A program made the translations under genes and the position numbers. Below the pieces are notes generated by a model. It saw nothing but the letters and a program-made list of their open reading frames with translations, ran no database searches and was not told the DNA's origin. A stretch of DNA of 64,000 bases from Fibrobacteria bacterium (lineage in GTDB: Bacteria; Fibrobacterota; Fibrobacteria; UBA11236): contig JAYTHY010000006.1 in the NCBI GenBank assembly GCA_043732185.1, positions 46,338 to 110,337 on the forward strand, written 5' to 3'. Below are positions 1 to 64,000 of the stretch, in pieces (the stretch's first letter is position 1; each line of letters opens with the position of its first letter).

Positions 1-1
1 A

Positions 2-931
2 GGCAGGTGGCGTGCCTGGGCTTTTACTGGCAAAAGGATTGTTGGCGGCAAAAGGATTATTAGCAGCGAAAGGATTCGCGCTCGGCGCGGCAAGCGGGTT
101 GGCTTGTGGCGCACTGGTTGGGGGCCGAAAGCCGGGATCCGGTGGTCGGGATACTGGGTTCTGTGGCCCTGGAAAGGAAGGCCGAGCGGCGGGTCCACCA
201 AAGCCAGGAAAAGGTTGGGGCGCGCTTATGGGAGGACGCATAGCAGGCGCCGCGGGCGAAGCTTGTTGTGTGGGCTTGGCAGCCGAGGCGCCTAACGAGG
301 CCGCATCACCTGGACGAGCGGTGCGTCGAGTCCCTTGAAAGCCCGCGTACTTGGCATTGAACTTATCGATTACGTATTTTCCAATTCCCTTTAAAGTTGT
401 AAAAACACCCACACCTGTTGCAGCAACTGCTTCATAATGAGGCAGTTTTAATTTATTCAGCAATTCATTGAGCTGATCCACGGAATACACATTGGGTAAA
501 TCGCGTTTGTTGTACTGAAGCACCAAGGGAATGTTTTCGATGGAATGTCCATATTCCCTTAGGTTCTCTTGCAGGTTGGCAAAACTTTCCAGGTTTTCCT
601 GAAGCTTATCCACTTGTGAGTCCACTACAAAAACCACGCCATCCACCCCGCGTAGCACAAGTTTTCGGGTGGCATTGTAATAGACCTGGCCTGGCACGGT
701 ATACAATTGGAACTTGGTCGAAAAGCCCTTAATGGATCCCAAATCGAGGGGAAGAAAATCGAAAAATAGAGTCCGGTCCGTTTCCGTGGCCAAGGACACC
801 ATTTCACTTTTATCCTTGTCCGGTATTTTTCGATGAATAATCTGTAAATTAGTGGTTTTTCCGCTCAGCCCAGGACCGTAATAGACGATCTTGCAGCTGA
901 TTTCCCGGGTTGCGTAATTAATAGATGCCAC
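2..931 (-). CDS. mglA: MglA-family small Ras-like GTPase with long Pro/Ala-rich C-terminal extension (partial, runs off window start)
   Basis: Not in the ORF track. Manual translation from GTG at 931 (GAGG RBS upstream) gives MASINYATREISCKIVYYGPGLSGKTTNL...ETDRTLFFDFLP...LYTVPGQ...QYNKRDLP. P-loop, R53, Q82 and NKRD match MglA. The frame stays open to position 2. Confidence 0.95.
   Translation of the reverse strand, partial: MASINYATREISCKIVYYGPGLSGKTTNLQIIHRKIPDKDKSEMVSLATETDRTLFFDFLPLDLGSIKGFSTKFQLYTVPGQVYYNATRKLVLRGVDGVVFVVDSQVDKLQENLESFANLQENLREYGHSIENIPLVLQYNKRDLPNVYSVDQLNELLNKLKLPHYEAVAATGVGVFTTLKGIGKYVIDKFNAKYAGFQGTRRTARPGDAASLGASAAKPTQQASPAAPAMRPPISAPQPFPGFGGPAARPSFPGPQNPVSRPPDPGFRPPTSAPQANPLAAPSANPFAANNPFAANNPFASKSPGTPPA
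30..103 (-). repeat. Imperfect 18-bp in-frame tandem repeat encoding ANPLAAPS-ANPFAA-NNPFAA-NNPFA
   Basis: + strand gcaaaaggattgttggcg / gcaaaaggattattagca / gcgaaaggattcgcg, inside the MglA tail. Confidence 0.85.
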
Positions 932-945
932 AGGATTTTCCTCGG

Positions 946-1287
946 TTACTTAATTAAGGGGCTGACTTGAGCGATTTCCACCCGGATCAAGCCGGTATTG
1001 GCCTGGCTGTCCGCAAGCACAACCAGATAGCCTAATTCTACAACCTGGACAAAGAACTTGCCATCGCTTGCTTCAATCATTGTCTGCATCAGTTGACCCG
1101 CCTGTGCATTTGCAACAATTTTATTGGCCACCTGCTGTACCGAAACGATAAGGGCGCTGATGAATTCTGAAGGAACCGGAGTCCTGAAGTGGGACACAAT
1201 CTCAATCCCGTCCGGACTGACGATACTCGAACCTTTGACGCCCTTGATCTGGTTTATTCTCTCCAATATAGTAAGCATTCCATTCAA
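946..1287 (-). CDS. Roadblock/LC7 domain protein (MglB/MglC-like)
   Basis: 113 aa with GVKGSSIVSPDGIEI...G.LMQTMIEASDGK...YLVVLADSQANTGLIRVEI, a typical Robl_LC7 pattern; directly upstream of mglA. Confidence 0.88.
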   Translation of the reverse strand: MNGMLTILERINQIKGVKGSSIVSPDGIEIVSHFRTPVPSEFISALIVSVQQVANKIVANAQAGQLMQTMIEASDGKFFVQVVELGYLVVLADSQANTGLIRVEIAQVSPLIK

Positions 1288-1712
1288 CTCCGTATATAGC
1301 CACGTTCATGTAAGAGGCGGGCAATGGCAAGGGCCCCGCGGTCTATCCGAAATTTGAATAAATCATAACTTCCCCGGGTTCCGGCGACGACGAGAAAGAA
1401 TAAGTCCAATTGTCCCAAATTGACTATCAAGTGAAAATGATGTTCATCAAACGACACAGAATGTTCCAATGGGCCCATCCCCAGCATTCTGTATTGAGCC
1501 AACGATTCCTGAAAACTGGCTAGAAAATAAGGGGATTCGATAAAATGGTTTTGCTGGCTCTCCTCTCCCCAGGCCACGACCAACCCTTCGCGACTGTAGA
1601 GAATGGCTCCGGTAATACCCTTCACCAGACTTAAGTATCCAAGGCATCGGTCCAAATCCTGTGACTCAACGAGCTTGTTGATGTCAGTGGGTGCCAGATC
1701 GAGTTTACTCAT
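1284..1712 (-). CDS. Second, divergent roadblock/LC7-like protein
   Basis: KGITGAILYSREGLVVA...LGMGPLEHSVSF...FFLVVAG...LFKFRI follows the roadblock pattern; 4-bp overlap with the next gene. Confidence 0.65.
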   Translation of the reverse strand: MSKLDLAPTDINKLVESQDLDRCLGYLSLVKGITGAILYSREGLVVAWGEESQQNHFIESPYFLASFQESLAQYRMLGMGPLEHSVSFDEHHFHLIVNLGQLDLFFLVVAGTRGSYDLFKFRIDRGALAIARLLHERGYIRS

Positions 1713-2583
1713 GAGTCAAATTACCTACTGCGTGAGGCCCCATATTGGCGCGCACTTTGGCCGAAGCGGCCTGTTTTTGAAAAATATTTTCCGCTCGTAC
1801 CATGGTCAGCAGGGATTGGTTGATGTTTCCAGTTACAAGCTCGAGACATTCTGCGCCCATATGCAGAGAGGTCACCGTCAAATTCTGGAAGGAAAAACAG
1901 ATCTTGTGAATTTCTCCACCCTCCAACGCATCACACGTATTGGCAATGGCACCCGGAAGAATTTGTGGCAGTAAGTTGACCAAGGAGGCGAGATTCGAAT
2001 TTCGGCTGGTGGACTTGTATCGGTTTTGCGCCTGATTTCCAAGAACCAATGCCTGCGTATTGTCATCCATCACTAAACTTTGATAGATACCAAAATCTCC
2101 CTCACCGAGCTCGAAGGCCGCCATATTAGGTGTGGAAATTGCCGGAGGAACCGGAAGAATGCTGGCTGCCGCCGAAAAAGAGGCCACTGGAGTGACTGCA
2201 CCCAATGAGTTCGCGGGAACTTCTGATGGCCGTCCTTGCCATGCCATCCATTCTAAATAGATACTCGATTCGAGCAGTGACAAAGCCACCAAATCGTTGG
2301 GATGCCGGTGCAGGTGCGAAACCAGCTTCTGTTTCACCTGTTGGTGTTCACCGGTTTCAATCCCGATTTGGGTCTGTAAGTAAAAAACCATATCCTTGAA
2401 TCGCGTAGTTTGCTTGCCTTCCAAACTTTGCAAAACATGATTGGCCAAATCGTATTTCTTGCGCCGAATAAGCAGACATGCATACGCTAGAGTACTCGAA
2501 CTTTGAATAAAACTCTGGCATATCACATCCCCCATGAGGACGCTTTCGGCGGTTTTAACTTCGTGCTGGGTTGCCGTGGACAT
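1705..2583 (-). CDS. N-terminal TPR-like region, low-complexity linker and C-terminal roadblock-like domain
   Basis: Helical N-terminus (KYDLANHVLQ...HLHRHPNDLVALSLL); C-terminus DALEGGEIHKICFSFQNLTVTSL...LELVTG resembles the roadblock beta-sheet. Confidence 0.55.
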   Translation of the reverse strand: MSTATQHEVKTAESVLMGDVICQSFIQSSSTLAYACLLIRRKKYDLANHVLQSLEGKQTTRFKDMVFYLQTQIGIETGEHQQVKQKLVSHLHRHPNDLVALSLLESSIYLEWMAWQGRPSEVPANSLGAVTPVASFSAAASILPVPPAISTPNMAAFELGEGDFGIYQSLVMDDNTQALVLGNQAQNRYKSTSRNSNLASLVNLLPQILPGAIANTCDALEGGEIHKICFSFQNLTVTSLHMGAECLELVTGNINQSLLTMVRAENIFQKQAASAKVRANMGPHAVGNLTHE

Positions 2584-2591
2584 TCAAATTC

Positions 2592-3683
2592 TCATTTAAG
2601 TTGGTAAGTTTTTTTGGTGATTTTCTTATACACCGGTTTATTTCCAATCGGGCCGCTGACCTCGTTTGGAACCAATGCCCCCTCTTCAACCAGCACTTTT
2701 AGAGTCGCAGGTAGATTGTTTTGCCTATCCGCATGATCCACCAGTAGCACTTCAATATTATCGTACGCAAAATGATTCGCTATTTTCATTGCATACCCTC
2801 CCTGTGAGCTCTGCTTGGAAGTCGATGAAAGGTCTAGGCTGAGGAACCAATAGGAAACGAACCGCAAGACCAGGGCCAGCAGCAAAAACATGAAAGCCGT
2901 ACCCAGTACCATGGCCGTTTTCCTATCCTTTTCATTTTGGGGATCGGCAGCGGCAGGCAAATCGATTTCCTCGACCGAATCCGCCACTGGGGCGACAAAC
3001 CCACCCTCCCATAAATTTACAAGGCATTCGGAGAGTCGGAAAGAGCCAAAGGGAACTTGTTTGGCGATTTGTGCCACGCTCTTCCGTCCATCAACCAGCC
3101 CCAACACCAAATAGTCCCAGCCTAATTGGTCGCCGTCATAGGTTTTTTCCATGAGGTTGAAAACGACTTTGGGATCGGGTATGGACTCCTTAAGTCGCGG
3201 CCACTCATCTATGCGCCGCATTCCCTCCATACAGGCAAATTCTGTGGAAATATTCAGTTGCATGGAAATGGAGGATTGCGCCTTTAGTCCGGTCCCAAAA
3301 TCATATTGCCCTTTGAGCCATCCAAACAGTTCACAAACCATGTCCTCGGAAATGATCTGTAGCCATTCTTTCTTGTCCTCATCGGTCAAATGACCTTTGG
3401 CGGCCAAGGTTGTCAGCAAGGGACGATTCATTTCTCTGGACATGGACTCCAGTTCATGCATCTCATCCTTTTCCACCTTGCCGGAGGCGATCAGCATTTC
3501 TTTGATAATATCCTCGGGCATCTCGCCATTCACTCTAACTCCATTGACATTGCCAGCGGAGATGAAAATTTCAGCCTTTTCTTTCCCGTTAACCAAATTG
3601 AGCACACCGGACTTGCGCTGTTGCAACAATAGTTGCAGGACATCGGCCAGAGAGAAGTCTTTTAAATCCCCGGAAAGCTTCAT
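2592..3683 (-). CDS. DUF4388 (PatA_N-like) domain membrane protein with C-terminal pseudopilin/GspG-like segment
   Basis: MKLSGDLKDFSLADVLQLLLQQRKSGVL...ELFGWLKGQYDF...MEGMRRIDEW; one TM helix; C-terminal LPATLKVLVEEG...GPIGNKPVY. Confidence 0.85.
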   Translation of the reverse strand: MKLSGDLKDFSLADVLQLLLQQRKSGVLNLVNGKEKAEIFISAGNVNGVRVNGEMPEDIIKEMLIASGKVEKDEMHELESMSREMNRPLLTTLAAKGHLTDEDKKEWLQIISEDMVCELFGWLKGQYDFGTGLKAQSSISMQLNISTEFACMEGMRRIDEWPRLKESIPDPKVVFNLMEKTYDGDQLGWDYLVLGLVDGRKSVAQIAKQVPFGSFRLSECLVNLWEGGFVAPVADSVEEIDLPAAADPQNEKDRKTAMVLGTAFMFLLLALVLRFVSYWFLSLDLSSTSKQSSQGGYAMKIANHFAYDNIEVLLVDHADRQNNLPATLKVLVEEGALVPNEVSGPIGNKPVYKKITKKTYQLK

Positions 3684-5899
3684 CGAAAAGTCTCCTTTTC
3701 GACGGCAGCGGAAGCAGCCATCAGTTCACCGACATTGACGGGAGTGCGGAGGAGCTTGATATTGAACAAAAGATAAAATAGCGCGATAGGTAGCCAAGGC
3801 AACCAGTGGAAAGGGCCAATCACAAAGCTGGGATACTCCATGAGGAGGTGGTTCACTTGCCAAAGGCCGCCCATCAGAAATCCTGTTGCCAGAATCCAAA
3901 CAAACCGCCCCGTGCCCAAACCTAAAAACAAAAGTCCGGTCCCTGGCCAAAGCGAATTAAGCACGGCTCCGATACGCAAGCGTTGTACGGTCGAGCGCAT
4001 GCGCATACGTTTTACCATTTCCATTTTCACCCGGTTATCATGAATTCCGGAAACTGTTTTAAAACATGTGTGACAATGCACGCCTTTACGACAAAGACGG
4101 CACATGACCCGGTTACAAATTTTGCAGTCGAACAAATCCTTCCCATGGCTATGTTGAGAATGATGTCGAAAGCGGAAATGCAGCAACAAGGCGACGATAC
4201 CGACCATGGCGAGCAGCCAACCACCCATAATTTCATAAATTCCGGTACTGACCCACACACCTAGAAAATCCAATCCAATCAAAGAATTCCACGCTGCGGT
4301 CCAAGCCAACCGATTTCTCAACATGGGATCCATCGCCTTACGTGTGGCCGGATACTCAGGAAAATATTCGTCGTTGTCCTTCAAAAACTGGTTGACCCAT
4401 TGTGGGTCCACCTCGGCTGCTCGATCCAGGTATTTTTTATGCCGAGTCGAATTGTTGGAATACAATTCCGCCTGACTGGAGTTGAACCATGTTTCCACCA
4501 TGTTGGGCGCAATTCTACGGGCTTCTGTGAAAGCGGTGGACGCGCCGGTGTAATCAAATCCCACCATAGCCAGATTCCCATTATTGAGAAGCACATACGG
4601 ATTGGAAGGTTCAATTTGAGACGCCAAGCGGCCAAATTCTCCTGCCTTAATATATTCTCCTTGCTTTTTATAGGTCAAGGAATAGGCCAGGCTGCGATAA
4701 AGACTGTCTTCCTGGGTTTTGGCTTTGAAGGCTTCCATTCGCGTGATTAGGGGTGCTTCATATCCGCGATTATAGGCGCGGTGATAAAGATTGACTCCCA
4801 GGGTATCATCCAGGTGACGCACCATGGTTTGCTCCCACATAAAGAGGAATGGGATCAAGGCCAGACCCGTCATCAGGACTTTTAGAAAAGTTTTTTCTTG
4901 ATTGGTCACATGTTTCCAGAGCAGCATGGTAAAGGCCAGGCCCAATGCCACATACCCCAATCCACCTATCATCAGGCTTAAAGGAAGGAGGGCCAAAGCG
5001 AAATATCGGATCCAGATTTCCACTTGATTCGGAAGCCGCTCGACCCATAAATGGGTGATGCGCGAAAAGTATTTTCCGAAGAGAACCAGCAAGGCAACTG
5101 CGCCAAAAAAGGCCAGGCCCATGCGAAAGGCACGAGACATATTGACTATGAAAAGAGATTGGCTGTCGTAATATTGCAGCAATCTGGCAGCCTCGGTGAG
5201 CCGCGTCCAAGCGGCGCTCAAATCCCAATTGAGCGGGGGCTTTTCCCGGAACTCCATCTCCATCAATATAAAAGGAACCCAAGGACAGAGCGGATCGAGC
5301 TTTCCAGCAAACTCGGCAGCCTGTCTCGCGACCAAATATAAGCCCTGGCCCATCGCCTCACGGGCACGGAGCAATTCCAGCTTCGCGAGTTCGGGAACCT
5401 TGATATAGCCTTTTTCCAGCATGTTGCGCTGAACTTCCAGTTGTAATAAATGCGCTCTTTGGTACAGCCCGTTTTGGGTAAGAATCCTAGCCATTTCATA
5501 GTTAACGGCAATGTTACCTTTGGCCAATTGGGTTGCCATGAGGAGTTCCGTCTCGCCATTGCCAGCCTTGGTTTTGTCCAAAGCGAGACCCACGCTGAAA
5601 TTGGCCCATAAATCGGCAAAGGTCGGCGCCTCCGGATTGGTCACGGCTGCAGGATGTGCTTCACGCACATGCTGGATAAGGACCGGGAGCTCTGTCGCAC
5701 TGATGGAATTGGCGAAAAGTTTTATGCTGGGGGGGAAACGTTCTTGAAAATCCCAACGCGAAAACACGGTTTCCCGCAGCGATTCCAATACTTGAACTTG
5801 GGCCATAAGAGGAGCCGCCAGGCAAAGCAGCAGCCTGATACATCTAATAGGGTTGATCAAATCACTCCCAATCCAGGGTGAAACAAGACAAGCCTCCAA
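3680..5899 (-). CDS. Polytopic membrane protein with TPR repeats and a Cys-rich zinc-finger-like segment
   Basis: Several hydrophobic stretches, TPR-like helices (EPSNPYVLLNNGNL...APNMVETWFN) and CKIC-x4-CRLC-x5-CHTC; start uncertain. Confidence 0.75.
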   Translation of the reverse strand: MEACLVSPWIGSDLINPIRCIRLLLCLAAPLMAQVQVLESLRETVFSRWDFQERFPPSIKLFANSISATELPVLIQHVREAHPAAVTNPEAPTFADLWANFSVGLALDKTKAGNGETELLMATQLAKGNIAVNYEMARILTQNGLYQRAHLLQLEVQRNMLEKGYIKVPELAKLELLRAREAMGQGLYLVARQAAEFAGKLDPLCPWVPFILMEMEFREKPPLNWDLSAAWTRLTEAARLLQYYDSQSLFIVNMSRAFRMGLAFFGAVALLVLFGKYFSRITHLWVERLPNQVEIWIRYFALALLPLSLMIGGLGYVALGLAFTMLLWKHVTNQEKTFLKVLMTGLALIPFLFMWEQTMVRHLDDTLGVNLYHRAYNRGYEAPLITRMEAFKAKTQEDSLYRSLAYSLTYKKQGEYIKAGEFGRLASQIEPSNPYVLLNNGNLAMVGFDYTGASTAFTEARRIAPNMVETWFNSSQAELYSNNSTRHKKYLDRAAEVDPQWVNQFLKDNDEYFPEYPATRKAMDPMLRNRLAWTAAWNSLIGLDFLGVWVSTGIYEIMGGWLLAMVGIVALLLHFRFRHHSQHSHGKDLFDCKICNRVMCRLCRKGVHCHTCFKTVSGIHDNRVKMEMVKRMRMRSTVQRLRIGAVLNSLWPGTGLLFLGLGTGRFVWILATGFLMGGLWQVNHLLMEYPSFVIGPFHWLPWLPIALFYLLFNIKLLRTPVNVGELMAASAAVEKETFR

Positions 5900-5918
5900 A
5901 AATCCCTGAGCCGTAGCA

Positions 5919-7322
5919 TCAGGATTGCGCTTTTAAACCGTATCGTTCAATCTTCCTATAAAGCGTGGAAATATCCAACCCCAGAATCTTGGCTACGGTC
6001 GGTTTATGCCACTGATTTTCGGTAAGCACCCAAAAAATATAAGCCTTTTCGATGTCGTTGAGGGTCGGTGATACGCCGACCCCAAAGGCGCGTTCCCCAG
6101 CTGGCATGGAACCGGAACCTTCCATTTTCCCTGTCCGTGGCAAGGTGTGGCCCTGATCCAGTTCAGTCACTGTTGTGCTGGGCAAGTCCAGCTCCAACGT
6201 TTCAATAGATTCACTGGTACTGAAGGCAATAGCCCTCTCTACCGCATTTTCCAATTGTCGTACATTTCCAGGCCAGGCATAGGCTTGAATTTGCTCTAGA
6301 GCGGTTGCGGTGAAAGACTTACGGCCTCCGCTTTTTCTTTGTAAAAAATAGTTTGCGAGCAGAATGGAATCTTCACTCCGCTCAGCCAAAGCCGGTGTAT
6401 TGATACGCAGCACATTGAGCCGATAGTACAGATCTTCCCGAAATTGTCCCTGCGCTACTGCATCCTCAAGGTTCACATTGGTCGCGGCTAAGATACGGAC
6501 GTCGATTCGAGAGGAAGCTGTGCCGCCAACCTGAGTGATTTCCCGCTCCTGGATGACCCTCAAAAGCTTGACCTGAGTGCGGAGCGGCATTTCCCCGATC
6601 TCGTCCAGGAACACGGAGCCACCGTTGGCAACGGCGAATAAGCCATCCTTGTCGGCATGTGCCGAAGTAAACGATCCTTTCACATGACCGAATAATTCCG
6701 ACTCCAGCAAACTCTCGGAAAGCGAAGAGCAATTGACCACTACAAATGGTTTTAAGGAACGCAAGGATTTTTGATGGATGAGCTTTGCCACCAGTTCTTT
6801 GCCGGTCCCGCTCTCCCCTGTAATGAGCACTGTGCTTTCCGAGGAGGCGATGGCGTTGATCCGGTCCTTAAGTTGGAGAAAAATCGGAGATTGACCGATT
6901 AACTCAACGCCTTGCCGTCGAATGAAGTCCTTCAGCTCACGGTTTTCAGTTTCCAGTGTCCGCGTTGCCACGGCCTTCTCGACCACTTTTCCCAAAAAAA
7001 CCATTTCGAAAGGTTTGGAAATAAAATCAAATGCTCCCAGCTTTACAGCCTCAACGGCCTTTTCAACTGTCCCATAGGCAGTCATGACAACCACAGGAAC
7101 CCGCGGGAAGCGGTCGAGCAGCGCCTTGACTAGGGTGAGTCCTGAACCTTGACCTAAAGCCAAATCAACCATGGCCAATAAGGGCTCAGGGCCATCCAAG
7201 AGCTTGAGTCCGGCTTCAACGCTATGGGCGGAAACCGTCGCATACCCTTTTTTTTCGAAAAACACTTCTAGCAGCGCACAAAGCGATACTTCGTCATCAA
7301 CGATGAGTACTTTAGGTTTCAT
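5919..7322 (-). CDS. Sigma54-dependent response regulator (NtrC/PilR/AtoC family: REC-AAA+-HTH)
   Basis: VLIVDDE receiver, GESGTGKE, GSFTSA, FLDEIG, FREDLYYRLNV, WPGNVRQL, C-terminal Fis-type HTH. Confidence 0.93.
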   Translation of the reverse strand: MKPKVLIVDDEVSLCALLEVFFEKKGYATVSAHSVEAGLKLLDGPEPLLAMVDLALGQGSGLTLVKALLDRFPRVPVVVMTAYGTVEKAVEAVKLGAFDFISKPFEMVFLGKVVEKAVATRTLETENRELKDFIRRQGVELIGQSPIFLQLKDRINAIASSESTVLITGESGTGKELVAKLIHQKSLRSLKPFVVVNCSSLSESLLESELFGHVKGSFTSAHADKDGLFAVANGGSVFLDEIGEMPLRTQVKLLRVIQEREITQVGGTASSRIDVRILAATNVNLEDAVAQGQFREDLYYRLNVLRINTPALAERSEDSILLANYFLQRKSGGRKSFTATALEQIQAYAWPGNVRQLENAVERAIAFSTSESIETLELDLPSTTVTELDQGHTLPRTGKMEGSGSMPAGERAFGVGVSPTLNDIEKAYIFWVLTENQWHKPTVAKILGLDISTLYRKIERYGLKAQS

Positions 7323-7382
7323 CCCGGCAATTATCTCACTTTATTCGAATACTGTCTGTTGGCCAAATGGAAAAGAGTACAT

Positions 7383-7410
7383 AACAAAAACCCGCCCAAA
7401 GAGGCGGGTT
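7383..7410 (-). terminator. Intrinsic terminator downstream of rpsT
   Basis: Minus strand AACCCGCC-tctttg-GGCGGGTT followed by TTTGTT. Confidence 0.8.
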
Positions 7411-7468
7411 CAACTACCGAAAATTAAGTTTAGCTCCACTCCTATTGGTGAAACCGTCGAATGCCACC

Positions 7469-7732
7469 TTACGCGGACTTGGCTGCAACGAGCTTGTGGA
7501 TCTTACGTTTGTAGTTGGAAGCCGTGTTTTTGGTAATGCCGGCTCGACCATTTTGGGCAGCTTTATCGAGCATGGAAAAAAGATGGGGCATTTCTGCGAC
7601 CATGGTCTCCTTTTTATCGGCCGTACGTATCTTCTTTAACGTGCTGCGAATGGCCGAACGAACGGCGCGATTGGCCAAACGGGATTTTTCTGCGGTAATG
7701 ACCCTCTTTTGGGCGGATTTGTTCTTGGCCAA
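7469..7732 (-). CDS. rpsT: 30S ribosomal protein S20
   Basis: MAKNKSAQKR...RLANRAVRSAIRS...MLDKAA...TKNTASNYK; TTG start with GGAGG RBS. Confidence 0.95.
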   Translation of the reverse strand: MAKNKSAQKRVITAEKSRLANRAVRSAIRSTLKKIRTADKKETMVAEMPHLFSMLDKAAQNGRAGITKNTASNYKRKIHKLVAAKSA

Positions 7733-7766
7733 AATTTCCTCCAGTAGCTTTCTAATTCGGAGGCTA

Positions 7767-7795
7767 AATCTATCAAATCACGTGGTTTTTTGCAA
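7767..7795 (-). promoter_or_regulatory. Putative sigma70 promoter of rpsT
   Basis: Minus strand TTGCAA-17 nt-TAGATT, with TGn extended -10. Confidence 0.55.
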
Positions 7796-7889
7796 TCCAG
7801 AAGCCTAAAAGCGGCAAAGATTCCCAGCTATACAGCTAGGTCCAGAAGGTGTTGACTGAACCTTCAAAAGGTGTTTGACGGAACCCTAA

Positions 7890-8543
7890 TCAGCCGGGAT
7901 AAAACTGGAACGGCACCCTAAAAAGGGCTAAAATCGGATAAATTAGCGGTTTCCAGAACCGAAACCAAAGGTCGATCAGTCCAAAACCGGAGCCCAAAGA
8001 TTCAAAAATCACAATGGCAATCAACGGATACATCCCCAAAGCAGCCATTTTAGCTTCATAGACATCCGCCACCCGGTCCGGCATGAATGTGGTGATGATT
8101 TTGGACCCGTCCAAAGGAAATACCGGCAATAAATTGAAAATCGCCAATGAAAAATTGATGAGAATGAAGTCTTGCAGCATCAAATACCAACCGGAATTAT
8201 CGAGGCCATACCCGACAAAGAAATAAACCAGACAGCCAACCAGGGCCAAGATCAGGTTGGACAATGGACCCGCAAACGAAACCAAGGGCATGGCGGCACG
8301 AGGATTTCTCAGTCTACCTGGATTGACAGGAACCGGCTTGGCCCAACCCAGGGGCATTCCGGTAAGCATCATCAAGGACCCAACCAGATCCATGTGCACC
8401 AGGGGATTCAAGGATAGCCGCCCTAAACGTTTGGCAGTGTCATCCCCTAGCCGGAAGGCTGTCCACGCATGGGCAGCCTCATGGAAGGATAAAGAAATCG
8501 ACAAGACGAAAAAGCGCATCAATAATACGGGAAGGATCTCCAT
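7890..8543 (-). CDS. Site-2 protease (peptidase M50)
   Basis: HEAAH zinc motif, NLLPVFPLDG, GWAKPVPVNP; hydrophobic. Confidence 0.93.
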   Translation of the reverse strand: MEILPVLLMRFFVLSISLSFHEAAHAWTAFRLGDDTAKRLGRLSLNPLVHMDLVGSLMMLTGMPLGWAKPVPVNPGRLRNPRAAMPLVSFAGPLSNLILALVGCLVYFFVGYGLDNSGWYLMLQDFILINFSLAIFNLLPVFPLDGSKIITTFMPDRVADVYEAKMAALGMYPLIAIVIFESLGSGFGLIDLWFRFWKPLIYPILALFRVPFQFYPG

Positions 8544-8587
8544 AATAAGGTAAAGCTAGCAAACTAACAGAATCCCTTTAGAGGCTT

Positions 8588-9982
8588 TTAATGCTCGGCG
8601 GCAAACTGCTGAAACCAGTCCAGGCCCGGATAATAGGGCAGTAACATCGGGATGACCTCACCGAGCAAGTACAAAGAACCGCATACTACAACTAGATCGG
8701 GAAGTACTGGATCCGAAGATGTTGGGTGGTCAGAATTTGCTCCGGAAGGAAGGCTGAGCAGGGCACGCAAGCTTTCCGGCTGTAACTCAATGGGTTGTAC
8801 CTTAATTCGCTCCGAAGGCTCCATGGCATGCACGAGTTCCGAGTACCGCAAGGCTCGGGGATACTTTGCTTCCAGAGATACAAAACGGACTTCCGAGGCA
8901 AAACGCAAGACGCTCTCGATCACGGCAGAAAAATCCTTGTCCCGCATCACAGCGAATAGGACGAGTATGCGTCGACCGGGAAACGCCCGTTTAATATGCG
9001 CCTCAAGGGCTGTCGTACCGCCAGGGTTATGAGCTCCATCCAAAAGCACCGGTAACATACCTGTTCCCTCCAGTAACTGCGTGCGTCCTGGCAGTTTGGC
9101 GGAGCGAAGAAATGGAATGAGGACGTCCGAAGAAGGCAGGGGTCCCGAAAGAAATGTTTCCATTGCCAGCAAGGATAGGCAAAGGTTTTCCACTTGATGG
9201 GCTTCCGGTCTCAACTCTGAGGGAAACCTATACGTGGCATATCTCCCCGTAAATTGAATTTCCGCTCCGGCCCCCGTGTCACGCACATACTCTCCCAAAA
9301 GTACCAGCGGGCTTCCCAAGGCTGAAGCCTTGTTTTCCAGTACCGACAGAAGTGGTGCCCGATGTTCTTGCACCACCATAGGTACACGTGCCTTGAGAAT
9401 GCCGATTTTTTCACCCCAAATTTCAGCAATGGTTTGCCCTAAAATAGCTGTGTGATCAAATGATATTGATGTCACCACAGTCACGGCGGGAAGGACGGCA
9501 TTGGTGGCGTCCAGTCTGCCTCCCAATCCGGTTTCCAACACGACCGCTTCACAATCCATGGAACGGAAGAAGTCTAAGGCCAATGCCGTGACGCATTCGA
9601 AATAGGTGGCGTTGAGTTCCAGAATTATTTTTTGCGCGCCGCGCAACCAGCTCAGCACATAGTCCGCGGGGATAGGTACGCCATCGACCAGGATACGTTC
9701 ACGAAAGCTGACGAGATGCGGCGACGTGTACAGTCCGACGCGCCGATGGCCAGTGGCCGATAGCAATGCGGCGAGATTGGCACACACACTCCCCTTACCG
9801 TTGGTGCCGGCCACATGCAAAAAAATCAAACCGGTATCCGGTCGGCCCAGCCTATCCAATAGCGCGTTGATATTCTCCAGCCCCAATTTGATGGAAAACT
9901 GATTGCGGGCGTAAAAAAAATCCAGGCAGTCCTGGAAGGACTCGGGCAATCGTGGTGGAGAGGATGGCGATAGGTCCGACAT
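8588..9982 (-). CDS. folC: Folylpolyglutamate/dihydrofolate synthase
   Basis: HVAGTNGKGS, YTSPHL, ETGLGGRLDATN, LDGAHN, GSLYLLG. Confidence 0.95.
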   Translation of the reverse strand: MSDLSPSSPPRLPESFQDCLDFFYARNQFSIKLGLENINALLDRLGRPDTGLIFLHVAGTNGKGSVCANLAALLSATGHRRVGLYTSPHLVSFRERILVDGVPIPADYVLSWLRGAQKIILELNATYFECVTALALDFFRSMDCEAVVLETGLGGRLDATNAVLPAVTVVTSISFDHTAILGQTIAEIWGEKIGILKARVPMVVQEHRAPLLSVLENKASALGSPLVLLGEYVRDTGAGAEIQFTGRYATYRFPSELRPEAHQVENLCLSLLAMETFLSGPLPSSDVLIPFLRSAKLPGRTQLLEGTGMLPVLLDGAHNPGGTTALEAHIKRAFPGRRILVLFAVMRDKDFSAVIESVLRFASEVRFVSLEAKYPRALRYSELVHAMEPSERIKVQPIELQPESLRALLSLPSGANSDHPTSSDPVLPDLVVVCGSLYLLGEVIPMLLPYYPGLDWFQQFAAEH

Positions 9983-10035
9983 GGTACCCGGTTGAAATTT
10001 TTTAGGCGGGAGCGAGACTCAAATTCTAAGTGGCA

Positions 10036-10872
10036 TCAATGGAGATGGGAGAGCAAGGAGGCCAGAGTCTCCTTCATTTCCGCTCGCGGGACTATCATAT
10101 CCAGCATGCCTTTTTCCAACAGGAACTCGGCTCTTTGGAATCCAGGCGGAAGGTTTTGCCGAATGGTTTCGCGAATCACTCTTTCCCCGGCAAATCCAAT
10201 TAGCGCACCGGGCTCGGCGATATTGACATCCCCAAGCATGGCGAAGCTGGCAGTCACACCGCCTGTAGTGGGATTGGTCAGCACGGCAAAGTAAGGAATA
10301 CGCGCCTGTGACAACTGTGCGATTAAGGCCGAGGTTTTTCCCATTTGCATGAGGGACAAGACACCCTCTTGCATGCGAGCGCCGCCAGATGCCGTAACTA
10401 CAATAGCGGGAATTTTCTGTTCCAAGGCCCGCTTGAGCACCCGAGCGATTTTCTCGCCCTCCACCGAACCCATGGAGCCGCCGATAAAGCGGAAATCCAT
10501 AACTGCCAGGCTAACCTTGATGCCTTTGATTTCACCTTGGCCGGACACCACGCCGGAAAAGGCGCCCGTATTCTTCTCAGCATCGTGCAAGCTGTCCTTG
10601 TATTTCTTCTTGGCGGAAAACTTAAGAGGATCGATGGACTTGAGGTTGGCATCCAAAACCTGCCAAGTGCCTTCGTCAATTAGGAGCTTAACATAGTCGT
10701 TCGCGCCGATGCGAAAATGAAATCCGCAATGTTCGCAAACATACCGATTGGCAGCCAATTCTTTTCGATAAAGGATTTCTTTGCAGCCGTCGCATTTGAC
10801 CCATAGATCGACGGGCGTATCCCTCTTGATGAGGGTGCCGATGCCGGATTTTGCCTTGCGGAACCATTCCAT
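10036..10872 (-). CDS. accD: Acetyl-CoA carboxylase carboxyltransferase beta subunit
   Basis: LWVKCDGC...CEHC zinc finger, GGSMG, SGGARMQEG, PTTGGVTASFA. Confidence 0.97.
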   Translation of the reverse strand: MEWFRKAKSGIGTLIKRDTPVDLWVKCDGCKEILYRKELAANRYVCEHCGFHFRIGANDYVKLLIDEGTWQVLDANLKSIDPLKFSAKKKYKDSLHDAEKNTGAFSGVVSGQGEIKGIKVSLAVMDFRFIGGSMGSVEGEKIARVLKRALEQKIPAIVVTASGGARMQEGVLSLMQMGKTSALIAQLSQARIPYFAVLTNPTTGGVTASFAMLGDVNIAEPGALIGFAGERVIRETIRQNLPPGFQRAEFLLEKGMLDMIVPRAEMKETLASLLSHLH

Positions 10873-11085
10873 TAGCTAGCTTGCCGGTCCTTTGAAAACG
10901 AGGGGCAATCCAAGATAGCCAAACCGAAAAAGGCTGTCACCTTAGCTGGAAAGTGGCCTTCTCGTGCTATTTTCCCAACATTGACTTCCACTTTGAGATT
11001 TTGGAACCGGGTAATCGAGTGTGAAATTCTAAAAAGTCTCCTTCACGCCGCATGATTTTTTTAACTAGGATTCGGGAGGAAATAC

Positions 11086-11538
11086 ATGTCGAAAAACGTG
11101 GGTCGACAGGGTCGAAGACTCGAAGCCTTGCTGGCGGGTTTGCTATTCCTTAGCTTTTTTCTGCCGTGGGTGTACTCCATGGGCGTTCCCGTTCCAGCGC
11201 ATCAGATACGTGATCGCTTAGCAGGACCGCATCGTTTGGTTTCGGTATTTACATCTGGCTCTCGACTATCACGAGATTATTCCCTAGCGCTATATCTGTA
11301 TGCCATTCCCATTTGGGCAATGGTCATTTTGATTCTTTTGTTTTTAAGGCGCTTCCAAGCCTGGGCGGCCTTTCTAGCTGGGGCGATTTCAGTAGGCGCT
11401 TTTATTTTTCTGCGCGGGGAGGTAGACAGCTACCCCATGCACCGCTTGGCCGCGGGAGCATACTTAGCCCTAGCCTCCGGCTTGGGACTGGCAGTCTTGC
11501 CTCTTTTTCGATTAGGCACCGGAGCCAAGCGAGGCTAA
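11086..11538 (+). CDS. Hypothetical membrane protein (about 4 TM)
   Basis: GGAGG RBS, FFLPW motif, hydrophobic helices. Confidence 0.7.
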   Translation: MSKNVGRQGRRLEALLAGLLFLSFFLPWVYSMGVPVPAHQIRDRLAGPHRLVSVFTSGSRLSRDYSLALYLYAIPIWAMVILILLFLRRFQAWAAFLAGAISVGAFIFLRGEVDSYPMHRLAAGAYLALASGLGLAVLPLFRLGTGAKRG

Positions 11539-11606
11539 TACCAAAGCTTTTTTTAAGTCAGGTTACATTGGTTAATAGGTTGTTGAATAGAAGGAATATC
11601 ACCTAT

Positions 11607-12632
11607 ATGAATATTACCTCTCCGCATCGCATGCAAAAACATCTACACCGGTTTTTCTGGAATATTTTATGCGTAGTGGTTTTCGCCAACGCGCAATCCC
11701 CCGCCTTGCGCTTGCAGTCCGCATTGGAAAAAATCATGGGCCCGATCGATACTACCGGTCTCACAAATCCCAAGCCATTGCAAATCGCCTGGGTTTACAG
11801 TACGCCGTCCGAAGCAGCAGACAGCCATAATTTTGAAGCGCAGATGAATATTTGGAAACCCCTGTTCAGTACATTGAAAAGCGTAACCTTCACTCCGGTA
11901 TTGAACTGGCCATCCCCAACGATTTGGAAAAGCGCTGACATCGTAGTCTTTAATTTTCGATTCGGCCTTCACAAAATATTAAGCGATTCCCAGTATGTGG
12001 ATCTGGATGCGTATCTCGACCGCGGCAAAGCCTTGATTCCCATTCATGTGGGAGTAGCCTTGCAAGATGAGGCGCCTAAGCGCTATGCACCCTATATCGG
12101 CCTCAGTTGGCAATGGGCAAACACTGGCAACATCAATTCTTCGGACCGAGCCGGAGAAATGATTTATACCCGACGCCCCAATCATCCCTTAGCTGTTAAC
12201 CTGCCGGATACCATGCACTTGACGGAAGAAACCTATTTCAATCTGTACGGCGACACGGCCCAGATTCAAATCCTCAACACCTCGCTTGAGAATACGGGAG
12301 CGGGAATGGCAGCCGTACCCGTGATGTGGACCAAGTTGTCCCGCAATGGAAAAGTGTTTGCTTCCGGAGCTGGCCATTATACGAGCACCCACAACGACGC
12401 CTATTTCCGCTTGCTTCTGCTTCGAGGTATGGCGTGGGCCTCGGGAGAAAAATTCGACCGCTTTCGCAGCTTGGTCACTTTAAATGCCAATGTGAAAAAT
12501 GATGTCGTGAAACTTAAACCCCAAGTACCGAAATCCACTGTTGGTAAAAAATCTGTGACTGGCTTGTCGTCTGGAATTATTTTTCGCCACGCGCAGAAAA
12601 AGTACGGCATAGGCGGTCGATTCACGCCTTGA
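11607..12632 (+). CDS. Secreted ThuA-like (trehalose utilisation / GATase-fold) domain protein with basic C-terminal tail
   Basis: Start moved to ATG 11607 (or 11631) after AAGGA; signal peptide; HPL...EETY...PVMWT...GKVF..GAGH...LLLRGMAWA. Confidence 0.75.
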   Translation: MNITSPHRMQKHLHRFFWNILCVVVFANAQSPALRLQSALEKIMGPIDTTGLTNPKPLQIAWVYSTPSEAADSHNFEAQMNIWKPLFSTLKSVTFTPVLNWPSPTIWKSADIVVFNFRFGLHKILSDSQYVDLDAYLDRGKALIPIHVGVALQDEAPKRYAPYIGLSWQWANTGNINSSDRAGEMIYTRRPNHPLAVNLPDTMHLTEETYFNLYGDTAQIQILNTSLENTGAGMAAVPVMWTKLSRNGKVFASGAGHYTSTHNDAYFRLLLLRGMAWASGEKFDRFRSLVTLNANVKNDVVKLKPQVPKSTVGKKSVTGLSSGIIFRHAQKKYGIGGRFTP

Positions 12633-12644
12633 TGGCTGGAATTT

Positions 12645-15242
12645 TTACGTGCGATTCAAGGACAACAAGGCCCGTAGCGGTTGACCCATTCCACGGTATG
12701 CTGCATAAACGGCGCAAAGGATTCCCAATGCAAAGGATCCTCCCAGGCAAACGTATAAGATTCGCAAGTCCGGTACCCAAGGCACCTGCCAGATAACCTG
12801 GTTGATAGCCAAGGTTGCGGCGAGGCTCAGTCCGTAACCGGTAAGACCCGCCGCCAGGCACAGGCCGGAATAATGCATCAGGAAAAGCCGAATTAATTTG
12901 GCGCGGGGTTCACCCAGCGCGCGTAGCAACAGAATAGTTTTAAGGTTCTCGGAGACCAGCGCCTCCACGATAAGCCACAGAATGGTCAACCCAATCAATA
13001 AGGCAAATCCGGAAAGAAAACGGACCAACCAAACGAGCTTGTCCAAACTATCAATGGTGCGTCGGATCACATCTTTTAGATTGAGCAATGTGACATTAGG
13101 AAAGGCTTCACTCACCTGGGCCTGGAAGGCTTCAGCCTCAGCCATCGGAATCCCATTCACCGTTCCCAGAAAAGTTTTCGGTGCATCTTCCAAGGCACCG
13201 GGTTGGAACAACACAAAAAAGTTGGGTTGAAAAGAAGCCCAGCGAACCTGGCGAAAACTGGTAATATGGCCTTGCACTTCCACGCCTTGAACGTCAAAGG
13301 AAAGCGTGTCGCCCAGCTTAAGTCGGAGCCGCTTGGCAAAATCCTTTTCTATGCTGACCTCGGGCAATTTGCCTTCCTGAACGGCTCCAGTCCACCAAAC
13401 GCCGGAAATCAATTTCTCCGCATCAGAAAGTGTGTCCCGGTAACTCAAGTTGAATCCACGATTGCGGAATTGCCTTCGGTTGCGATCCTCCAAAGTTTCC
13501 TTACCGGATTTGGATTTTTCTCCAGCATCAGCATTCTCGTCCCGCTTGAACGGAAGGCCATTGACTTTTTCCAAGCGCGCCCGAATCATGGGCGAGGGCT
13601 GCGCAAACGTCTGACCACGGCTACGGATAAGATCCGTAAGGCCTGGCAGCTGTTCTTCTTGGATGTCGAACAGAAAAAGTTGGGGAATGATGCGTCCCTT
13701 GGGCACGCTGATTTCATTCAAGATGAGGCTTTGCAATTGAGGAATAAGCGTCAACGAGAAGGCCACAAAACCCAAGGCCGAAAAGGCTAAGAGCGATTTT
13801 TCGCGACCCCAGCGAATGGACCCAAGCACAATACGTATGGCATATCCAAACTTGGATCGCATGCTCCACAATGCGGCAAACAAGGCCCATCCCAAACCGC
13901 CCAAAAGCAAAAAGGCCGCCACCATAGAACCCACGGAAAGCGCACTCAAGGTCCATGAATGGCTATTGCTCATGGCAAAGGCAAAGAAAAATCCGCTCTG
14001 GGCCAGACCCATTCCCAGCCGAGGCCAAAGCCCCAGCGGCGCACTTTCCAGTGGCTTGAGCAATGTAGCTGGAAGAATTTTACCTAATCCCGCCAATGCA
14101 GAAATGCCAAAGAGCAGCGATGTAGAAATCGCCATGAAAACTCCTAGCCAAAGAGTGCTCATCGGCAACGCAGAGGGAATGGTCACTTGATACAGGCGTG
14201 CAATGACTATGGGCAAGCCCTGGGCCCAAAAAGCGGCCAGCAACATGCCGGTTACGGCAGCCAGTGTCGCGAGAAACAGGTTCTGGGCCAGATAAAGGGA
14301 AAGGATTCTGGCGCGGCTGGATCCAAGTACAGTCAGCACGGCTACGGTTTTTCGCTCTCCGACCAAGTGGTTTCGGAAAAAAAAGGCCGCACCCACGGCG
14401 GCCAAAAGAAAGGACGAAAGGCTTAGCAGTTTAAGGAAAGCAGTCACCATTTGAAAGCTGCGGCCAAGGTCCGATCCGGATTCCGTATACTCCGTAATCT
14501 CGATTTCCGGATCCGGGAGCGCGACATTCAAAGCCACCCGAAGCGCCTGAGTATCGGTTCCCGGAGGCAGTAGATAAAATCGGTAGCGGAAAATGCGACT
14601 GCCCTTTTGGTCGAGCCCGGTAGCTGCCATGTCCGCTATGGGAATGTAGACGCGGCTGCCCATCTCCCAAAACTCGAAGTTCCCACCAGGGCGATGGCTG
14701 TACGCATCCTTGATGACAAAGTTCTGATTGCCCAAACGAACCGTATCCCCCACGCTCACTTTGAGTGCCAGAAACAATTCCTTAGGAAAGAGTATTTCGC
14801 CAGTGTGCAAATCCGCAATACGACCGGACCAATGATTAGGTTTTGCAACTGAACCTGCAACTGCACCTGCGCTGGAAAAAGTAAAGTCACCAACCAAGGG
14901 GTATGTCGTGGAAATCGCTTTCACCTGAACCAGTCGACTGGTGTTTGCGCCTTCGTGCGAGCGGGCGCGCAACATGGAAAGAAACCCCCATACCTCCGCG
15001 CTACGTGCGCCTGACGGCAAGTGTTTTTTCAGGATTTTCTCTTCCGAATCCGTTAAGGGCCTGCGCAATTGGATGCGTAGTTCTCCTTCCAACAATTCCT
15101 TAGACTGGGATTGAATCTCGGCTTGAAAATTCTTGGAAAGACCGTCGACGACTAAAAATACCGAAAGCCCCAAGGCATAAATAGCCACAAACGCGATCCA
15201 ATTTCCCCGACGGTGTTTGAGCAAACGGAGAAACAGCGGCAT
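12645..15242 (-). CDS. ABC transporter permease (YbbP/FtsX-like, duplicated)
   Basis: 865 aa with two FtsX-like halves; LFLFDIQ, RQVRWASFQPNFFVLF. Confidence 0.9.
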   Translation of the reverse strand: MPLFLRLLKHRRGNWIAFVAIYALGLSVFLVVDGLSKNFQAEIQSQSKELLEGELRIQLRRPLTDSEEKILKKHLPSGARSAEVWGFLSMLRARSHEGANTSRLVQVKAISTTYPLVGDFTFSSAGAVAGSVAKPNHWSGRIADLHTGEILFPKELFLALKVSVGDTVRLGNQNFVIKDAYSHRPGGNFEFWEMGSRVYIPIADMAATGLDQKGSRIFRYRFYLLPPGTDTQALRVALNVALPDPEIEITEYTESGSDLGRSFQMVTAFLKLLSLSSFLLAAVGAAFFFRNHLVGERKTVAVLTVLGSSRARILSLYLAQNLFLATLAAVTGMLLAAFWAQGLPIVIARLYQVTIPSALPMSTLWLGVFMAISTSLLFGISALAGLGKILPATLLKPLESAPLGLWPRLGMGLAQSGFFFAFAMSNSHSWTLSALSVGSMVAAFLLLGGLGWALFAALWSMRSKFGYAIRIVLGSIRWGREKSLLAFSALGFVAFSLTLIPQLQSLILNEISVPKGRIIPQLFLFDIQEEQLPGLTDLIRSRGQTFAQPSPMIRARLEKVNGLPFKRDENADAGEKSKSGKETLEDRNRRQFRNRGFNLSYRDTLSDAEKLISGVWWTGAVQEGKLPEVSIEKDFAKRLRLKLGDTLSFDVQGVEVQGHITSFRQVRWASFQPNFFVLFQPGALEDAPKTFLGTVNGIPMAEAEAFQAQVSEAFPNVTLLNLKDVIRRTIDSLDKLVWLVRFLSGFALLIGLTILWLIVEALVSENLKTILLLRALGEPRAKLIRLFLMHYSGLCLAAGLTGYGLSLAATLAINQVIWQVPWVPDLRILYVCLGGSFALGILCAVYAAYRGMGQPLRALLSLNRT

Positions 15243-15263
15243 GATGATTGAACCTTTGGATCT

Positions 15264-15917
15264 TTAGCTGAATCGGCCCAAATGCAAGGTCTTCATTTCC
15301 GAACATCGACCCGCCAACTCGCGATTGTGCGTGACGATTACAGCCGTAAGACCTTCCTCTGCGATTATGGAAAAAATCAGGGCTTCAACTTCCTGGGCAG
15401 TGGTTTCATCGAGATTGCCGGTGGGTTCATCGGCAAAGAGGATTTGAGGTTTAGTTGCCAAAGCCCTTGCAATGGCGACGCGCTGCTGTTCGCCGCCGGA
15501 GAGTTGATGGGGATAGTGATGGCCACGCGAGGCAAGTCCAACACGATCCAGCAGGGATTCCGCTCGGACACGGCTTTGTTTTTCACCTTGTATTTCCATG
15601 GGCAAAGCCACATTTTCCTTAGCCGTCAAGGAAGGCACCAGATGGTATTCCTGAAATATGATGCCCATGGAACGTCCACGCCAACGCGCCAGGGCATCGA
15701 CACTTAAAGCGCCCAAGTCCTGGCCCTGAAAAAAGATCTGGCCTGTATCGGGTTGTTCCAGGCCCGCCAATAGACTGAGCAAAGTGGTTTTTCCGCTGCC
15801 CGACTGGCCTAAAATAGCGACGCTCGCGCCGGCCTCGATATCCATATTGAGGCCGTGCAGCACCTGAGTGGAGCCATAGGTTTTGGACAGATTGCGGGCA
15901 GAAAGAATAACGGTCAA
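15264..15917 (-). CDS. ABC transporter ATP-binding protein (YbbA/LolD-like)
   Basis: GQSGSGKTT, LSGGEQQR, ADEPTGNLD, VTH; start reset to TTG 15917 because the longer ORF runs through a terminator. Confidence 0.93.
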   Translation of the reverse strand: MTVILSARNLSKTYGSTQVLHGLNMDIEAGASVAILGQSGSGKTTLLSLLAGLEQPDTGQIFFQGQDLGALSVDALARWRGRSMGIIFQEYHLVPSLTAKENVALPMEIQGEKQSRVRAESLLDRVGLASRGHHYPHQLSGGEQQRVAIARALATKPQILFADEPTGNLDETTAQEVEALIFSIIAEEGLTAVIVTHNRELAGRCSEMKTLHLGRFS

Positions 15918-15960
15918 TCGGTTTCCCGGAAAACGGGTGGCTGAAGTTTGGTGCCCCTTA

Positions 15961-15997
15961 AAATACAAAACCCCGACGCATTCCTGCATTGGGGTTT
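15961..15997 (-). terminator. Intrinsic terminator after the MFS gene at 16052
   Basis: Minus strand AAACCCCAATGCA..TGCGTCGGGGTTT followed by TGTATTT. Confidence 0.75.
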
Positions 15998-16051
15998 CGA
16001 AAGGAAGAAAAAGACAAGGGCTCTCAGGCGGTTACACCGCCCAAGTCGATA

Positions 16052-17305
16052 TCACGCATTTGCATAGGCCGGCGTCTTGGTGCCGGTGCTAGTCGTGCTA
16101 TTTTTGTTGGCCTTATTTTTTTTGACCCAGAAAAGGAGTACGGTAAACAGGACAACCAACAAGGCGGGAAAGATAACCATGGTCCCTAAGGTCGCTTGGC
16201 CAGCTGCCAATTCAAGATTGTCACCGGTTAAGCCTTTGGCGGCAGCGGCAGCCTTGTCCCCATCGATCCATCCGCCGATAATGGGCTGGAAAATGGAGGA
16301 GGAAAACATCCCCACGGCTCCAATGACTGACATTCCGATGGCACCACTTTTAGGAATTTTATCGGCGATAAAACCAATCATATTGGGCCAGAAATAAGCG
16401 ATTCCAAGCGCATAAATGATTGCTGCAGCATAGGCTCCTGCACCAGTCTGGGTGCTGAAAAGGTAGACACCAATGGTGCCCAAAATGGCTGAACCAAGTA
16501 GTACGCCCGTCTGATCAAACTTTCCAACCATGCTGCCGCCAAAAAAGCGAGCTACAGCCATCAAGCCGGTGACCAAGGCCAAAATTAGCATGGGCTGTGC
16601 GCCGCTCTTGGACAGAATCAAGCCGACCCATTGCTGCGGTCCAAATTCCGAAATGGCGGTCATCGACATGCAAACGAACATGAAAAGAAACATTGGTGAA
16701 AACATGGCCTTAACATTGGTAGCCAAGGAGTTCGCTTCCATGAGTTTCGATTTTGGAAAGGTCTGTCCAAAAAAGAGCAGCGCGTAGGCAATGGTTGGGA
16801 CGAGAATAACCGCGATTTGAGCTTGCCAAGCAAGGTTCATATCCGTCATGAATTTGGAAACCAGGGCACCGATAACGATTCCTCCCGGGAACCACATATG
16901 GAAACGATTCATCTTAGAACTCATTTCAACACCTTCATAGGCGTCAGCAATCATTGGATTGCAAGCCGCTTCCGTACAGCCATTTCCAAGGCCAATCAGG
17001 AAGGTGGAGATAAGCAACCCTACGTAGCTGTTGGCAAATAGAGTTAATAGGATTCCCAATGTATGGGCAAAAAAAGCAAACTGCATGATTTTCTTTGGTC
17101 CGACCGAATGGTAAAGGAGGCCACCAATGAGCATGGAGAGAGGAAAGCCTAAAAACCACATGCTATTAATGAAGCCGAGTTGATGTGCCGTGAAATTCAA
17201 TTCCCTACCCAGCTGGCCCAAAATACCAGCACGAATGCTGAAAGAGAATGCTGTGGTAATCAAGGCAAAACAGCTGGCGTAGAATAGTCTGTTTTTATTT
17301 TCCAT
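16052..17305 (-). CDS. MFS transporter (probable sugar/solute)
   Basis: About 12 TM; RLFYASCFAL...IRAGIL, EAACNP, FWPNM. Confidence 0.9.
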   Translation of the reverse strand: MENKNRLFYASCFALITTAFSFSIRAGILGQLGRELNFTAHQLGFINSMWFLGFPLSMLIGGLLYHSVGPKKIMQFAFFAHTLGILLTLFANSYVGLLISTFLIGLGNGCTEAACNPMIADAYEGVEMSSKMNRFHMWFPGGIVIGALVSKFMTDMNLAWQAQIAVILVPTIAYALLFFGQTFPKSKLMEANSLATNVKAMFSPMFLFMFVCMSMTAISEFGPQQWVGLILSKSGAQPMLILALVTGLMAVARFFGGSMVGKFDQTGVLLGSAILGTIGVYLFSTQTGAGAYAAAIIYALGIAYFWPNMIGFIADKIPKSGAIGMSVIGAVGMFSSSIFQPIIGGWIDGDKAAAAAKGLTGDNLELAAGQATLGTMVIFPALLVVLFTVLLFWVKKNKANKNSTTSTGTKTPAYANA

Positions 17306-17471
17306 TTGTATTCCTTCTCCGTTAGAAATGAAAGTTTGAGAAGAGTAAAGTTAATGTATCTGGGGAGAATGTTCTAGGTCTGGGTAGGGTAAAATTGACG
17401 TTTGTGGATTTCTGGCTGCTAAAATTCGAAAAAAGCGCCAGATCTTGAATAATCAAACCAGCCCTAAAGCT

Positions 17472-17508
17472 AAAAAGACCCACTTTTCGCAATTTGGAAA
17501 AGTGGGTC
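17472..17508 (-). terminator. Intrinsic terminator after the MFS gene at 17532
   Basis: Stem GACCCACTTTT/AAAAGTGGGTC followed by a T-run on the minus strand. Confidence 0.8.
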
Positions 17509-17531
17509 CTTGGTCTAAAAAAGAGGCAGTA

Positions 17532-19079
17532 TCAACCTTCGAACTTGATGACCTTGTAACCGCCTTGGGTTTTGAAGTACAAGGCAATGATAATGTAAAT
17601 ACCCGCCATGGCCAACGGAATAAACGAATCCGCGGCCAAAGTCTTTCGATCACCGGTTTGGTCCGCTGTGATCATGGCTTGTTGAGCGGGAGTCTTCTCA
17701 GTGGCTGCCTTTGCATCACCCAGTTTTTTTCCGTCAATCGCATAGACCTCTGAGAGGAACAGGAACTTGGAAGGCTTCTCCGCTTTAACCTCAGCGTAAA
17801 CGGCGGCATCTGTTCGGCTTAAGGCTTCCGAGGCGAAACGATCTTTGGAATATCCAAGTCCGGGTCCACCGATAAGACCGGCGGAAAGCATGCCAATACC
17901 GCCCATAATGGAAATAGCGATAGCACCACTGCGTGGGAAGCGATCCGAGGCCACGGCCAACATAGTGGGCCAGAAAAAAGTCTTACCTAATGCATAGATT
18001 CCCAAGGCTATTAGTGCCATTCCAAAGGAGGCCATGCCGCTCGAAAGTCGTAGGCCTATCATTGCGGTTATGGCGCTAATGATTAGGAGACCGATGGGAG
18101 ATACCTTTAGATTTTTCTCGATGAAGTGCACGCAGAACCGGAGTCCGAACATAATTGCTGAAGTCCAAATGAACAAATATTTACCCTGCTCCGAAGTAAA
18201 CAAGTTGCCGGTAATGTTTTGAATCCATCCATCGGTTCCCAGTTCCACTGCACCAACCAATAGGTGAGCGATAAAGAGGCCAAACAGCAGGAATGAACCA
18301 ACTGAAAATTTGGTCAAGACTCCAACGGCAACCATTAGTGCACCGGAAATCCCATAGGCGGCCCATTGTGGCAAGCCCAAATTGGTCGAGAAAAAGATGG
18401 AGAGCAGATAGCAGACAACCAAAGCGCCCACGAGTCCGACATCCTTTAACATTTCGCCAATGCTGGCGCCCTTTTCCGAAGCTTCAGATTTAGGGAATTT
18501 CTGGCCCAAGAACATGAGGCCATAACCAAGGGTCGGTAATAAGTAGAGGGAGAGTTGGATTTTCCAGCCCACTTGCATTTTGTCATCCAAGATCCAGCCG
18601 ACCAAAGCACCCAAGACCATACCCAACGGCCAGCTGGCATGGAGGATGTTCAAATAATGGGCGCGGTTTTTGGGGAAAAGGGTGGCTACCAACGGGTTGG
18701 CAACGGCTTCCAATGTGCCGTTTGCAAAGGCGAACATGAACATTCCCCAGGTTAGGAATTTGGCTGCATTGTCAGGCGTGGTGGCCATGAAGGTGACCAC
18801 TGCTGAAGCCATATGCAGCACAAATGCCGCCGCGACCAGCTTTCCGTAACCAATTTTGTCAGCGATGACACCGCCGATAATGATACCGAAACAAAAGCCT
18901 GTAAAGCCTGCACCGCCAATGGCTCCCAGCTGTAGGCCAGTGAATCCGAACTCACGACCCCAATTGTCAAATATTCCGCCTCTTAGGGCAAAACCCACAC
19001 CTGCCGCTAGAATAGCAACGAAGCCGGCAAACAAAAGTCTACTTGCATTGGGTGCGATACCCTCTGATTTAATTGACAT
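17532..19079 (-). CDS. MFS transporter, same broad family as the neighbour
   Basis: [10 protein letters not shown]...LRGGIF, EAVANP, HASWP, FFWPTML. Confidence 0.9.
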
Positions 19080-19294
19080 TAATCATCCTGGTTAGATTTA
19101 AAGTTTCGATTTCAACCACTAGGCGGATTAATTTAAGCCAATCGTTGATTTTCGTCTGCATGAATTTTTGAAATTTCCCATTACCCTTGGATGATTCAAG
19201 CAGAAAGCGTGAAATTAGGGATGAATGCGGCGTTTTTCCCGTTCGTTTTTATTCAGGTCATAGAAATGTGAAGGGCGTAAGTATGATTTTGGTA

Positions 19295-20029
19295 TCAATC
19301 AATAGAATTATTTTTTGGATGGGTGGGATTCCGATGGAAATCGGAGTGGCCGACAGGAACACGAACTTCCAGTATGGGTTTTAGAAAACGGAATAGGTGT
19401 TCCGCGATCCGTTCATGACCATGTGCGGTGGGATGAAGGCCATCCGCTTGATTGAGATCAGGCTCGCCGGCTACCCCTTCCAATAGAAAGCCGAGCAAGG
19501 GCGTCTGATATTTGGCGGCAAGGATTGGGAACATTTTTTCAAATGCTTTCGAGTATTCTATTCCGTAATTGGGAGGCACTTTGAGTCCAGCAAGGATTAC
19601 GGTCCATTTCTGGGTACGACAATATTCCAGAACAGCTTCTAGATTTTTCTGAGTCGCTTCTGGCTTAACGCCTCTTAGGCCGTCGTTAGAACCCAAGGTG
19701 AGTATGATGAGATCTGGATTGCTCTTGGCATACCATTTTAACCGACGCACGCCACTCGCTGAAGTGCTTCCACTTGAACCGCCGTTGAGCACTTGGAATT
19801 GATCGTGCCATTGGTTGAGGCGAGTTTCCAACTGTGCCGGAAAAGCCTCTCCCTTTTCAACACCATAGCCTTCGGTTAGGCTATCGCCGAGAATCAAAAT
19901 TTTAAACCGCTTTCCGGTAACACCTTGAGCGAATAAGGCCCATATTGAGAAAAGCATCAACATTGACGCCCAAATAGTGCCTTTACGAGAGAAAAGTGGC
20001 ACCCTACTAAACCGTTTTAGCCAAATCAT
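19295..20029 (-). CDS. SGNH/GDSL arylesterase (TesA-like acyl-CoA thioesterase)
   Basis: GDSLT, GSNDGLRG, PPNYG, DGLHP; start reset to ATG 20029. Confidence 0.92.
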   Translation of the reverse strand: MIWLKRFSRVPLFSRKGTIWASMLMLFSIWALFAQGVTGKRFKILILGDSLTEGYGVEKGEAFPAQLETRLNQWHDQFQVLNGGSSGSTSASGVRRLKWYAKSNPDLIILTLGSNDGLRGVKPEATQKNLEAVLEYCRTQKWTVILAGLKVPPNYGIEYSKAFEKMFPILAAKYQTPLLGFLLEGVAGEPDLNQADGLHPTAHGHERIAEHLFRFLKPILEVRVPVGHSDFHRNPTHPKNNSID

Positions 20030-20099
20030 GAGCAAAGGTTGTTCATTTCGCTGAAATTCAGTATAAATATACAGGATATACATTAGCAGGGAGTTTCTT

Positions 20100-20432
20100 T
20101 TGAAAAATAAAGCAAAATCGTTACTAGGTTTGGTTCTCATGGCTGGCCTGACATGGGCTGCGGCGGACGGAGTAAAATCTGATAAAAAAACGCCAGCTGC
20201 AACTGAAAAAAATGCCATCACGGCCGGCGAAAATGATCATTGCCAACGGCCGAGTGCGGAGTGTCCTAAAGAGGCCAAGTGCCCTAAAGAAATGCATGCT
20301 GCGAAATCGGGTCAATGTTGCCGGAAACATTCCGGTAGTGATGCTAAATCAGCCCAAGGGCATGGCACTACGGTTACGCCTGAAGGTAAACCGGTTGATG
20401 CCGTTAAAGCTAAAGAGCCGGCGGCCAAATAA
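20100..20432 (+). CDS. Small secreted Cys/Lys-rich hypothetical protein
   Basis: AGGGAG RBS, TTG start, signal peptide (…LTWA), C-x6-CPK-x3-CPK…CC. Confidence 0.65.
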   Translation: MKNKAKSLLGLVLMAGLTWAAADGVKSDKKTPAATEKNAITAGENDHCQRPSAECPKEAKCPKEMHAAKSGQCCRKHSGSDAKSAQGHGTTVTPEGKPVDAVKAKEPAAK

Positions 20433-20446
20433 CCCTTCCTGTCCGG

Positions 20447-21289
20447 TCAATGTCCGGAGAAATACCACCACGTAAACAGGGCTAAGGCGATCCGATACCA
20501 GCCAAAGCCCTGTAAACTGTGATTGGCCAAGAATTTTATGAAGTAGCGAATCGCGAACCATGCGGATATCAGCGAAACGAAAAAGCCCAAGGCAAATAAC
20601 GGAACATCTGCCGCGACCAAAAAAGCGCGACTCTTGAACAAATCATACCCCGTCGCAGCAAACATAATGGGCACGGCAGCGAGAAAAGAATATTCCGCCG
20701 TAGTCCTTCGATCGACTTTCATAAGCATACCACCAATGATGGTGGAACCGGACCGGGACATTCCCGGCCAAAGGGCGAGGCATTGAAAGAAGCCAATGGT
20801 AAGTGCGTCGCGCCAACCCAGTACATCCAGCGATGTCTTTTCAGGTTTGGGGCGGTAGACTTCAACCAGGATAAGCCCCAAGCCGCCCAGGACTAGACCG
20901 ATGGCCACAGTCATGGGGGAAAACAAATGTTCTTTTATATACCCGTGGGCTAGTTTACCGGCGATCAAAGCAGGCGCCGTGGTCAACATGAGCAAACCCA
21001 ATCCACGCCATCCTGCAAGGGTAGTCGGCGCTGCAAGATCAGTGTTAACAGACGAGTTACCCTGAGTCACGGTCTTCCCTTGGCCGGGTATAAGGCTGAG
21101 AAATCGACGCCAGTAGACGCCCACCACCGCCAAAATAGCCCCCAGTTGTATGAAAACTTCAAAGGCATCCACTCGGGGTCCGGTAAATCCAAGCAAGTGG
21201 CCGGCAATAATCATGTGGCCGGTAGAGGAAACCGGTATGAATTCCGTCAAGCCTTCCAATAAGCCAATTATAATCGCTATTTCGTACAT
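20447..21289 (-). CDS. uppP: Undecaprenyl-diphosphate phosphatase (BacA/UppP)
   Basis: EGLTEFIPVSSTGH, IQLGAILAV, PGMSRSGSTI, FGWYRI; start probably ATG 21289. Confidence 0.95.
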   Translation of the reverse strand: MYEIAIIIGLLEGLTEFIPVSSTGHMIIAGHLLGFTGPRVDAFEVFIQLGAILAVVGVYWRRFLSLIPGQGKTVTQGNSSVNTDLAAPTTLAGWRGLGLLMLTTAPALIAGKLAHGYIKEHLFSPMTVAIGLVLGGLGLILVEVYRPKPEKTSLDVLGWRDALTIGFFQCLALWPGMSRSGSTIIGGMLMKVDRRTTAEYSFLAAVPIMFAATGYDLFKSRAFLVAADVPLFALGFFVSLISAWFAIRYFIKFLANHSLQGFGWYRIALALFTWWYFSGH

Positions 21290-21444
21290 GGAATGCAAAA
21301 TTAATTTAAAAGCACTCGTTTCATTGGATCCCATTAACTATTCGTTTGCCTTGGGCATTTTTCCATGGCTGCAACTAGGACAATAGCCTGGAAAACCCGA
21401 TTTTTGTTACTATTGTCAGAATACCAACAGATCGGCATTTACAT

Positions 21445-22290
21445 TTGAATTCACCTGAGCATATCTATCGTTCCCTATTCCCATCCGGTTCGAAATCCCA
21501 GAAAGGGAAGCACCAGCCTTTGGGTGAAAGACTGGATGCACTTTACCATAGTAGTAGAGATTTTGAGGAAATGCCCACGACGGAAATACCTATTTCCATG
21601 CTTATGGCATTGGACAAGTTGTCCCAGTCCAAAGCGACTCCGGAATTGATCTTTCCGCTACCCGCTGATTCATTACCCCTTGTAGCCGAGTCCTCGACAA
21701 CACACCGAAAAAGCCAGTTAGCGGTAACGGATCTCAGCGGTCACTTGAAGCGCGTTGCCGCTTACGCAAGACTTTTAGCTATCAAAGTGGGCATGGACGA
21801 TAAGGAAGCGGATTTCGTCAAGCAAATTTCACCCATGCATGACATCGGCAAATGGGCCATTCCAGACGACATCCTCCACAAGCCCAGCGCTTTGACACCG
21901 GATGAGTGGGAGATCATGAAGACGCATACCTCAATGGGTTATGAAATGCTCAAAGATTCCAAGCTCGATGTTCTACGCATGGGCGCCCTGGTGGCTATTC
22001 AACATCAAGAAAAATTCGACGGAACCGGTTATCCCAAAGGGTTAAAAGGGGAAGACATTCACATCTACAGCCGCATCACCACCGTGGCGGATGTATTCGA
22101 TGCCTTGGGCAGTGTGCGTACTTATAAAGATGCGTGGCCGGTTGATGACATCATCCAATACTTTCAGCAAGGTCGCAGCACCCATTTCGATCCCAATTTA
22201 GTGGATTTGCTTTTAACCAATTTGGAAGAATTCATCGCCATCCGCTCTGCGTTCCCTGGATCGGAACCGGAAGCCCAATCGGCTGGCTGA
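21445..22290 (+). CDS. HD-GYP cyclic-dinucleotide phosphodiesterase
   Basis: GHLKRV, HDIGK, HQEKFDGTGYP, ADVFDAL, HFDP; start uncertain. Confidence 0.9.
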   Translation: MNSPEHIYRSLFPSGSKSQKGKHQPLGERLDALYHSSRDFEEMPTTEIPISMLMALDKLSQSKATPELIFPLPADSLPLVAESSTTHRKSQLAVTDLSGHLKRVAAYARLLAIKVGMDDKEADFVKQISPMHDIGKWAIPDDILHKPSALTPDEWEIMKTHTSMGYEMLKDSKLDVLRMGALVAIQHQEKFDGTGYPKGLKGEDIHIYSRITTVADVFDALGSVRTYKDAWPVDDIIQYFQQGRSTHFDPNLVDLLLTNLEEFIAIRSAFPGSEPEAQSAG

Positions 22291-22313
22291 TCGGAACCTG
22301 GAACGACGCGCGT

Positions 22314-22694
22314 CTAGACTTCGGAGCCTTTTAGCAGAGCCTCTACCTGGCTGATCAAGGTGTTCAAGCGAAACGGTTTCTGCAAAAAGATTATCCCCGG
22401 CATCTCCAGGTATTTATGAATGGAGGCATTGCTGGAACCCGTATAGCCAGACATAAAAATCACTTTCACTTGGGGATGATCGACTCGCAGCCTATCCACC
22501 ATTTCTGACCCATTCATGTGGGGCATGACCACATCGGTCAAAATGAGATCCACGACGGCACTGGTACTCTGTAACATCTCCACAGCATCCAGACCCTGGC
22601 AGGCCTCCAAAACCTTAAAGCCTTTGATTTCTAGCAATTCGCGGATGAGTCCACGCAACATGTCCTCGTCCTCGACGAGCAGTATGGTATTCAT
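22314..22694 (-). CDS. Stand-alone receiver (REC) protein
   Basis: TILLVEDE, LILTDVVMP, FMSGY, LQKPF; start reset to ATG 22694. Confidence 0.9.
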   Translation of the reverse strand: MNTILLVEDEDMLRGLIRELLEIKGFKVLEACQGLDAVEMLQSTSAVVDLILTDVVMPHMNGSEMVDRLRVDHPQVKVIFMSGYTGSSNASIHKYLEMPGIIFLQKPFRLNTLISQVEALLKGSEV

Positions 22695-22797
22695 CGCCAA
22701 GGCATGTCCCGTTGTGAAGTTTAACTTGAAGTATACTCCCCTTTGGACAATGCTGCTCAGGAAAAAAGGATCCAATCCAAGCTGGGCAGAAGCCGAT

Positions 22798-23931
22798 TCA
22801 ATCCAGTTCCAAGAATTTATAGGACAGCAAGGAATCCGCAGTTGTTTCGGCGCGAAAATGCGTGGTGCCCAAAACCCGACCCGTTTCCGTTTCCACGCGC
22901 ACGGACCATGCGCCCGGAGCCAAGTTGCGCTTAAATGTAAAGCCCCTGAATCCCTCTTTGCGACCTCCACGAATGGGAAAGCCGATACGGGACACTTCCA
23001 CCCAACCACCTGATTTTGGATCTTTGTAGAGCCAACGATGGTACAGGGTGCACGCTATGCCTTGCGGCAGGAAAACGGATGTGAAACAAAAAATCTTTTC
23101 ACCAGGCAATTGACGCACTCGACTTTCCGATCGCCTCCAAAAAAAGAAAGGATTCGGTTTCTCAATTTTCGCGACATAGGAATATTCTTTCTTCTCCAAG
23201 CCGCGGCAGATTGCCATTTCTTTTTTTACAAGCGGTACGGGAGGAATGGCATTGCAGGTATAAAGAAGAATAAGCAATACAGCCATCACATATGTAGGCC
23301 ATAAAGAACCTTCCGCTTTCGGAGACAACAGTTTCAGTGCCGAGACGAGCAACAGTCCTAACGCTGTGCTTAGAAAAAACCAGATCGGATGAAGGCTTCG
23401 AAACAAATGTGGTAAGGCAAAATTGAGAAAGAGAATGACGCAAATCCCGAAGAGAGTCCATGTCAAAGTAAAACGATGATAGTGGCTTTCCAGAAATTCA
23501 TTAAGACCCAACAAGAGCACTAGGCCAATTACAAGTAGGAAGCCGGGCAAATAGCTGGAGCTGAGGAAATAGAAAACGACCAAGGCGCTGAACAGGCTCC
23601 CAAAGCAAAATTGCAGGGCGAACGCTGGGCCATCTGTTTGAACCCAATGGAGAACATCCTTAAGTTTTTGCCTAAAATCTCGGTTACCTAGCCCTGATAT
23701 GTCTTGGTTTGTGACTAAAGGTTGGATAGGGTTTTTCTGGGTAGGATTCCGCCGTCCCATCACAATCAAGAGGATGGCCGCTACCCCTAAATAGCCGAGC
23801 AGAATAAAAAGATCCAATGAGGTGATCGATCGCCCTAGCGTTATGGCATCCCACAGAAACCCCCCAAAAAAGGCGATCGCAGGAAATGCGGTTTTAAAGC
23901 GGGTGGTAATGGGCTGTAGTGGCAATGCCAT
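22798..23931 (-). CDS. DUF2914-like membrane protein
   Basis: FFGGFLWD, IPPVPL, C-terminal YHRW...GGRKEGFRGFTFK...PGAWSVRVET. Confidence 0.75.
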   Translation of the reverse strand: MALPLQPITTRFKTAFPAIAFFGGFLWDAITLGRSITSLDLFILLGYLGVAAILLIVMGRRNPTQKNPIQPLVTNQDISGLGNRDFRQKLKDVLHWVQTDGPAFALQFCFGSLFSALVVFYFLSSSYLPGFLLVIGLVLLLGLNEFLESHYHRFTLTWTLFGICVILFLNFALPHLFRSLHPIWFFLSTALGLLLVSALKLLSPKAEGSLWPTYVMAVLLILLYTCNAIPPVPLVKKEMAICRGLEKKEYSYVAKIEKPNPFFFWRRSESRVRQLPGEKIFCFTSVFLPQGIACTLYHRWLYKDPKSGGWVEVSRIGFPIRGGRKEGFRGFTFKRNLAPGAWSVRVETETGRVLGTTHFRAETTADSLLSYKFLELD

Positions 23932-24061
23932 TTGCGTGCAACTTTCTGGTGGACACCAAAAATTATAACTTTCCAAGCTGGAAATAAGCCGCAAAGCGAG
24001 GTGTCTATTTCGCTTTTAGCCCGCTGATTCAACGGACGTCCACCCCAATTTCTGGATTCTC

Positions 24062-24862
24062 ATGCCACTGAAGCCCTTTCACCAAATCGCCGGACTTCCT
24101 CCTAAACCGCAGTTTTTGCTTAAAGACCATGCTGGCCGCGAATATGGCGTCATTGAACATTATGAAACCGACCGGGCCAAGGCCACCAACCACACTCTTC
24201 TGGAATTTTTCTCCTTTGATCCAAATAGCAGCACTGCCATTTTGAAAGATCGTCCAAAAATTTGGCTCGATGTCGACAAGTGGAAAGTGCTCGAAGGCCA
24301 CGGCAAAAACCTGCCCGATTTGGATTTTGAAGCCGGACTCAATGCCTATCTGCAGACTTTCACTGAAACAGAACGGGACTTGCGTCGGGAACGTGCCAGG
24401 CTGGCCCGCTTTTCAGACATCATTCGACTGGCGGAAGAGGATTTTACCATCGCCTATCAGGAAATGTTTCCTGGCGAACTGGAACATGAGGATTTTCCCG
24501 CTGTAACCATCGGCGGAAAACATTTTATTGTCGATGACCAGTACGGCATTCGGCCGGGAGATTTCCGAAACCAAGTCACCTTGGTATTTGTCGCCGACCC
24601 AAAACGAAAGACCAAGGTCGAGCCAGACACATCCACTATGCAATCGGCACTGCTTTGCAATTGGATCTTTCGCGAAGGGTATGAAATCGTGCATACAGCC
24701 CTGGACGAAGGCCAATGTCATGAGGCCATCCGGGCCTTGGTGGAAAATCCGGAATTGGAAAAAATTTATCGTGAACGACTGCTTAAAATGCGCAGGGAGG
24801 GCGTGTTGCTTGGGGTTAAAGCCAAGCCCTATACGGCACGGCAAGGAGAAGCACTTAGTTAA
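24062..24862 (+). CDS. Hypothetical protein
   Basis: 266-aa ORF filling the gap, protein-like composition, no motif recognised. Confidence 0.7.
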   Translation: MPLKPFHQIAGLPPKPQFLLKDHAGREYGVIEHYETDRAKATNHTLLEFFSFDPNSSTAILKDRPKIWLDVDKWKVLEGHGKNLPDLDFEAGLNAYLQTFTETERDLRRERARLARFSDIIRLAEEDFTIAYQEMFPGELEHEDFPAVTIGGKHFIVDDQYGIRPGDFRNQVTLVFVADPKRKTKVEPDTSTMQSALLCNWIFREGYEIVHTALDEGQCHEAIRALVENPELEKIYRERLLKMRREGVLLGVKAKPYTARQGEALS

Positions 24863-24867
24863 TTAGA

Positions 24868-26349
24868 CTATTGAAAAACGGGAATTTGCTCTTTGTAAAG
24901 GAGTTGGTTTCCCGCTGCAATGCTTACAACCAGGATACCCGGCACTATCTCGTTATTTTTTAATTCGACGTTGATTGTTCTCGAACTTGGAAAGCTCCTC
25001 TCAAAAACACAGAAACCTTTGAGGGTGTGCATCGAAATATTCAATGTCCTCTGGAACTTGTCTTTCACTTGAATCGTAAAGCCTTGAGGATTTTTAAAGG
25101 TCGTAACGGAAATTTTGGAATATAGCACATTTTTTTGGCCCCTATTTTCCCTGACGTTCACCATAGTGGAATCCGGGAAATCAAACCAAGCCAAAGCGGC
25201 ACTGCGACCCGAAGACACATACAGGTGCTTTTCATCAGGACTGAGTAGAATATATTCCACCCCTGTAATTCCTTCGACACCGTCATAGCCGTTTCGGGAA
25301 TATCCGCCCAAGGTAAGATCTCCGTTTTCGGGATTTCTGTGAAACCAACTTAGGCAGTGGGCTTGGTAAGAGCCTACAAAAACGAATTTGCCATTCTGGG
25401 AAATGGCCACGGCACTGGCTCCCATAAGGGGATCGATATCTCCAGGGGGAAAGCGGAATAGATTTTTAAAAGTAAGCGCACCGGTGGTCGGCGACCTAGA
25501 AAACCAGGCAATGGCTTGGTCCGAATATCCGGCTACATACAAATAGGAATTGTCAGCCGAAAGTTTGATGTCCTGCACGCCATCCAAACCGTCCACGCCT
25601 GCCTGATTATCTGTGACACTGCTTGCAAAGGTTAAACCTCCGGTCTGAGCGTTCCGCCGAAAACACAGAATGCTATTGCCCACGTGATTGCCGACATACA
25701 CAAACTGCCCATCCTTGCTCACCGTTATTGGCCTTGGATCTTTCAGCCCAGGAAGGCTATCCTTTGCACTTTCTATATTTCCAGCATAGGTCAAACTTCC
25801 ATTTCCAACATTTCTGGTGAACCAAAAAACGGCATTGCCTTCGGAAGCCGTTGCGTATACCTGTCCCCCATCCGCGCTTATGACAAGGTTTCTGACAGCG
25901 CTTAGAGCCGGCAAAGAGTCTTTAATCCTGCCAATTGATCCGGAAAACTTTAAACTGTCCGTTAAGGCATCTCGGTTAAACCAGAGAACGTTGTGAGAGA
26001 TGAAACCACCAGCATAAATGGTTTCACCATCCGGTGACAGCGCAACGGATTTGGGCTCTCCCAAAAAATCTCCAGAGAAATCACCGCTTCGAATGAGACC
26101 CTCAAAACTTAAATTGCCTGTTTTGGAATCACGGCTAAACCAGGAAATTGCGGAACCGTCGGAAGCAGATGCATAAAGGGTTTTACCGTTTGGAGTAAAA
26201 ACAATTCCATGCGCGCCCCTTAAACCGTTAGTGCCTGCATTTACAGTGGAGATAAAACCTTTGAAGTTGAGCGGTCCAGCGTAGATTTTTTGAAAATAGC
26301 CCAAAACAAGCGGGAAAAGAATCAAACCTATGTGGAAATTTTTTCTCAT
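24868..26349 (-). CDS. Secreted lactonase-family beta-propeller with T9SS type-A-like C-terminal domain
   Basis: Repeated SxDGxxVY...WFxRnxxtGxLtF blades; signal peptide from MRKNF (26349); C-terminal ISMHTLKG...VPGILVVSI...KEQI. Confidence 0.85.
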   Translation of the reverse strand: MRKNFHIGLILFPLVLGYFQKIYAGPLNFKGFISTVNAGTNGLRGAHGIVFTPNGKTLYASASDGSAISWFSRDSKTGNLSFEGLIRSGDFSGDFLGEPKSVALSPDGETIYAGGFISHNVLWFNRDALTDSLKFSGSIGRIKDSLPALSAVRNLVISADGGQVYATASEGNAVFWFTRNVGNGSLTYAGNIESAKDSLPGLKDPRPITVSKDGQFVYVGNHVGNSILCFRRNAQTGGLTFASSVTDNQAGVDGLDGVQDIKLSADNSYLYVAGYSDQAIAWFSRSPTTGALTFKNLFRFPPGDIDPLMGASAVAISQNGKFVFVGSYQAHCLSWFHRNPENGDLTLGGYSRNGYDGVEGITGVEYILLSPDEKHLYVSSGRSAALAWFDFPDSTMVNVRENRGQKNVLYSKISVTTFKNPQGFTIQVKDKFQRTLNISMHTLKGFCVFERSFPSSRTINVELKNNEIVPGILVVSIAAGNQLLYKEQIPVFQ

Positions 26350-26486
26350 ATTCACGATACATCTTTGATACGTACTTGATCCAAAGGTAAATAGATTTCC
26401 CAAACCTTACCCAAGTTGGGAGTTGACATTGGAAAAAGGCGATACAATTAGGTAACTGCTTCCAATTATTCCTAAATTACCCAAGT

Positions 26487-28106
26487 ATGCCGGAATACAA
26501 ATACCTCGATCCTTTTCCACTTGGTTCGGACGTTACGCCATACCGACTCATCACGCGCGAACACTTTACTTTAGAACATTTCAATGATAAAGAGGTGCTT
26601 CGCGTCGACCCGGAAGCTTTGACAATTCTCGCCCAGGCGGCTTTGGCAGATGTCAATTTCCTTCTGCGACCAGCACATTTATCCAAACTTCGTGCCATTC
26701 TCGACGATCCGGAAGCGTCTGAAAACGATTGCTTTGTCGCCGAAACCCTGCTCAAGAATGCGGTCATCGCAGCGCGAGGCGAGCTCCCTTCCTGCCAAGA
26801 CACGGGGACAGCCATTGTAATAGCGGAAAAGGGTGAGTCTGTTTGGACGGGCAGTCATGATGAAGCGGCACTGGAAGCGGGAATTTTTCGAACCTATCAA
26901 GACAAGAATTTGCGTTACTCGCAAATGGCTGCGCTGTCCATGTTCGAAGAAAAAAATACCGGCAGTAATCTGCCTGCGCAAATTGATATTCACGCCGCTC
27001 CCGGTTCGGAATACCATTTTCTTTTCTTGGCCAAGGGGGGCGGTTCCGCCAACAAAACCTATCTCTTTCAAGAAACCAAATCCCTGTTGAATGAGAAGTC
27101 CCTGGAAAAATTTCTTCGCGAGAAATTATTCTCGCTCGGTACAGCTGCGTGTCCGCCGTATCACCTGGCAGTAGTCATCGGCGGCACCTCCGGGGAAGCC
27201 ACGCTTAAAGCTGTAAAGCTGGCTTCAGCGGGTTATTATGATTCTCTGCCTATGAAAGCAACGGGATCCGGGCAGGCCTTTCGCGATACGGAATGGGAAG
27301 AGCGTATTTTACAAATGGCCCAGGAAAGCCGCATTGGAGCCCAGTTTGGCGGAAAGTATTTTGTGCATGATGTGCGCGTATTGCGTTTGCCCCGGCATGC
27401 TGCTTCCTGTCCTGTGGGTATTGGGGTCAGCTGCAGTGCGGATCGCAATATCAAGGGCAAGATCACGCGCGATGGAATCTTCGTCGAACAATTGGAAACG
27501 GATCCGGGACGTTTTCTAGCGACTTACAAATCCGTAGCATCACAGCCACCCATCGCCATCGATCTCAATCAGCCTATGCCGGAGATTCTCGCAAGTTTAT
27601 CCAAACATCCCATCAAAACCAGACTCAGCTTAAGTGGTCCCCTTATTGTAGCTAGGGATGTGGCGCATGCCAAAATCAACCAGCTGTTGGCTTCGGGAGG
27701 AACCATGCCGCAATATTTTAAAGACCATCCCGTCTATTATGCCGGTCCCGCTAAAACCCCGGAAGGCATGGCCTCCGGCAGCTTCGGCCCCACTACGGCT
27801 GGCCGCATGGACGGCTATGTTGATGCATTCATGGCACAGGGTGGATCGATGGTGATGCTCGCCAAGGGAAACCGTTCCCCGGTTGTGCGAGAAGCCTGTG
27901 CCAAGCACAAAGGATTCTATTTAGGATCAATTGGTGGGCCCGCCGCCATTCTGGCCAAGGAAAACATTCTCAAAGTCGAGGTTTTAGATTTCCCGGAACT
28001 GGGCATGGAGGCAGTGCGGCGAATATGGGTTAAGGACTTTCCAGCTTTTATCGTTGTCGATGACAAGGGCAATGACTTTTTCAAAGGCATGGGGAGCAAG
28101 GAATAA
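26487..28106 (+). CDS. fumA: Class I fumarate hydratase
   Basis: [45 protein letters not shown]. Confidence 0.95.
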
Positions 28107-28108
28107 TT

Positions 28109-29095
28109 TTGAAATCCCAACCAACGGCACCACTAAAGATTTGTTTCGTCCTATCCTCCATTGGTGGTCCGCGCATGCTCAACCCACTGTTTTCCGGCAC
28201 TTTAAAACAGGACGTGGCTTATATCGTTATACAACGCTTGGCCGGGCCGGGCCTGCTCGATGTTTTAGTGGAGTGTCTACGCGAAGAGCTAAACGTTAGA
28301 ACCATGGTGGCGGGTCATTCCCTGCACCTGCAAGGCGGCATCCTTCACTTTCTTCCCAATGAGCGTCATTATGCATTCAAGGGGGACAAGCTTGTAGCCG
28401 TTGAACTACCTGCCAAGACTGAGCTTAGCCTGGATCATCTGTTTAAGTCCGTGCTGGACTTTCCCAATGCCTGCGCGGTAGTGGTACTTTCCGGCATGCT
28501 TACAGATGAAGACGGCTTAGCCGGACTCGCCGAGCTTAAAAAGAGAGGCGTGCACATCCTCGGCGCATTGGAAAATCAAACGCCCGTTTTCGATATGATC
28601 GAACAGCTGCGCACCTTAGGACTTATGGGAGAACTCCTTCCGACCAAGCACTTACTCGAACACTTGCGTTTTGGACCTGGGGATACAATTGGTTCTCTAA
28701 GGAGAGACGGATCTTCAGAAGCCGCAAAAGTTCTGGTCGCCGACGACGAGGAAAAAGTTAGGACAGTAATAGTTGAAATGCTGCTGTCGCAGGGGTTTGT
28801 CGTGGACTTTGCCGTAGATGGGCTCGACGCTTTACGTAAATTACAAAAACAACATTTCGACATACTTATCCTAGACTTGCACATGCCGGAAATGGATGGG
28901 CTCAAGACTTTAGAAGCCCTGAAAAACATTGATCCAAAACTTCCCATTGTAATCATGACGGGCAGCAACGATACAGCCAAGGTCCAGGCAGCCAAAGAAT
29001 TCAATGTTTTGGGAGTGCTGCAGAAGCCTTTCGGGTGGGAAAAGCTGAAAAAAATTCTGCCGCAGCCTAGCAGGCGTGCGGCAGAATTGAAATAA
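28109..29095 (+). CDS. Degenerate CheB-methylesterase-like domain fused to a C-terminal REC domain
   Basis: SSIGGP / IVIQRL / LDHLFKS / VVLSGMLTDEDG; C-terminal VLVADDE...DLHMPEMDG...KPF. Confidence 0.75.
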   Translation: MKSQPTAPLKICFVLSSIGGPRMLNPLFSGTLKQDVAYIVIQRLAGPGLLDVLVECLREELNVRTMVAGHSLHLQGGILHFLPNERHYAFKGDKLVAVELPAKTELSLDHLFKSVLDFPNACAVVVLSGMLTDEDGLAGLAELKKRGVHILGALENQTPVFDMIEQLRTLGLMGELLPTKHLLEHLRFGPGDTIGSLRRDGSSEAAKVLVADDEEKVRTVIVEMLLSQGFVVDFAVDGLDALRKLQKQHFDILILDLHMPEMDGLKTLEALKNIDPKLPIVIMTGSNDTAKVQAAKEFNVLGVLQKPFGWEKLKKILPQPSRRAAELK

Positions 29096-29146
29096 TTACA
29101 ACTCAGTCTAACTCAGTCGGCGGCAAAGCCGACCGCGAGCGCTTGC

Positions 29147-29527
29147 TTAGCCCGCAAAAGTGAAGGCGCGACTTTTCCGTTTTTGCATGCGGATAAAATT
29201 CGCTCGCCGGAAATCATTCCGATGTTCGAGGCAATAGCGCGGATAGACAAACTGCTTTGGGAATACCTTGACCATGTATTTGCTATCGCAGCCAATCAAG
29301 CAGCAGCAAAACTCCAAATCAAGGACTTCGGTATAATTGTGCTTGAACACCATGTTTTTGACGTCCACGCTTTCGAATTCCTTCTTATGCTTGGCCCGCT
29401 GTTTGATGTCCCGGTGCAATTCGCAATACTTGGCAATCGGGTGGCCCCAAAACTCGCGGCCACAACCTGGCTCTTGACAAACCTTAAGCTTGATACGTTT
29501 TTTCTTCTTATACTTAGGCAGTTGCAT
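29147..29527 (-). CDS. Basic Cys/His-rich hypothetical protein (two putative zinc fingers)
   Basis: AAGGA RBS; CQEPGC...YCELH and CCCLIGC...YCLEH. Confidence 0.8.
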   Translation of the reverse strand: MQLPKYKKKKRIKLKVCQEPGCGREFWGHPIAKYCELHRDIKQRAKHKKEFESVDVKNMVFKHNYTEVLDLEFCCCLIGCDSKYMVKVFPKQFVYPRYCLEHRNDFRRANFIRMQKRKSRAFTFAG

Positions 29528-29579
29528 TTAGCCGGTTCCTTAGGGTAAAAAAAGGGCATACGGTCCCCTTATTCAGGGA

Positions 29580-29607
29580 AAGATAACAAAATCAGCAGAC
29601 TTGTCAA
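29580..29607 (-). promoter_or_regulatory. Putative sigma70 promoter of the zinc-finger gene
   Basis: Minus strand TTGACA-16 nt-TATCTT, with TGn extension. Confidence 0.55.
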
Positions 29608-29792
29608 CCAGTAAAGTCAGTTTTTAACCTTATTTGACTTTTTATAGGCGAAATCTCGCTGAAAAAGGCATATTTATTTTTTAAATTTTTCCAGCTAAAA
29701 CCTAGAGTGGGGCATCGGTTATGCGTTTTGGAATTTTCCTACCCACAAGGATTTCAAGCTGTATTTCTGATCCAGGGCTATAATTAGGATCC

Positions 29793-31370
29793 ATGCCAAT
29801 AATCAAATCGAGCCTCCGGCGCTTTCCAAAAAAAGCGCCTGGAATAGGGGTTATTGCCATACTGCTGCTCTCGGGCTGTTTATTAAGCTCCAAACTGCCG
29901 GCACCGGCTGAAAACACGGGAACCATACTTACAGTCGATACACTTTACCCTCAATCCGCCACACCGGATCGAAAAGTAGATCTCTTTCAACCACTGCTCG
30001 ACGCGGCGCTTGCCCCAGGAAAATATACGGCGCCTGAAATCTTTCCCCCCGTAAATGTCAAAGAGAAATATTCAGGCCAGATAGTTCGCTACACCCTGAC
30101 TCAACAACATTTTGGCACTTGGACTCCGGACTTGGAATTCAAATGGAATTTGTTTTTACTTCAGGTCAATTTTCTTTTCCCAACAGGATTGCCGGATACT
30201 ACAGGCATGGCAGGCAAAACCAAGACGCTCTATGACTCGATTTCTAAAGTCGATGCGTTCACCCGTTACTTCGATAGCGCCGCAGCGCCCAGTATCCTGA
30301 ATAGGATTACCACATCTATTAAGCCAGGAGCCATCGGCATCGCGTTAAAACTTTCGGCAGGCCAGGATACACTCGAAATTCAACAGGTTGTAACTGGCTC
30401 ACCGGCCCAAAATGCAGGCCTTGTTATTGGAATGAAGATTTTAGCGGTGAACGACTCTTCAGTAGTCGGCGACTCCGCCATGGTGAGGTTTCAGCGCTTC
30501 AGTGTTGGAGATTCCGGCCAACCGGTGACTTTAACAGTTCTCGGTGGGCAAGGTATTCTTAAAGCAGCTATGATACGCGCGCCCGTCGCCTTTCCTACCG
30601 TACTGGCAGACTCGCTGGCGGAAAATGTCGGATACATCTCCATCAGTAGCTTTACGCCCAACACGGTGGGATCCAAATCCACCTACACAGAGTTCCGAGA
30701 TGCACTCACTGCGACCAAGAAATTTCCCATGACGATATTGGACTTCCGGGACAATGGGGGTGGTTCCGTGGATATCGCGCTAAACATGTGCGACGAAATT
30801 TTGACTGCGGAAACGGTGATTATCCGCGAAGTGCAACGGCGTTACCTTGACGCCACCCGCGCATCATTAAATGCAGAGGCTACCTCCCTGGCCACCTCTG
30901 GTGGCATCGGAGAATTTGCTGTAGGTGGAGGAAAGCGCAAGTACCTACTGCTGGGCAACAGTCATAGCGCCAGTGCTGCAGAAATTATGATTATTGCCCT
31001 CAAAGAAGGCGCCGCAGCTCCACTCATGGGAACCAAAACCTTTGGTAAGGGTGTTGGACAAACAGTAAGGAACACCCCTGGACATGGATTGGCGTTGGTC
31101 ACCTTTTTAAAGTTCACCGGTGCTTCTGGTTTGGATTATCACAAAAAAGGCATTGAACCCGACTATTTGGACTCCGCCTCCGGCGACAGCCTTCTGGTAC
31201 ACGCTACCATGGTAGCCCAAACGCTGCTGGGTAAACCTGCGAAAAAGCTTTCGGCCCTTGGCGTCAGCGTAGGCGACGCTGATGTTGTTAAACGGGCAGC
31301 ATTCATCGAATGGAACCGCAACCAAACTATTCGGCCGGCAAAGAGGGATTTCGACATTCCCTTTCCGTGA
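29793..31370 (+). CDS. S41 C-terminal processing peptidase lipoprotein with PDZ domain
   Basis: Lipobox LSGC, GSPAQNAGL (PDZ), DFRDNGGG, SASAAE, TFGKG. Confidence 0.9.
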   Translation: MPIIKSSLRRFPKKAPGIGVIAILLLSGCLLSSKLPAPAENTGTILTVDTLYPQSATPDRKVDLFQPLLDAALAPGKYTAPEIFPPVNVKEKYSGQIVRYTLTQQHFGTWTPDLEFKWNLFLLQVNFLFPTGLPDTTGMAGKTKTLYDSISKVDAFTRYFDSAAAPSILNRITTSIKPGAIGIALKLSAGQDTLEIQQVVTGSPAQNAGLVIGMKILAVNDSSVVGDSAMVRFQRFSVGDSGQPVTLTVLGGQGILKAAMIRAPVAFPTVLADSLAENVGYISISSFTPNTVGSKSTYTEFRDALTATKKFPMTILDFRDNGGGSVDIALNMCDEILTAETVIIREVQRRYLDATRASLNAEATSLATSGGIGEFAVGGGKRKYLLLGNSHSASAAEIMIIALKEGAAAPLMGTKTFGKGVGQTVRNTPGHGLALVTFLKFTGASGLDYHKKGIEPDYLDSASGDSLLVHATMVAQTLLGKPAKKLSALGVSVGDADVVKRAAFIEWNRNQTIRPAKRDFDIPFP

Positions 31371-31491
31371 CCGTGTCCTCAGCGAAACGATTTCAACTCC
31401 AGCTTATTTTAGAACACCAGACATTTCCCCTGATACCTCCATAAACCCAAATAACTAAATTTGTATTACTTTATTGGAAGGAGGAAATACT

Positions 31492-32277
31492 ATGTCAAAA
31501 AATAATGGAATCCAAGCCCACCCGCTTTTCAAACTGGGTAAAGCCCAAGCCAAACGTGACAGTCGGAATTTTATGTTCGCCAACTTAGTTAAGGCGCCAC
31601 TCGTGGTTCCGGCCGAATATGATTTTGATCTCAAGCATACCGGTATTCCCACGCCCATGTTTGCCAATGATACGTATGGTTGCTGCGTTATTTCCGGTCG
31701 CGCCCATCAAACTTTACGGTTTGAATTGATAGAGCAAAAGGCCAAAATCCAAATCACGGATAAGGAAGTAATTGCCGAATACTTGAAGGAAACCGGAGGT
31801 GTAGATTCCGGTTTGGTGGTTCTGGACTCCCTTAAACTGTGGCGTAAAAGTGGGTGGAAAGCCGCGAAGAAAGTTTACCGCATTCAAGCTTTCACTGAAA
31901 TTCCTACCAAGGATCATGCGTCTGTTAAACAAGCAATATATATGGATTTGGGAGTGGGTCTGGGTCTAAGCTTGCCAGTTTCCGCTCAAGCACAATTGCA
32001 GGCGGGCAAACCGTGGTCGCCGATTTCAGGTGCTGGCTCAGCCGCAAATTCATGGGGCGGACATTATGTATATGTGTGCGGATATACATTAACAGGTCCG
32101 GTTTGCATAACCTGGGGTCGTAAGCAACAAATGACATGGGCTTTCATCGACAAGTATTGTGATGAAATTTACGCCCTAATCGATGGAGTAAATACGGCCA
32201 AAAAGAAAAAAGGACTGAACTCGACTAAAATTGAAAAAGCTATAGCGGGTCTCAAAGGTTCTTCACGCAACCCCTGA
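31492..32277 (+). CDS. Putative papain-fold cysteine peptidase-like protein
   Basis: GGAGG RBS; NDTYGCCV, WGGHYVYVCGY, ITWG, FIDKYCDE. Confidence 0.6.
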   Translation: MSKNNGIQAHPLFKLGKAQAKRDSRNFMFANLVKAPLVVPAEYDFDLKHTGIPTPMFANDTYGCCVISGRAHQTLRFELIEQKAKIQITDKEVIAEYLKETGGVDSGLVVLDSLKLWRKSGWKAAKKVYRIQAFTEIPTKDHASVKQAIYMDLGVGLGLSLPVSAQAQLQAGKPWSPISGAGSAANSWGGHYVYVCGYTLTGPVCITWGRKQQMTWAFIDKYCDEIYALIDGVNTAKKKKGLNSTKIEKAIAGLKGSSRNP

Positions 32278-32321
32278 GGTGATTCGCGCACCTACTAAAG
32301 GTCCGTTCATTCAAAATTGAA

Positions 32322-33482
32322 TTAAATCGGCGGACCTAACTTCTCTTCCAATATGGAAAGAAAGACTCGAATGCCGATAGCCAATGCCTCATCGTTAAAA
32401 TCGAAACGTGGGTTGTGCAAAGGTCCATGGGTGAGCCCAAGCCCTAGCCATAAATACACGCCCGGAACTTTTTCCAGAAAAAACGGAAAATCTTCTCCGG
32501 CCATGCTGGGCTTTGGTTCCAGGCATGCTGCTTCTCCGACTACCTTGGTCACGGCACGTCGTGCCAAAGCAGAAAGATCTAAGTCGTTTATAGTTGCCGG
32601 ACATCCTTCGACCCACGCCAAGGTGGACCCAAGTCCAAGACCCTGGCACAGATTCCGCGTAAGGCTTTCCAGTGCCAACTTGAGTTTGGTGCGCAGCGAT
32701 TCGTTATGCGTTCGTAACGTGCCTCGCAAAAGGCAGTCTTCGGGAATGACATTGTAAGTTCGACCGCCCTCCACATGGCCAAAGGTCAAGACCGAGGATT
32801 CCATCGGATCCGTGTTTCTGCTAACCAAGGACTGGGCGGCCAGGATAAGTTGTGCGGCGCCGAAGATAGGGTCTAAGGTTTGATGCGGCTGAGCTCCGTG
32901 TCCACCACGACCCAGAACTTTAATTTCAAAATTGTCCACGGAGGCCATAACGGCACCCTTGTGAACACCTACGACACCCAAAGCGAGATCCGGCCACCCA
33001 TGCAATCCAAAAATGGCTTCCACTTTTGGCGCCTCAAGGACACCATCCTGCACCATTAACCGCGCTCCATTGCCACTTTCTTCCGCCGGTTGGAAAATGA
33101 GCTTTATATCGGTAGCATAGGACTTGCGCGACCGCCCGAGATGCTTTGCCAACCCTAGTAAAATACTGGCATGCCCATCATGGCCGCAAGCATGCATCAC
33201 TTCATTGGCATGAGAAGACCAGGGTAACTCAGAAGTTTCCTTTAACGGCAGTGAATCCATGTCCGCCCGTAAGGCCACACTACGGGTTCTATCTCGGCCC
33301 GGCCAAAGGCCAACTACGCCGGTGGAATCGGGAAAAGTCACCACTTCGAGTCCAGCTGCTTTGAGTTCGATGGCGATGAGATCGCGAGTCTTGAATTCTA
33401 CACCACTTAGTTCCGGTTCCTGATGCATTCGGTGGCGGAGCGCGATGCTTTCCGCAATAATATCCTTTGCGAGTGGTTCCAT
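32322..33482 (-). CDS. M20D amidohydrolase
   Basis: LRADMD, MHACGHDGH, FQPAEE, GGHGA, EDF, LHNPRF. Confidence 0.93.
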   Translation of the reverse strand: MEPLAKDIIAESIALRHRMHQEPELSGVEFKTRDLIAIELKAAGLEVVTFPDSTGVVGLWPGRDRTRSVALRADMDSLPLKETSELPWSSHANEVMHACGHDGHASILLGLAKHLGRSRKSYATDIKLIFQPAEESGNGARLMVQDGVLEAPKVEAIFGLHGWPDLALGVVGVHKGAVMASVDNFEIKVLGRGGHGAQPHQTLDPIFGAAQLILAAQSLVSRNTDPMESSVLTFGHVEGGRTYNVIPEDCLLRGTLRTHNESLRTKLKLALESLTRNLCQGLGLGSTLAWVEGCPATINDLDLSALARRAVTKVVGEAACLEPKPSMAGEDFPFFLEKVPGVYLWLGLGLTHGPLHNPRFDFNDEALAIGIRVFLSILEEKLGPPI

Positions 33483-34411
33483 TATATCCCGGGCACTTTG
33501 TTGGTATTGTTCAAATTTTCGGATAGAACAAGCTCAGGCAAAAAATAATCCATCGGGTCGGTCTTGGAATTGTGGACGCTGAGCTCATAGTGAAGATGCA
33601 CACCGGAGGCCACCCCAGTCATACCCATGGTGCCAATGGGCTCGCCTCGCACCACTTTCTGACCCTCTCGTACTAAGATATCCTGAAGATGGGCATAAGT
33701 AGTGAATACGCCTCGACCGTGACTGACTTTTATTCGATTTCCCCAGAGCAAATCCTTTTCAATACTTTCGACAATACCGCCACCTGTAGCAAAAACAGGA
33801 GCGCCGGCCCGTAAGGAAAAATCCACCCCAGCATGCAGCGCTTTTCGACCGGTAAAAGGATCAGGACTGTAGCCGAACTCTCGAGTTAGAATGGCCTCAG
33901 TAGACACGGGATATCCGGTAGGTAACCCGTCAACGCGGTCCTTTTGGCGCTGCAAAAGTTGAATAGTGGAATCGAAATAACTGGAAATTTTTTGGGCTCG
34001 TTCAAGAGAGGCGGAAATATCCGTTTTCATTCCGGAAAAATTTGGAAAGAAGGAAAATAGGCTGGCCGCTTTTTGCTGCTTTTCACCCTCGATATAGTCG
34101 CCACCTGTCATCATTAGGGTATTGATTCTTTGTTCTTCGAGTCTGCCAAGGTCACTTTTGAGTCCACGCATATCGAGGTCAAGCGCTCCAACCCGTTCTG
34201 ATAGAACCCGATTTTCCGCCCAAAGTTTTTTTCGCAGTGTAGAGGTATCTGGCCGTTCATGCAGAAATCCGGCCAACGAAAGCGCAATGCCAAGTCCGGC
34301 AAAAACCAGAATGGTGCCGGTCACCAGAAGCCCAAACCGTCGCGAAAAGGAAAATACTTTGACCCGGCTGGCATCTTTTGGATAGAAGATGATTCTGAAC
34401 TTCTTGTCCAT
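33482..34411 (-). CDS. M23 metallopeptidase with N-terminal TM and coiled coil
   Basis: HAGVD, YAHL, HLHYE; TAATG overlap with the amidohydrolase. Confidence 0.9.
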   Translation of the reverse strand: MDKKFRIIFYPKDASRVKVFSFSRRFGLLVTGTILVFAGLGIALSLAGFLHERPDTSTLRKKLWAENRVLSERVGALDLDMRGLKSDLGRLEEQRINTLMMTGGDYIEGEKQQKAASLFSFFPNFSGMKTDISASLERAQKISSYFDSTIQLLQRQKDRVDGLPTGYPVSTEAILTREFGYSPDPFTGRKALHAGVDFSLRAGAPVFATGGGIVESIEKDLLWGNRIKVSHGRGVFTTYAHLQDILVREGQKVVRGEPIGTMGMTGVASGVHLHYELSVHNSKTDPMDYFLPELVLSENLNNTNKVPGI

Positions 34412-34456
34412 AGTGGTCTCTACTGCGGGCAGGCCGACCCACCAAGTCGCTTTCTA

Positions 34457-34762
34457 CTAAGGTTTACGTTGGGCTTCGCCCAACTTGGCTTCTAAATCAC
34501 TGATGTTCTTTTTGAATTTTTGAATATTTCGTTGCATATCGACACTACTTGGTCGAATTTCAAACCCAGCCAGTGACTCCTCCATGATAGCCGAATACGC
34601 TTCTTTGCCAAGTTCGGTAAACTCCCTGGTCAACTTTCGTCTTTCCGCCATAAGGTCTAAATGCAGCTTTCCATTTCTGGCTGCCTCTTCGATTTTGGTG
34701 GCGGAAGTCTGGGCGCCGGCCAAGACTGTTCTTTTCAATTTTTCCAGAAAACTGTCGGACAT
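34457..34762 (-). CDS. Hypothetical coiled-coil protein
   Basis: GGAGG RBS before ATG 34762; helical; ELGKEAY. Confidence 0.7.
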   Translation of the reverse strand: MSDSFLEKLKRTVLAGAQTSATKIEEAARNGKLHLDLMAERRKLTREFTELGKEAYSAIMEESLAGFEIRPSSVDMQRNIQKFKKNISDLEAKLGEAQRKP

Positions 34763-34913
34763 TTGGATTTCCTTCCCTCCAGTTGCGTAGGATCGGTACC
34801 AGGATATGGCAGATTCAGGCCAAAGAGAGCCGTTACCAAGGGTTAATGTAGTAATTTGGTGTTTACTGCCAGCTTGGCGCAAACCTTGGCCCAAGCAGCA
34901 CGCTTTAACCAGG

Positions 34914-35174
34914 TCAGGGCTCTTCGGAAAGGGGAGGTCCTTGGTCTTCGGTAGGGTTTTCACCGGGTTCGGCCGTCTCCTGCTCCCGTTCCCGTTCCCG
35001 TTCCGCCCGCAACGTCTCATTGATGATTTGACGAAAATTGGCATCGACGAAATCAAAAACATCGTCCTGCTGCGCCTGCGGATCGTCCATCAATAATTCC
35101 TGTATACATAGAGCCGTGGAAATCATGATTTCCTTTACCAGCTCCTCATCATACATTTTCAAATGATCGGGCAT
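34914..35174 (-). CDS. Small acidic hypothetical protein
   Basis: GAGG-like RBS before ATG 35174; MPDHLKMYDEEL...; ERERER repeat. Confidence 0.6.
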   Translation of the reverse strand: MPDHLKMYDEELVKEIMISTALCIQELLMDDPQAQQDDVFDFVDANFRQIINETLRAEREREREQETAEPGENPTEDQGPPLSEEP

Positions 35175-35391
35175 TCGTCCGCCTCTCTCGCCCAACCCTA
35201 TGGCGTTCATGGATATTATACGCATCAGGAATGGACGGACGCAAGACAAGTAGGCCTGAGGTTTTTATCTTAGGCGGCCTATATCAGATCAAAGCCCATG
35301 CGCTTCGGTTGAGCTGAATTGCTAAAATTGGGTTTGATCTATTTTAAGATATTTGAGGTTTCCCGCTTTGGGGCCGCATCAAAGGCAGTGC

Positions 35392-36717
35392 ATGTCCATA
35401 CAAAAACCAGGTGAATCCCGAAGCCTAGGCAGGGCAGGCAGGACCTTTGTCAAAGAAATCCTGGTTCCCATTCTACTCGCCTTGGTGGTCATTCAGTTCG
35501 TCATCCAAGCTTTTAAGATTCCTTCCGCATCGATGGAAAATTCACTCCTAGTAGGTGATTTTCTCCTTGGCTTAAAATTTGTCTTTGGGTCGCCCATCCC
35601 ATTTTCCAATCATAAACTTCCTGGCCTTACTGATCCCAAACCCGGTGACGTCTTAATCTTCAAGTATCCCGGCGATCCGGAATACCCGGAAGGCGACAAA
35701 GACAAATACAAGTTTGTGGCCAACCTTTTCCTCTTCGGAAATCTCTACTGGGACAGGTCCCCACCCAATGGTTACAACCACTTGGTTTGGTATATGCCTA
35801 AAGATTTCATCAAGCGATGCGTGGCACAAAGCGGACAAACCTTGACGGTATCAGGCAAGCGCCTACTGATCGATGGCAAAGAGTCCCCCTTGCCGCCGCG
35901 AGGCCAACACAAAGATCCCCGCGGTTACGATCCCCAGCGCGATTCGCTGGTGTATCGATTACCGGCCCCTGGCGAAACCTTGGATTTCGATACGCTTTCC
36001 CTTAAGGATGCCGTATGGATCCGTTCCTTGGCGTACCAGGAAAATCCCGACAGCAAGGTGGAATTGCAGCTCGACTTGATGAAAGACTCCACAGTCGACA
36101 ACAACTATACCCTACCCTATCTCAATGGGGATCCCGAAAACGGATCGCACGGCGCCGTCTACGCTCTACTGAACCTGCGCTGGCAGCGAGCATATGAGGG
36201 AAGCACCATGTACCTTCATGCTGAAAACATTCCCTTCAGCATCATCCAAAAAGCCGCCCGCACTGGTTTCATTAGGACCAACGATCTTCCCGCGTTCTTG
36301 ACATACAACCCTTCCGACAGTGCTTCCGCAGCCTTGCACCGCGGCGGCCGTCGCGTAGAAAACAACGAATACTTTTTCGGCAGTTATTTGGATTTCATCA
36401 ACCTTAACGTGATCGGACAAGGCAATCAAGCCGGTCGTCATTACTGGATCAAACCGTCTTTGAACATAGACGGCAAAAATGTGCATACGTATACCGTCAA
36501 AAAGAAATGCTATTTCATGATGGGCGACAACCGGGACAACTCATCGGACAGCCGATATTGGGGTTTGCTTTCCAAGGACTTTGTCAAAGCCAAGGCATTT
36601 ATCATTTATTTCTCCTTTGAAAATGCGGACGAAAGCTTCAAGTTCACCAACCCGTTCTCCTGGCTGCTCATTCCCCAGAAAGTTCGGTGGACCCGTATTG
36701 GCAAGCTCATCGAATAA
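35392..36717 (+). CDS. lepB: Signal peptidase I with a large insertion
   Basis: IPSASM (Ser), GDFL, FIKRC (Lys), GDNRDNSSDSRYWG. Confidence 0.93.
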   Translation: MSIQKPGESRSLGRAGRTFVKEILVPILLALVVIQFVIQAFKIPSASMENSLLVGDFLLGLKFVFGSPIPFSNHKLPGLTDPKPGDVLIFKYPGDPEYPEGDKDKYKFVANLFLFGNLYWDRSPPNGYNHLVWYMPKDFIKRCVAQSGQTLTVSGKRLLIDGKESPLPPRGQHKDPRGYDPQRDSLVYRLPAPGETLDFDTLSLKDAVWIRSLAYQENPDSKVELQLDLMKDSTVDNNYTLPYLNGDPENGSHGAVYALLNLRWQRAYEGSTMYLHAENIPFSIIQKAARTGFIRTNDLPAFLTYNPSDSASAALHRGGRRVENNEYFFGSYLDFINLNVIGQGNQAGRHYWIKPSLNIDGKNVHTYTVKKKCYFMMGDNRDNSSDSRYWGLLSKDFVKAKAFIIYFSFENADESFKFTNPFSWLLIPQKVRWTRIGKLIE

Positions 36718-36742
36718 GGCTTGGGTAGGCCCTTCCGGCCTA

Positions 36743-38644
36743 ATGGTATGGCTCGCAGCCGCGTGGCTGGCGGGTTGTGCCCATATGGAAGCTCCGCCAG
36801 GGGGACCGCCCGATACCAAAAAACCGTTTGTGTCCGCCGTGGACCCGGCCCCGGACGCTGTGCACATTTCTCCAGAACTCAAAGCCCGCATTGCATTTTC
36901 GGAATGGGTGGATCCAGATGTGGAACACGGCAAGGTCTATCTCAATCCGCCATTGTCGAGCAAACTGAAAACCAACCTATCCGGTAACCTGCTAACCCTA
37001 TCCAGTAAAGCACATCTGGATACGGGAACAACCTATTTGCTTGGTGTGCTTGGCAACGTTAAAGATTTGCACGGCCTACCTTTGGAGAGCCCATTTGAAC
37101 TTGTCTTTACAACCGGCGGCAAACTGGATTCCGGAAAACTCTCCGGCCACGTTGTGCCCTTTCAGAATAGACCTACTGCCGGAAGTTTCGTCGCCCTATA
37201 TCCTCGAGGTGCGGATTTGCGCTTACGCTTTCAGCACTTGAACCGCAAAGGAGACAGCGCTGTTATACCCACAGCTTTGCCGGATCCGGCCAAAGAACGG
37301 CCAGCCTATTTGACGCCCTCGGATTCAGTGGGTCACTTTCAATTCCGCTCGGTTCGACCCGGACGCTATGCCCTGCTTGGCTTCCAAGACATCAACACCA
37401 ATTTGAATCCGGATGTTGGAGTCGAAGCCTTGGCAATTGGGCCTACAGTGGAGGTTTCCGCATCCGAGGATAGCAAAACTCTGGCTCTTTTCGCCTATGA
37501 CACCGTGCCGGTAAAACTGATGGAAGCCAAATGGGTCAAGGAAAGCGGTGAGGGCAAACCCATCGACGGCACCGTGCGGCTCAAGTTCAGTCGAGCCCCA
37601 CATCCCTTACTTTGTCAGCTTCGAGAAAGCTATGCGGTGCATAAAGCCGGATCGAAAGATTCCGTTGCAAACGGGGTCCGTATTCCCGTCCTTGAGGTGT
37701 GTGTCCATCCTGTAACCGGCGAGGTGGAATTGCATACTGCTCCACTGTTAGCGGACAGTCAATATGTTGTCTCTTGTATTGGACTTACCGATCCTTATGG
37801 TCATCCCTTGGATAGTGCGCGCTCCCGCGCCCCATTTCGCGTTACTGGCACTGCGGACACGGCCTATCCGACCATGATTTTTCTAGGGCCCCGCAAGGTG
37901 AATGGGGAGCCCGAAAAAATCGGTATGGACAAGCTACTGCCAGGTCGCGGCTTGGCGATTTACTTTCCCAGACTGCTCACGGACTCGGTCATGGCCAATT
38001 TGAAAAGCCGTCTTGTGGTCAAGGCGGATTCAAGTCCGATTTCTTACACTTTGCTGCGCGCCAATCACCATGAGTTTGCGATGCAAATGCCCTCGATCAA
38101 ACTCGCCGGACAAAGACTCCAATTCAGCCTCCTCCCTTATCGCGCAGATACGGGGAATTATCGAGCAGATACTGGGAAAGCCTCTTCTCCAGTGCCCTTT
38201 GCCGCTTACACACTGATGGACGCCACCAAGCTAGGCTCACTAAAATTTACCACTGAACCTTCTGCTTTCGGCTCCCGAATGGTGCTGCGCAGCTTGTCTT
38301 CACCAGCGGAATTCAGTCGATTGGTCCCATCCGTCCAAGAATTCGTCTGGGATAGCCTGCCTGAGGGTTGGTATGCATTGGATTATTTTCGCGATGCGAA
38401 CGGGGACGGCATTTGGAATCCAGGAAGCCTAAGCCCCTGGTCTGTACAAGAGCCCTATGTCATGTGGACGGATTCACTTGAAGTGAAACCCAATAGTATC
38501 GGTGATGGAAATGCCGCTTCAGGAGCGGTTTCTACCCCAGATTCAGTTGCCTCCACAACTGCAACAGATTCTGCAGCCGCAGGTGTCACGGCAATGCCAG
38601 TCACGCATAAGCGCAAGAAGTTTTCTTGGCCACCAAGCTGGTAG
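36743..38644 (+). CDS. Ig-like (Big_5) domain lipoprotein
   Basis: LAGC-A..PPGGPPD..P, FSEWV, FTTG, DxNxN motifs; start uncertain. Confidence 0.8.
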   Translation: MVWLAAAWLAGCAHMEAPPGGPPDTKKPFVSAVDPAPDAVHISPELKARIAFSEWVDPDVEHGKVYLNPPLSSKLKTNLSGNLLTLSSKAHLDTGTTYLLGVLGNVKDLHGLPLESPFELVFTTGGKLDSGKLSGHVVPFQNRPTAGSFVALYPRGADLRLRFQHLNRKGDSAVIPTALPDPAKERPAYLTPSDSVGHFQFRSVRPGRYALLGFQDINTNLNPDVGVEALAIGPTVEVSASEDSKTLALFAYDTVPVKLMEAKWVKESGEGKPIDGTVRLKFSRAPHPLLCQLRESYAVHKAGSKDSVANGVRIPVLEVCVHPVTGEVELHTAPLLADSQYVVSCIGLTDPYGHPLDSARSRAPFRVTGTADTAYPTMIFLGPRKVNGEPEKIGMDKLLPGRGLAIYFPRLLTDSVMANLKSRLVVKADSSPISYTLLRANHHEFAMQMPSIKLAGQRLQFSLLPYRADTGNYRADTGKASSPVPFAAYTLMDATKLGSLKFTTEPSAFGSRMVLRSLSSPAEFSRLVPSVQEFVWDSLPEGWYALDYFRDANGDGIWNPGSLSPWSVQEPYVMWTDSLEVKPNSIGDGNAASGAVSTPDSVASTTATDSAAAGVTAMPVTHKRKKFSWPPSW

Positions 38645-38708
38645 TATGGCGCACTTTTCATCCGGCTACGCTAAAAACCTCTAAAAAAACTACCTTTCCC
38701 TGCCAATC

Positions 38709-39212
38709 ATGGATGAGCTCGTACCCATTGCCTCCAGCGTGGAGCGTCCTTCCCTGGAGCGGCTGGAAAAATATTTGCGCCATCACGGGATACTTTGCCA
38801 ATGGTGCCAGGAAGATGCCGTTTCGGTAAAATTTCAATTGATGGTTTTACCTTCGGAAATAAAACGGGCCCAAGGTCTGCTTGCGGATATTGCCTACAGC
38901 AGCCATGACCTCAATAATGTGGAAGATGTTATTGAAATTCAGTTTGATGGAACGGAACGGATTGAAGTCGCTTCCTGGCTGCAAGTGCTTTTGGATGAAG
39001 AGGACCATGAAGGTTCGCCCGTTTACTTTTTCAAAACCGAATTGGAATTTATACTTGATGAGCTGCATGCCTTCGGTAGAGTGGAGCTTCCCCTGTTCAT
39101 TATCAAAGGTCTTAAAGGCTTTATACCCAAAGGCCCCCGCCGAATGCAGATGGGGCAAGGGCTTCAGGAGTTCTTCACCATGATCGAGGCTGTAGCTGAA
39201 GGCGACGGATAA
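38709..39212 (+). CDS. Hypothetical protein (possible N-terminal DUF2007-like fold)
   Basis: LRHHGILC...LMVLPSEIKRAQGLL; stop abuts the kinase start. Confidence 0.65.
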   Translation: MDELVPIASSVERPSLERLEKYLRHHGILCQWCQEDAVSVKFQLMVLPSEIKRAQGLLADIAYSSHDLNNVEDVIEIQFDGTERIEVASWLQVLLDEEDHEGSPVYFFKTELEFILDELHAFGRVELPLFIIKGLKGFIPKGPRRMQMGQGLQEFFTMIEAVAEGDG

Positions 39213-40727
39213 ATGCTCAGTCAGCTTTCCGATGCCCCGGACACACGCTATGATATCGTTAAGATTCTTGGTCAAGGCGCCTCTGCCACCGTTTATCTCG
39301 CCCGACATTTGGCGCTAGGGGAATTACGGGTACTCAAAATTCTGCACAATGACATGATGATGGATGCCAAGCGGCGCGCCAAATTCATGCTGGAAGCCCA
39401 GGTTTCCGCTCATCTTAAACATCCAGCCATCGTCCAGGTTTTTGATGTGACCCAATCCACTTCCAAGTTACAGATTGAAATGGAATACATCGAGGGCATG
39501 AGCCTGCGACAAACCCTGGAAAAGCAACAGTCGATTCCCCTATCGGTTTCCTTAGCCATTATCTACGGCATACTTGAAGGCCTTGAACATGCCCATCGCG
39601 CTCGGCTTACTTTTGGAAATACGGAATTCGATGGTGTCATCCATCGGGATTTGAAACCGGAAAACATTATGATCCGGAAAAATGGGCAACCGGTGATCTG
39701 TGATTTTGGCGTTGCCAAAGTGGGCGCAGATTTGATGACGATGACTCAGCACATCAGCGGCAGCGTTGCATATATGGCACCCGAGCGCCTGCGCGGAGAA
39801 CCAAGCACACGTTCAATCGATGTCTTTGCCCTAGGCGTGATGTTTTTTGAATTGCACAAAGGATTCCGACCCTTTAAAGGCAATAACAAAACCCAAGCGC
39901 TGGAAAACATTTTAAAGTGGAATATTGTGGACTTGGAACTGGAGTGGGTCGGCAGCGACGCGGAGCTGCTTACCATCATCCGAAAAGCCATGGCACAAGA
40001 TCCTTCCCAAAGATTTCAGGATGCCTCGCAAATGTTAGCCGCCATCCGCCCTATTTATAAGCTGTACCATGGCGAAGTTCCAGCCGCCACGGTCATTTAT
40101 GATTTTTTTGCAAGAGGACAATTTACCACGGCGGAATTCCGCGCCTTGCTGCATGAAAAGACCACTTGGAAGAGTCGCATCCCATTGTCCATCGGTGCCA
40201 TGGCATTGGCTGCCGTGGCCTATACAGCTTACCTGGCCTGGCCCAAATCATCGGCTTCAATTTCTCAAGGCGAGAAAACGCAGCCCGGGGATAGCGACGC
40301 GGACGAACAAAAAATACGTGAGCTGCCAAAGGATGAACAACAAAGAGCCTATTTCAATTTAGCACAAACACGATTTAATGAAAACCATGATGCCGGCAAA
40401 GCGCTCCTATTGGTGACCAAGGCTCTGGATATCTCCTTCCACCCAACCATCGCTTTACTAAAAGCTGAAGTTTTGCTCGACCAGTCAATGTACAACCTTG
40501 CCGAAGTGGAGCTTGCCCGAATTGAATCCTGGCTTCCTAAAATGACCACTGAGAATCAAGCCCAATACTATTGGCTATTTGCCGATTTGCAAATCCGTAG
40601 AGGCATCGGTGGATCCGATACAATCCTTGAAGCAACCAAAGCCGCATTAATCAAGTACCTGTCCCTAATTCCAAAAAATAATGTGGACGGTCAAAAGAAA
40701 GCCAAGCAACTGCTTCTTAGTCTTTAA
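39213..40727 (+). CDS. Hanks-type Ser/Thr kinase with TM helix and C-terminal TPR-like region
   Basis: GQGASATV, LK, HRDLKPEN, DFG, YMAPE, D..ALG. Confidence 0.93.
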   Translation: MLSQLSDAPDTRYDIVKILGQGASATVYLARHLALGELRVLKILHNDMMMDAKRRAKFMLEAQVSAHLKHPAIVQVFDVTQSTSKLQIEMEYIEGMSLRQTLEKQQSIPLSVSLAIIYGILEGLEHAHRARLTFGNTEFDGVIHRDLKPENIMIRKNGQPVICDFGVAKVGADLMTMTQHISGSVAYMAPERLRGEPSTRSIDVFALGVMFFELHKGFRPFKGNNKTQALENILKWNIVDLELEWVGSDAELLTIIRKAMAQDPSQRFQDASQMLAAIRPIYKLYHGEVPAATVIYDFFARGQFTTAEFRALLHEKTTWKSRIPLSIGAMALAAVAYTAYLAWPKSSASISQGEKTQPGDSDADEQKIRELPKDEQQRAYFNLAQTRFNENHDAGKALLLVTKALDISFHPTIALLKAEVLLDQSMYNLAEVELARIESWLPKMTTENQAQYYWLFADLQIRRGIGGSDTILEATKAALIKYLSLIPKNNVDGQKKAKQLLLSL

Positions 40728-43513
40728 TGAATTATGGAGAACCCTTTATGTTGAACCCGCTGCGGGAATTCATCGCCTTCGATTTGGAAACCACGGGGCT
40801 CGAAAGGGATGCGGATGAAATCATCGAAATCGGTGCCGTGCGCGTGCGCGATGGGCAATTGGAAGAAAGATTTTCTTGTCTCCTAAAAGCCGAAAAGCCT
40901 CTCAACACAATGATCGAAGCACTAACCGGCATCTCTCCAGCCATGCTGGCCGAGTCCGGACAGGATCCACAGCTTTCCATCGAGGCGTTCTTGCGCTTTG
41001 CCGGAGATCTGCCCCTGGTGGCGCACAATTCCGACTTTGACGTTGCGTTCATTGCCAATGCCATTACCAAATTTTCGCTTCCGCCCTTGACCAACCCTGT
41101 TTACGACTCCCTACTACTGGCGCGTATTGCCTGGCCTGGCATGGACAATCACCGCCTGGAAAATCTGGTCGATAAATTGGAAATCCCTGTCCAAAAAGCC
41201 CACCGCGCCTTGCCTGATGCGGAACAAGCAGCCCAGTTGTGGATTATGGGTCAAGTGAAACTTGCAAGTTACTCTTCGCGAACCCTGGCTCGGCTCAGCC
41301 GCGTGCTCGAATCCGGTCCCGCTCAATGGCGCGTACTCTTCACGTCCAGTGTTGAAGCAGGAGAAGACACGGTTGCCCTGCCAGTACTGGCTCCAGCACT
41401 ATCCCAACCAGAAGCAATCAACACCCCCGTCGAAGAATTATTTTCCCCCGGCCAAGCCATTGACGCAGCGTTCAAATCACTGGGTCGAACGTATCAAAGC
41501 AGGCCGCGTCAAATCCGCATGGCTTCCCTGGTAGAACGCAGCTTCAAGGAATCGCGAGTGCTGGCCGTTGAATCTGAACCGGGTACAGGCCGAATGTTGG
41601 CGTGCATAGTAGCCGCCGTACGTCATGGGCTTTCCCGTCGCCGTCCCGTTTACTTTGCTGTTTCCAGTCGTCAGAGAATGGAAAGCATCGTAGCCACCGA
41701 GCTTCCAGTGATGCAGGCATTGTATGGCAAAGAGCTTCGCCTTGCAATGCTCAAGCCGCCCTCCGCGTACTTGAGCCCAAGAAAATTTTCCGCAATCATG
41801 GAGCATCCGGAAACCCGGCTCTTTGCTGAAGAAAAGTTGGCCATCCTTCCACTTATCACTTGGCTGGAAACCACTTTGGATGGTGATATAAACAAAAATA
41901 TGGGCTTCAACCAGGATCGAAACAGGCTGCTTTGGTCAAAGTTGTCGTCGGAATCTTACCTGGGTGAGCCCGATGGACATGCCCATGCCGCCCGGGAAAA
42001 GGCCCTGCGTGCGCACCTTGTCCTTATCGATCAGGCTCTTTTTATGGACGATTTGGCAATGGATTTTTCCATCTTACCGCCTTATGAAGCCATCGTTTTT
42101 GACGAAGCCCATTATCTTCCGGAAATCGGACAAGGTCGATTGGGCCGCGAGGTTGGTTTTTTCCGCCTGAAATACATCATTCAACTGGTGGCTTTTTCAA
42201 AAACAAGTTCCGCCGGTCTCTTAGCGGAAATGGAACGGCAAGCCGCCGAATCGGTAGCTGGACCAGAAACGCTGGATACCCTGGAAAAGCTGGAAAAGCT
42301 GAAAGAAAAAATCTTTGAGCCGGAAAGGCAATTGCAAAAGTTTTTCAATAAATTGGCAAAGCACGCCCAGAAGCGGCGCAAAGATGGTGAGAACCGAATC
42401 CGGTACGCGGATAAGCTTGTTATTGAATTTGGCAGTGGGCCGGAACCGGTCACTGCTTCAGTGGAAGAGTTGGAAGGATTGCTGATTAAGCTGGCCGATG
42501 CCTTTCCGGATCTAGCCGCCGATATCCGTAAGGTATCCGACTTGTTACGTTCCTTTCGCGCTGATTTGGAACACCTCTCCCATCCTCAGGTTATTGCTGC
42601 GGAAACTGAAGAACCCTTTGCAGAGTCAAGCGAGGTATACTGGATAGAGGATTTCCCCAATCCACACCGAGCTCATATCCGCTGCGCACCGATGGATATT
42701 GGTCCTTGGCTGGCAAAAAAGTTTCTTCCCCAAATGGACTCAGTGGTTTTTGCCTCTCCTGCCCTCACCCTCGGCGATCAATTCGGCTTCTTCGCCGAAC
42801 AACTTGGACTCGATTTGCAATCGGACCGTGTCAAAACAGCCTTGGTTAGGAGCAAGGATAAAGAAGATAAGCCTGTACCCGTTTTCATCGCGCGCTTCAG
42901 CCCCGTTCTCAATAATACCGCCTCCGCAGATTCCATGGGCGCACTTATATTGCGTGGATTACTGGAAATCGTTCACCCCGCATTTGTTTTTTTCACCCAT
43001 GTTGGAATGCTTAAACAAATTCGTGGAATATTGCAGGAAGGCTTATCTGCCAAAGGCCGCATGGTTCTGGCGCAACATATCGATGGAAGCCGTGAAAATC
43101 TCCTACATCTTTTCCGTCGCCGAAAAGACACTTGTTTGCTTGGTACCGAGACCTTTATGGCCAATCTCGGGGACGAGGATCAAATTCCCGAAATTATCAT
43201 GGTTACCAAGCTGCCGTTTCCGGTTCCCACGGAACCCATTACAGCTGCCCATCTCGATAAGCTAACAGCATCTAAGGGAAATCCGCTCTACGACTATTTG
43301 CTTCCATGGTCCATTTTGCGTCTTAAACAGGAATTGAACCGACTTCCGCATCGTCCGGGTCGCCCACAAATCATCTGGATCCTGGACCCACGGCCCGTAA
43401 CCGAGAAATACGGTAAGATGTACCTGCGCGGCCTCGGCCGTGATGTGATCGTTTGTGAAACGGAACAGGAATTACTTTCCAGGACTCGGGAAGCATTGGG
43501 GAAATTTGCTTGA
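40727..43513 (+). CDS. DEDDh 3'-5' exonuclease fused to a degenerate DinG-family helicase
   Basis: DLETTG, HNSDFD, HRALPDA; DEAH, KLPFPVP, ILDPR; start may be ATG 40748. Confidence 0.88.
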   Translation: MNYGEPFMLNPLREFIAFDLETTGLERDADEIIEIGAVRVRDGQLEERFSCLLKAEKPLNTMIEALTGISPAMLAESGQDPQLSIEAFLRFAGDLPLVAHNSDFDVAFIANAITKFSLPPLTNPVYDSLLLARIAWPGMDNHRLENLVDKLEIPVQKAHRALPDAEQAAQLWIMGQVKLASYSSRTLARLSRVLESGPAQWRVLFTSSVEAGEDTVALPVLAPALSQPEAINTPVEELFSPGQAIDAAFKSLGRTYQSRPRQIRMASLVERSFKESRVLAVESEPGTGRMLACIVAAVRHGLSRRRPVYFAVSSRQRMESIVATELPVMQALYGKELRLAMLKPPSAYLSPRKFSAIMEHPETRLFAEEKLAILPLITWLETTLDGDINKNMGFNQDRNRLLWSKLSSESYLGEPDGHAHAAREKALRAHLVLIDQALFMDDLAMDFSILPPYEAIVFDEAHYLPEIGQGRLGREVGFFRLKYIIQLVAFSKTSSAGLLAEMERQAAESVAGPETLDTLEKLEKLKEKIFEPERQLQKFFNKLAKHAQKRRKDGENRIRYADKLVIEFGSGPEPVTASVEELEGLLIKLADAFPDLAADIRKVSDLLRSFRADLEHLSHPQVIAAETEEPFAESSEVYWIEDFPNPHRAHIRCAPMDIGPWLAKKFLPQMDSVVFASPALTLGDQFGFFAEQLGLDLQSDRVKTALVRSKDKEDKPVPVFIARFSPVLNNTASADSMGALILRGLLEIVHPAFVFFTHVGMLKQIRGILQEGLSAKGRMVLAQHIDGSRENLLHLFRRRKDTCLLGTETFMANLGDEDQIPEIIMVTKLPFPVPTEPITAAHLDKLTASKGNPLYDYLLPWSILRLKQELNRLPHRPGRPQIIWILDPRPVTEKYGKMYLRGLGRDVIVCETEQELLSRTREALGKFA

Positions 43514-44022
43514 AGACAATTTGGTTTAATACGCCGCTCCAATGCTTTAGCGCCTCGGTCAGTGGCATACTGCTGCTGTGTTTGGCGGGCTGTTATAGCT
43601 TTTCCGGCACGACTCTACCCAGCCACTTGCGTACAGTTCATGTCGTTCCCGTGGTCAACCGAACCTTAGAATCTTCGTTGGCGGATCAAATCACTCAAGG
43701 ATTGGAACAGGGTTTCAGCAGTCGCACCAATTTACGCAAAGTGAATGTCAACGCTGACGCTGAACTCATTTGTACTCTGATGGATTACTCCCATCGGCCG
43801 CAAAGCACCAGCGGAGCGACAGTGACAAGTTACCGAGTGGATCTATTGGTAAGCGTCTTGTTTGTGGACCGTACCAAAGGAGATACCCTTTACCGGGATG
43901 ACCATGTGCCCGGCTATGGACAGTATGCCATTGACAAAGGCGAAACGGAACAAACCGGACAGCGTCAGGCGGTGGAAAGCCTGGTCAAAGTGGTTTTGGA
44001 TCAAACAGTATCGGGGTGGTAA
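43510..44022 (+). CDS. lptE: LptE-like LPS assembly lipoprotein
   Basis: LAGC-YSFSGTTLP...NRT...; ends in W. Confidence 0.75.
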   Translation: MKTIWFNTPLQCFSASVSGILLLCLAGCYSFSGTTLPSHLRTVHVVPVVNRTLESSLADQITQGLEQGFSSRTNLRKVNVNADAELICTLMDYSHRPQSTSGATVTSYRVDLLVSVLFVDRTKGDTLYRDDHVPGYGQYAIDKGETEQTGQRQAVESLVKVVLDQTVSGW

Positions 44023-44867
44023 TGAAATTCGTTAAAATGCAAGGCGCGGGCAATGACTATGTGTATGTAGACCTTTTCAAAGAGAAGGTTGCCGATCCGG
44101 TAAAACTCGCGCAAGCGGTTTCCCATCGGCGCTTTGGGGTAGGGGCAGACGGACTGATTCTCATCAAACCACGTGCGGATGCGGATGCGGAAATGGTGAT
44201 GTACAATGCTGACGGCTCTTTGTCGGAGATGTGCGGCAATGGACTGCGCTGCGTCGCTAAGTACATGCACGACCACCATTCCCGCGGCCAAAACGATTTT
44301 AAACTGATGACAGGTGCGGGTTGGAGACAGGCAAAGGTTGTGCATCGGGACCCCGCAGGCAATGCCGATCAAGTGCGTATCGAAATGGGTGAACCCATTT
44401 TTGCTGGTTTGCAAATACCGACCACCTTTAGTCTTCCCGAAGTGATGGAAAAAAACATCGAAGTGGGTGGTCGAACTTTTACTTTCAGCTCCGTGTCCAT
44501 GGGAAACCCGCATTGCGTGATTTATGTGGATAACGTGGTTGATTTTCCCGTCCATGAAATCGGTCCTCTGATCGAGACCCATTCATTCTTCCCGCGCAAA
44601 GTGAATGTTGAGTTTATTCAAATCATTTCCAAAACCGAGGTTGTGCAGCGCACCTGGGAAAGAGGCTCGGGTGAAACCTGGGCTTGCGGAACCGGCGCGT
44701 CTGCAGTAGCGGCCGTTGGATTCAAACTTGGGAAAACCGGGCCACGCCTGACCATTCACCTCACAGGTGGCGACTTGCTGCTTGAATATACTGGCCAAGG
44801 TCAGGTGCTAATGAGCGGGCCAGCCGTTGAGGTGTTCTCGGGGGAGTGGTCGGAATCTATTGCTTAA
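44022..44867 (+). CDS. dapF: Diaminopimelate epimerase
   Basis: KMQGAGNDY, MCGNG, SMGNPH, ERGSGETWACGTG; TAATG overlap with lptE. Confidence 0.96.
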   Translation: MKFVKMQGAGNDYVYVDLFKEKVADPVKLAQAVSHRRFGVGADGLILIKPRADADAEMVMYNADGSLSEMCGNGLRCVAKYMHDHHSRGQNDFKLMTGAGWRQAKVVHRDPAGNADQVRIEMGEPIFAGLQIPTTFSLPEVMEKNIEVGGRTFTFSSVSMGNPHCVIYVDNVVDFPVHEIGPLIETHSFFPRKVNVEFIQIISKTEVVQRTWERGSGETWACGTGASAVAAVGFKLGKTGPRLTIHLTGGDLLLEYTGQGQVLMSGPAVEVFSGEWSESIA

Positions 44868-45384
44868 CTACAAAACCCTGAATCTTTTTATCGGAAAGCT
44901 CGAGTAACTTGTCTTCCGCATCTTGTTTCGAATCGAAAAAACCCCAGCGTAGTTTGTAATAGGGCGCATCAAAAACCATGTCCACGCTGCCACCCAATTG
45001 TTTTTCGTAAAGGCTTTTTTTAGCCTGAGCAGCGTCAATATCTGACTCGGCGCTAATCTGAATTCGGAATTTGGCTTTTCCAGTAGACGCGACTTCCGGA
45101 TTCTTTGATTCACTGATTCCACCAGAACCATTGGTAGGTGTGGCCTGTGAAGCAGGTTTTACACTGGCCAATACCATTGGCTTGGCGTCCAGCAATTTGT
45201 CCAATTCATCCGGTTCACTAAATTTTTTTTCTCCATTTGAAATTTCGGTAACAGGTGCTCCCGCCACTTTCGGCCTCGTGCCTCCTTCAGATCCCGATCC
45301 CCCCTTGGATTGGGACATCTGGTTTGCACAGCCGCCTAGGAACGCAGACAGCAGCATCACCATGGCTATACTCAATTTTGCCAT
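44857..45384 (-). CDS. SPOR-domain lipoprotein
   Basis: Lipobox LGGC; FRIQI...PYYKLRWGFF...DAE. Confidence 0.8.
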   Translation of the reverse strand: MAKLSIAMVMLLSAFLGGCANQMSQSKGGSGSEGGTRPKVAGAPVTEISNGEKKFSEPDELDKLLDAKPMVLASVKPASQATPTNGSGGISESKNPEVASTGKAKFRIQISAESDIDAAQAKKSLYEKQLGGSVDMVFDAPYYKLRWGFFDSKQDAEDKLLELSDKKIQGFVVKQ

Positions 45385-45610
45385 ATTGCCTTTCTAGAGG
45401 TTGGGAGCGCCTGTTTAGCGCTCATTTGCCCAGGACTAGACTCAAAAGTAACAAACTGGACATGCCGATATTATCGTTTGTCATCAAAAAATTCGAGAAG
45501 CTCAAATATTCCTGTTATTGCCTATAAGCCAGCGACTACTTGCCACCCCGTAGACTATGCAAAGCGTCGGATCCCATTCCGCCACCCGGCAACAAGCATA
45601 GGTAGGATAA

Positions 45611-45976
45611 ATGGAAATCAGCATTACCAAAAGAGGGGACCTTCAAATCATCCACGTTAAAGGGAAAATTCGTTTACAGAGTTGGCGCATTCTGGACAAG
45701 CATTTGGAATCGTTACTCCTCAAAGGTCACCGTTGGGTGGCTCTTGATTTGGGAGAGGTGAGCCTAATCTGCAGCACGGGAATTGGGTCGATTCTGCACA
45801 ACGTCCGGAAGTTCCAGGAACACGAATGCACCTTGATGTTGGTTTCTTCCTCGGATTATGTTCAAGAACTTTTCGCCCTTTTCGGCTGCCATGCCGTTAT
45901 TGATGATGTCTTCTTCTCCAACTGGGGTACACTTGAAAAGCGGATGCAATCGCAAGGATTGGCCGTAATCGAATAA
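45611..45976 (+). CDS. STAS domain anti-sigma-factor antagonist
   Basis: VKGKI...LDLGEVSLICSTGIGSI. Confidence 0.85.
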   Translation: MEISITKRGDLQIIHVKGKIRLQSWRILDKHLESLLLKGHRWVALDLGEVSLICSTGIGSILHNVRKFQEHECTLMLVSSSDYVQELFALFGCHAVIDDVFFSNWGTLEKRMQSQGLAVIE

Positions 45977-46058
45977 TCACGAGCAAGCTTTCGCTCGCTC
46001 CATCCCGATCTTGTTTTCACTATGCTAGATTTTCGCTTCCCTAAATCGGAGCCGTACT

Positions 46059-46502
46059 ATGGATTATGAAACAACATTGAATCAGGCTCTCGATCTTCTG
46101 GCCGATGGCGAGGAGAAAAAAGCTGGCCGCATCCTACAAACCTGTATCGACACCATCAAAAAAAACCTCACTGGCACCGATTCCGATCTCATCCAGTTTT
46201 ATTACTGGGGCCGATGCCTAACCGCCATGGAGGAAGCCGAACAAGCCTTGCTCAAATTTGAAAAGGCGCTGGCTATCAATCCAAACCATGAAGGATCGCT
46301 CTGGGAAACGGCTTCCATTTTAATGCATGACATGGAACGACCCGAAAGCGCAAAGCCCATTCTGGCAGAAAGATTGGTTAAGCTCTTTCCCGAGAATGAA
46401 CTGTATCAAGAATCTTTGCGCGTAGTCGAGTTCAGTTTAAAGCTTCGGAAAAACCCACCACCGATGGAGAGCGAGGATGCGGAGAATTTGGATTCTAATT
46501 AG
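46059..46502 (+). CDS. TPR protein
   Basis: YYWGRCL...ALLKFEKALAINPNH. Confidence 0.8.
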   Translation: MDYETTLNQALDLLADGEEKKAGRILQTCIDTIKKNLTGTDSDLIQFYYWGRCLTAMEEAEQALLKFEKALAINPNHEGSLWETASILMHDMERPESAKPILAERLVKLFPENELYQESLRVVEFSLKLRKNPPPMESEDAENLDSN

Positions 46503-46530
46503 TCCACTTAGTTTCCACTTAGTTTCCACT
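46499..46530. repeat. 11-bp tandem repeat (TTAGTTTCCAC) between convergent genes
   Basis: ttagtccac-ttagtttccac-ttagtttccac. Confidence 0.7.
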
Positions 46531-46559
46531 CAACTTCTACCAGCACGACCGAGGCACAT

Positions 46560-47738
46560 TTACAGGAAGTTCATCAATGTATTCTGCATGGCCTTAGCCC
46601 CCATCTGCAGGGAAGCATCATAAATTGTTTTTTGCATGTTGTAATCGGAAATGGCCTGGGCGAAATCCACGTCTTCAATTCCGGATTGTAATTCCGAGGT
46701 ATAGACAGTGCGTTCATCATTCCGGATCTGCGTTGACTCAAATCGCTGCACGCGTGCACCATTGGCAGCCTGAGCCGAAAGCTGACGTTTGAAAGACAAG
46801 TCCAATTTATCAATGGATGAAAGTATTTTATCCGGTTTGTTATTCAATGTTCCTTCCATCAGATTAATCATGCCCTCCCAGGCATTCGTTTCCAGATTAC
46901 TGCCAAAGGCTTCACTGGCCGTTGTATTTATCCGAGCGGCGACACCTTCCTCAATTTCGCGGTTAGAGACGCCATCCAAATCTTTTTCGTTACGACGCAA
47001 CCAGTTGTAGGACATGTCGATGCCACCGCCCGCTGCAAGGGCCGTAGCGCCTGCAGTTAAATAGGTCACAGTACCTTTTACATAGTCCACGGTAAAGTCT
47101 GTCCCTTCCTTAAGTCCGTTGACCTTAAGAGTACCTGGGATAATCAAATAGGCATTTGCATCGTGAGTGACTGTATCCTTGGAATCATCCACGTTTTTGT
47201 CGATGACCTTAACAGGCACACCGACCGCCGGCATAGTCATGTCACCCGATAAAGCTCCGGGCGCAGTCAAAACGTGGGACGCGCCTCCACGGATTTCATA
47301 GGGCGGCACTTGGGAATTGGTTCCGGAAAAAATATATTCATCCTTGAAGGATGTGTTGGCCAGCGCAACCATCTGATCGAAAATAGCCCGGACCTCATTT
47401 CCGATGAAGAAACGGGTTTCTGAGGTATTGGAATCAGTCGCAGCTTGAATGGCGCGTTCATGCATGTTCTGATACAGGTTGTTGGAAGTAGTAAGAGTTG
47501 AGTCTACCGTTCCCAAATAGGCCTGCCCGTCATTTACATTTCTCTGAAAGCTATTGAACTGATCGATTTCGGAACGCAGTTCCATGCTCTGAGAAGTGCT
47601 TACGGGATTGTCCGAGGATTTATTGAGCTTTTTTCCCGTTGACAGCTGTTGCTGAACGCCCTCAAGTTTGCTGTAATTGGAATAGAGTCGTTCGAGTATG
47701 CGGGTACTGATTTGCGAAAAACTGATTCGGTTAGACAT
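46560..47738 (-). CDS. flgL: Flagellar hook-associated protein 3
   Basis: QLSTGKKLNKSSDNP, YIFSG, IEDVDFA, TLMNFL; adjacent to flgK. Confidence 0.95.
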   Translation of the reverse strand: MSNRISFSQISTRILERLYSNYSKLEGVQQQLSTGKKLNKSSDNPVSTSQSMELRSEIDQFNSFQRNVNDGQAYLGTVDSTLTTSNNLYQNMHERAIQAATDSNTSETRFFIGNEVRAIFDQMVALANTSFKDEYIFSGTNSQVPPYEIRGGASHVLTAPGALSGDMTMPAVGVPVKVIDKNVDDSKDTVTHDANAYLIIPGTLKVNGLKEGTDFTVDYVKGTVTYLTAGATALAAGGGIDMSYNWLRRNEKDLDGVSNREIEEGVAARINTTASEAFGSNLETNAWEGMINLMEGTLNNKPDKILSSIDKLDLSFKRQLSAQAANGARVQRFESTQIRNDERTVYTSELQSGIEDVDFAQAISDYNMQKTIYDASLQMGAKAMQNTLMNFL

Positions 47739-47756
47739 GATTAGCTCCCTGAAGTT

Positions 47757-49448
47757 CTATTGAATAGCCATCAGAATTTCCATCATCTGGCTGATGGTCT
47801 GTATGTATTTGGCCGAGGCCTTGTAACTGTTTTGGTATTTGATCATATTGGTCATCTCTTCATCCATAGAAACACCAGATATCGAACCCTGCTCCGAATC
47901 CATCTGGGCAATCAAAAACTCTCTGGTATCTTTCCTAGATTTATTTTCATTATTCTCGATGCCCATCTTGCCGATCACGGCACTATAGAAATCGCCAATG
48001 CTCTGCGTAGGTGAACCATCGGCATCATTGTTCATGGATTTTGCCAAACGAACCTTGGCCAGTTCAGCGGCATTGCCACCGTTTCCATTTCCAGAAAAAC
48101 CTGTAGTGTTGTAGGCAATTTTGACCGAAACGCTATCCAAGGCCGCATACCGGGCGTAATTCAGAAAGGTGATTGTGCCTTTTTCATAGTCGACAACATA
48201 GTCCTTACCCGCGCCTTCCTCGAGTACAATTCCGTTGGCTGCGCCGGATGTCATCGTGAGTTTTACACCGCCTTGAACCAGATTCTGGTATTTTGAATCA
48301 ATGGCGCTAAGGTCCAGAGTTGGGCTGGCAGCTAGTGGGATTGTAAGTGGTAAGGCTGCGACATCCGTGATTTTACCTCCTGCTGCTGCAGCGATATTAG
48401 CGCTATCTGCAAGCACGGAATCAGACAACGTCATGGTTCCTGCAGTGGTTTTTGTCGGGTCGAAAAAATATACGCCCGTGGCTTTGTTCAAAGTATAACC
48501 TGCAACGTGTACGGCATTGACCTGAGTAACAATGGCCTTAGCCAATTTATTCAATTGCTCTTTATATCCATTCAGAACTTTGCTGCGGGCATCCATTATC
48601 CCGCGCAAACTTCCACTGCGCGGTTCAAAGGGCTTGCCGGAAGCCATGAACTTGAGCCGCAGTTCAGTGGTCTGGGTGCCATCCGATAACGTTCTATCCA
48701 CTCCATATGTCCCGATTTTTAAAACCTCAGAAGCGCCTACCAGAAGATTGCCTCCTGATGTGATGGTCATTCCTCCATTTGAATCCTCAATAGTCTGTAT
48801 ATCAATGAGTTCCGAAAGCTTACGCACAGTCAGATCCCGTTGGTCACGGGCTTCATTGGCTTTTTGCCCCTTGCTGGCTTCTACGCCGACTATTTTTTCG
48901 TTCAAGAGATAAATCTGACCTGTCAAATCGTTCACAGTTTTAGCCTTTTGATCCAGGGGGCTATTCATGGAAAGACCGTATGCCTCGATTTCCTTGAAGG
49001 CGCTATGCAAGGTATCTGTGAGTACCAGGGCTGAAGATTTTACTGCCTCACGGGAAGAAAGATTGGCGGGACTGTTAGCCAAGTCCTGCCAGGAAGCCCA
49101 GAACTTATTCATTTGGGCCGCAAGTCCCGTTTCGGTTGGCTCTTTCAGTATGTTCTCCAACCGGGTATAGGCTGAAGCAATCTCAGTGGTCAAGCCCTTT
49201 TCTCCCATCTGTTCCCACGTTTGCCGATCCAGGAATTCGTCGCGGACCCTGGCGATGGTAGTGACCTCTACACCAATACCCTGCTGGCCAAAAACGTCGT
49301 TCCTAATCGAGGCCGCTTGCAAGTCGACGCGTTTACGGGAATACCCTTCGGTATTGGCGTTGGAAATATTCTGACCCGTCACGTCAATCTGGGTTTGAGC
49401 AACGTTCAATCCGCGCATCCCAATACCTAATGCATCAAATAATCCCAT
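47757..49448 (-). CDS. flgK: Flagellar hook-associated protein 1
   Basis: GQNISNANTEGYSR, DQRD, SGVSMDEEMTNMIKYQNSYKASAK. Confidence 0.96.
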   Translation of the reverse strand: MGLFDALGIGMRGLNVAQTQIDVTGQNISNANTEGYSRKRVDLQAASIRNDVFGQQGIGVEVTTIARVRDEFLDRQTWEQMGEKGLTTEIASAYTRLENILKEPTETGLAAQMNKFWASWQDLANSPANLSSREAVKSSALVLTDTLHSAFKEIEAYGLSMNSPLDQKAKTVNDLTGQIYLLNEKIVGVEASKGQKANEARDQRDLTVRKLSELIDIQTIEDSNGGMTITSGGNLLVGASEVLKIGTYGVDRTLSDGTQTTELRLKFMASGKPFEPRSGSLRGIMDARSKVLNGYKEQLNKLAKAIVTQVNAVHVAGYTLNKATGVYFFDPTKTTAGTMTLSDSVLADSANIAAAAGGKITDVAALPLTIPLAASPTLDLSAIDSKYQNLVQGGVKLTMTSGAANGIVLEEGAGKDYVVDYEKGTITFLNYARYAALDSVSVKIAYNTTGFSGNGNGGNAAELAKVRLAKSMNNDADGSPTQSIGDFYSAVIGKMGIENNENKSRKDTREFLIAQMDSEQGSISGVSMDEEMTNMIKYQNSYKASAKYIQTISQMMEILMAIQ

Positions 49449-49449
49449 T

Positions 49450-50064
49450 TCAAACGCTCCGATTAATCAAGTTGCGGATTTGAATTTTGCCAATACGAAC
49501 AGCACCCTTGGAGGAGTAGGTGTTCATTTTTTCATTCTGCTTGCGCCCGACCACGCTAGTCATGATGCCGACCGTGGTATGGATGATTCGGCTGCCATTT
49601 TCAACCAACGCCATGTTGATGCAAAGTATGCTTTTAAGTTCGCCAGTGGATTTGAGCAATGCTTCTCGGCAAATGCGCAGGCGCTCGGCTTGTTCAGGAC
49701 GCAGCAATGGGTAGATGTCCTCGCATTTAGCTTGGAACGAACCCTCACGTCCTTTAGTTATCCCCAGCAGCTTCTCGGTAATCACTACGCGCGCTTCCTC
49801 AAGAACGAACAAGGATCCTATCAACCGCTCTGACTCCACATTGGCATCGGAGTTTTCGGCCAGCTTCCTATTTACCAGCGCCATCCGTTGACGATTAGCC
49901 TGCAACAAGTACGCGTCGTAAAGGGCCAACTGAGCATTGAGATTGACGATGAGTTCTTCGCCCAGTAACGTTGGCTCCTCACCACGTGTCGGTTTCACTG
50001 CGGATTCCTGAAGCAAATCTTCGAACTCCCGGCCTAAGACCAATTCCTTGTATTTGAAACTCAT
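49450..50064 (-). CDS. flgN: Flagellar export chaperone FlgN-like
   Basis: Helical; LEEAR, N..L, TYSSKG, INRSV; directly upstream of flgK. Confidence 0.75.
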   Translation of the reverse strand: MSFKYKELVLGREFEDLLQESAVKPTRGEEPTLLGEELIVNLNAQLALYDAYLLQANRQRMALVNRKLAENSDANVESERLIGSLFVLEEARVVITEKLLGITKGREGSFQAKCEDIYPLLRPEQAERLRICREALLKSTGELKSILCINMALVENGSRIIHTTVGIMTSVVGRKQNEKMNTYSSKGAVRIGKIQIRNLINRSV

Positions 50065-50933
50065 CGTATCCTTTCCGAACCAGACGGAGCCGCAGCTTCG
50101 AATTCGCTTTTGGCTTTGAGGACCCGTTTAACATAGTCCTTGGTTTCCTGGTAAGGCGGAATACCGCCATAATGTTCTACAGCCGCGGGCCCGGCATTAT
50201 AGGCTGCTAAAGCCTTGCTTTCATCCCCCTGGAATTTTTCCAGAAGCTTCTTGAGGTAGCGGGTTCCCGCCAAAATATTTTCGTGAACATTGAAGACATT
50301 GCGCACACCAAGGTCGGTGGCGGTCGAGTCCATCAATTGCATCAAGCCTTTTGCACCGGCTTTAGAAACAGCCAAGGGTTGATTCGCCGACTCGACTTTA
50401 ATGACGCTTTTAATCAGGTTCGATGCGACGCCGTAGGTTTTAGCGGCAAAGTCCACAATGGGATTCAGTTTTTCGCTGGATATGGAAGCAGACTGGGGAA
50501 CCGATGTGTTACGGGAGGCTTGTCCCAACGTTTGGGCGGCGGCCGGCGTAGGTAGGGTATCGCCTTCTTTGCGGCTCAAGGACCGGTAGATTTGCGCAGC
50601 CATCCCGTTGGAAAGTCCGCTCATGGCATTTTTTAAACCTTGTTCACCGGATTCAAGCGGTGACTTGGCATGCATTCCCGCATATTGATTGTCCAACATC
50701 TCCGTAAAGATTTCCCGGCCTGGAGAAGCCTCAGTCAAATCATTTCCAGCGCTGGAGGCTGTCTCTCGCATAGCCTTATACATCTGACCAAGAAACATGG
50801 CCTCAAAATCGAGACTGGCTTTCCAACGTTTTCTTTCTGCGTCTGTGATTCCTGCTTTAACGCCCCCGGTTTGGCTTTTCAGGCGGTCCAGGCTATTTAA
50901 AGATTCCGGTGTCATGATCTTGATTCCCGTCAT
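50061..50933 (-). CDS. FlgJ-like rod-binding domain fused to an SLT lytic transglycosylase
   Basis: DFEAMFLGQMYKAMR...FTEMLD; IKVES, GAKGLMQLM, AAYNAG, ETKDYV. Confidence 0.88.
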   Translation of the reverse strand: MTGIKIMTPESLNSLDRLKSQTGGVKAGITDAERKRWKASLDFEAMFLGQMYKAMRETASSAGNDLTEASPGREIFTEMLDNQYAGMHAKSPLESGEQGLKNAMSGLSNGMAAQIYRSLSRKEGDTLPTPAAAQTLGQASRNTSVPQSASISSEKLNPIVDFAAKTYGVASNLIKSVIKVESANQPLAVSKAGAKGLMQLMDSTATDLGVRNVFNVHENILAGTRYLKKLLEKFQGDESKALAAYNAGPAAVEHYGGIPPYQETKDYVKRVLKAKSEFEAAAPSGSERIR

Positions 50934-50955
50934 TCGGCTTTAAATAGAGGAATAC

Positions 50956-50970
50956 GCAAAGGGCGTGCCA
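50956..50970 (-). promoter_or_regulatory. Sigma54 (-24/-12) promoter of the flgJ-flgN-flgK-flgL operon
   Basis: Minus strand TGGCAC-GCCCT-TTGC matches TGGCAC-N5-TTGC exactly, just upstream of the first gene. Confidence 0.85.
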
Positions 50971-51061
50971 CGGCCTAGGGGCGGTAAAAAGACCCTATCA
51001 GTGGAAATGGAAGCGATTTAAGCGAAAATGCTTGAAGAAGGAGGGGTAAAACTTGCCCCTG

Positions 51062-52120
51062 TTAGGAAATCGATGCCTGGTCTTCGGGACTCTTTTCAAT
51101 CATAGTGGATTCATCCATCCGGCGTAAAGCATCCAGCAAAATGGCCATGGTGTCCCCTTCCAGGTTTTGTGCTGGAGGGGCTTCATCGGTGTGGAAGCGG
51201 AACGTTCCGGTGCGCCAACGAAGCACATCGTCAAGCGCCTCTGTACCTTGCACGTTACCCATACTCCCATGCATGATTTCACCCTCTTGAAAGCCGAATC
51301 GGGCCCGTAGATTGGCCAGTTCAACCACCAGGGTTCCGGTCATGTGCGAACTCATAACCGTTTGTACCAAGTCCACAAAGGGGAAGAAACGCAAATCTCC
51401 GGAAAGGCCCGGTGACATGAGTTGGGAGAGCTTATGATTGTTGGCTTTGATGCGCTTGGACAACATCCGATAAAGCAAAATACTGAGCACGGGAAAGTCC
51501 GCTACCAGCTTGTAGAATTCTTGCCGTGAAATAGCGAGAGTCAAGCATTCCTCCAAAGCGTCAACCTGATTGCTGGTCGTCGCTCCGGTTAGGATGGACA
51601 TCTCTCCAAAACAATCGCCTTTGCGCAGCACCGTGAGCTCCAGAACACGTCCGTCGCTACCGCGGTTGGCAATGCGCACCATGCCCTTGGCAATGACATG
51701 AAAATGTGAACTGGTCACATTGCCTTCCAAAATAACTTCGCCGGCCCTAAAACGCATGGGCACAGCTCGTTCCCGAAACGCTTCAGCCACCGTGGCAGGC
51801 ATTTGTTCCAGAAACGGCTTAGACATTTGATATTCCGCATTGAGCACTTCTTCAAAAGCAATGGCAGGTTTGGAAAGTTTGCTCATCTGACAAAAATTCC
51901 AGCGACACGAGCAGGTTTTATAACCCGCTTCAATCTGGCCTTCCGCGCGTGTGCCTTCCATGGCCACGGGGATAAAAGTCGCAATCGGCATGGAACAAAT
52001 TTGCAATTGGTTTCCGAAAACTCCCGGCATTTGCACTTGCAGAGAATCGCCTTTGCTGTAGTACGGGCAGTTGTTCAGTTCCTGGGCTTTGAGCGACCAA
52101 GTCTTTTCCGGTTCTTGCAT
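51062..52120 (-). CDS. Cys-containing N-terminal domain + cNMP-binding domain + DUF4388
   Basis: CPYYSKGD...C...CSC; GDCFGEMSIL; GLSGDL..FPFVDLVQ...W.TGTFRF...LLDALRRMDE. Confidence 0.85.
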   Translation of the reverse strand: MQEPEKTWSLKAQELNNCPYYSKGDSLQVQMPGVFGNQLQICSMPIATFIPVAMEGTRAEGQIEAGYKTCSCRWNFCQMSKLSKPAIAFEEVLNAEYQMSKPFLEQMPATVAEAFRERAVPMRFRAGEVILEGNVTSSHFHVIAKGMVRIANRGSDGRVLELTVLRKGDCFGEMSILTGATTSNQVDALEECLTLAISRQEFYKLVADFPVLSILLYRMLSKRIKANNHKLSQLMSPGLSGDLRFFPFVDLVQTVMSSHMTGTLVVELANLRARFGFQEGEIMHGSMGNVQGTEALDDVLRWRTGTFRFHTDEAPPAQNLEGDTMAILLDALRRMDESTMIEKSPEDQASIS

Positions 52121-52255
52121 ACCGTAAAACCTACCTATTATTGAATTGAAAGCGGGGCTTACATCCTGGAGGATTTTGGGTTTTTACATTCTACTTCACA
52201 AGCAATTGGGAACACAAGCAATTTGACTGCACAAACATCACGTCCATAAAAATAA

Positions 52256-53593
52256 TCAGAGCGTCCGGTAGCTGGGATTGGGAGTCATCATGCCGATGTA
52301 CAGGGCGCGAATCGCTTTTTCATAATCCGCGTTATTGATACCGATGATGATGTTCAGTTCCGAAGCGCCTTGATCGATGATGCGAATATTGACCTTGGCA
52401 GCGCCAAGGGACGAGAACACCTTGGCTGCCATGCCCACTTGGTGCGTCATGCCTTCACCGACAACCGCGACCAAGGAAAGTTCGTGTTCAACTTCTAGCG
52501 TGTCCGGCTCCAAGATTCGCCGTATGTCCTCGAGAATGGCTTCGGTTTTTTCCCCGATTTCCTCGCTGGAAACCACCACGCTCATACTGTCAATAGAAGT
52601 GGGGCAATGCTCGATGCTAACCCCTTTGGTTTCAAAAACTTCCAAAACCTTACGGGCAAATCCGATTTCCTTGTTCATCATGTTTTTTTCGATGGTGAAC
52701 ATGGAAAAGTTCTTTTTACCTGCGATGCCGGCGATATCGTATCTGGTAACTGCCGGCAATTTGGAAACGATGAGGGTGCCTGGATCCTCCGGTTGATTGG
52801 TATTGCGAATATTGATCGGAATGCCGACATCGCGAACGGGGGCAATGGCTTCGTCATGAAATACATTGGCGCCCATGTAGGACAATTCCCGAATCTCCCG
52901 ATAACTCACCTCGTCCAGGGGGTGCGGGTTCTCGACGATGCGTGGGTCCGCCATGAGCAAGCCGGATACGTCTGTCCAGTTTTCGTAGAGTTCAGCTTCA
53001 ACGGCACGCGCGGCAATGGCACCGGTAATATCGGAGCCCCCACGAGAAAAGGTTTTGATGTGGCCTTTTACATCCACTCCATAAAATCCCGGTATGATGT
53101 ACAAGCGATTTTGATTCTGCATGCGGGCACCCAGAACCTTGTAGGTTTTGGAATCGATACGGCCGGCTTTGTCGAAAAAAATCGTCTCTAAAGGATCAAT
53201 AAATTCCGCATCCAGGAAATCTGCCATGAGTAATCCACAAAGGTATTCACCGCGCGAAGCCACAAAATCACGCGTCGCACCTTTTTCAACCTCATGGCGA
53301 AATTGCTCCAACGTATTTCCGATATGCGTCTTGAGGCCTAGCTCCCGCTCTATCTCCAGGAACCGATCCCTTATCAGTGTAAAGGGGGAATCCAGATTAA
53401 GACCCTTAACCGCCATGTCGTGGCAAAGATAAAGCAGGTCCGTCAGTTTGGTCTCCCCGGCATTGCGTTTGCCCGGGGCCGAGGGCACAACGACCCGGCG
53501 TTTAGGATTGGACTGGAGGATTTTTTTGATTTTTAGGAATTGGAAGTGGTCGGCAACGCTGGAACCGCCGAATTTACAAACAATGGAAGACAT
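52256..53593 (-). CDS. lysC: Aspartate kinase
   Basis: KFGGSS, SAPGKR, SRGE, FSRGGSD, WTDVSG, ACT domains. Confidence 0.95.
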   Translation of the reverse strand: MSSIVCKFGGSSVADHFQFLKIKKILQSNPKRRVVVPSAPGKRNAGETKLTDLLYLCHDMAVKGLNLDSPFTLIRDRFLEIERELGLKTHIGNTLEQFRHEVEKGATRDFVASRGEYLCGLLMADFLDAEFIDPLETIFFDKAGRIDSKTYKVLGARMQNQNRLYIIPGFYGVDVKGHIKTFSRGGSDITGAIAARAVEAELYENWTDVSGLLMADPRIVENPHPLDEVSYREIRELSYMGANVFHDEAIAPVRDVGIPINIRNTNQPEDPGTLIVSKLPAVTRYDIAGIAGKKNFSMFTIEKNMMNKEIGFARKVLEVFETKGVSIEHCPTSIDSMSVVVSSEEIGEKTEAILEDIRRILEPDTLEVEHELSLVAVVGEGMTHQVGMAAKVFSSLGAAKVNIRIIDQGASELNIIIGINNADYEKAIRALYIGMMTPNPSYRTL

Positions 53594-53635
53594 ACTCTGG
53601 TACCTTTATAGTTAAAGGAAAACTTAAGAAAAGAT

Positions 53636-53662
53636 TCAAGAATAAAACCATGGTACCGATAT
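53636..53662 (+). promoter_or_regulatory. Putative sigma28 (FliA) promoter of the flgM-like gene
   Basis: TCAA-15 nt-ACCGATAT versus consensus TAAA-N15-GCCGATAA. Confidence 0.6.
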
Positions 53663-53689
53663 TCTAAAGTAGAGCCAAGAGACAAAACC

Positions 53690-54037
53690 ATGAAAATTGA
53701 AAACCGTACACCCCTGCAAGCCCCAAGACCCGACCAGGGCAAACTTGGCAGCACCCAGCCTAAAGAGAGTGGGCCAGCCTTCTCTGCAGCCTTCGCTAAG
53801 GCTCTAGCCACCGCCCCTTCAGTTACACCTTCCACTAAACCTTCAGTTCAGGCAGCTGCTCCCATCACTGCGTTGGCCCATCCCACTGTCTCCGCACCCG
53901 TCACAGAAAGTGGAATCAGTCCTGAGGACCATATGGAAGCCATCAAGTTTCGAATGAAAACGGGTTACTACAACAACAACTCAGTCCACGACGCCTTATC
54001 TGAAAAGCTGTCCGCCATTTTTGACGAACAGGCTTAG
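53690..54037 (+). CDS. FlgM-like anti-sigma28 factor
   Basis: MKI start, disordered middle, C-terminal MEAIKFRMKTGYY...ALSEKL. Confidence 0.6.
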   Translation: MKIENRTPLQAPRPDQGKLGSTQPKESGPAFSAAFAKALATAPSVTPSTKPSVQAAAPITALAHPTVSAPVTESGISPEDHMEAIKFRMKTGYYNNNSVHDALSEKLSAIFDEQA

Positions 54038-55053
54038 TGGCCCTCGGCAAAGAACCGTTCAAACCGCTTTACAAATCGCTCCAAGTCCTGGGCAGGTAAG
54101 ACATTAATTCCGGCCGCCAGTTTACGACCTCCACCAGTAGCAAATTCCGACGCTAAACTTGCCGCTGAAGGTACGTCTGCATCGGAACGGCGGGCAGCCC
54201 GAATGGAAACTTGAAAGTCCCCTCCGGCACGGGGATGAATCAGGGCCAAGGCCTGTAAGGGATGGTCCAGGATGTGTTCATTCGCCCAGGTAGCCAAGTA
54301 CCGACGGGCCCACGGTGCATCCGGCGCCAAATAGGCACGCGCAGCCTCCGAATCGTTTAGGGCGGTCAAGTTTTTACACATAGATTGATCGGAAGCGAAC
54401 TGCTGGGCGAGCGGACCAAAAATACTGTCCTCTTGGCAAAAATCCAGCGCCGATGTGAATTGGGACATTCGTTTGGCCAAATCGGCTGGGTCGAAAAGGA
54501 CATCGCTGATTTTTTCACCGTAGGCATTGTAATTGAGGAGAATACCGGAACGCTGCAACAAGTTGCGCTCCGCTGGGGAAGCACCGACCTCGTCAATCAA
54601 AGCCTTGGCGGTATCCGGAACCGCATCTCCAAAGGCTGCCATGGCCGCCCAGAGCCCTTGTTGTCGCCCGAATACCGCGTTCACGATAACGGCCGAACAG
54701 GTTCCCGAGGACTGGTGAATATGGAGGTGTAAACGAGGATGAGGTTCGACCTCCCCGGGGTCATGGTGATCGTACCACGTCACGTGCAAATTTTCCTTGG
54801 CTAAAATAGTAAGTAGCTCAGGCTGATTTTGACGGAGGCTAATGTCCAATGCATGGATTTGTCCCGCTTCCATGGGTGGTAACTTTTGGAGCAGTTTAAT
54901 ATCCCGTTTCAACCCTGTAATACGCAGATCTGGCGCCCCCAAATGCATTTCCAGAATGCGTTGGGCGATCAGTCCATCGGCGTCCCCATTGAACAAAAAA
55001 ACCAATGGACCAAGACCGGATACCGCTACCCTGTTTATTTCACCCAAGGCCAT
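54034..55053 (-). CDS. DHH-family phosphoesterase-like protein
   Basis: FNGDADG, LDIS, YDHH, GGGRKLAAG. Confidence 0.8.
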   Translation of the reverse strand: MALGEINRVAVSGLGPLVFLFNGDADGLIAQRILEMHLGAPDLRITGLKRDIKLLQKLPPMEAGQIHALDISLRQNQPELLTILAKENLHVTWYDHHDPGEVEPHPRLHLHIHQSSGTCSAVIVNAVFGRQQGLWAAMAAFGDAVPDTAKALIDEVGASPAERNLLQRSGILLNYNAYGEKISDVLFDPADLAKRMSQFTSALDFCQEDSIFGPLAQQFASDQSMCKNLTALNDSEAARAYLAPDAPWARRYLATWANEHILDHPLQALALIHPRAGGDFQVSIRAARRSDADVPSAASLASEFATGGGRKLAAGINVLPAQDLERFVKRFERFFAEGH

Positions 55054-55543
55054 AACGCGCCTTGAGCACCTGCATGTGGTGCCGTTCATGACCCATCAAA
55101 ACCCTGATCATTTCTAGCGGGGTAATCTCTACATCGTTGGCGGAACCCTTTCGGTTCCAGGCTTGGTCATCTAATCCTAGCAGGATGGCGGAGGTAGCCT
55201 CGGCGATACCGCGATGGGCTATTAAAATGTCCGACCAGTTCGCCTTTTCGAAACGGCCTTGTACTACATATTCATTTTCATCGAAGCCGGGAAGGGATTT
55301 GCTTTCTCCCCTAGCGATGCAAACAAGTCGATAGAGATAAATCAGGTTTGCATCCGTCACATGGCCCATGACCTGTTTAACACTCCATTTTTCCGGAGCA
55401 TACTTTTCATCTGTCTGCGCTAGGGAAATGCTTTCCAAAAATTCCCTGGTTTTTTGAACATGAGCGGAAAATCTGGCCACCGGGTCTTGGGGTGCCGCTT
55501 CGTCCAGATATATTCTCCAAGGCGCTTCATTCAATGCTTTCAT
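55040..55543 (-). CDS. DinB/YfiT family protein
   Basis: YAPEKWSVKQVMGH, LPGFDEN, GHERHH. Confidence 0.88.
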   Translation of the reverse strand: MKALNEAPWRIYLDEAAPQDPVARFSAHVQKTREFLESISLAQTDEKYAPEKWSVKQVMGHVTDANLIYLYRLVCIARGESKSLPGFDENEYVVQGRFEKANWSDILIAHRGIAEATSAILLGLDDQAWNRKGSANDVEITPLEMIRVLMGHERHHMQVLKARYGLG

Positions 55544-55629
55544 TTTTACCTCCGGCTAAATAAAATCCACTGAAAATAAATCTAATTCCAATCACCGGAC
55601 GGGCTGCTGGACGAGACCGCAATCACAGT

Positions 55630-56730
55630 ATGGACTCAAGTTGTGGATTATCTTCCTTCCACATGATTCAAACCCAGTTCGCACCCGGTAAAACAACCCA
55701 ATTCGACACCGCCTATCCCCATTCGGCCGGCCGGTTTAAACCCATAAATAGACAAATCGGCCAAGACGGCTCGCCAGAAATCATCCTGGCACCCGGCTCC
55801 CCGATGGAGGACGTCTTGCGCCTGGTTTCCGCCGTAGCCGGTGCGGATTGCCCAGTGTTTTTGCGGGGAGAAAGCGGTTGCGGCAAAGAAATGGTGGCGC
55901 GACACGTACATCTAAAAAGCAATAGGGCCGGCGGGCCATTTGTTGCCGTAAACTGCGCAGCCCTGCCTGCTGGCCTCATTGAAAGTGAATTATTCGGTCA
56001 TAAAAAAGGGGCCTTTACCGGGGCCCATGCCGATCATCCCGGTACATTTCGAACCGCTCACGGAGGCACATTGCTGCTGGACGAAATTGGGGATATGCCC
56101 AGGGAGGTGCAAACGCGGCTACTGCGCGTCCTCCAGGAAAAAAAAGTATGCCCGGTTGGTGACAGCCACGAATACCCGGTCGATTTCCGTCTCGTCTGTG
56201 CCACCCATAGAGACTTGCGCCAGGAAGTTGCGGAAGGCCGATTTCGTGAAGACCTGTATTACCGTCTCAATGTCGTGGAAATCCGGATACCGCCTCTACG
56301 GGAGCGTCCACACGATATCCTTCCACTGGTTCAGCATTTTCTTTCCTCCCTGCTACCTGGTGCTGAAGCGCGGGTTGCCGCAGCATGTTTTCCCCGTCAC
56401 CTGCTAACCCTATCCTTTCCTGGAAATATCCGGGAACTGAAAAATCTGGTCGAACGGTATTCGGTGATGCGTACTCTGGGTTGGAGCTGGCAAGAAGCCG
56501 CCCGAACGGATAGCGTAGCCGAAAAGTTACCTCCCAAGCCGGAAACCATCGGTTTTTCAAGCCATATGCATTCATACCCTAGCCGAATACCCAATTCTAG
56601 GGTGTCGGAAGCGGAAATTACGCATGCCTTAGCCACTTGCGGGCAGCATAGAAGCAAAGCGGCAACATTGCTGGGAATTTCCCGCCGTGCGCTACAATAC
56701 CGTTTAGCGAAAATGACTCGCGTTTATTAG
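55630..56730 (+). CDS. Sigma54 enhancer-binding protein without a recognisable N-terminal sensory domain
   Basis: GESGCGKE, GAFTGA, LLDEIG, FREDLYYRLNV, C-terminal HTH; start uncertain. Confidence 0.9.
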   Translation: MDSSCGLSSFHMIQTQFAPGKTTQFDTAYPHSAGRFKPINRQIGQDGSPEIILAPGSPMEDVLRLVSAVAGADCPVFLRGESGCGKEMVARHVHLKSNRAGGPFVAVNCAALPAGLIESELFGHKKGAFTGAHADHPGTFRTAHGGTLLLDEIGDMPREVQTRLLRVLQEKKVCPVGDSHEYPVDFRLVCATHRDLRQEVAEGRFREDLYYRLNVVEIRIPPLRERPHDILPLVQHFLSSLLPGAEARVAAACFPRHLLTLSFPGNIRELKNLVERYSVMRTLGWSWQEAARTDSVAEKLPPKPETIGFSSHMHSYPSRIPNSRVSEAEITHALATCGQHRSKAATLLGISRRALQYRLAKMTRVY

Positions 56731-56780
56731 CAACTTCCCCTTCCCTGAGCGTCGTTTTCCCGCTATATTAATGCATCGCT

Positions 56781-59201
56781 ATGAGAGACAAATCGGAAGG
56801 CAAAATGGCCACCAAGCAGTCTCCCGTTGCCTTGCGTTTTGTTCCCGCTACATTGATCACAGGCTTTTGCCTTACCCTACTGCTTTTTTCACCGGATGTA
56901 TCCGAATGGACCAAACCTTGGTTTTACGGATTGTTCTTGAAAGGAAAAGGTGCGCCCCCAGCATCCCATTCCGTTGCAGTGGTTTCCGCTGCCACCGAAT
57001 TGGGCGAACTCAACCGCGAATCGCTGACGACGGTGGTAAAATCCATTCTCCAATTGCACCCCAAAATCCTGGCCATCAATCTGCCGGCCGCCTCAACAAC
57101 GGACCCAACCCTATCCATCAACGCACCCACCCAGGGGGACGTGGTCATTGCACATGGATTCCATAGCTTGCAGCCTTGGGTCTTTACGGATGCAGGAATG
57201 CAGCCCTATTCGTCCATCCTTTCCCACTCCCTGTATCCGCTTTTGGACGGTCCCGGCCAAGCCTTAAATCTTCCCATGGGCCAAGGACTGGAGATGTCCG
57301 ACACGCTGCTGAAATGGACTTGGGCCTCGACAGGATTTTCTTGGCCCCTGGAAAAAAAGAACCTCTACACTGTGCAGGCTTTTGCGCGTCTTGGGCGAGG
57401 CGTTGTCGGCAACTTGGCCGTAGAGGCTGTACGCCGTTCCCTGGGCGTTTCCGCCCAAAAAGTTGGCTACCTGGATGGAATAGGCGTGCTCATTGACGCA
57501 GACCATGTTGTGCCTTTAGACTCACGGGGACGAATGTACCTTAGGTTTCATTCCGCGGGTGACATTCCACGCTTTTCGGCTACTAGCTTGATCAATGGCA
57601 GCGTGCCGATAGAGTCTGTGCGCGGCAGGATCGTTTTTCTGGATGCAGTGGCCTTGGACGCACCAGGAATTAAAACTCCCACAGGACACCGTTCTGCCAC
57701 GGAAATCTGGTCGGAAGCCGCTGCTGGAATACTCGATAAGACACTCATAACCGCACCGGCATGCGGATCTATTTTGCCGATAATTCTAGGGATTATTTTT
57801 TCGAGCCTTGTGATCCTCACCTTAGTGCTTGATTTCAGCAGCGCAACGGCTTTGGCCTTGGCGTTGTTTTTGGCCGGACTGTACCCGTTTATCGCCTTCG
57901 TGATTTTTGTAAAATCCTCGTTGTGGCTGCCACCGGCACTACCAGCCATGATGGTTGCGGTAAGCTTCATTCCTTTTTTTGCCGTGCGCCTACTCTTCCC
58001 TACACCTGTCCAAAAATCAATGGCTATTCCTCCAACTTCCGGCTTCGACCCAGTGCTCCTATCCATGGCCAGCGGAGGTGCACGTCCGGGCGCCGCAAGA
58101 ACTGGCCTGTCGCAAACCCCGCCCCGGGGTATTCCTGTCCAGGCTGCAGCGCCATCAATAGCCAATCCCTCTCCCCCACTGCGTTTCTCCGATCCTCGCG
58201 ACCCGCCCATCATCCCTTCTCCGAAAGACGCCACACCTTCTACTGGCAACAAAGATGCGCTACCCAGGCATGCCCATCCCGCCCCAACACCCGCCTATCA
58301 AGCACCGGCAGCGCCTGTCCATACGGGTAATATTTCCGATGATATCGAACGGGATGTCAAGGGTGGATTGATTCGCGTCGGCAAATACAAGATTGTCCGG
58401 AAAATGGGATTTGGATCAGCCGGCGATGTTTTCGAAGGCTTTGACACGCATATGGGACGAAAAGTCGCCATCAAAACCATCACTAAAAATGCGTCCTCCC
58501 ATTTCGACCGCGCAGCGGAACGTTTTGTCCTGGAGGCAAAGGCAGCCGGCTCATTGAACCACCCGTGTATCAATACCGTTTACGACTTCGGCACCGTTCG
58601 TGAGGTATCTTACATGGTACTCGAATACCTGGACGGAATCACCCTTTCCCAATGGATGCGCAATAATACCACGCCTCCCATGCCCCAAGCAGTGGCCCAC
58701 TGGCTGCAACAAATCAGTTCGGCCTTGGATTTTGCCCATGGACATAAGGTCATTCATCGCGATCTTAAACCCGCCAATCTAATGGTGGTCAACAACGGCG
58801 CAACCATCAAACTATTGGATTTCGGCATCGCCAAAATGGAAGATGTCGGCTTAACGCAAACCGGCATGACTGTGGGCACGCCATCTTACATGTCTCCTGA
58901 ACAGCTAAGCGGGCTCAAGGTGAGTCCTGCTTCGGACCAATATGGATTGGCCGTCGTCATTTATCAGCTGCTGACTTATAAACTACCGTATATCGGCACA
59001 AAAATTCCTGAACTGTGCAACCGCATTCTCAAAAATGAGCTCGTACCCATCCTTGAATTTAATCCAGCGCTCGGTGTCGCATTTTGGGAGGCATTGCGCA
59101 AAGGCATGTCTAAAACACCAGAAGATAGGTATGCAAATTGCACGGAAATGTATCAGGCCTTAGAAGCCGCTTTCCCTTTATCCGATCCTGCATACGTTTG
59201 A
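56781..59201 (+). CDS. CHASE2-like sensor + 3 TM + Pro-rich linker + Ser/Thr kinase
   Basis: VPLDSRGRMYLRF...GRIVFL...TPTG; GFGSAG, VAIK, HRDLKPAN, DFG, GTPSYMSPE. Confidence 0.85.
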   Translation: MRDKSEGKMATKQSPVALRFVPATLITGFCLTLLLFSPDVSEWTKPWFYGLFLKGKGAPPASHSVAVVSAATELGELNRESLTTVVKSILQLHPKILAINLPAASTTDPTLSINAPTQGDVVIAHGFHSLQPWVFTDAGMQPYSSILSHSLYPLLDGPGQALNLPMGQGLEMSDTLLKWTWASTGFSWPLEKKNLYTVQAFARLGRGVVGNLAVEAVRRSLGVSAQKVGYLDGIGVLIDADHVVPLDSRGRMYLRFHSAGDIPRFSATSLINGSVPIESVRGRIVFLDAVALDAPGIKTPTGHRSATEIWSEAAAGILDKTLITAPACGSILPIILGIIFSSLVILTLVLDFSSATALALALFLAGLYPFIAFVIFVKSSLWLPPALPAMMVAVSFIPFFAVRLLFPTPVQKSMAIPPTSGFDPVLLSMASGGARPGAARTGLSQTPPRGIPVQAAAPSIANPSPPLRFSDPRDPPIIPSPKDATPSTGNKDALPRHAHPAPTPAYQAPAAPVHTGNISDDIERDVKGGLIRVGKYKIVRKMGFGSAGDVFEGFDTHMGRKVAIKTITKNASSHFDRAAERFVLEAKAAGSLNHPCINTVYDFGTVREVSYMVLEYLDGITLSQWMRNNTTPPMPQAVAHWLQQISSALDFAHGHKVIHRDLKPANLMVVNNGATIKLLDFGIAKMEDVGLTQTGMTVGTPSYMSPEQLSGLKVSPASDQYGLAVVIYQLLTYKLPYIGTKIPELCNRILKNELVPILEFNPALGVAFWEALRKGMSKTPEDRYANCTEMYQALEAAFPLSDPAYV

Positions 59202-59231
59202 AGGGTTTTTACTAATGAAAGGTTTCACTAC

Positions 59232-61121
59232 GTGATTGGCAATGTTCGGTCGATAACCGTTTTCTCCTATTTTGCATATTCCCTGACTCTGGGGCAGAAT
59301 TCAACTAAACCTGTTAGTTCGCAAACCCCTGCCACATCGGCTCCCATTGAAAAGTCCACGGCAGATAAAAATGGAGATCCTGCACTTAAGAAGATTAAAG
59401 TCGCATATCAGAATAGTCAATTTAAAGACGCGGAAGACCGACTCAATCGCCTGATCAGGCAGTCGAATAAGGCTGCAACTTTGGAAGAGGCAACGCTTCT
59501 TTTAGCTGATGTCGAAATTCGTCTGAACCATAATGACGTCGCACTTGCCGTTATTGGCCGCTTTCAGCGCACTTTTCCCAGCTCATTACAAATAGCCCGT
59601 ATCAACTACTACCAGGGCCAAGCCCTATTGAATCAAGGCAAGTACGGAGCAGCCGCCAAATCCTTTGCTATTGCCGCCTCCCAATCCATGAAAGAGGGAG
59701 TATACGAAGCATCCAGCAAGGGCCTTTGGCATATCGTGGATGGAGGGGGCCTGACCAGCGAAGAAATGGAAGCCACCCTGGACGTGCTCAACCGCGATCC
59801 CACGCTACAAGCCGGTCTCATGGAACGAATCGGTGATCAATACCTGCGCGAAGGTCGTTATCAGGCTGCCCGGCATACCTTTGAAGAATGGCTGGACCAG
59901 TTTCCGAAATCGGAAGCCGCTTCGCGGATTAAGTCCAAACTGAAACAAAGCAAAGACTCCCCGCAGCAAAATCGAACCGTACTGCTGATGGCCCCGATGA
60001 CGGGAGAGTTCCAGGAAATTGGAAAGGCCGTCAAAGAAGGAGCGTATTTAGCCCTCGACGAAAACAATGCGCGTGGAATTGGCGGTCGCGTGGATACGCG
60101 AATCCTCGACGACCAAGGTAACCTTATTATTGGAATCCATCGATTGCGCAAAACCATGCGCGACGAAAAAATCGATGCCATTCTGGGGCCTGCAATGAGC
60201 GATTTAAGCGCTGCAGCCGCCATCGATCTTTCTGCGCGCAAAAGCCTAGTGCCCATGGTAACGCCCACTGCAACCACTCATGGTATCGCAGCCTTGGGCG
60301 ACGGCATCTTCCAGTTAAATGTAACAACCGGTACTTTAGGACAAAGAGTGGCCACTTATGCCGTGTCTTGCCTCAAGCTCAAAGACTTTGCCATTGTTGC
60401 GCCAAACAGCGAATACGGTTTCCAACTCGCCGAGGCTTTTCAAAAAGCCGTAGAAAAAATCGGCGGCACCATCCTCACCACACAATACTACGAACCGGAC
60501 GCTAATGATCTGGGGCCCCAATATGCGGAGATTCGAATACTGGCCGTAAAAATCTATTTCGAAAAATTGAAAATTGAAACTGGCGCTTCTGCTCCTGATG
60601 CCAAGACTTACGCCAAGGCGCTTTCCGACTCGACCCTAATGCTCGATGGTATTTTTATGCCCGCAACCAATGGTGAGGAAGCCTACAAGGTGGCTTCCCA
60701 AGCCTCCTTCAACAAACTGCGCGCACAATTCCTGGGCTCTTCTGGCTGGAACGATAAAGCCATCCTACATCGCAGCGGCGCCGGCGCCCTGATGGGCTCG
60801 ATATTCAGTATGGACTTTCAGGAGAATCCCAAAACTGAAGCTTGGTCCAACTTCAGCCGCGCCTTTTCAGCCAGGTGGAAACATCCTCCCGATAAGGTCG
60901 CGGCGCTATCTTACGATGCAGCAAAATTCCTGTTGCAGGGCATGTCCACGGCTTCCGGCGAGGATCAGCTGATTCCCAGCCTCAAATCTATCCGGAGCTT
61001 CAACGGCGTGCTCGGACGAATTGAATTCGATGAAAAATACGGTGCCAATGCAAATGCCGCCCTCTACCGCATTGAAAAAAAAGGTTTCAACGAAATCGAA
61101 TCCTGCTCGGAAACGGATTAG
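59232..61121 (+). CDS. TPR + periplasmic-binding-protein fold (LpoA/LppC-like PBP activator)
   Basis: TPR N-terminus; LMAPMTG, AILGP, YGFQLAEAF, ALSYDA, GVLGRIEF. Confidence 0.75.
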   Translation: MIGNVRSITVFSYFAYSLTLGQNSTKPVSSQTPATSAPIEKSTADKNGDPALKKIKVAYQNSQFKDAEDRLNRLIRQSNKAATLEEATLLLADVEIRLNHNDVALAVIGRFQRTFPSSLQIARINYYQGQALLNQGKYGAAAKSFAIAASQSMKEGVYEASSKGLWHIVDGGGLTSEEMEATLDVLNRDPTLQAGLMERIGDQYLREGRYQAARHTFEEWLDQFPKSEAASRIKSKLKQSKDSPQQNRTVLLMAPMTGEFQEIGKAVKEGAYLALDENNARGIGGRVDTRILDDQGNLIIGIHRLRKTMRDEKIDAILGPAMSDLSAAAAIDLSARKSLVPMVTPTATTHGIAALGDGIFQLNVTTGTLGQRVATYAVSCLKLKDFAIVAPNSEYGFQLAEAFQKAVEKIGGTILTTQYYEPDANDLGPQYAEIRILAVKIYFEKLKIETGASAPDAKTYAKALSDSTLMLDGIFMPATNGEEAYKVASQASFNKLRAQFLGSSGWNDKAILHRSGAGALMGSIFSMDFQENPKTEAWSNFSRAFSARWKHPPDKVAALSYDAAKFLLQGMSTASGEDQLIPSLKSIRSFNGVLGRIEFDEKYGANANAALYRIEKKGFNEIESCSETD

Positions 61122-61149
61122 ACCATGACCTTGGTTAAGGAGGCTTAGT

Positions 61150-61362
61150 TTGTCTACCTGTTGGGATATGCTATGCGGTGAAGATTGTGCCTATTGCCGT
61201 TACAAGCAGGCTCGCTATCGTCAAGGATTCAGCACACCCTGTTACGAATGGTTTAGGGAACGGAAAATCGAAAAAAAATGCCGACAATGTTTATTTTACT
61301 TGGAACAGCGCAAAACCAATCCAGCGCTTGTAGACGATCCCGCCTGGCACCCAGCCACCTAG
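61150..61362 (+). CDS. Small Cys-rich protein (two-CW-domain-like)
   Basis: AAGGAGG RBS, TTG start; CWD..C...C..C...CYE...C..C..Y. Confidence 0.65.
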   Translation: MSTCWDMLCGEDCAYCRYKQARYRQGFSTPCYEWFRERKIEKKCRQCLFYLEQRKTNPALVDDPAWHPAT

Positions 61363-61374
61363 GAACACATTAGC

Positions 61375-62583
61375 GTGCAAAAACCGGACGAAGCCATCTC
61401 GCTCATTGAATTGAGGGTGGAAAAACTGGTTCCCGGTGGAGACGGGATGGCCCACCATAACGGTAAAGTGGTTTTTATTCCAGCAACTTTGCCCGAGGAA
61501 AAAGTGCGCGTGCGAATCCTAAAGGGAAAAAAGGATTTTGCCCATGCTGAGGTAATGGAGATTATAGAAGCGTCCCCGTTACGTCAGGCTCCGCCCTGTA
61601 AAGTGGCCGGAATATGCGGTGGTTGTGATTGGCAGCACATCGAGTATCAAGAACAGATTAGACAAAAAGTGGCTTTGACCGAGGACGCCCTTCGCCGGAC
61701 CGGAGGCTTTTCCTTTCCAGGTTTGGTCATGGAAACTGGGAAACCGCTCGGTTACCGTAATCGGGTACAAATCCACCGGGATGCATTGGGGCGAAGCGGT
61801 TTTTTGGCTAAGTCCAGCCACGACATCGTGCCCATTTCCACTTGCCCAGTAGCCCATCCAGCCTTGAATACACTGTTCCAATCACCACCCAAAATGCCAT
61901 CCCAAACGGCAGTGGAAGTCAGTCAAAAAGATCTGGAATTCTCCAGAAACCGATTTCCAGCATGGGCTCATTCCATGCCTGCGGGCAGCGATGATTTTCT
62001 CATCAGTGGCGAGGACGGTTCCGTTGAAACCGGCTTCTCGGTGGATGTACAGGGACGCGCCATTCATTTCGACCTGCGCTGTTTTTTTCAAAGCAATTTA
62101 GAGATGCTGGAGAAACTCCTGTCCTTTGCTTTAAAAGGATTGACGGGCAAATCCGCAATGGATCTGTACTGCGGCATCGGCCTCTTTGGAGCGTTTTTGA
62201 AGGATGGCTTTGACACTATTTTAGCCGTTGAAGAAAATCCAATCGCGTTAAGCTATGCCCGTCGTAACATTGGAGGCAAGCATGTTTTTCTACAAGGGAA
62301 ACTGGAAGACCTGATTCTAAAGGGTCAACGTGAACTTGTGAATTTTCACTCGGATGTCATCCTCGTCGATCCACCCCGATCCGGGCTCGACACCGCTGTA
62401 CGCGATTTTCTGATTGCTGCGCGCCCAGAAAAACTTGTCTACGTTTCCTGCAATCCTGTTACCCTGGCTCGCGATTTAAAAGCCCTGTTGGCCGCAGGTT
62501 TTATCCTGGAAGATCTTCGCCTTTTCGACTTCTATCCCCAGACTTCCCATATAGAAGCAGTCGCCAAACTCAAAACAGCATGA
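61375..62583 (+). CDS. RNA (uracil-5)-methyltransferase, TrmA/RlmD family with TRAM domain
   Basis: CGGC Fe-S motif, FFQ, DLYCGIG, DPPRSG, YVSCNP, FYPQTSHIE. Confidence 0.92.
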   Translation: MQKPDEAISLIELRVEKLVPGGDGMAHHNGKVVFIPATLPEEKVRVRILKGKKDFAHAEVMEIIEASPLRQAPPCKVAGICGGCDWQHIEYQEQIRQKVALTEDALRRTGGFSFPGLVMETGKPLGYRNRVQIHRDALGRSGFLAKSSHDIVPISTCPVAHPALNTLFQSPPKMPSQTAVEVSQKDLEFSRNRFPAWAHSMPAGSDDFLISGEDGSVETGFSVDVQGRAIHFDLRCFFQSNLEMLEKLLSFALKGLTGKSAMDLYCGIGLFGAFLKDGFDTILAVEENPIALSYARRNIGGKHVFLQGKLEDLILKGQRELVNFHSDVILVDPPRSGLDTAVRDFLIAARPEKLVYVSCNPVTLARDLKALLAAGFILEDLRLFDFYPQTSHIEAVAKLKTA

Positions 62584-62604
62584 AATTTGTAACGAATTAA
62601 TCAG

Positions 62605-63573
62605 ATGTTGCTTGCTCCGTTCATAACGATATTGGTTTTATTTTTACCCTCTTTAGTCATTTCTCAAACGCTTTATCCGGAATGGAAAGAGCGAAGCATT
62701 TTGACTTTGACCAATGCCGTGCGCATGGATCCGGTTGGATTCCGAAACCTATATGTCGGAAATTTTCAAATACTGCTTCCGCAAAATTACCCCTCGGTTA
62801 ATCCTGTCTATTGGGACACGAGCTTGAGCCGTTCTGCTCTTGTGCATTCCATCGACATGGCGAACAATTGCGGCATGCAGCATGCCTCTTGCGATGGAAC
62901 AGCGACGGGTACGCGGATCACCAAGTACTACAAGGGTGGGGGCGGATGGGCCGAGAACATCGCCGCAGGATATTCCACTCCGCTGGCAGTGATGAATGGA
63001 TGGCTAAAAGATGATGTAAATGGAGCACCGGCCGGAGACAAGTCGGGGAATGATGGGCATCGCGCGGGCATCATGAACGCCACATACCATGAAATGGGGG
63101 CCGGGTATGCCTTTGGTCCCATGGCCTACAATCATTTTTGGACCCAGGATTTCGGGGGTGGTGTTGGCGATTATTTTCCCATCCCCTCGGCTTCCCATTT
63201 TGAAATCAACACAGGAAAGACTACGTTTATGCTGGATTATTTCGCAACCGATGCAACTAACGCCACCCAGGTGACTCTCAATTTAAACGGTCAATCCTAT
63301 CCCATGGCATTGCAACTTGGCGCAGCCAATAAAGGAACTTTTTTCGTGGAATTGAACACCCCCAGCGCCTGCCAGAAGTATTTCTTTTCCGTAGTCGATG
63401 CAAAGTCCCAAACACTTCGATACCCGGTCACGGGAGATTTCCTTCTGGAAGGAAAATCTTGCGCTGCTGGCATAGTCTTTCAGAGCAAGGCAATGGCTCG
63501 ACCTGGTAATAGAAATCCTCGACTGAAAACTGGTTTCGATCTCAAAGGGAGACGGCTTGTTGGCATGAAGTAG
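62605..63573 (+). CDS. Secreted CAP (SCP/TAPS) domain protein with basic C-terminal tail
   Basis: TNAVR, HSIDM, AENIAAG, GHRAGIM, WTQDFG; tail FDLKGRR. Confidence 0.9.
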   Translation: MLLAPFITILVLFLPSLVISQTLYPEWKERSILTLTNAVRMDPVGFRNLYVGNFQILLPQNYPSVNPVYWDTSLSRSALVHSIDMANNCGMQHASCDGTATGTRITKYYKGGGGWAENIAAGYSTPLAVMNGWLKDDVNGAPAGDKSGNDGHRAGIMNATYHEMGAGYAFGPMAYNHFWTQDFGGGVGDYFPIPSASHFEINTGKTTFMLDYFATDATNATQVTLNLNGQSYPMALQLGAANKGTFFVELNTPSACQKYFFSVVDAKSQTLRYPVTGDFLLEGKSCAAGIVFQSKAMARPGNRNPRLKTGFDLKGRRLVGMK

Positions 63574-63796
63574 GGGCGCAGCCGAATCCATAAAATGAGT
63601 TCCTTCGAAAAACACCGCATACCCGAAACCCGATTTGGTCTGGACCATAGCCGATATGGACGGACAAAGCAAAATCTCCATCACCCGGCAAGCCTGTAGT
63701 TTAGGAATTTAGTGGGCTCAAAATCAATGCCCTTGGACGAGGAAGTAATGTAAATGCGATTCGCGATGAAGGAAAGGCTTGGGGTTACATTGTCAA

Positions 63797-63823
63797 CTTA
63801 TTTTGACCTTCGGTTAAAATGAG
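63797..63823. terminator. Hairpin with cUUCGg loop between convergent genes (possible terminator)
   Basis: CTTATTTTGAC-CTTCGG-TTAAAATGAG; no strong U-tract. Confidence 0.45.
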
Positions 63824-63864
63824 GAATTTTCAAATACTCGCCTACACTCTCGAAGGAACATTGA

Positions 63865-63999
63865 TTATCGTTGTAAATAGTTAACTATTGCAGGCACTAC
63901 TCGACCACCTAGGAATCCATCAACCATACTTAAGTAACTTTTTTGCGTTTCCTGAGCTGCGTCATAGTAGATAAATCCCGTCCCACTTACTGCTCCAGC
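63865..63999 (-). CDS. 3' end of a CDS entering from beyond the window (…GFLGGRVVPAIVNYLQR*)
   Basis: 44 open codons from the right edge to TAA at 63865-63867. Confidence 0.5.
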   Translation of the reverse strand, partial: AGAVSGTGFIYYDAAQETQKSYLSMVDGFLGGRVVPAIVNYLQR

Positions 64000-64000
64000 A

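Follow-up and report, generated by a model that had tools for sequence, protein, structure and literature searches.

The window analysed here, a 64,000-nucleotide stretch of DNA, carries at its left edge the first seven genes of a conserved eight-gene unit of uncultured Fibrobacteria that also carry flagellar genes. In order, the unit comprises genes for an NtrC-like regulator, a TPR/zinc-ribbon membrane protein, a PATAN protein, a protein combining a TPR-like and a roadblock domain, roadblock proteins of 142 and 113 aa, a long-tailed MglA and MglB. As judged from sequence, the locus is a real, lineage-restricted and unusually large variant of a polarity switch already known from bacteria.

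MglA of Myxococcus has its regulators and effectors spread over the whole genome, and finding them took two decades. In the present locus, a candidate full set, namely a GAP, three more roadblock proteins, a PATAN protein for output and an anchor with a zinc ribbon, may be encoded in one operon, offering a compact parts list for how layers of roadblock proteins could tune a small GTPase. The same list bears on how the switch may be fixed to the membrane and on the role of PATAN proteins beside MglA and MglB, an association that has been noted since 2006 and, to our knowledge, never explained. We know of no polarity system studied in Fibrobacterota; the locus would extend MglA biology to this phylum and also to a form of MglA whose disordered tail is very long.

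Organization and conservation of the gene cluster

The first-pass annotation had described seven co-oriented, tightly spaced genes, and the ORF coordinates bear this out: all lie on the minus strand between positions 2 and 7322 (Table 1) with no gap above 19 bp. From the 467-aa gene to mglA, neighbouring genes are spaced by 19, -4, 8, -8, -4 and 14 bp, negative values being overlaps. With the start of the 113-aa gene at its fourth codon, as in 110-aa relatives, the 4-bp overlap before it turns into a 5-bp gap. The start taken for the 739-aa gene is the first TTG, and since its relatives align only from residue 10-38, the gap before this gene could be longer. The component list under which the cluster had been titled was right as far as it went, leaving out the seventh gene, that of the sigma-54 response regulator. 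The cluster had also been said to end in MglA and to be self-contained, neither of which holds: the window edge cuts mglA, and in relatives canonical mglB comes next, which places the likely GAP just past the left edge of the window.

Table 1. Features of the gene cluster and its upstream region, with positions in the window.
Feature	Position	Strand	Basis
NtrC-type sigma-54-dependent response regulator, 467 aa, first gene of the unit	5919..7322	-	Pfam REC, AAA+ and HTH_8
Polytopic TPR/zinc-ribbon membrane protein, 739 aa	3680..5899	-	TPR resemblance, hydropathy, Cys6/His motif
PATAN (DUF4388) protein with one membrane helix, 363 aa	2592..3683	-	Pfam DUF4388
TPR-like and roadblock protein, 292 aa	1705..2583	-	AlphaFold2 and Foldseek
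Roadblock-fold protein of MP1/LAMTOR3-like sequence type, 142 aa	1284..1712	-	Pfam MAPKK1_Int, AlphaFold2, Foldseek
Roadblock/LC7 protein, 113 aa (probably 110 aa, start at 1278)	946..1287	-	Pfam Robl_LC7
Group-1 MglA, 310 aa in the window, ORF open at the edge	2..931	-	M. xanthus MglA match
Terminator-like hairpin and T-run after rpsT (7469-7732)	7388..7411	-	10-pair stem, 6 GC pairs, T-rich tail
Sigma-70-type promoter-like site (TG-extended CAGACA-17-GATAAT), 8 bp before the first gene	7330..7358	-	9/12 consensus matches

The hairpin after rpsT appears to mark the upstream boundary of the unit and no strong terminator was found inside it; from the spacing alone, we infer that the genes are co-transcribed. 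The promoter-like site is a consensus match only, and 13 such sites were found as compared to 7.9 ± 2.9 expected. Gene order and strand were identical in 16 of 16 related loci for every gene that each contig can hold, and all seven genes were present on the contig in 11 of the 16. Co-conservation is real in this sense; as evidence it is weak, because all these loci come from uncultured Fibrobacteria-type MAGs of one narrow lineage and the housekeeping flank (folC, an M50-like peptidase gene, rpsT and tldD) is equally syntenic. Genes lying between mglB and tldD in some loci were not counted in the unit because they differ from locus to locus, lie on the opposite strand or bear no relation to it (an alpha-2-macroglobulin-like protein).

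MglA and MglB

Sequence motifs assign the GTPase to the group-1 MglA proteins, with the intrinsic arginine finger and the catalytic glutamine. Its G domain (347-931) matched M. xanthus MglA with an E-value of 1e-77 over residues 1-191. The group-1 features named in the consulted parts of the MglA catalogue, i.e., a P-loop G1, an arginine beside the G2 threonine (R53-T54), TVPGQ as G3 and NKxD as G4 (PMC4316618), were all found in the window MglA. Residues R53, T78 and Q82 and the motifs GPGLSGKT, DRT, TVPGQ and NKRD were invariant in 11 of 11 aligned sequences, in line with the earlier observation that R53 and Q82 are intact. Across the same sequences the first 147 residues contain one variable position, as compared to identities down to 33-54% for neighbouring genes.

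In length, the protein departs from the single-domain group-1 form of about 190-200 residues: the window contains at least 310 aa of it, and in 10 related loci it reaches 547-703 aa, with a long Pro/Gly-rich tail. The full-length MglA of one related locus (L002) has 547 aa and is 99% identical over the 310 residues present in the window. Table S2 of the catalogue lists an F. succinogenes MglA of 313 aa (PMC4316618). The first approximately 115 tail residues (2-346) are rich in Pro, Ala, Gly and Phe, and no roadblock domain was detected in this portion. A C-terminal motif of approximately 42 residues, conserved in 10 of 10 loci, closes the tail. A membrane-targeting helix at this terminus was considered and is not supported by a hydrophobic-moment scan of the tail, since the helical hydrophobic moment of the motif was only moderate (0.25-0.37) and the motif was not the top window of the tail.

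Canonical mglB directly follows mglA in 10 of the 10 informative related loci, i.e., those in which the contig reaches that far. In L002 (10695-11180) it encodes a 161-aa protein that scored 44.9 bits with Robl_LC7 and matched M. xanthus MglB (6h5b_B) with an E-value of 3e-28 over residues 4-157; across relatives, the MglB core is 89-99% identical. The LC7 domain, the similarity including the C-terminal extension and the position beside mglA identify this downstream gene, outside the window, as mglB, and its sequence suggests that the product is likely the GAP for MglA. As MglB follows mglA in the relatives, the unit has four roadblock-fold proteins.

Additional roadblock-fold proteins

Domain searches and structure predictions indicate that three proteins besides MglB have the roadblock fold. 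The first-pass annotation had counted exactly these three, each of which is backed by Pfam and/or AlphaFold2 and Foldseek, and had missed the fourth. The 113-aa protein reached 35 bits with Pfam Robl_LC7 (cut-off 23), and its profile retrieved Asgard and generic LC7 proteins from the PDB, the Asgard roadblocks with an E-value of 3e-11, and no MglB or MglC. The 142-aa protein passed Pfam MAPKK1_Int (MP1/LAMTOR3) with 29.5 bits (cut-off 25); in a profile search against the PDB its similarity to LAMTOR3 was marginal (E 0.45-0.65). Its family holds 62 relatives, all 45-98% identical, 16 of which bear the precomputed PF08923 tag. The AlphaFold2 model (pLDDT 87.7, pTM 0.84) was matched by Foldseek to MglB and roadblock chains with TM-scores on target of 0.65-0.79 and an E-value of 3e-06. 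The 292-aa protein matched no Pfam family; its AlphaFold2 model (mean pLDDT 81.9) places a helical TPR-like domain at the N-terminus (12-117) and a roadblock fold at the C-terminus (165-280), joined by a variable, disordered linker (122-161). Its Foldseek matches in the PDB were LAMTOR3/MP1-p14, M. xanthus MglB and an Asgard roadblock, with TM-scores on target of 0.56-0.71 and an E-value of approximately 2e-4. For both the 142-aa and the 292-aa protein, the roadblock assignment made earlier was therefore upheld by AlphaFold2 and Foldseek. The family of the latter is tiny (34 representatives among 1.84 billion), and its N-domain found only generic TPR look-alikes in the protein atlas, so that its TPR-like character is to be taken as a lead only. 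MglC, a roadblock protein that binds MglB and RomR, was absent from the sequence matches of all three proteins despite their common fold. Pairwise hhalign comparison of the four roadblock alignments, which are shallow and of low power, yielded no significant pair (probabilities 0.2-0.9). A complex prediction for the 113-aa and 142-aa roadblocks, in which the MglA G domain was the partner and controls were absent, scored 0.01 against a mark of 0.32 and speaks neither for nor against binding.

Membrane proteins and response regulator

The 739-aa protein had been described as a TPR/zinc-finger membrane scaffold. Both elements occur in it: a TPR block at approximately 406-513 matched consensus TPR proteins (e.g., CTPR3 with an E-value of 1e-06), was weak and below cut-off with Pfam TPR and found only generic TPR look-alikes in the protein atlas; the zinc-ribbon-like Cys6/His loop (C592-C612) has six cysteines and H608 invariant in 14 of 14 sequences. 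The segment around the loop is very basic, with 16 K/R as compared to 4 D/E in residues 575-640. Hydrophobic segments were found at approximately 14-41, 255-279, 293-328, 336-356 and 553-577; in the topology suggested by hydropathy and charge count alone, two of these segments flank the TPR block, placing it across the membrane from the zinc-ribbon loop. If the basic loop is cytoplasmic, the TPR block is probably periplasmic, which fits an SgmX-like cytoplasmic scaffold poorly. The 363-aa product is a DUF4388 membrane protein, as proposed earlier, reaching 86.5 bits with DUF4388 (PF14332; cut-off 25) over residues 4-161 with an insertion, and having one C-terminal membrane helix (approximately 254-285) followed by a short, poorly conserved tail. 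No Response_reg match was obtained for it in Pfam and no sequence relative in the PDB.

The 467-aa regulator has the domain trio of the NtrC family, i.e., receiver, AAA+ and HTH (Sigma54_activat 230 bits, Response_reg 76.7, HTH_8 38.6), and every NCBIfam equivalog fell below its cut-off. Its sigma-54 contact loop is altered from the canonical GAFTGA to GSFTSA, with G[AS][FY]TSA in 14 of 14 sequences, while another sigma-54 activator in the window has the GAFTGA loop. A search of the whole window for sigma-54 promoters gave 28 matches as compared to 38.7 expected, none of them upstream of the unit or within 1-8000, which weighs against the eight-gene reading set out below, as it does not account for the part played by the regulator.

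Proposed mechanism and alternative explanations

Taken as a whole, the data are best explained by an eight-gene unit with an MglA/MglB switch, extra roadblock dimers and membrane anchoring, a reading that we hold to be reasonably probable. Following this, we propose that MglB would act as GAP and that the three extra roadblock proteins may form further dimers, binding MglB or MglA side by side, much as MglC does with MglB in Myxococcus or as roadblock dimers are layered in Ragulator. Through these dimers, the switch could be fixed at one place in the membrane, the link being made by the 292-aa protein with its TPR-like N-domain, by the PATAN protein with its cytoplasmic domain and by the polytopic protein with its basic zinc-ribbon loop. 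The PATAN domain would be the most likely output arm and, by analogy with cyanobacteria, may act on a motor of the secretion/pilus ATPase type, whereas the disordered MglA tail of 350-500 residues with its invariant terminal motif may tether the GTPase to either the membrane or a partner. Against this reading, no pilus or gliding genes were found within the 64-kb window.

Alternatively, the 113-aa roadblock might be the cognate GAP, with the downstream MglB being redundant or having another role. Its gene occupies the usual place of mglB, immediately upstream of mglA, and the protein, besides its LC7 domain, shows 82-99% identity across 14 loci, on par with MglA itself. However, searches of PDB sequences with the single sequence and with the profile found no solved MglB, and hhalign against the MglB of the lineage gave a probability of 0.4, with shallow alignments of low power, whereas the similarity of the downstream protein to M. 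xanthus MglB extends from one end to the other, and its core is equally well conserved. Because canonical MglB lies just beyond the left edge, the 113-aa roadblock should not be read as its equivalent, and we regard its being the GAP as very unlikely. Another possibility is that function ties together mglA and mglB alone, or these two and the 113-aa roadblock, while the genes for the regulator, the two membrane proteins and the 292-aa and 142-aa proteins have stayed beside them through recent common ancestry. This would be in line with the single lineage of all related loci and with F. succinogenes, for which Table S2 of the catalogue gives '<MglB<MglA' alone within four genes (PMC4316618); gene order does not discriminate here, since the whole folC-to-tldD stretch is syntenic in the same loci. 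This explanation appears unlikely in view of the six downstream genes being linked by overlapping or near-overlapping start and stop codons, of the three neighbours carrying the fold that regulates MglA-type GTPases, and of the recurrence of PATAN genes beside mglA/mglB in several other phyla reported in the consulted parts of PMC4316618.

The machine on which the proposed switch would act might be a flagellum or another envelope machine, with MglA and PATAN acting on flagellar polarity, rather than pili or gliding. Four flagellar genes (flgJ, flgN, flgK and a flgL/flagellin-like gene, 46560-50933) occur in the window, immediately next to the gene of another PATAN protein, which has a cNMP-binding domain fused to it (51062-52120), and a sigma-54-type promoter with one mismatch precedes flgJ (50955-50970), while the unit itself opens with a sigma-54 activator. 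Yet the flagellar genes are approximately 40 kb away and the characterised MglA systems covered by the consulted parts of the literature all act on pili, gliding or predation, so this assignment seems to us distinctly unlikely. A farther-reaching form of the favoured reading, itself rather unlikely, is that the products of the eight genes assemble by themselves into a GTPase platform fixed at the membrane, in which four non-interchangeable roadblocks would be stacked between MglA/MglB and two inner-membrane proteins with MglA leashed by its tail, i.e., a bacterial, operon-encoded counterpart of Rag-Ragulator, possibly directing a machine that serves neither pili nor gliding (e.g., at the flagellar pole).

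Comparison with known systems

With the M. xanthus polarity module (MglA, MglB, MglC, RomR/RomX and RomY) the unit shares the group-1 MglA residues R53, T78 and Q82, a full-length MglB orthologue and the presence of a roadblock-fold extra beside the GAP, as described for MglC in the consulted part of PMC10329633. In contrast, there are three such extras here instead of one, none of them MglC- or MglB-like in sequence, all components including membrane proteins lie in one cluster, mglB is downstream of mglA, and the MglA tail has 350-500 residues; equivalents of RomR, RomX and RomY were not recognised within the 64-kb window. The 739-aa protein, with at least five hydrophobic segments, differs from SgmX and Bd2492, soluble TPR effectors of the cytoplasm that bind MglA-GTP. 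It can be set beside GltJ, which belongs to the Agl-Glt gliding machinery of M. xanthus. According to the consulted part of PMC11135422, GltJ is a membrane protein whose zinc-finger region, on the cytoplasmic side, recruits MglB and links MglA-GTP with MglB; this likeness, drawn from the description, is functional only, and the architecture looks different, as the 739-aa protein is polytopic, with TPR and with the Cys6 loop between membrane helices.

As in Rag GTPase-Ragulator (LAMTOR), several different roadblock proteins would accompany a small GTPase at a membrane, LAMTOR chains were among the best fold matches, and the 142-aa protein passes the MAPKK1_Int cut-off. In Ragulator, stacks of roadblock heterodimers sit on the roadblock domains of a GTPase dimer, with a lipidated wrap protein as anchor. 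In MglA, no roadblock domain was detected in the part of the tail analysed, and no p18-like lipidated anchor was recognised. The loose resemblance put forward in the first-pass annotation is not new, being in print for MglA/MglB/MglC, with RomR, in the consulted part of PMC10329633. The PATAN/DUF4388 domain is common to the 363-aa protein and the cyanobacterial PatA-type (PATAN-REC) regulators, from which the former differs by having no receiver and its own transmembrane helix. In cyanobacteria, PATAN is described as the output domain, which localises to the membrane and binds PilB1 and PilC (bioRxiv 10.1101/2021.06.11.447907, in the part consulted).

Neighbourhoods of the same three component types, PATAN, MglA and MglB, recur in Chloroflexi, Chlorobi, Gemmatimonadetes and Aquificae (PMC4316618 Table S2), e.g., '<PATAN<MglA<MglB<MglB' in Chloroflexus and 'PATAN>MglB>MglA>' in Chloroherpeton (Wuichet and Sogaard-Andersen, 2014), with up to two roadblock genes per mglA; the consulted parts of this catalogue mention no experimental characterisation of them. 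With PATAN-Mgl loci, two MglBs per MglA and the Ragulator parallel all published in the sources consulted, the earlier proposal of an undescribed system narrows to a lineage-restricted variant that stands apart by having four roadblock-fold proteins, including one with a TPR-like domain fused to it, by the membrane anchor of its PATAN protein and by two further components, a polytopic TPR/zinc-ribbon protein and a sigma-54 regulator.

Organization and Conservation of the Unit

Seven ORFs, all on the minus strand, lie between positions 2 and 7322 of the window and succeed one another at junctions of +19, -4, +8, -8, -4, and +14 bp, in accordance with the first-pass annotation, which had described seven tightly packed, co-oriented genes. 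This arrangement is not due to chance, since each ORF has conserved relatives. Families were assigned with Pfam and NCBIfam (see table); the NtrC-type regulator reached none of the NCBIfam equivalog cut-offs. A promoter-like site precedes the first gene of the unit, as does a terminator-like hairpin 3' of rpsT, while the hairpins inside the unit are weaker than the latter and not enriched (11 found as compared to 11.6 expected in shuffled sequence).

Features of the window discussed here, with the identity of the unit proteins to their counterparts in related loci
Feature	Position	Strand	Length (aa)	Assignment or remark	Identity to window
NtrC-type regulator	5919-7322	-	467	Response_reg 76.7 bits, Sigma54_activat 230 bits, HTH_8 38.6 bits	68-97%
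Membrane protein	3680-5899	-	739	sub-threshold TPR only (Pfam/NCBIfam)	38-94%
DUF4388/PATAN protein	2592-3683	-	363	86.5 bits (cut-off 25), residues 4-161	43-95%
292-aa protein	1705-2583	-	292	no family (Pfam/NCBIfam)	33-97%
142-aa roadblock	1284-1712	-	142	MAPKK1_Int (MP1/LAMTOR3), 29.5 bits (cut-off 25)	54-99%
113-aa roadblock	946-1287	-	113	Robl_LC7, 35 bits (cut-off 23)	82-99%
Small GTPase (MglA)	2-931	-	310	ORF open at window edge	93-97% (G domain)
MglA tail, part in window	2-346	-
Tandem repeat in MglA tail	29-76			18 bp, 2.7 copies
ORF over MglA tail	12-338	+
Promoter-like site	7358-7330			ahead of first unit gene
Terminator-like hairpin	7411-7388			3' of rpsT
CheB-receiver protein gene	28109-29095	+
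Ser/Thr protein kinase gene	39213-40727	+
Flagellar gene run	46560-50933	-		flgJ-like, flgN, flgK, flgL/flagellin-like
Sigma-54-type -24/-12 match	50955-50970	-		TGGCACGCCCTTTGCG, one mismatch
PATAN/cyclic-nucleotide-binding protein gene	51062-52120	-
Sigma-54 activator	55630-56730			receiver-less
Ser/Thr protein kinase gene	56781-59201	+
TPR + periplasmic-binding-protein lipoprotein-like gene	59232-61121

Sixteen related loci were collected via the 292-aa family (35 pattern matches, 17 confirmed), 15 of them from MAGs named Fibrobacteria, Fibrobacteres or Fibrobacterota and one from an uncultured bacterium. Order and strand are the same in all 16 for each gene that the contig can hold, and all seven window genes are present in 11, with identities that differ sharply from gene to gene. 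Because the upstream flank (folC, an M50-like peptidase gene, and rpsT) is also kept in these loci, and tldD downstream mostly so, synteny alone is no proof of functional linkage in this narrow lineage.

MglA, Its Tail and MglB

The small GTPase matched MglA of Myxococcus xanthus (E 1e-77, residues 1-191) and of Thermus thermophilus (E 2e-71). The motifs GPGLSGKT, D52-R53-T54, T78-V-P-G-Q82, and NKRD are invariant in 11/11 aligned sequences, in line with the earlier reading of an MglA with intact R53 and Q82. In L002, a related locus whose proteins are 94–99% identical to those of the window, the MglA ORF comprises 547 aa, and lengths of 547–703 aa were found across the lineage (10 loci). The tail (L002 9049-10692, partly within the window) spans 350–500 residues of low-complexity sequence rich in Pro, Gly, Ala, and Phe (22–25% Pro, 8–24% Gly), with short NPF-containing repeats and, in the window, a tandem repeat. 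Opposite-strand ORFs over the tail are by-products of this biased composition. The tail ends in a motif of about 42 residues, conserved in 10/10 loci, whose final residues are basic and aromatic (…KKKGFFDGLFKK…) and which resembles the C-terminal membrane-targeting peptides of MinD/FtsA-type proteins. Since its helical hydrophobic moment is only 0.25–0.37 and at least one other stretch of the tail scores higher, a role in membrane binding is suggested only weakly.

The canonical GAP of the unit is predicted by comparison with the relatives to sit just outside the window. A gene for a 161-aa protein begins 3 bp past the MglA ORF in L002, and its product matched MglB of M. xanthus (E 3e-28, residues 4-157, C-terminal region included) and of T. 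thermophilus (E 5e-17). An MglB orthologue directly follows mglA in 10/10 loci reaching beyond the end of mglA; of the remaining loci, four end within mglA and two before it. Identity among loci is 89–99% in the MglB core (residues 2-118) and, the closest relative excepted, only 44–56% in its tail. This position agrees with the sole published Fibrobacteres entry found, Fibrobacter succinogenes Fisuc_0226, listed as '<MglB<MglA' with an MglA of 313 aa (PMC4316618, Table S2). The unit would therefore have four roadblock-fold proteins: the one GTPase and three roadblock proteins proposed in the first-pass annotation hold for the window, and the total rises to four with MglB past its edge. The interval between mglB and tldD is variable (L003 9668-14568, L011 7568-12625, L004, L008, and L012), measuring 30–200 bp in four loci and holding inserts of 1.4–5 kb in others; the insert in L003 carries four opposite-strand genes without Pfam family and that in L011 a 1685-aa alpha-2-macroglobulin-like gene.

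The Three Additional Roadblock Proteins

The 113-aa protein is a Roadblock/LC7 protein at the Pfam level, and its profile matched structures of Asgard roadblocks (7yh1, E 3e-11; 9jue; 7f8m), dynein LC7, Rv3364c, and CvnB5, with neither MglB nor MglC among the matches. The 142-aa protein showed no sequence relative in the PDB as a single sequence and only LAMTOR3, marginally (E 0.45–0.65), as a profile. Its AlphaFold2 model (31 sequences; pLDDT 87.7, pTM 0.84) has the topology alpha-beta-beta-alpha-beta-beta-beta-alpha and retrieved MglB, a Thorarchaeota roadblock, and p14/MP1 in Foldseek at TM-scores (target) of 0.65–0.79 and E 3e-06. In the model of the 292-aa protein (35-sequence alignment, pLDDT 81.9), seven helices make up the N-domain (12-117), which is followed by a disordered linker (122-161) of hypervariable length among relatives and by a C-terminal roadblock fold (165-280) similar to LAMTOR3, p14, M. 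xanthus MglB, and Asgard roadblocks (TM-score (target) 0.56–0.71, Foldseek); comparison with a protein atlas offers a lead that the N-domain is TPR-like. Thus, the earlier proposal that both of these proteins fold as roadblocks is supported by AlphaFold2 and Foldseek. Profile-profile comparison among the four roadblock proteins, a test of low power, detected no similarity, and they are therefore not considered recent duplicates.

As judged from database relatives, the three additional families are lineage-restricted. The 292-aa protein has 82 relatives, bearing only Fibrobacter-type names where named, and only 34 representatives at E <= 1e-3 among 1.84 billion; the 142-aa protein has 62 relatives, and the 113-aa protein has 34, the latter all at least 65% identical.

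Membrane Proteins and Proposed Mechanism

In the PATAN protein, basic residues lead into a single strong hydrophobic segment (254-285), after which comes a poorly conserved C-terminal tail of about 78 residues; its PATAN domain is probably cytoplasmic. Hydrophobic segments of the 739-aa protein lie at about 14-41, 255-279, 293-328, 336-356, and 553-577 and in the C-terminal region (640-720), with about three consensus TPRs at about 406-513. Its residues C592, C595, C600, C603, H608, C609, and C612 are invariant (14/14) and fall within a segment (575-640) containing 16 K/R versus 4 D/E. By the positive-inside rule, this crude charge count suggests that the zinc-ribbon loop is cytoplasmic, which would leave the TPR block facing the periplasm. 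If so, this protein would offer its zinc ribbon, and perhaps its first 220 residues, as handles in the cytoplasm, rather than its TPRs.

This unit packs tightly together a group-1 MglA and a bona fide MglB, along with three further proteins of roadblock fold, a PATAN-domain protein, and a membrane protein with a Cys6 loop. In characterized systems, MglB dimers are described as the GAP of MglA (PMC13408092), and MglC, itself a roadblock protein, connects RomR with MglB, a contact broken by MglA-GTP; the authors of that study liken this to the way roadblock layers are stacked in Rag-Ragulator (PMC10329633). MglB is recruited by the zinc finger of GltJ, a membrane protein (PMC11135422), and PATAN domains are reported to bind PilB1 and PilC and to localize at the membrane (bioRxiv 10.1101/2021.06.11.447907). 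We propose that MglB would act as GAP, that the three additional roadblock proteins would form one or more further roadblock dimers docking on MglB or MglA, and that this assembly would be held at a membrane site by the PATAN protein, the zinc-ribbon protein, and the TPR-like N-domain of the 292-aa protein; PATAN would probably be the output arm, and the tail of MglA would serve as a leash. We regard this general picture as somewhat better than an even bet and hold any single contact within it with far lower confidence.

As to the machine controlled by the unit, the flagellum is a live rival to a pilus or gliding apparatus, genes for which were not found in the 64-kb window. The four flagellar genes of the window indicate that the lineage carries flagellar genes; directly upstream of this run lies a second PATAN protein, fused to a cyclic-nucleotide-binding domain, and the gap ahead of the flgJ-like gene holds one of only two one-mismatch sigma-54 promoter matches in the window. 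Fibrobacter is reported to have core genes of Agl/Glt 'group B' (Luciano et al. 2011; PMC3169522). The regulator of the unit itself has GSFTSA in its sigma-54 contact loop (residues ~209-221) where GAFTGA is canonical; its orthologues show G[AS][FY]TSA in 14/14, the fifth-position Ser included, and the other sigma-54 activator of the window has GAFTGA. A search for sigma-54 promoters over positions 1-8000 found none.

Already in print, in the sources consulted, are group-1 MglA in Fibrobacteres, PATAN genes adjoining mglA/mglB, two MglBs per MglA in some group-1 systems, and the Ragulator analogy. No published description of such a locus was found in the open literature, a scope that leaves aside subscription-only papers and Makarova et al. 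(2006). New are one MglA surrounded by four distinct roadblock-fold proteins, the TPR-like+roadblock fusion family, the membrane-anchored PATAN protein, the polytopic TPR/zinc-ribbon protein and the very long-tailed MglA, all gathered in one conserved unit of an uncultured, flagellar-gene-carrying lineage.

Other Genes of the Window

Elsewhere in the window, one protein carries an N-terminal CheB-methylesterase domain and a C-terminal receiver domain, whereas CheB proteins usually have these domains in the opposite order. The window also contains two genes for Ser/Thr protein kinases, the second of which adjoins both the receiver-less sigma-54 activator and the TPR + periplasmic-binding-protein lipoprotein-like gene.
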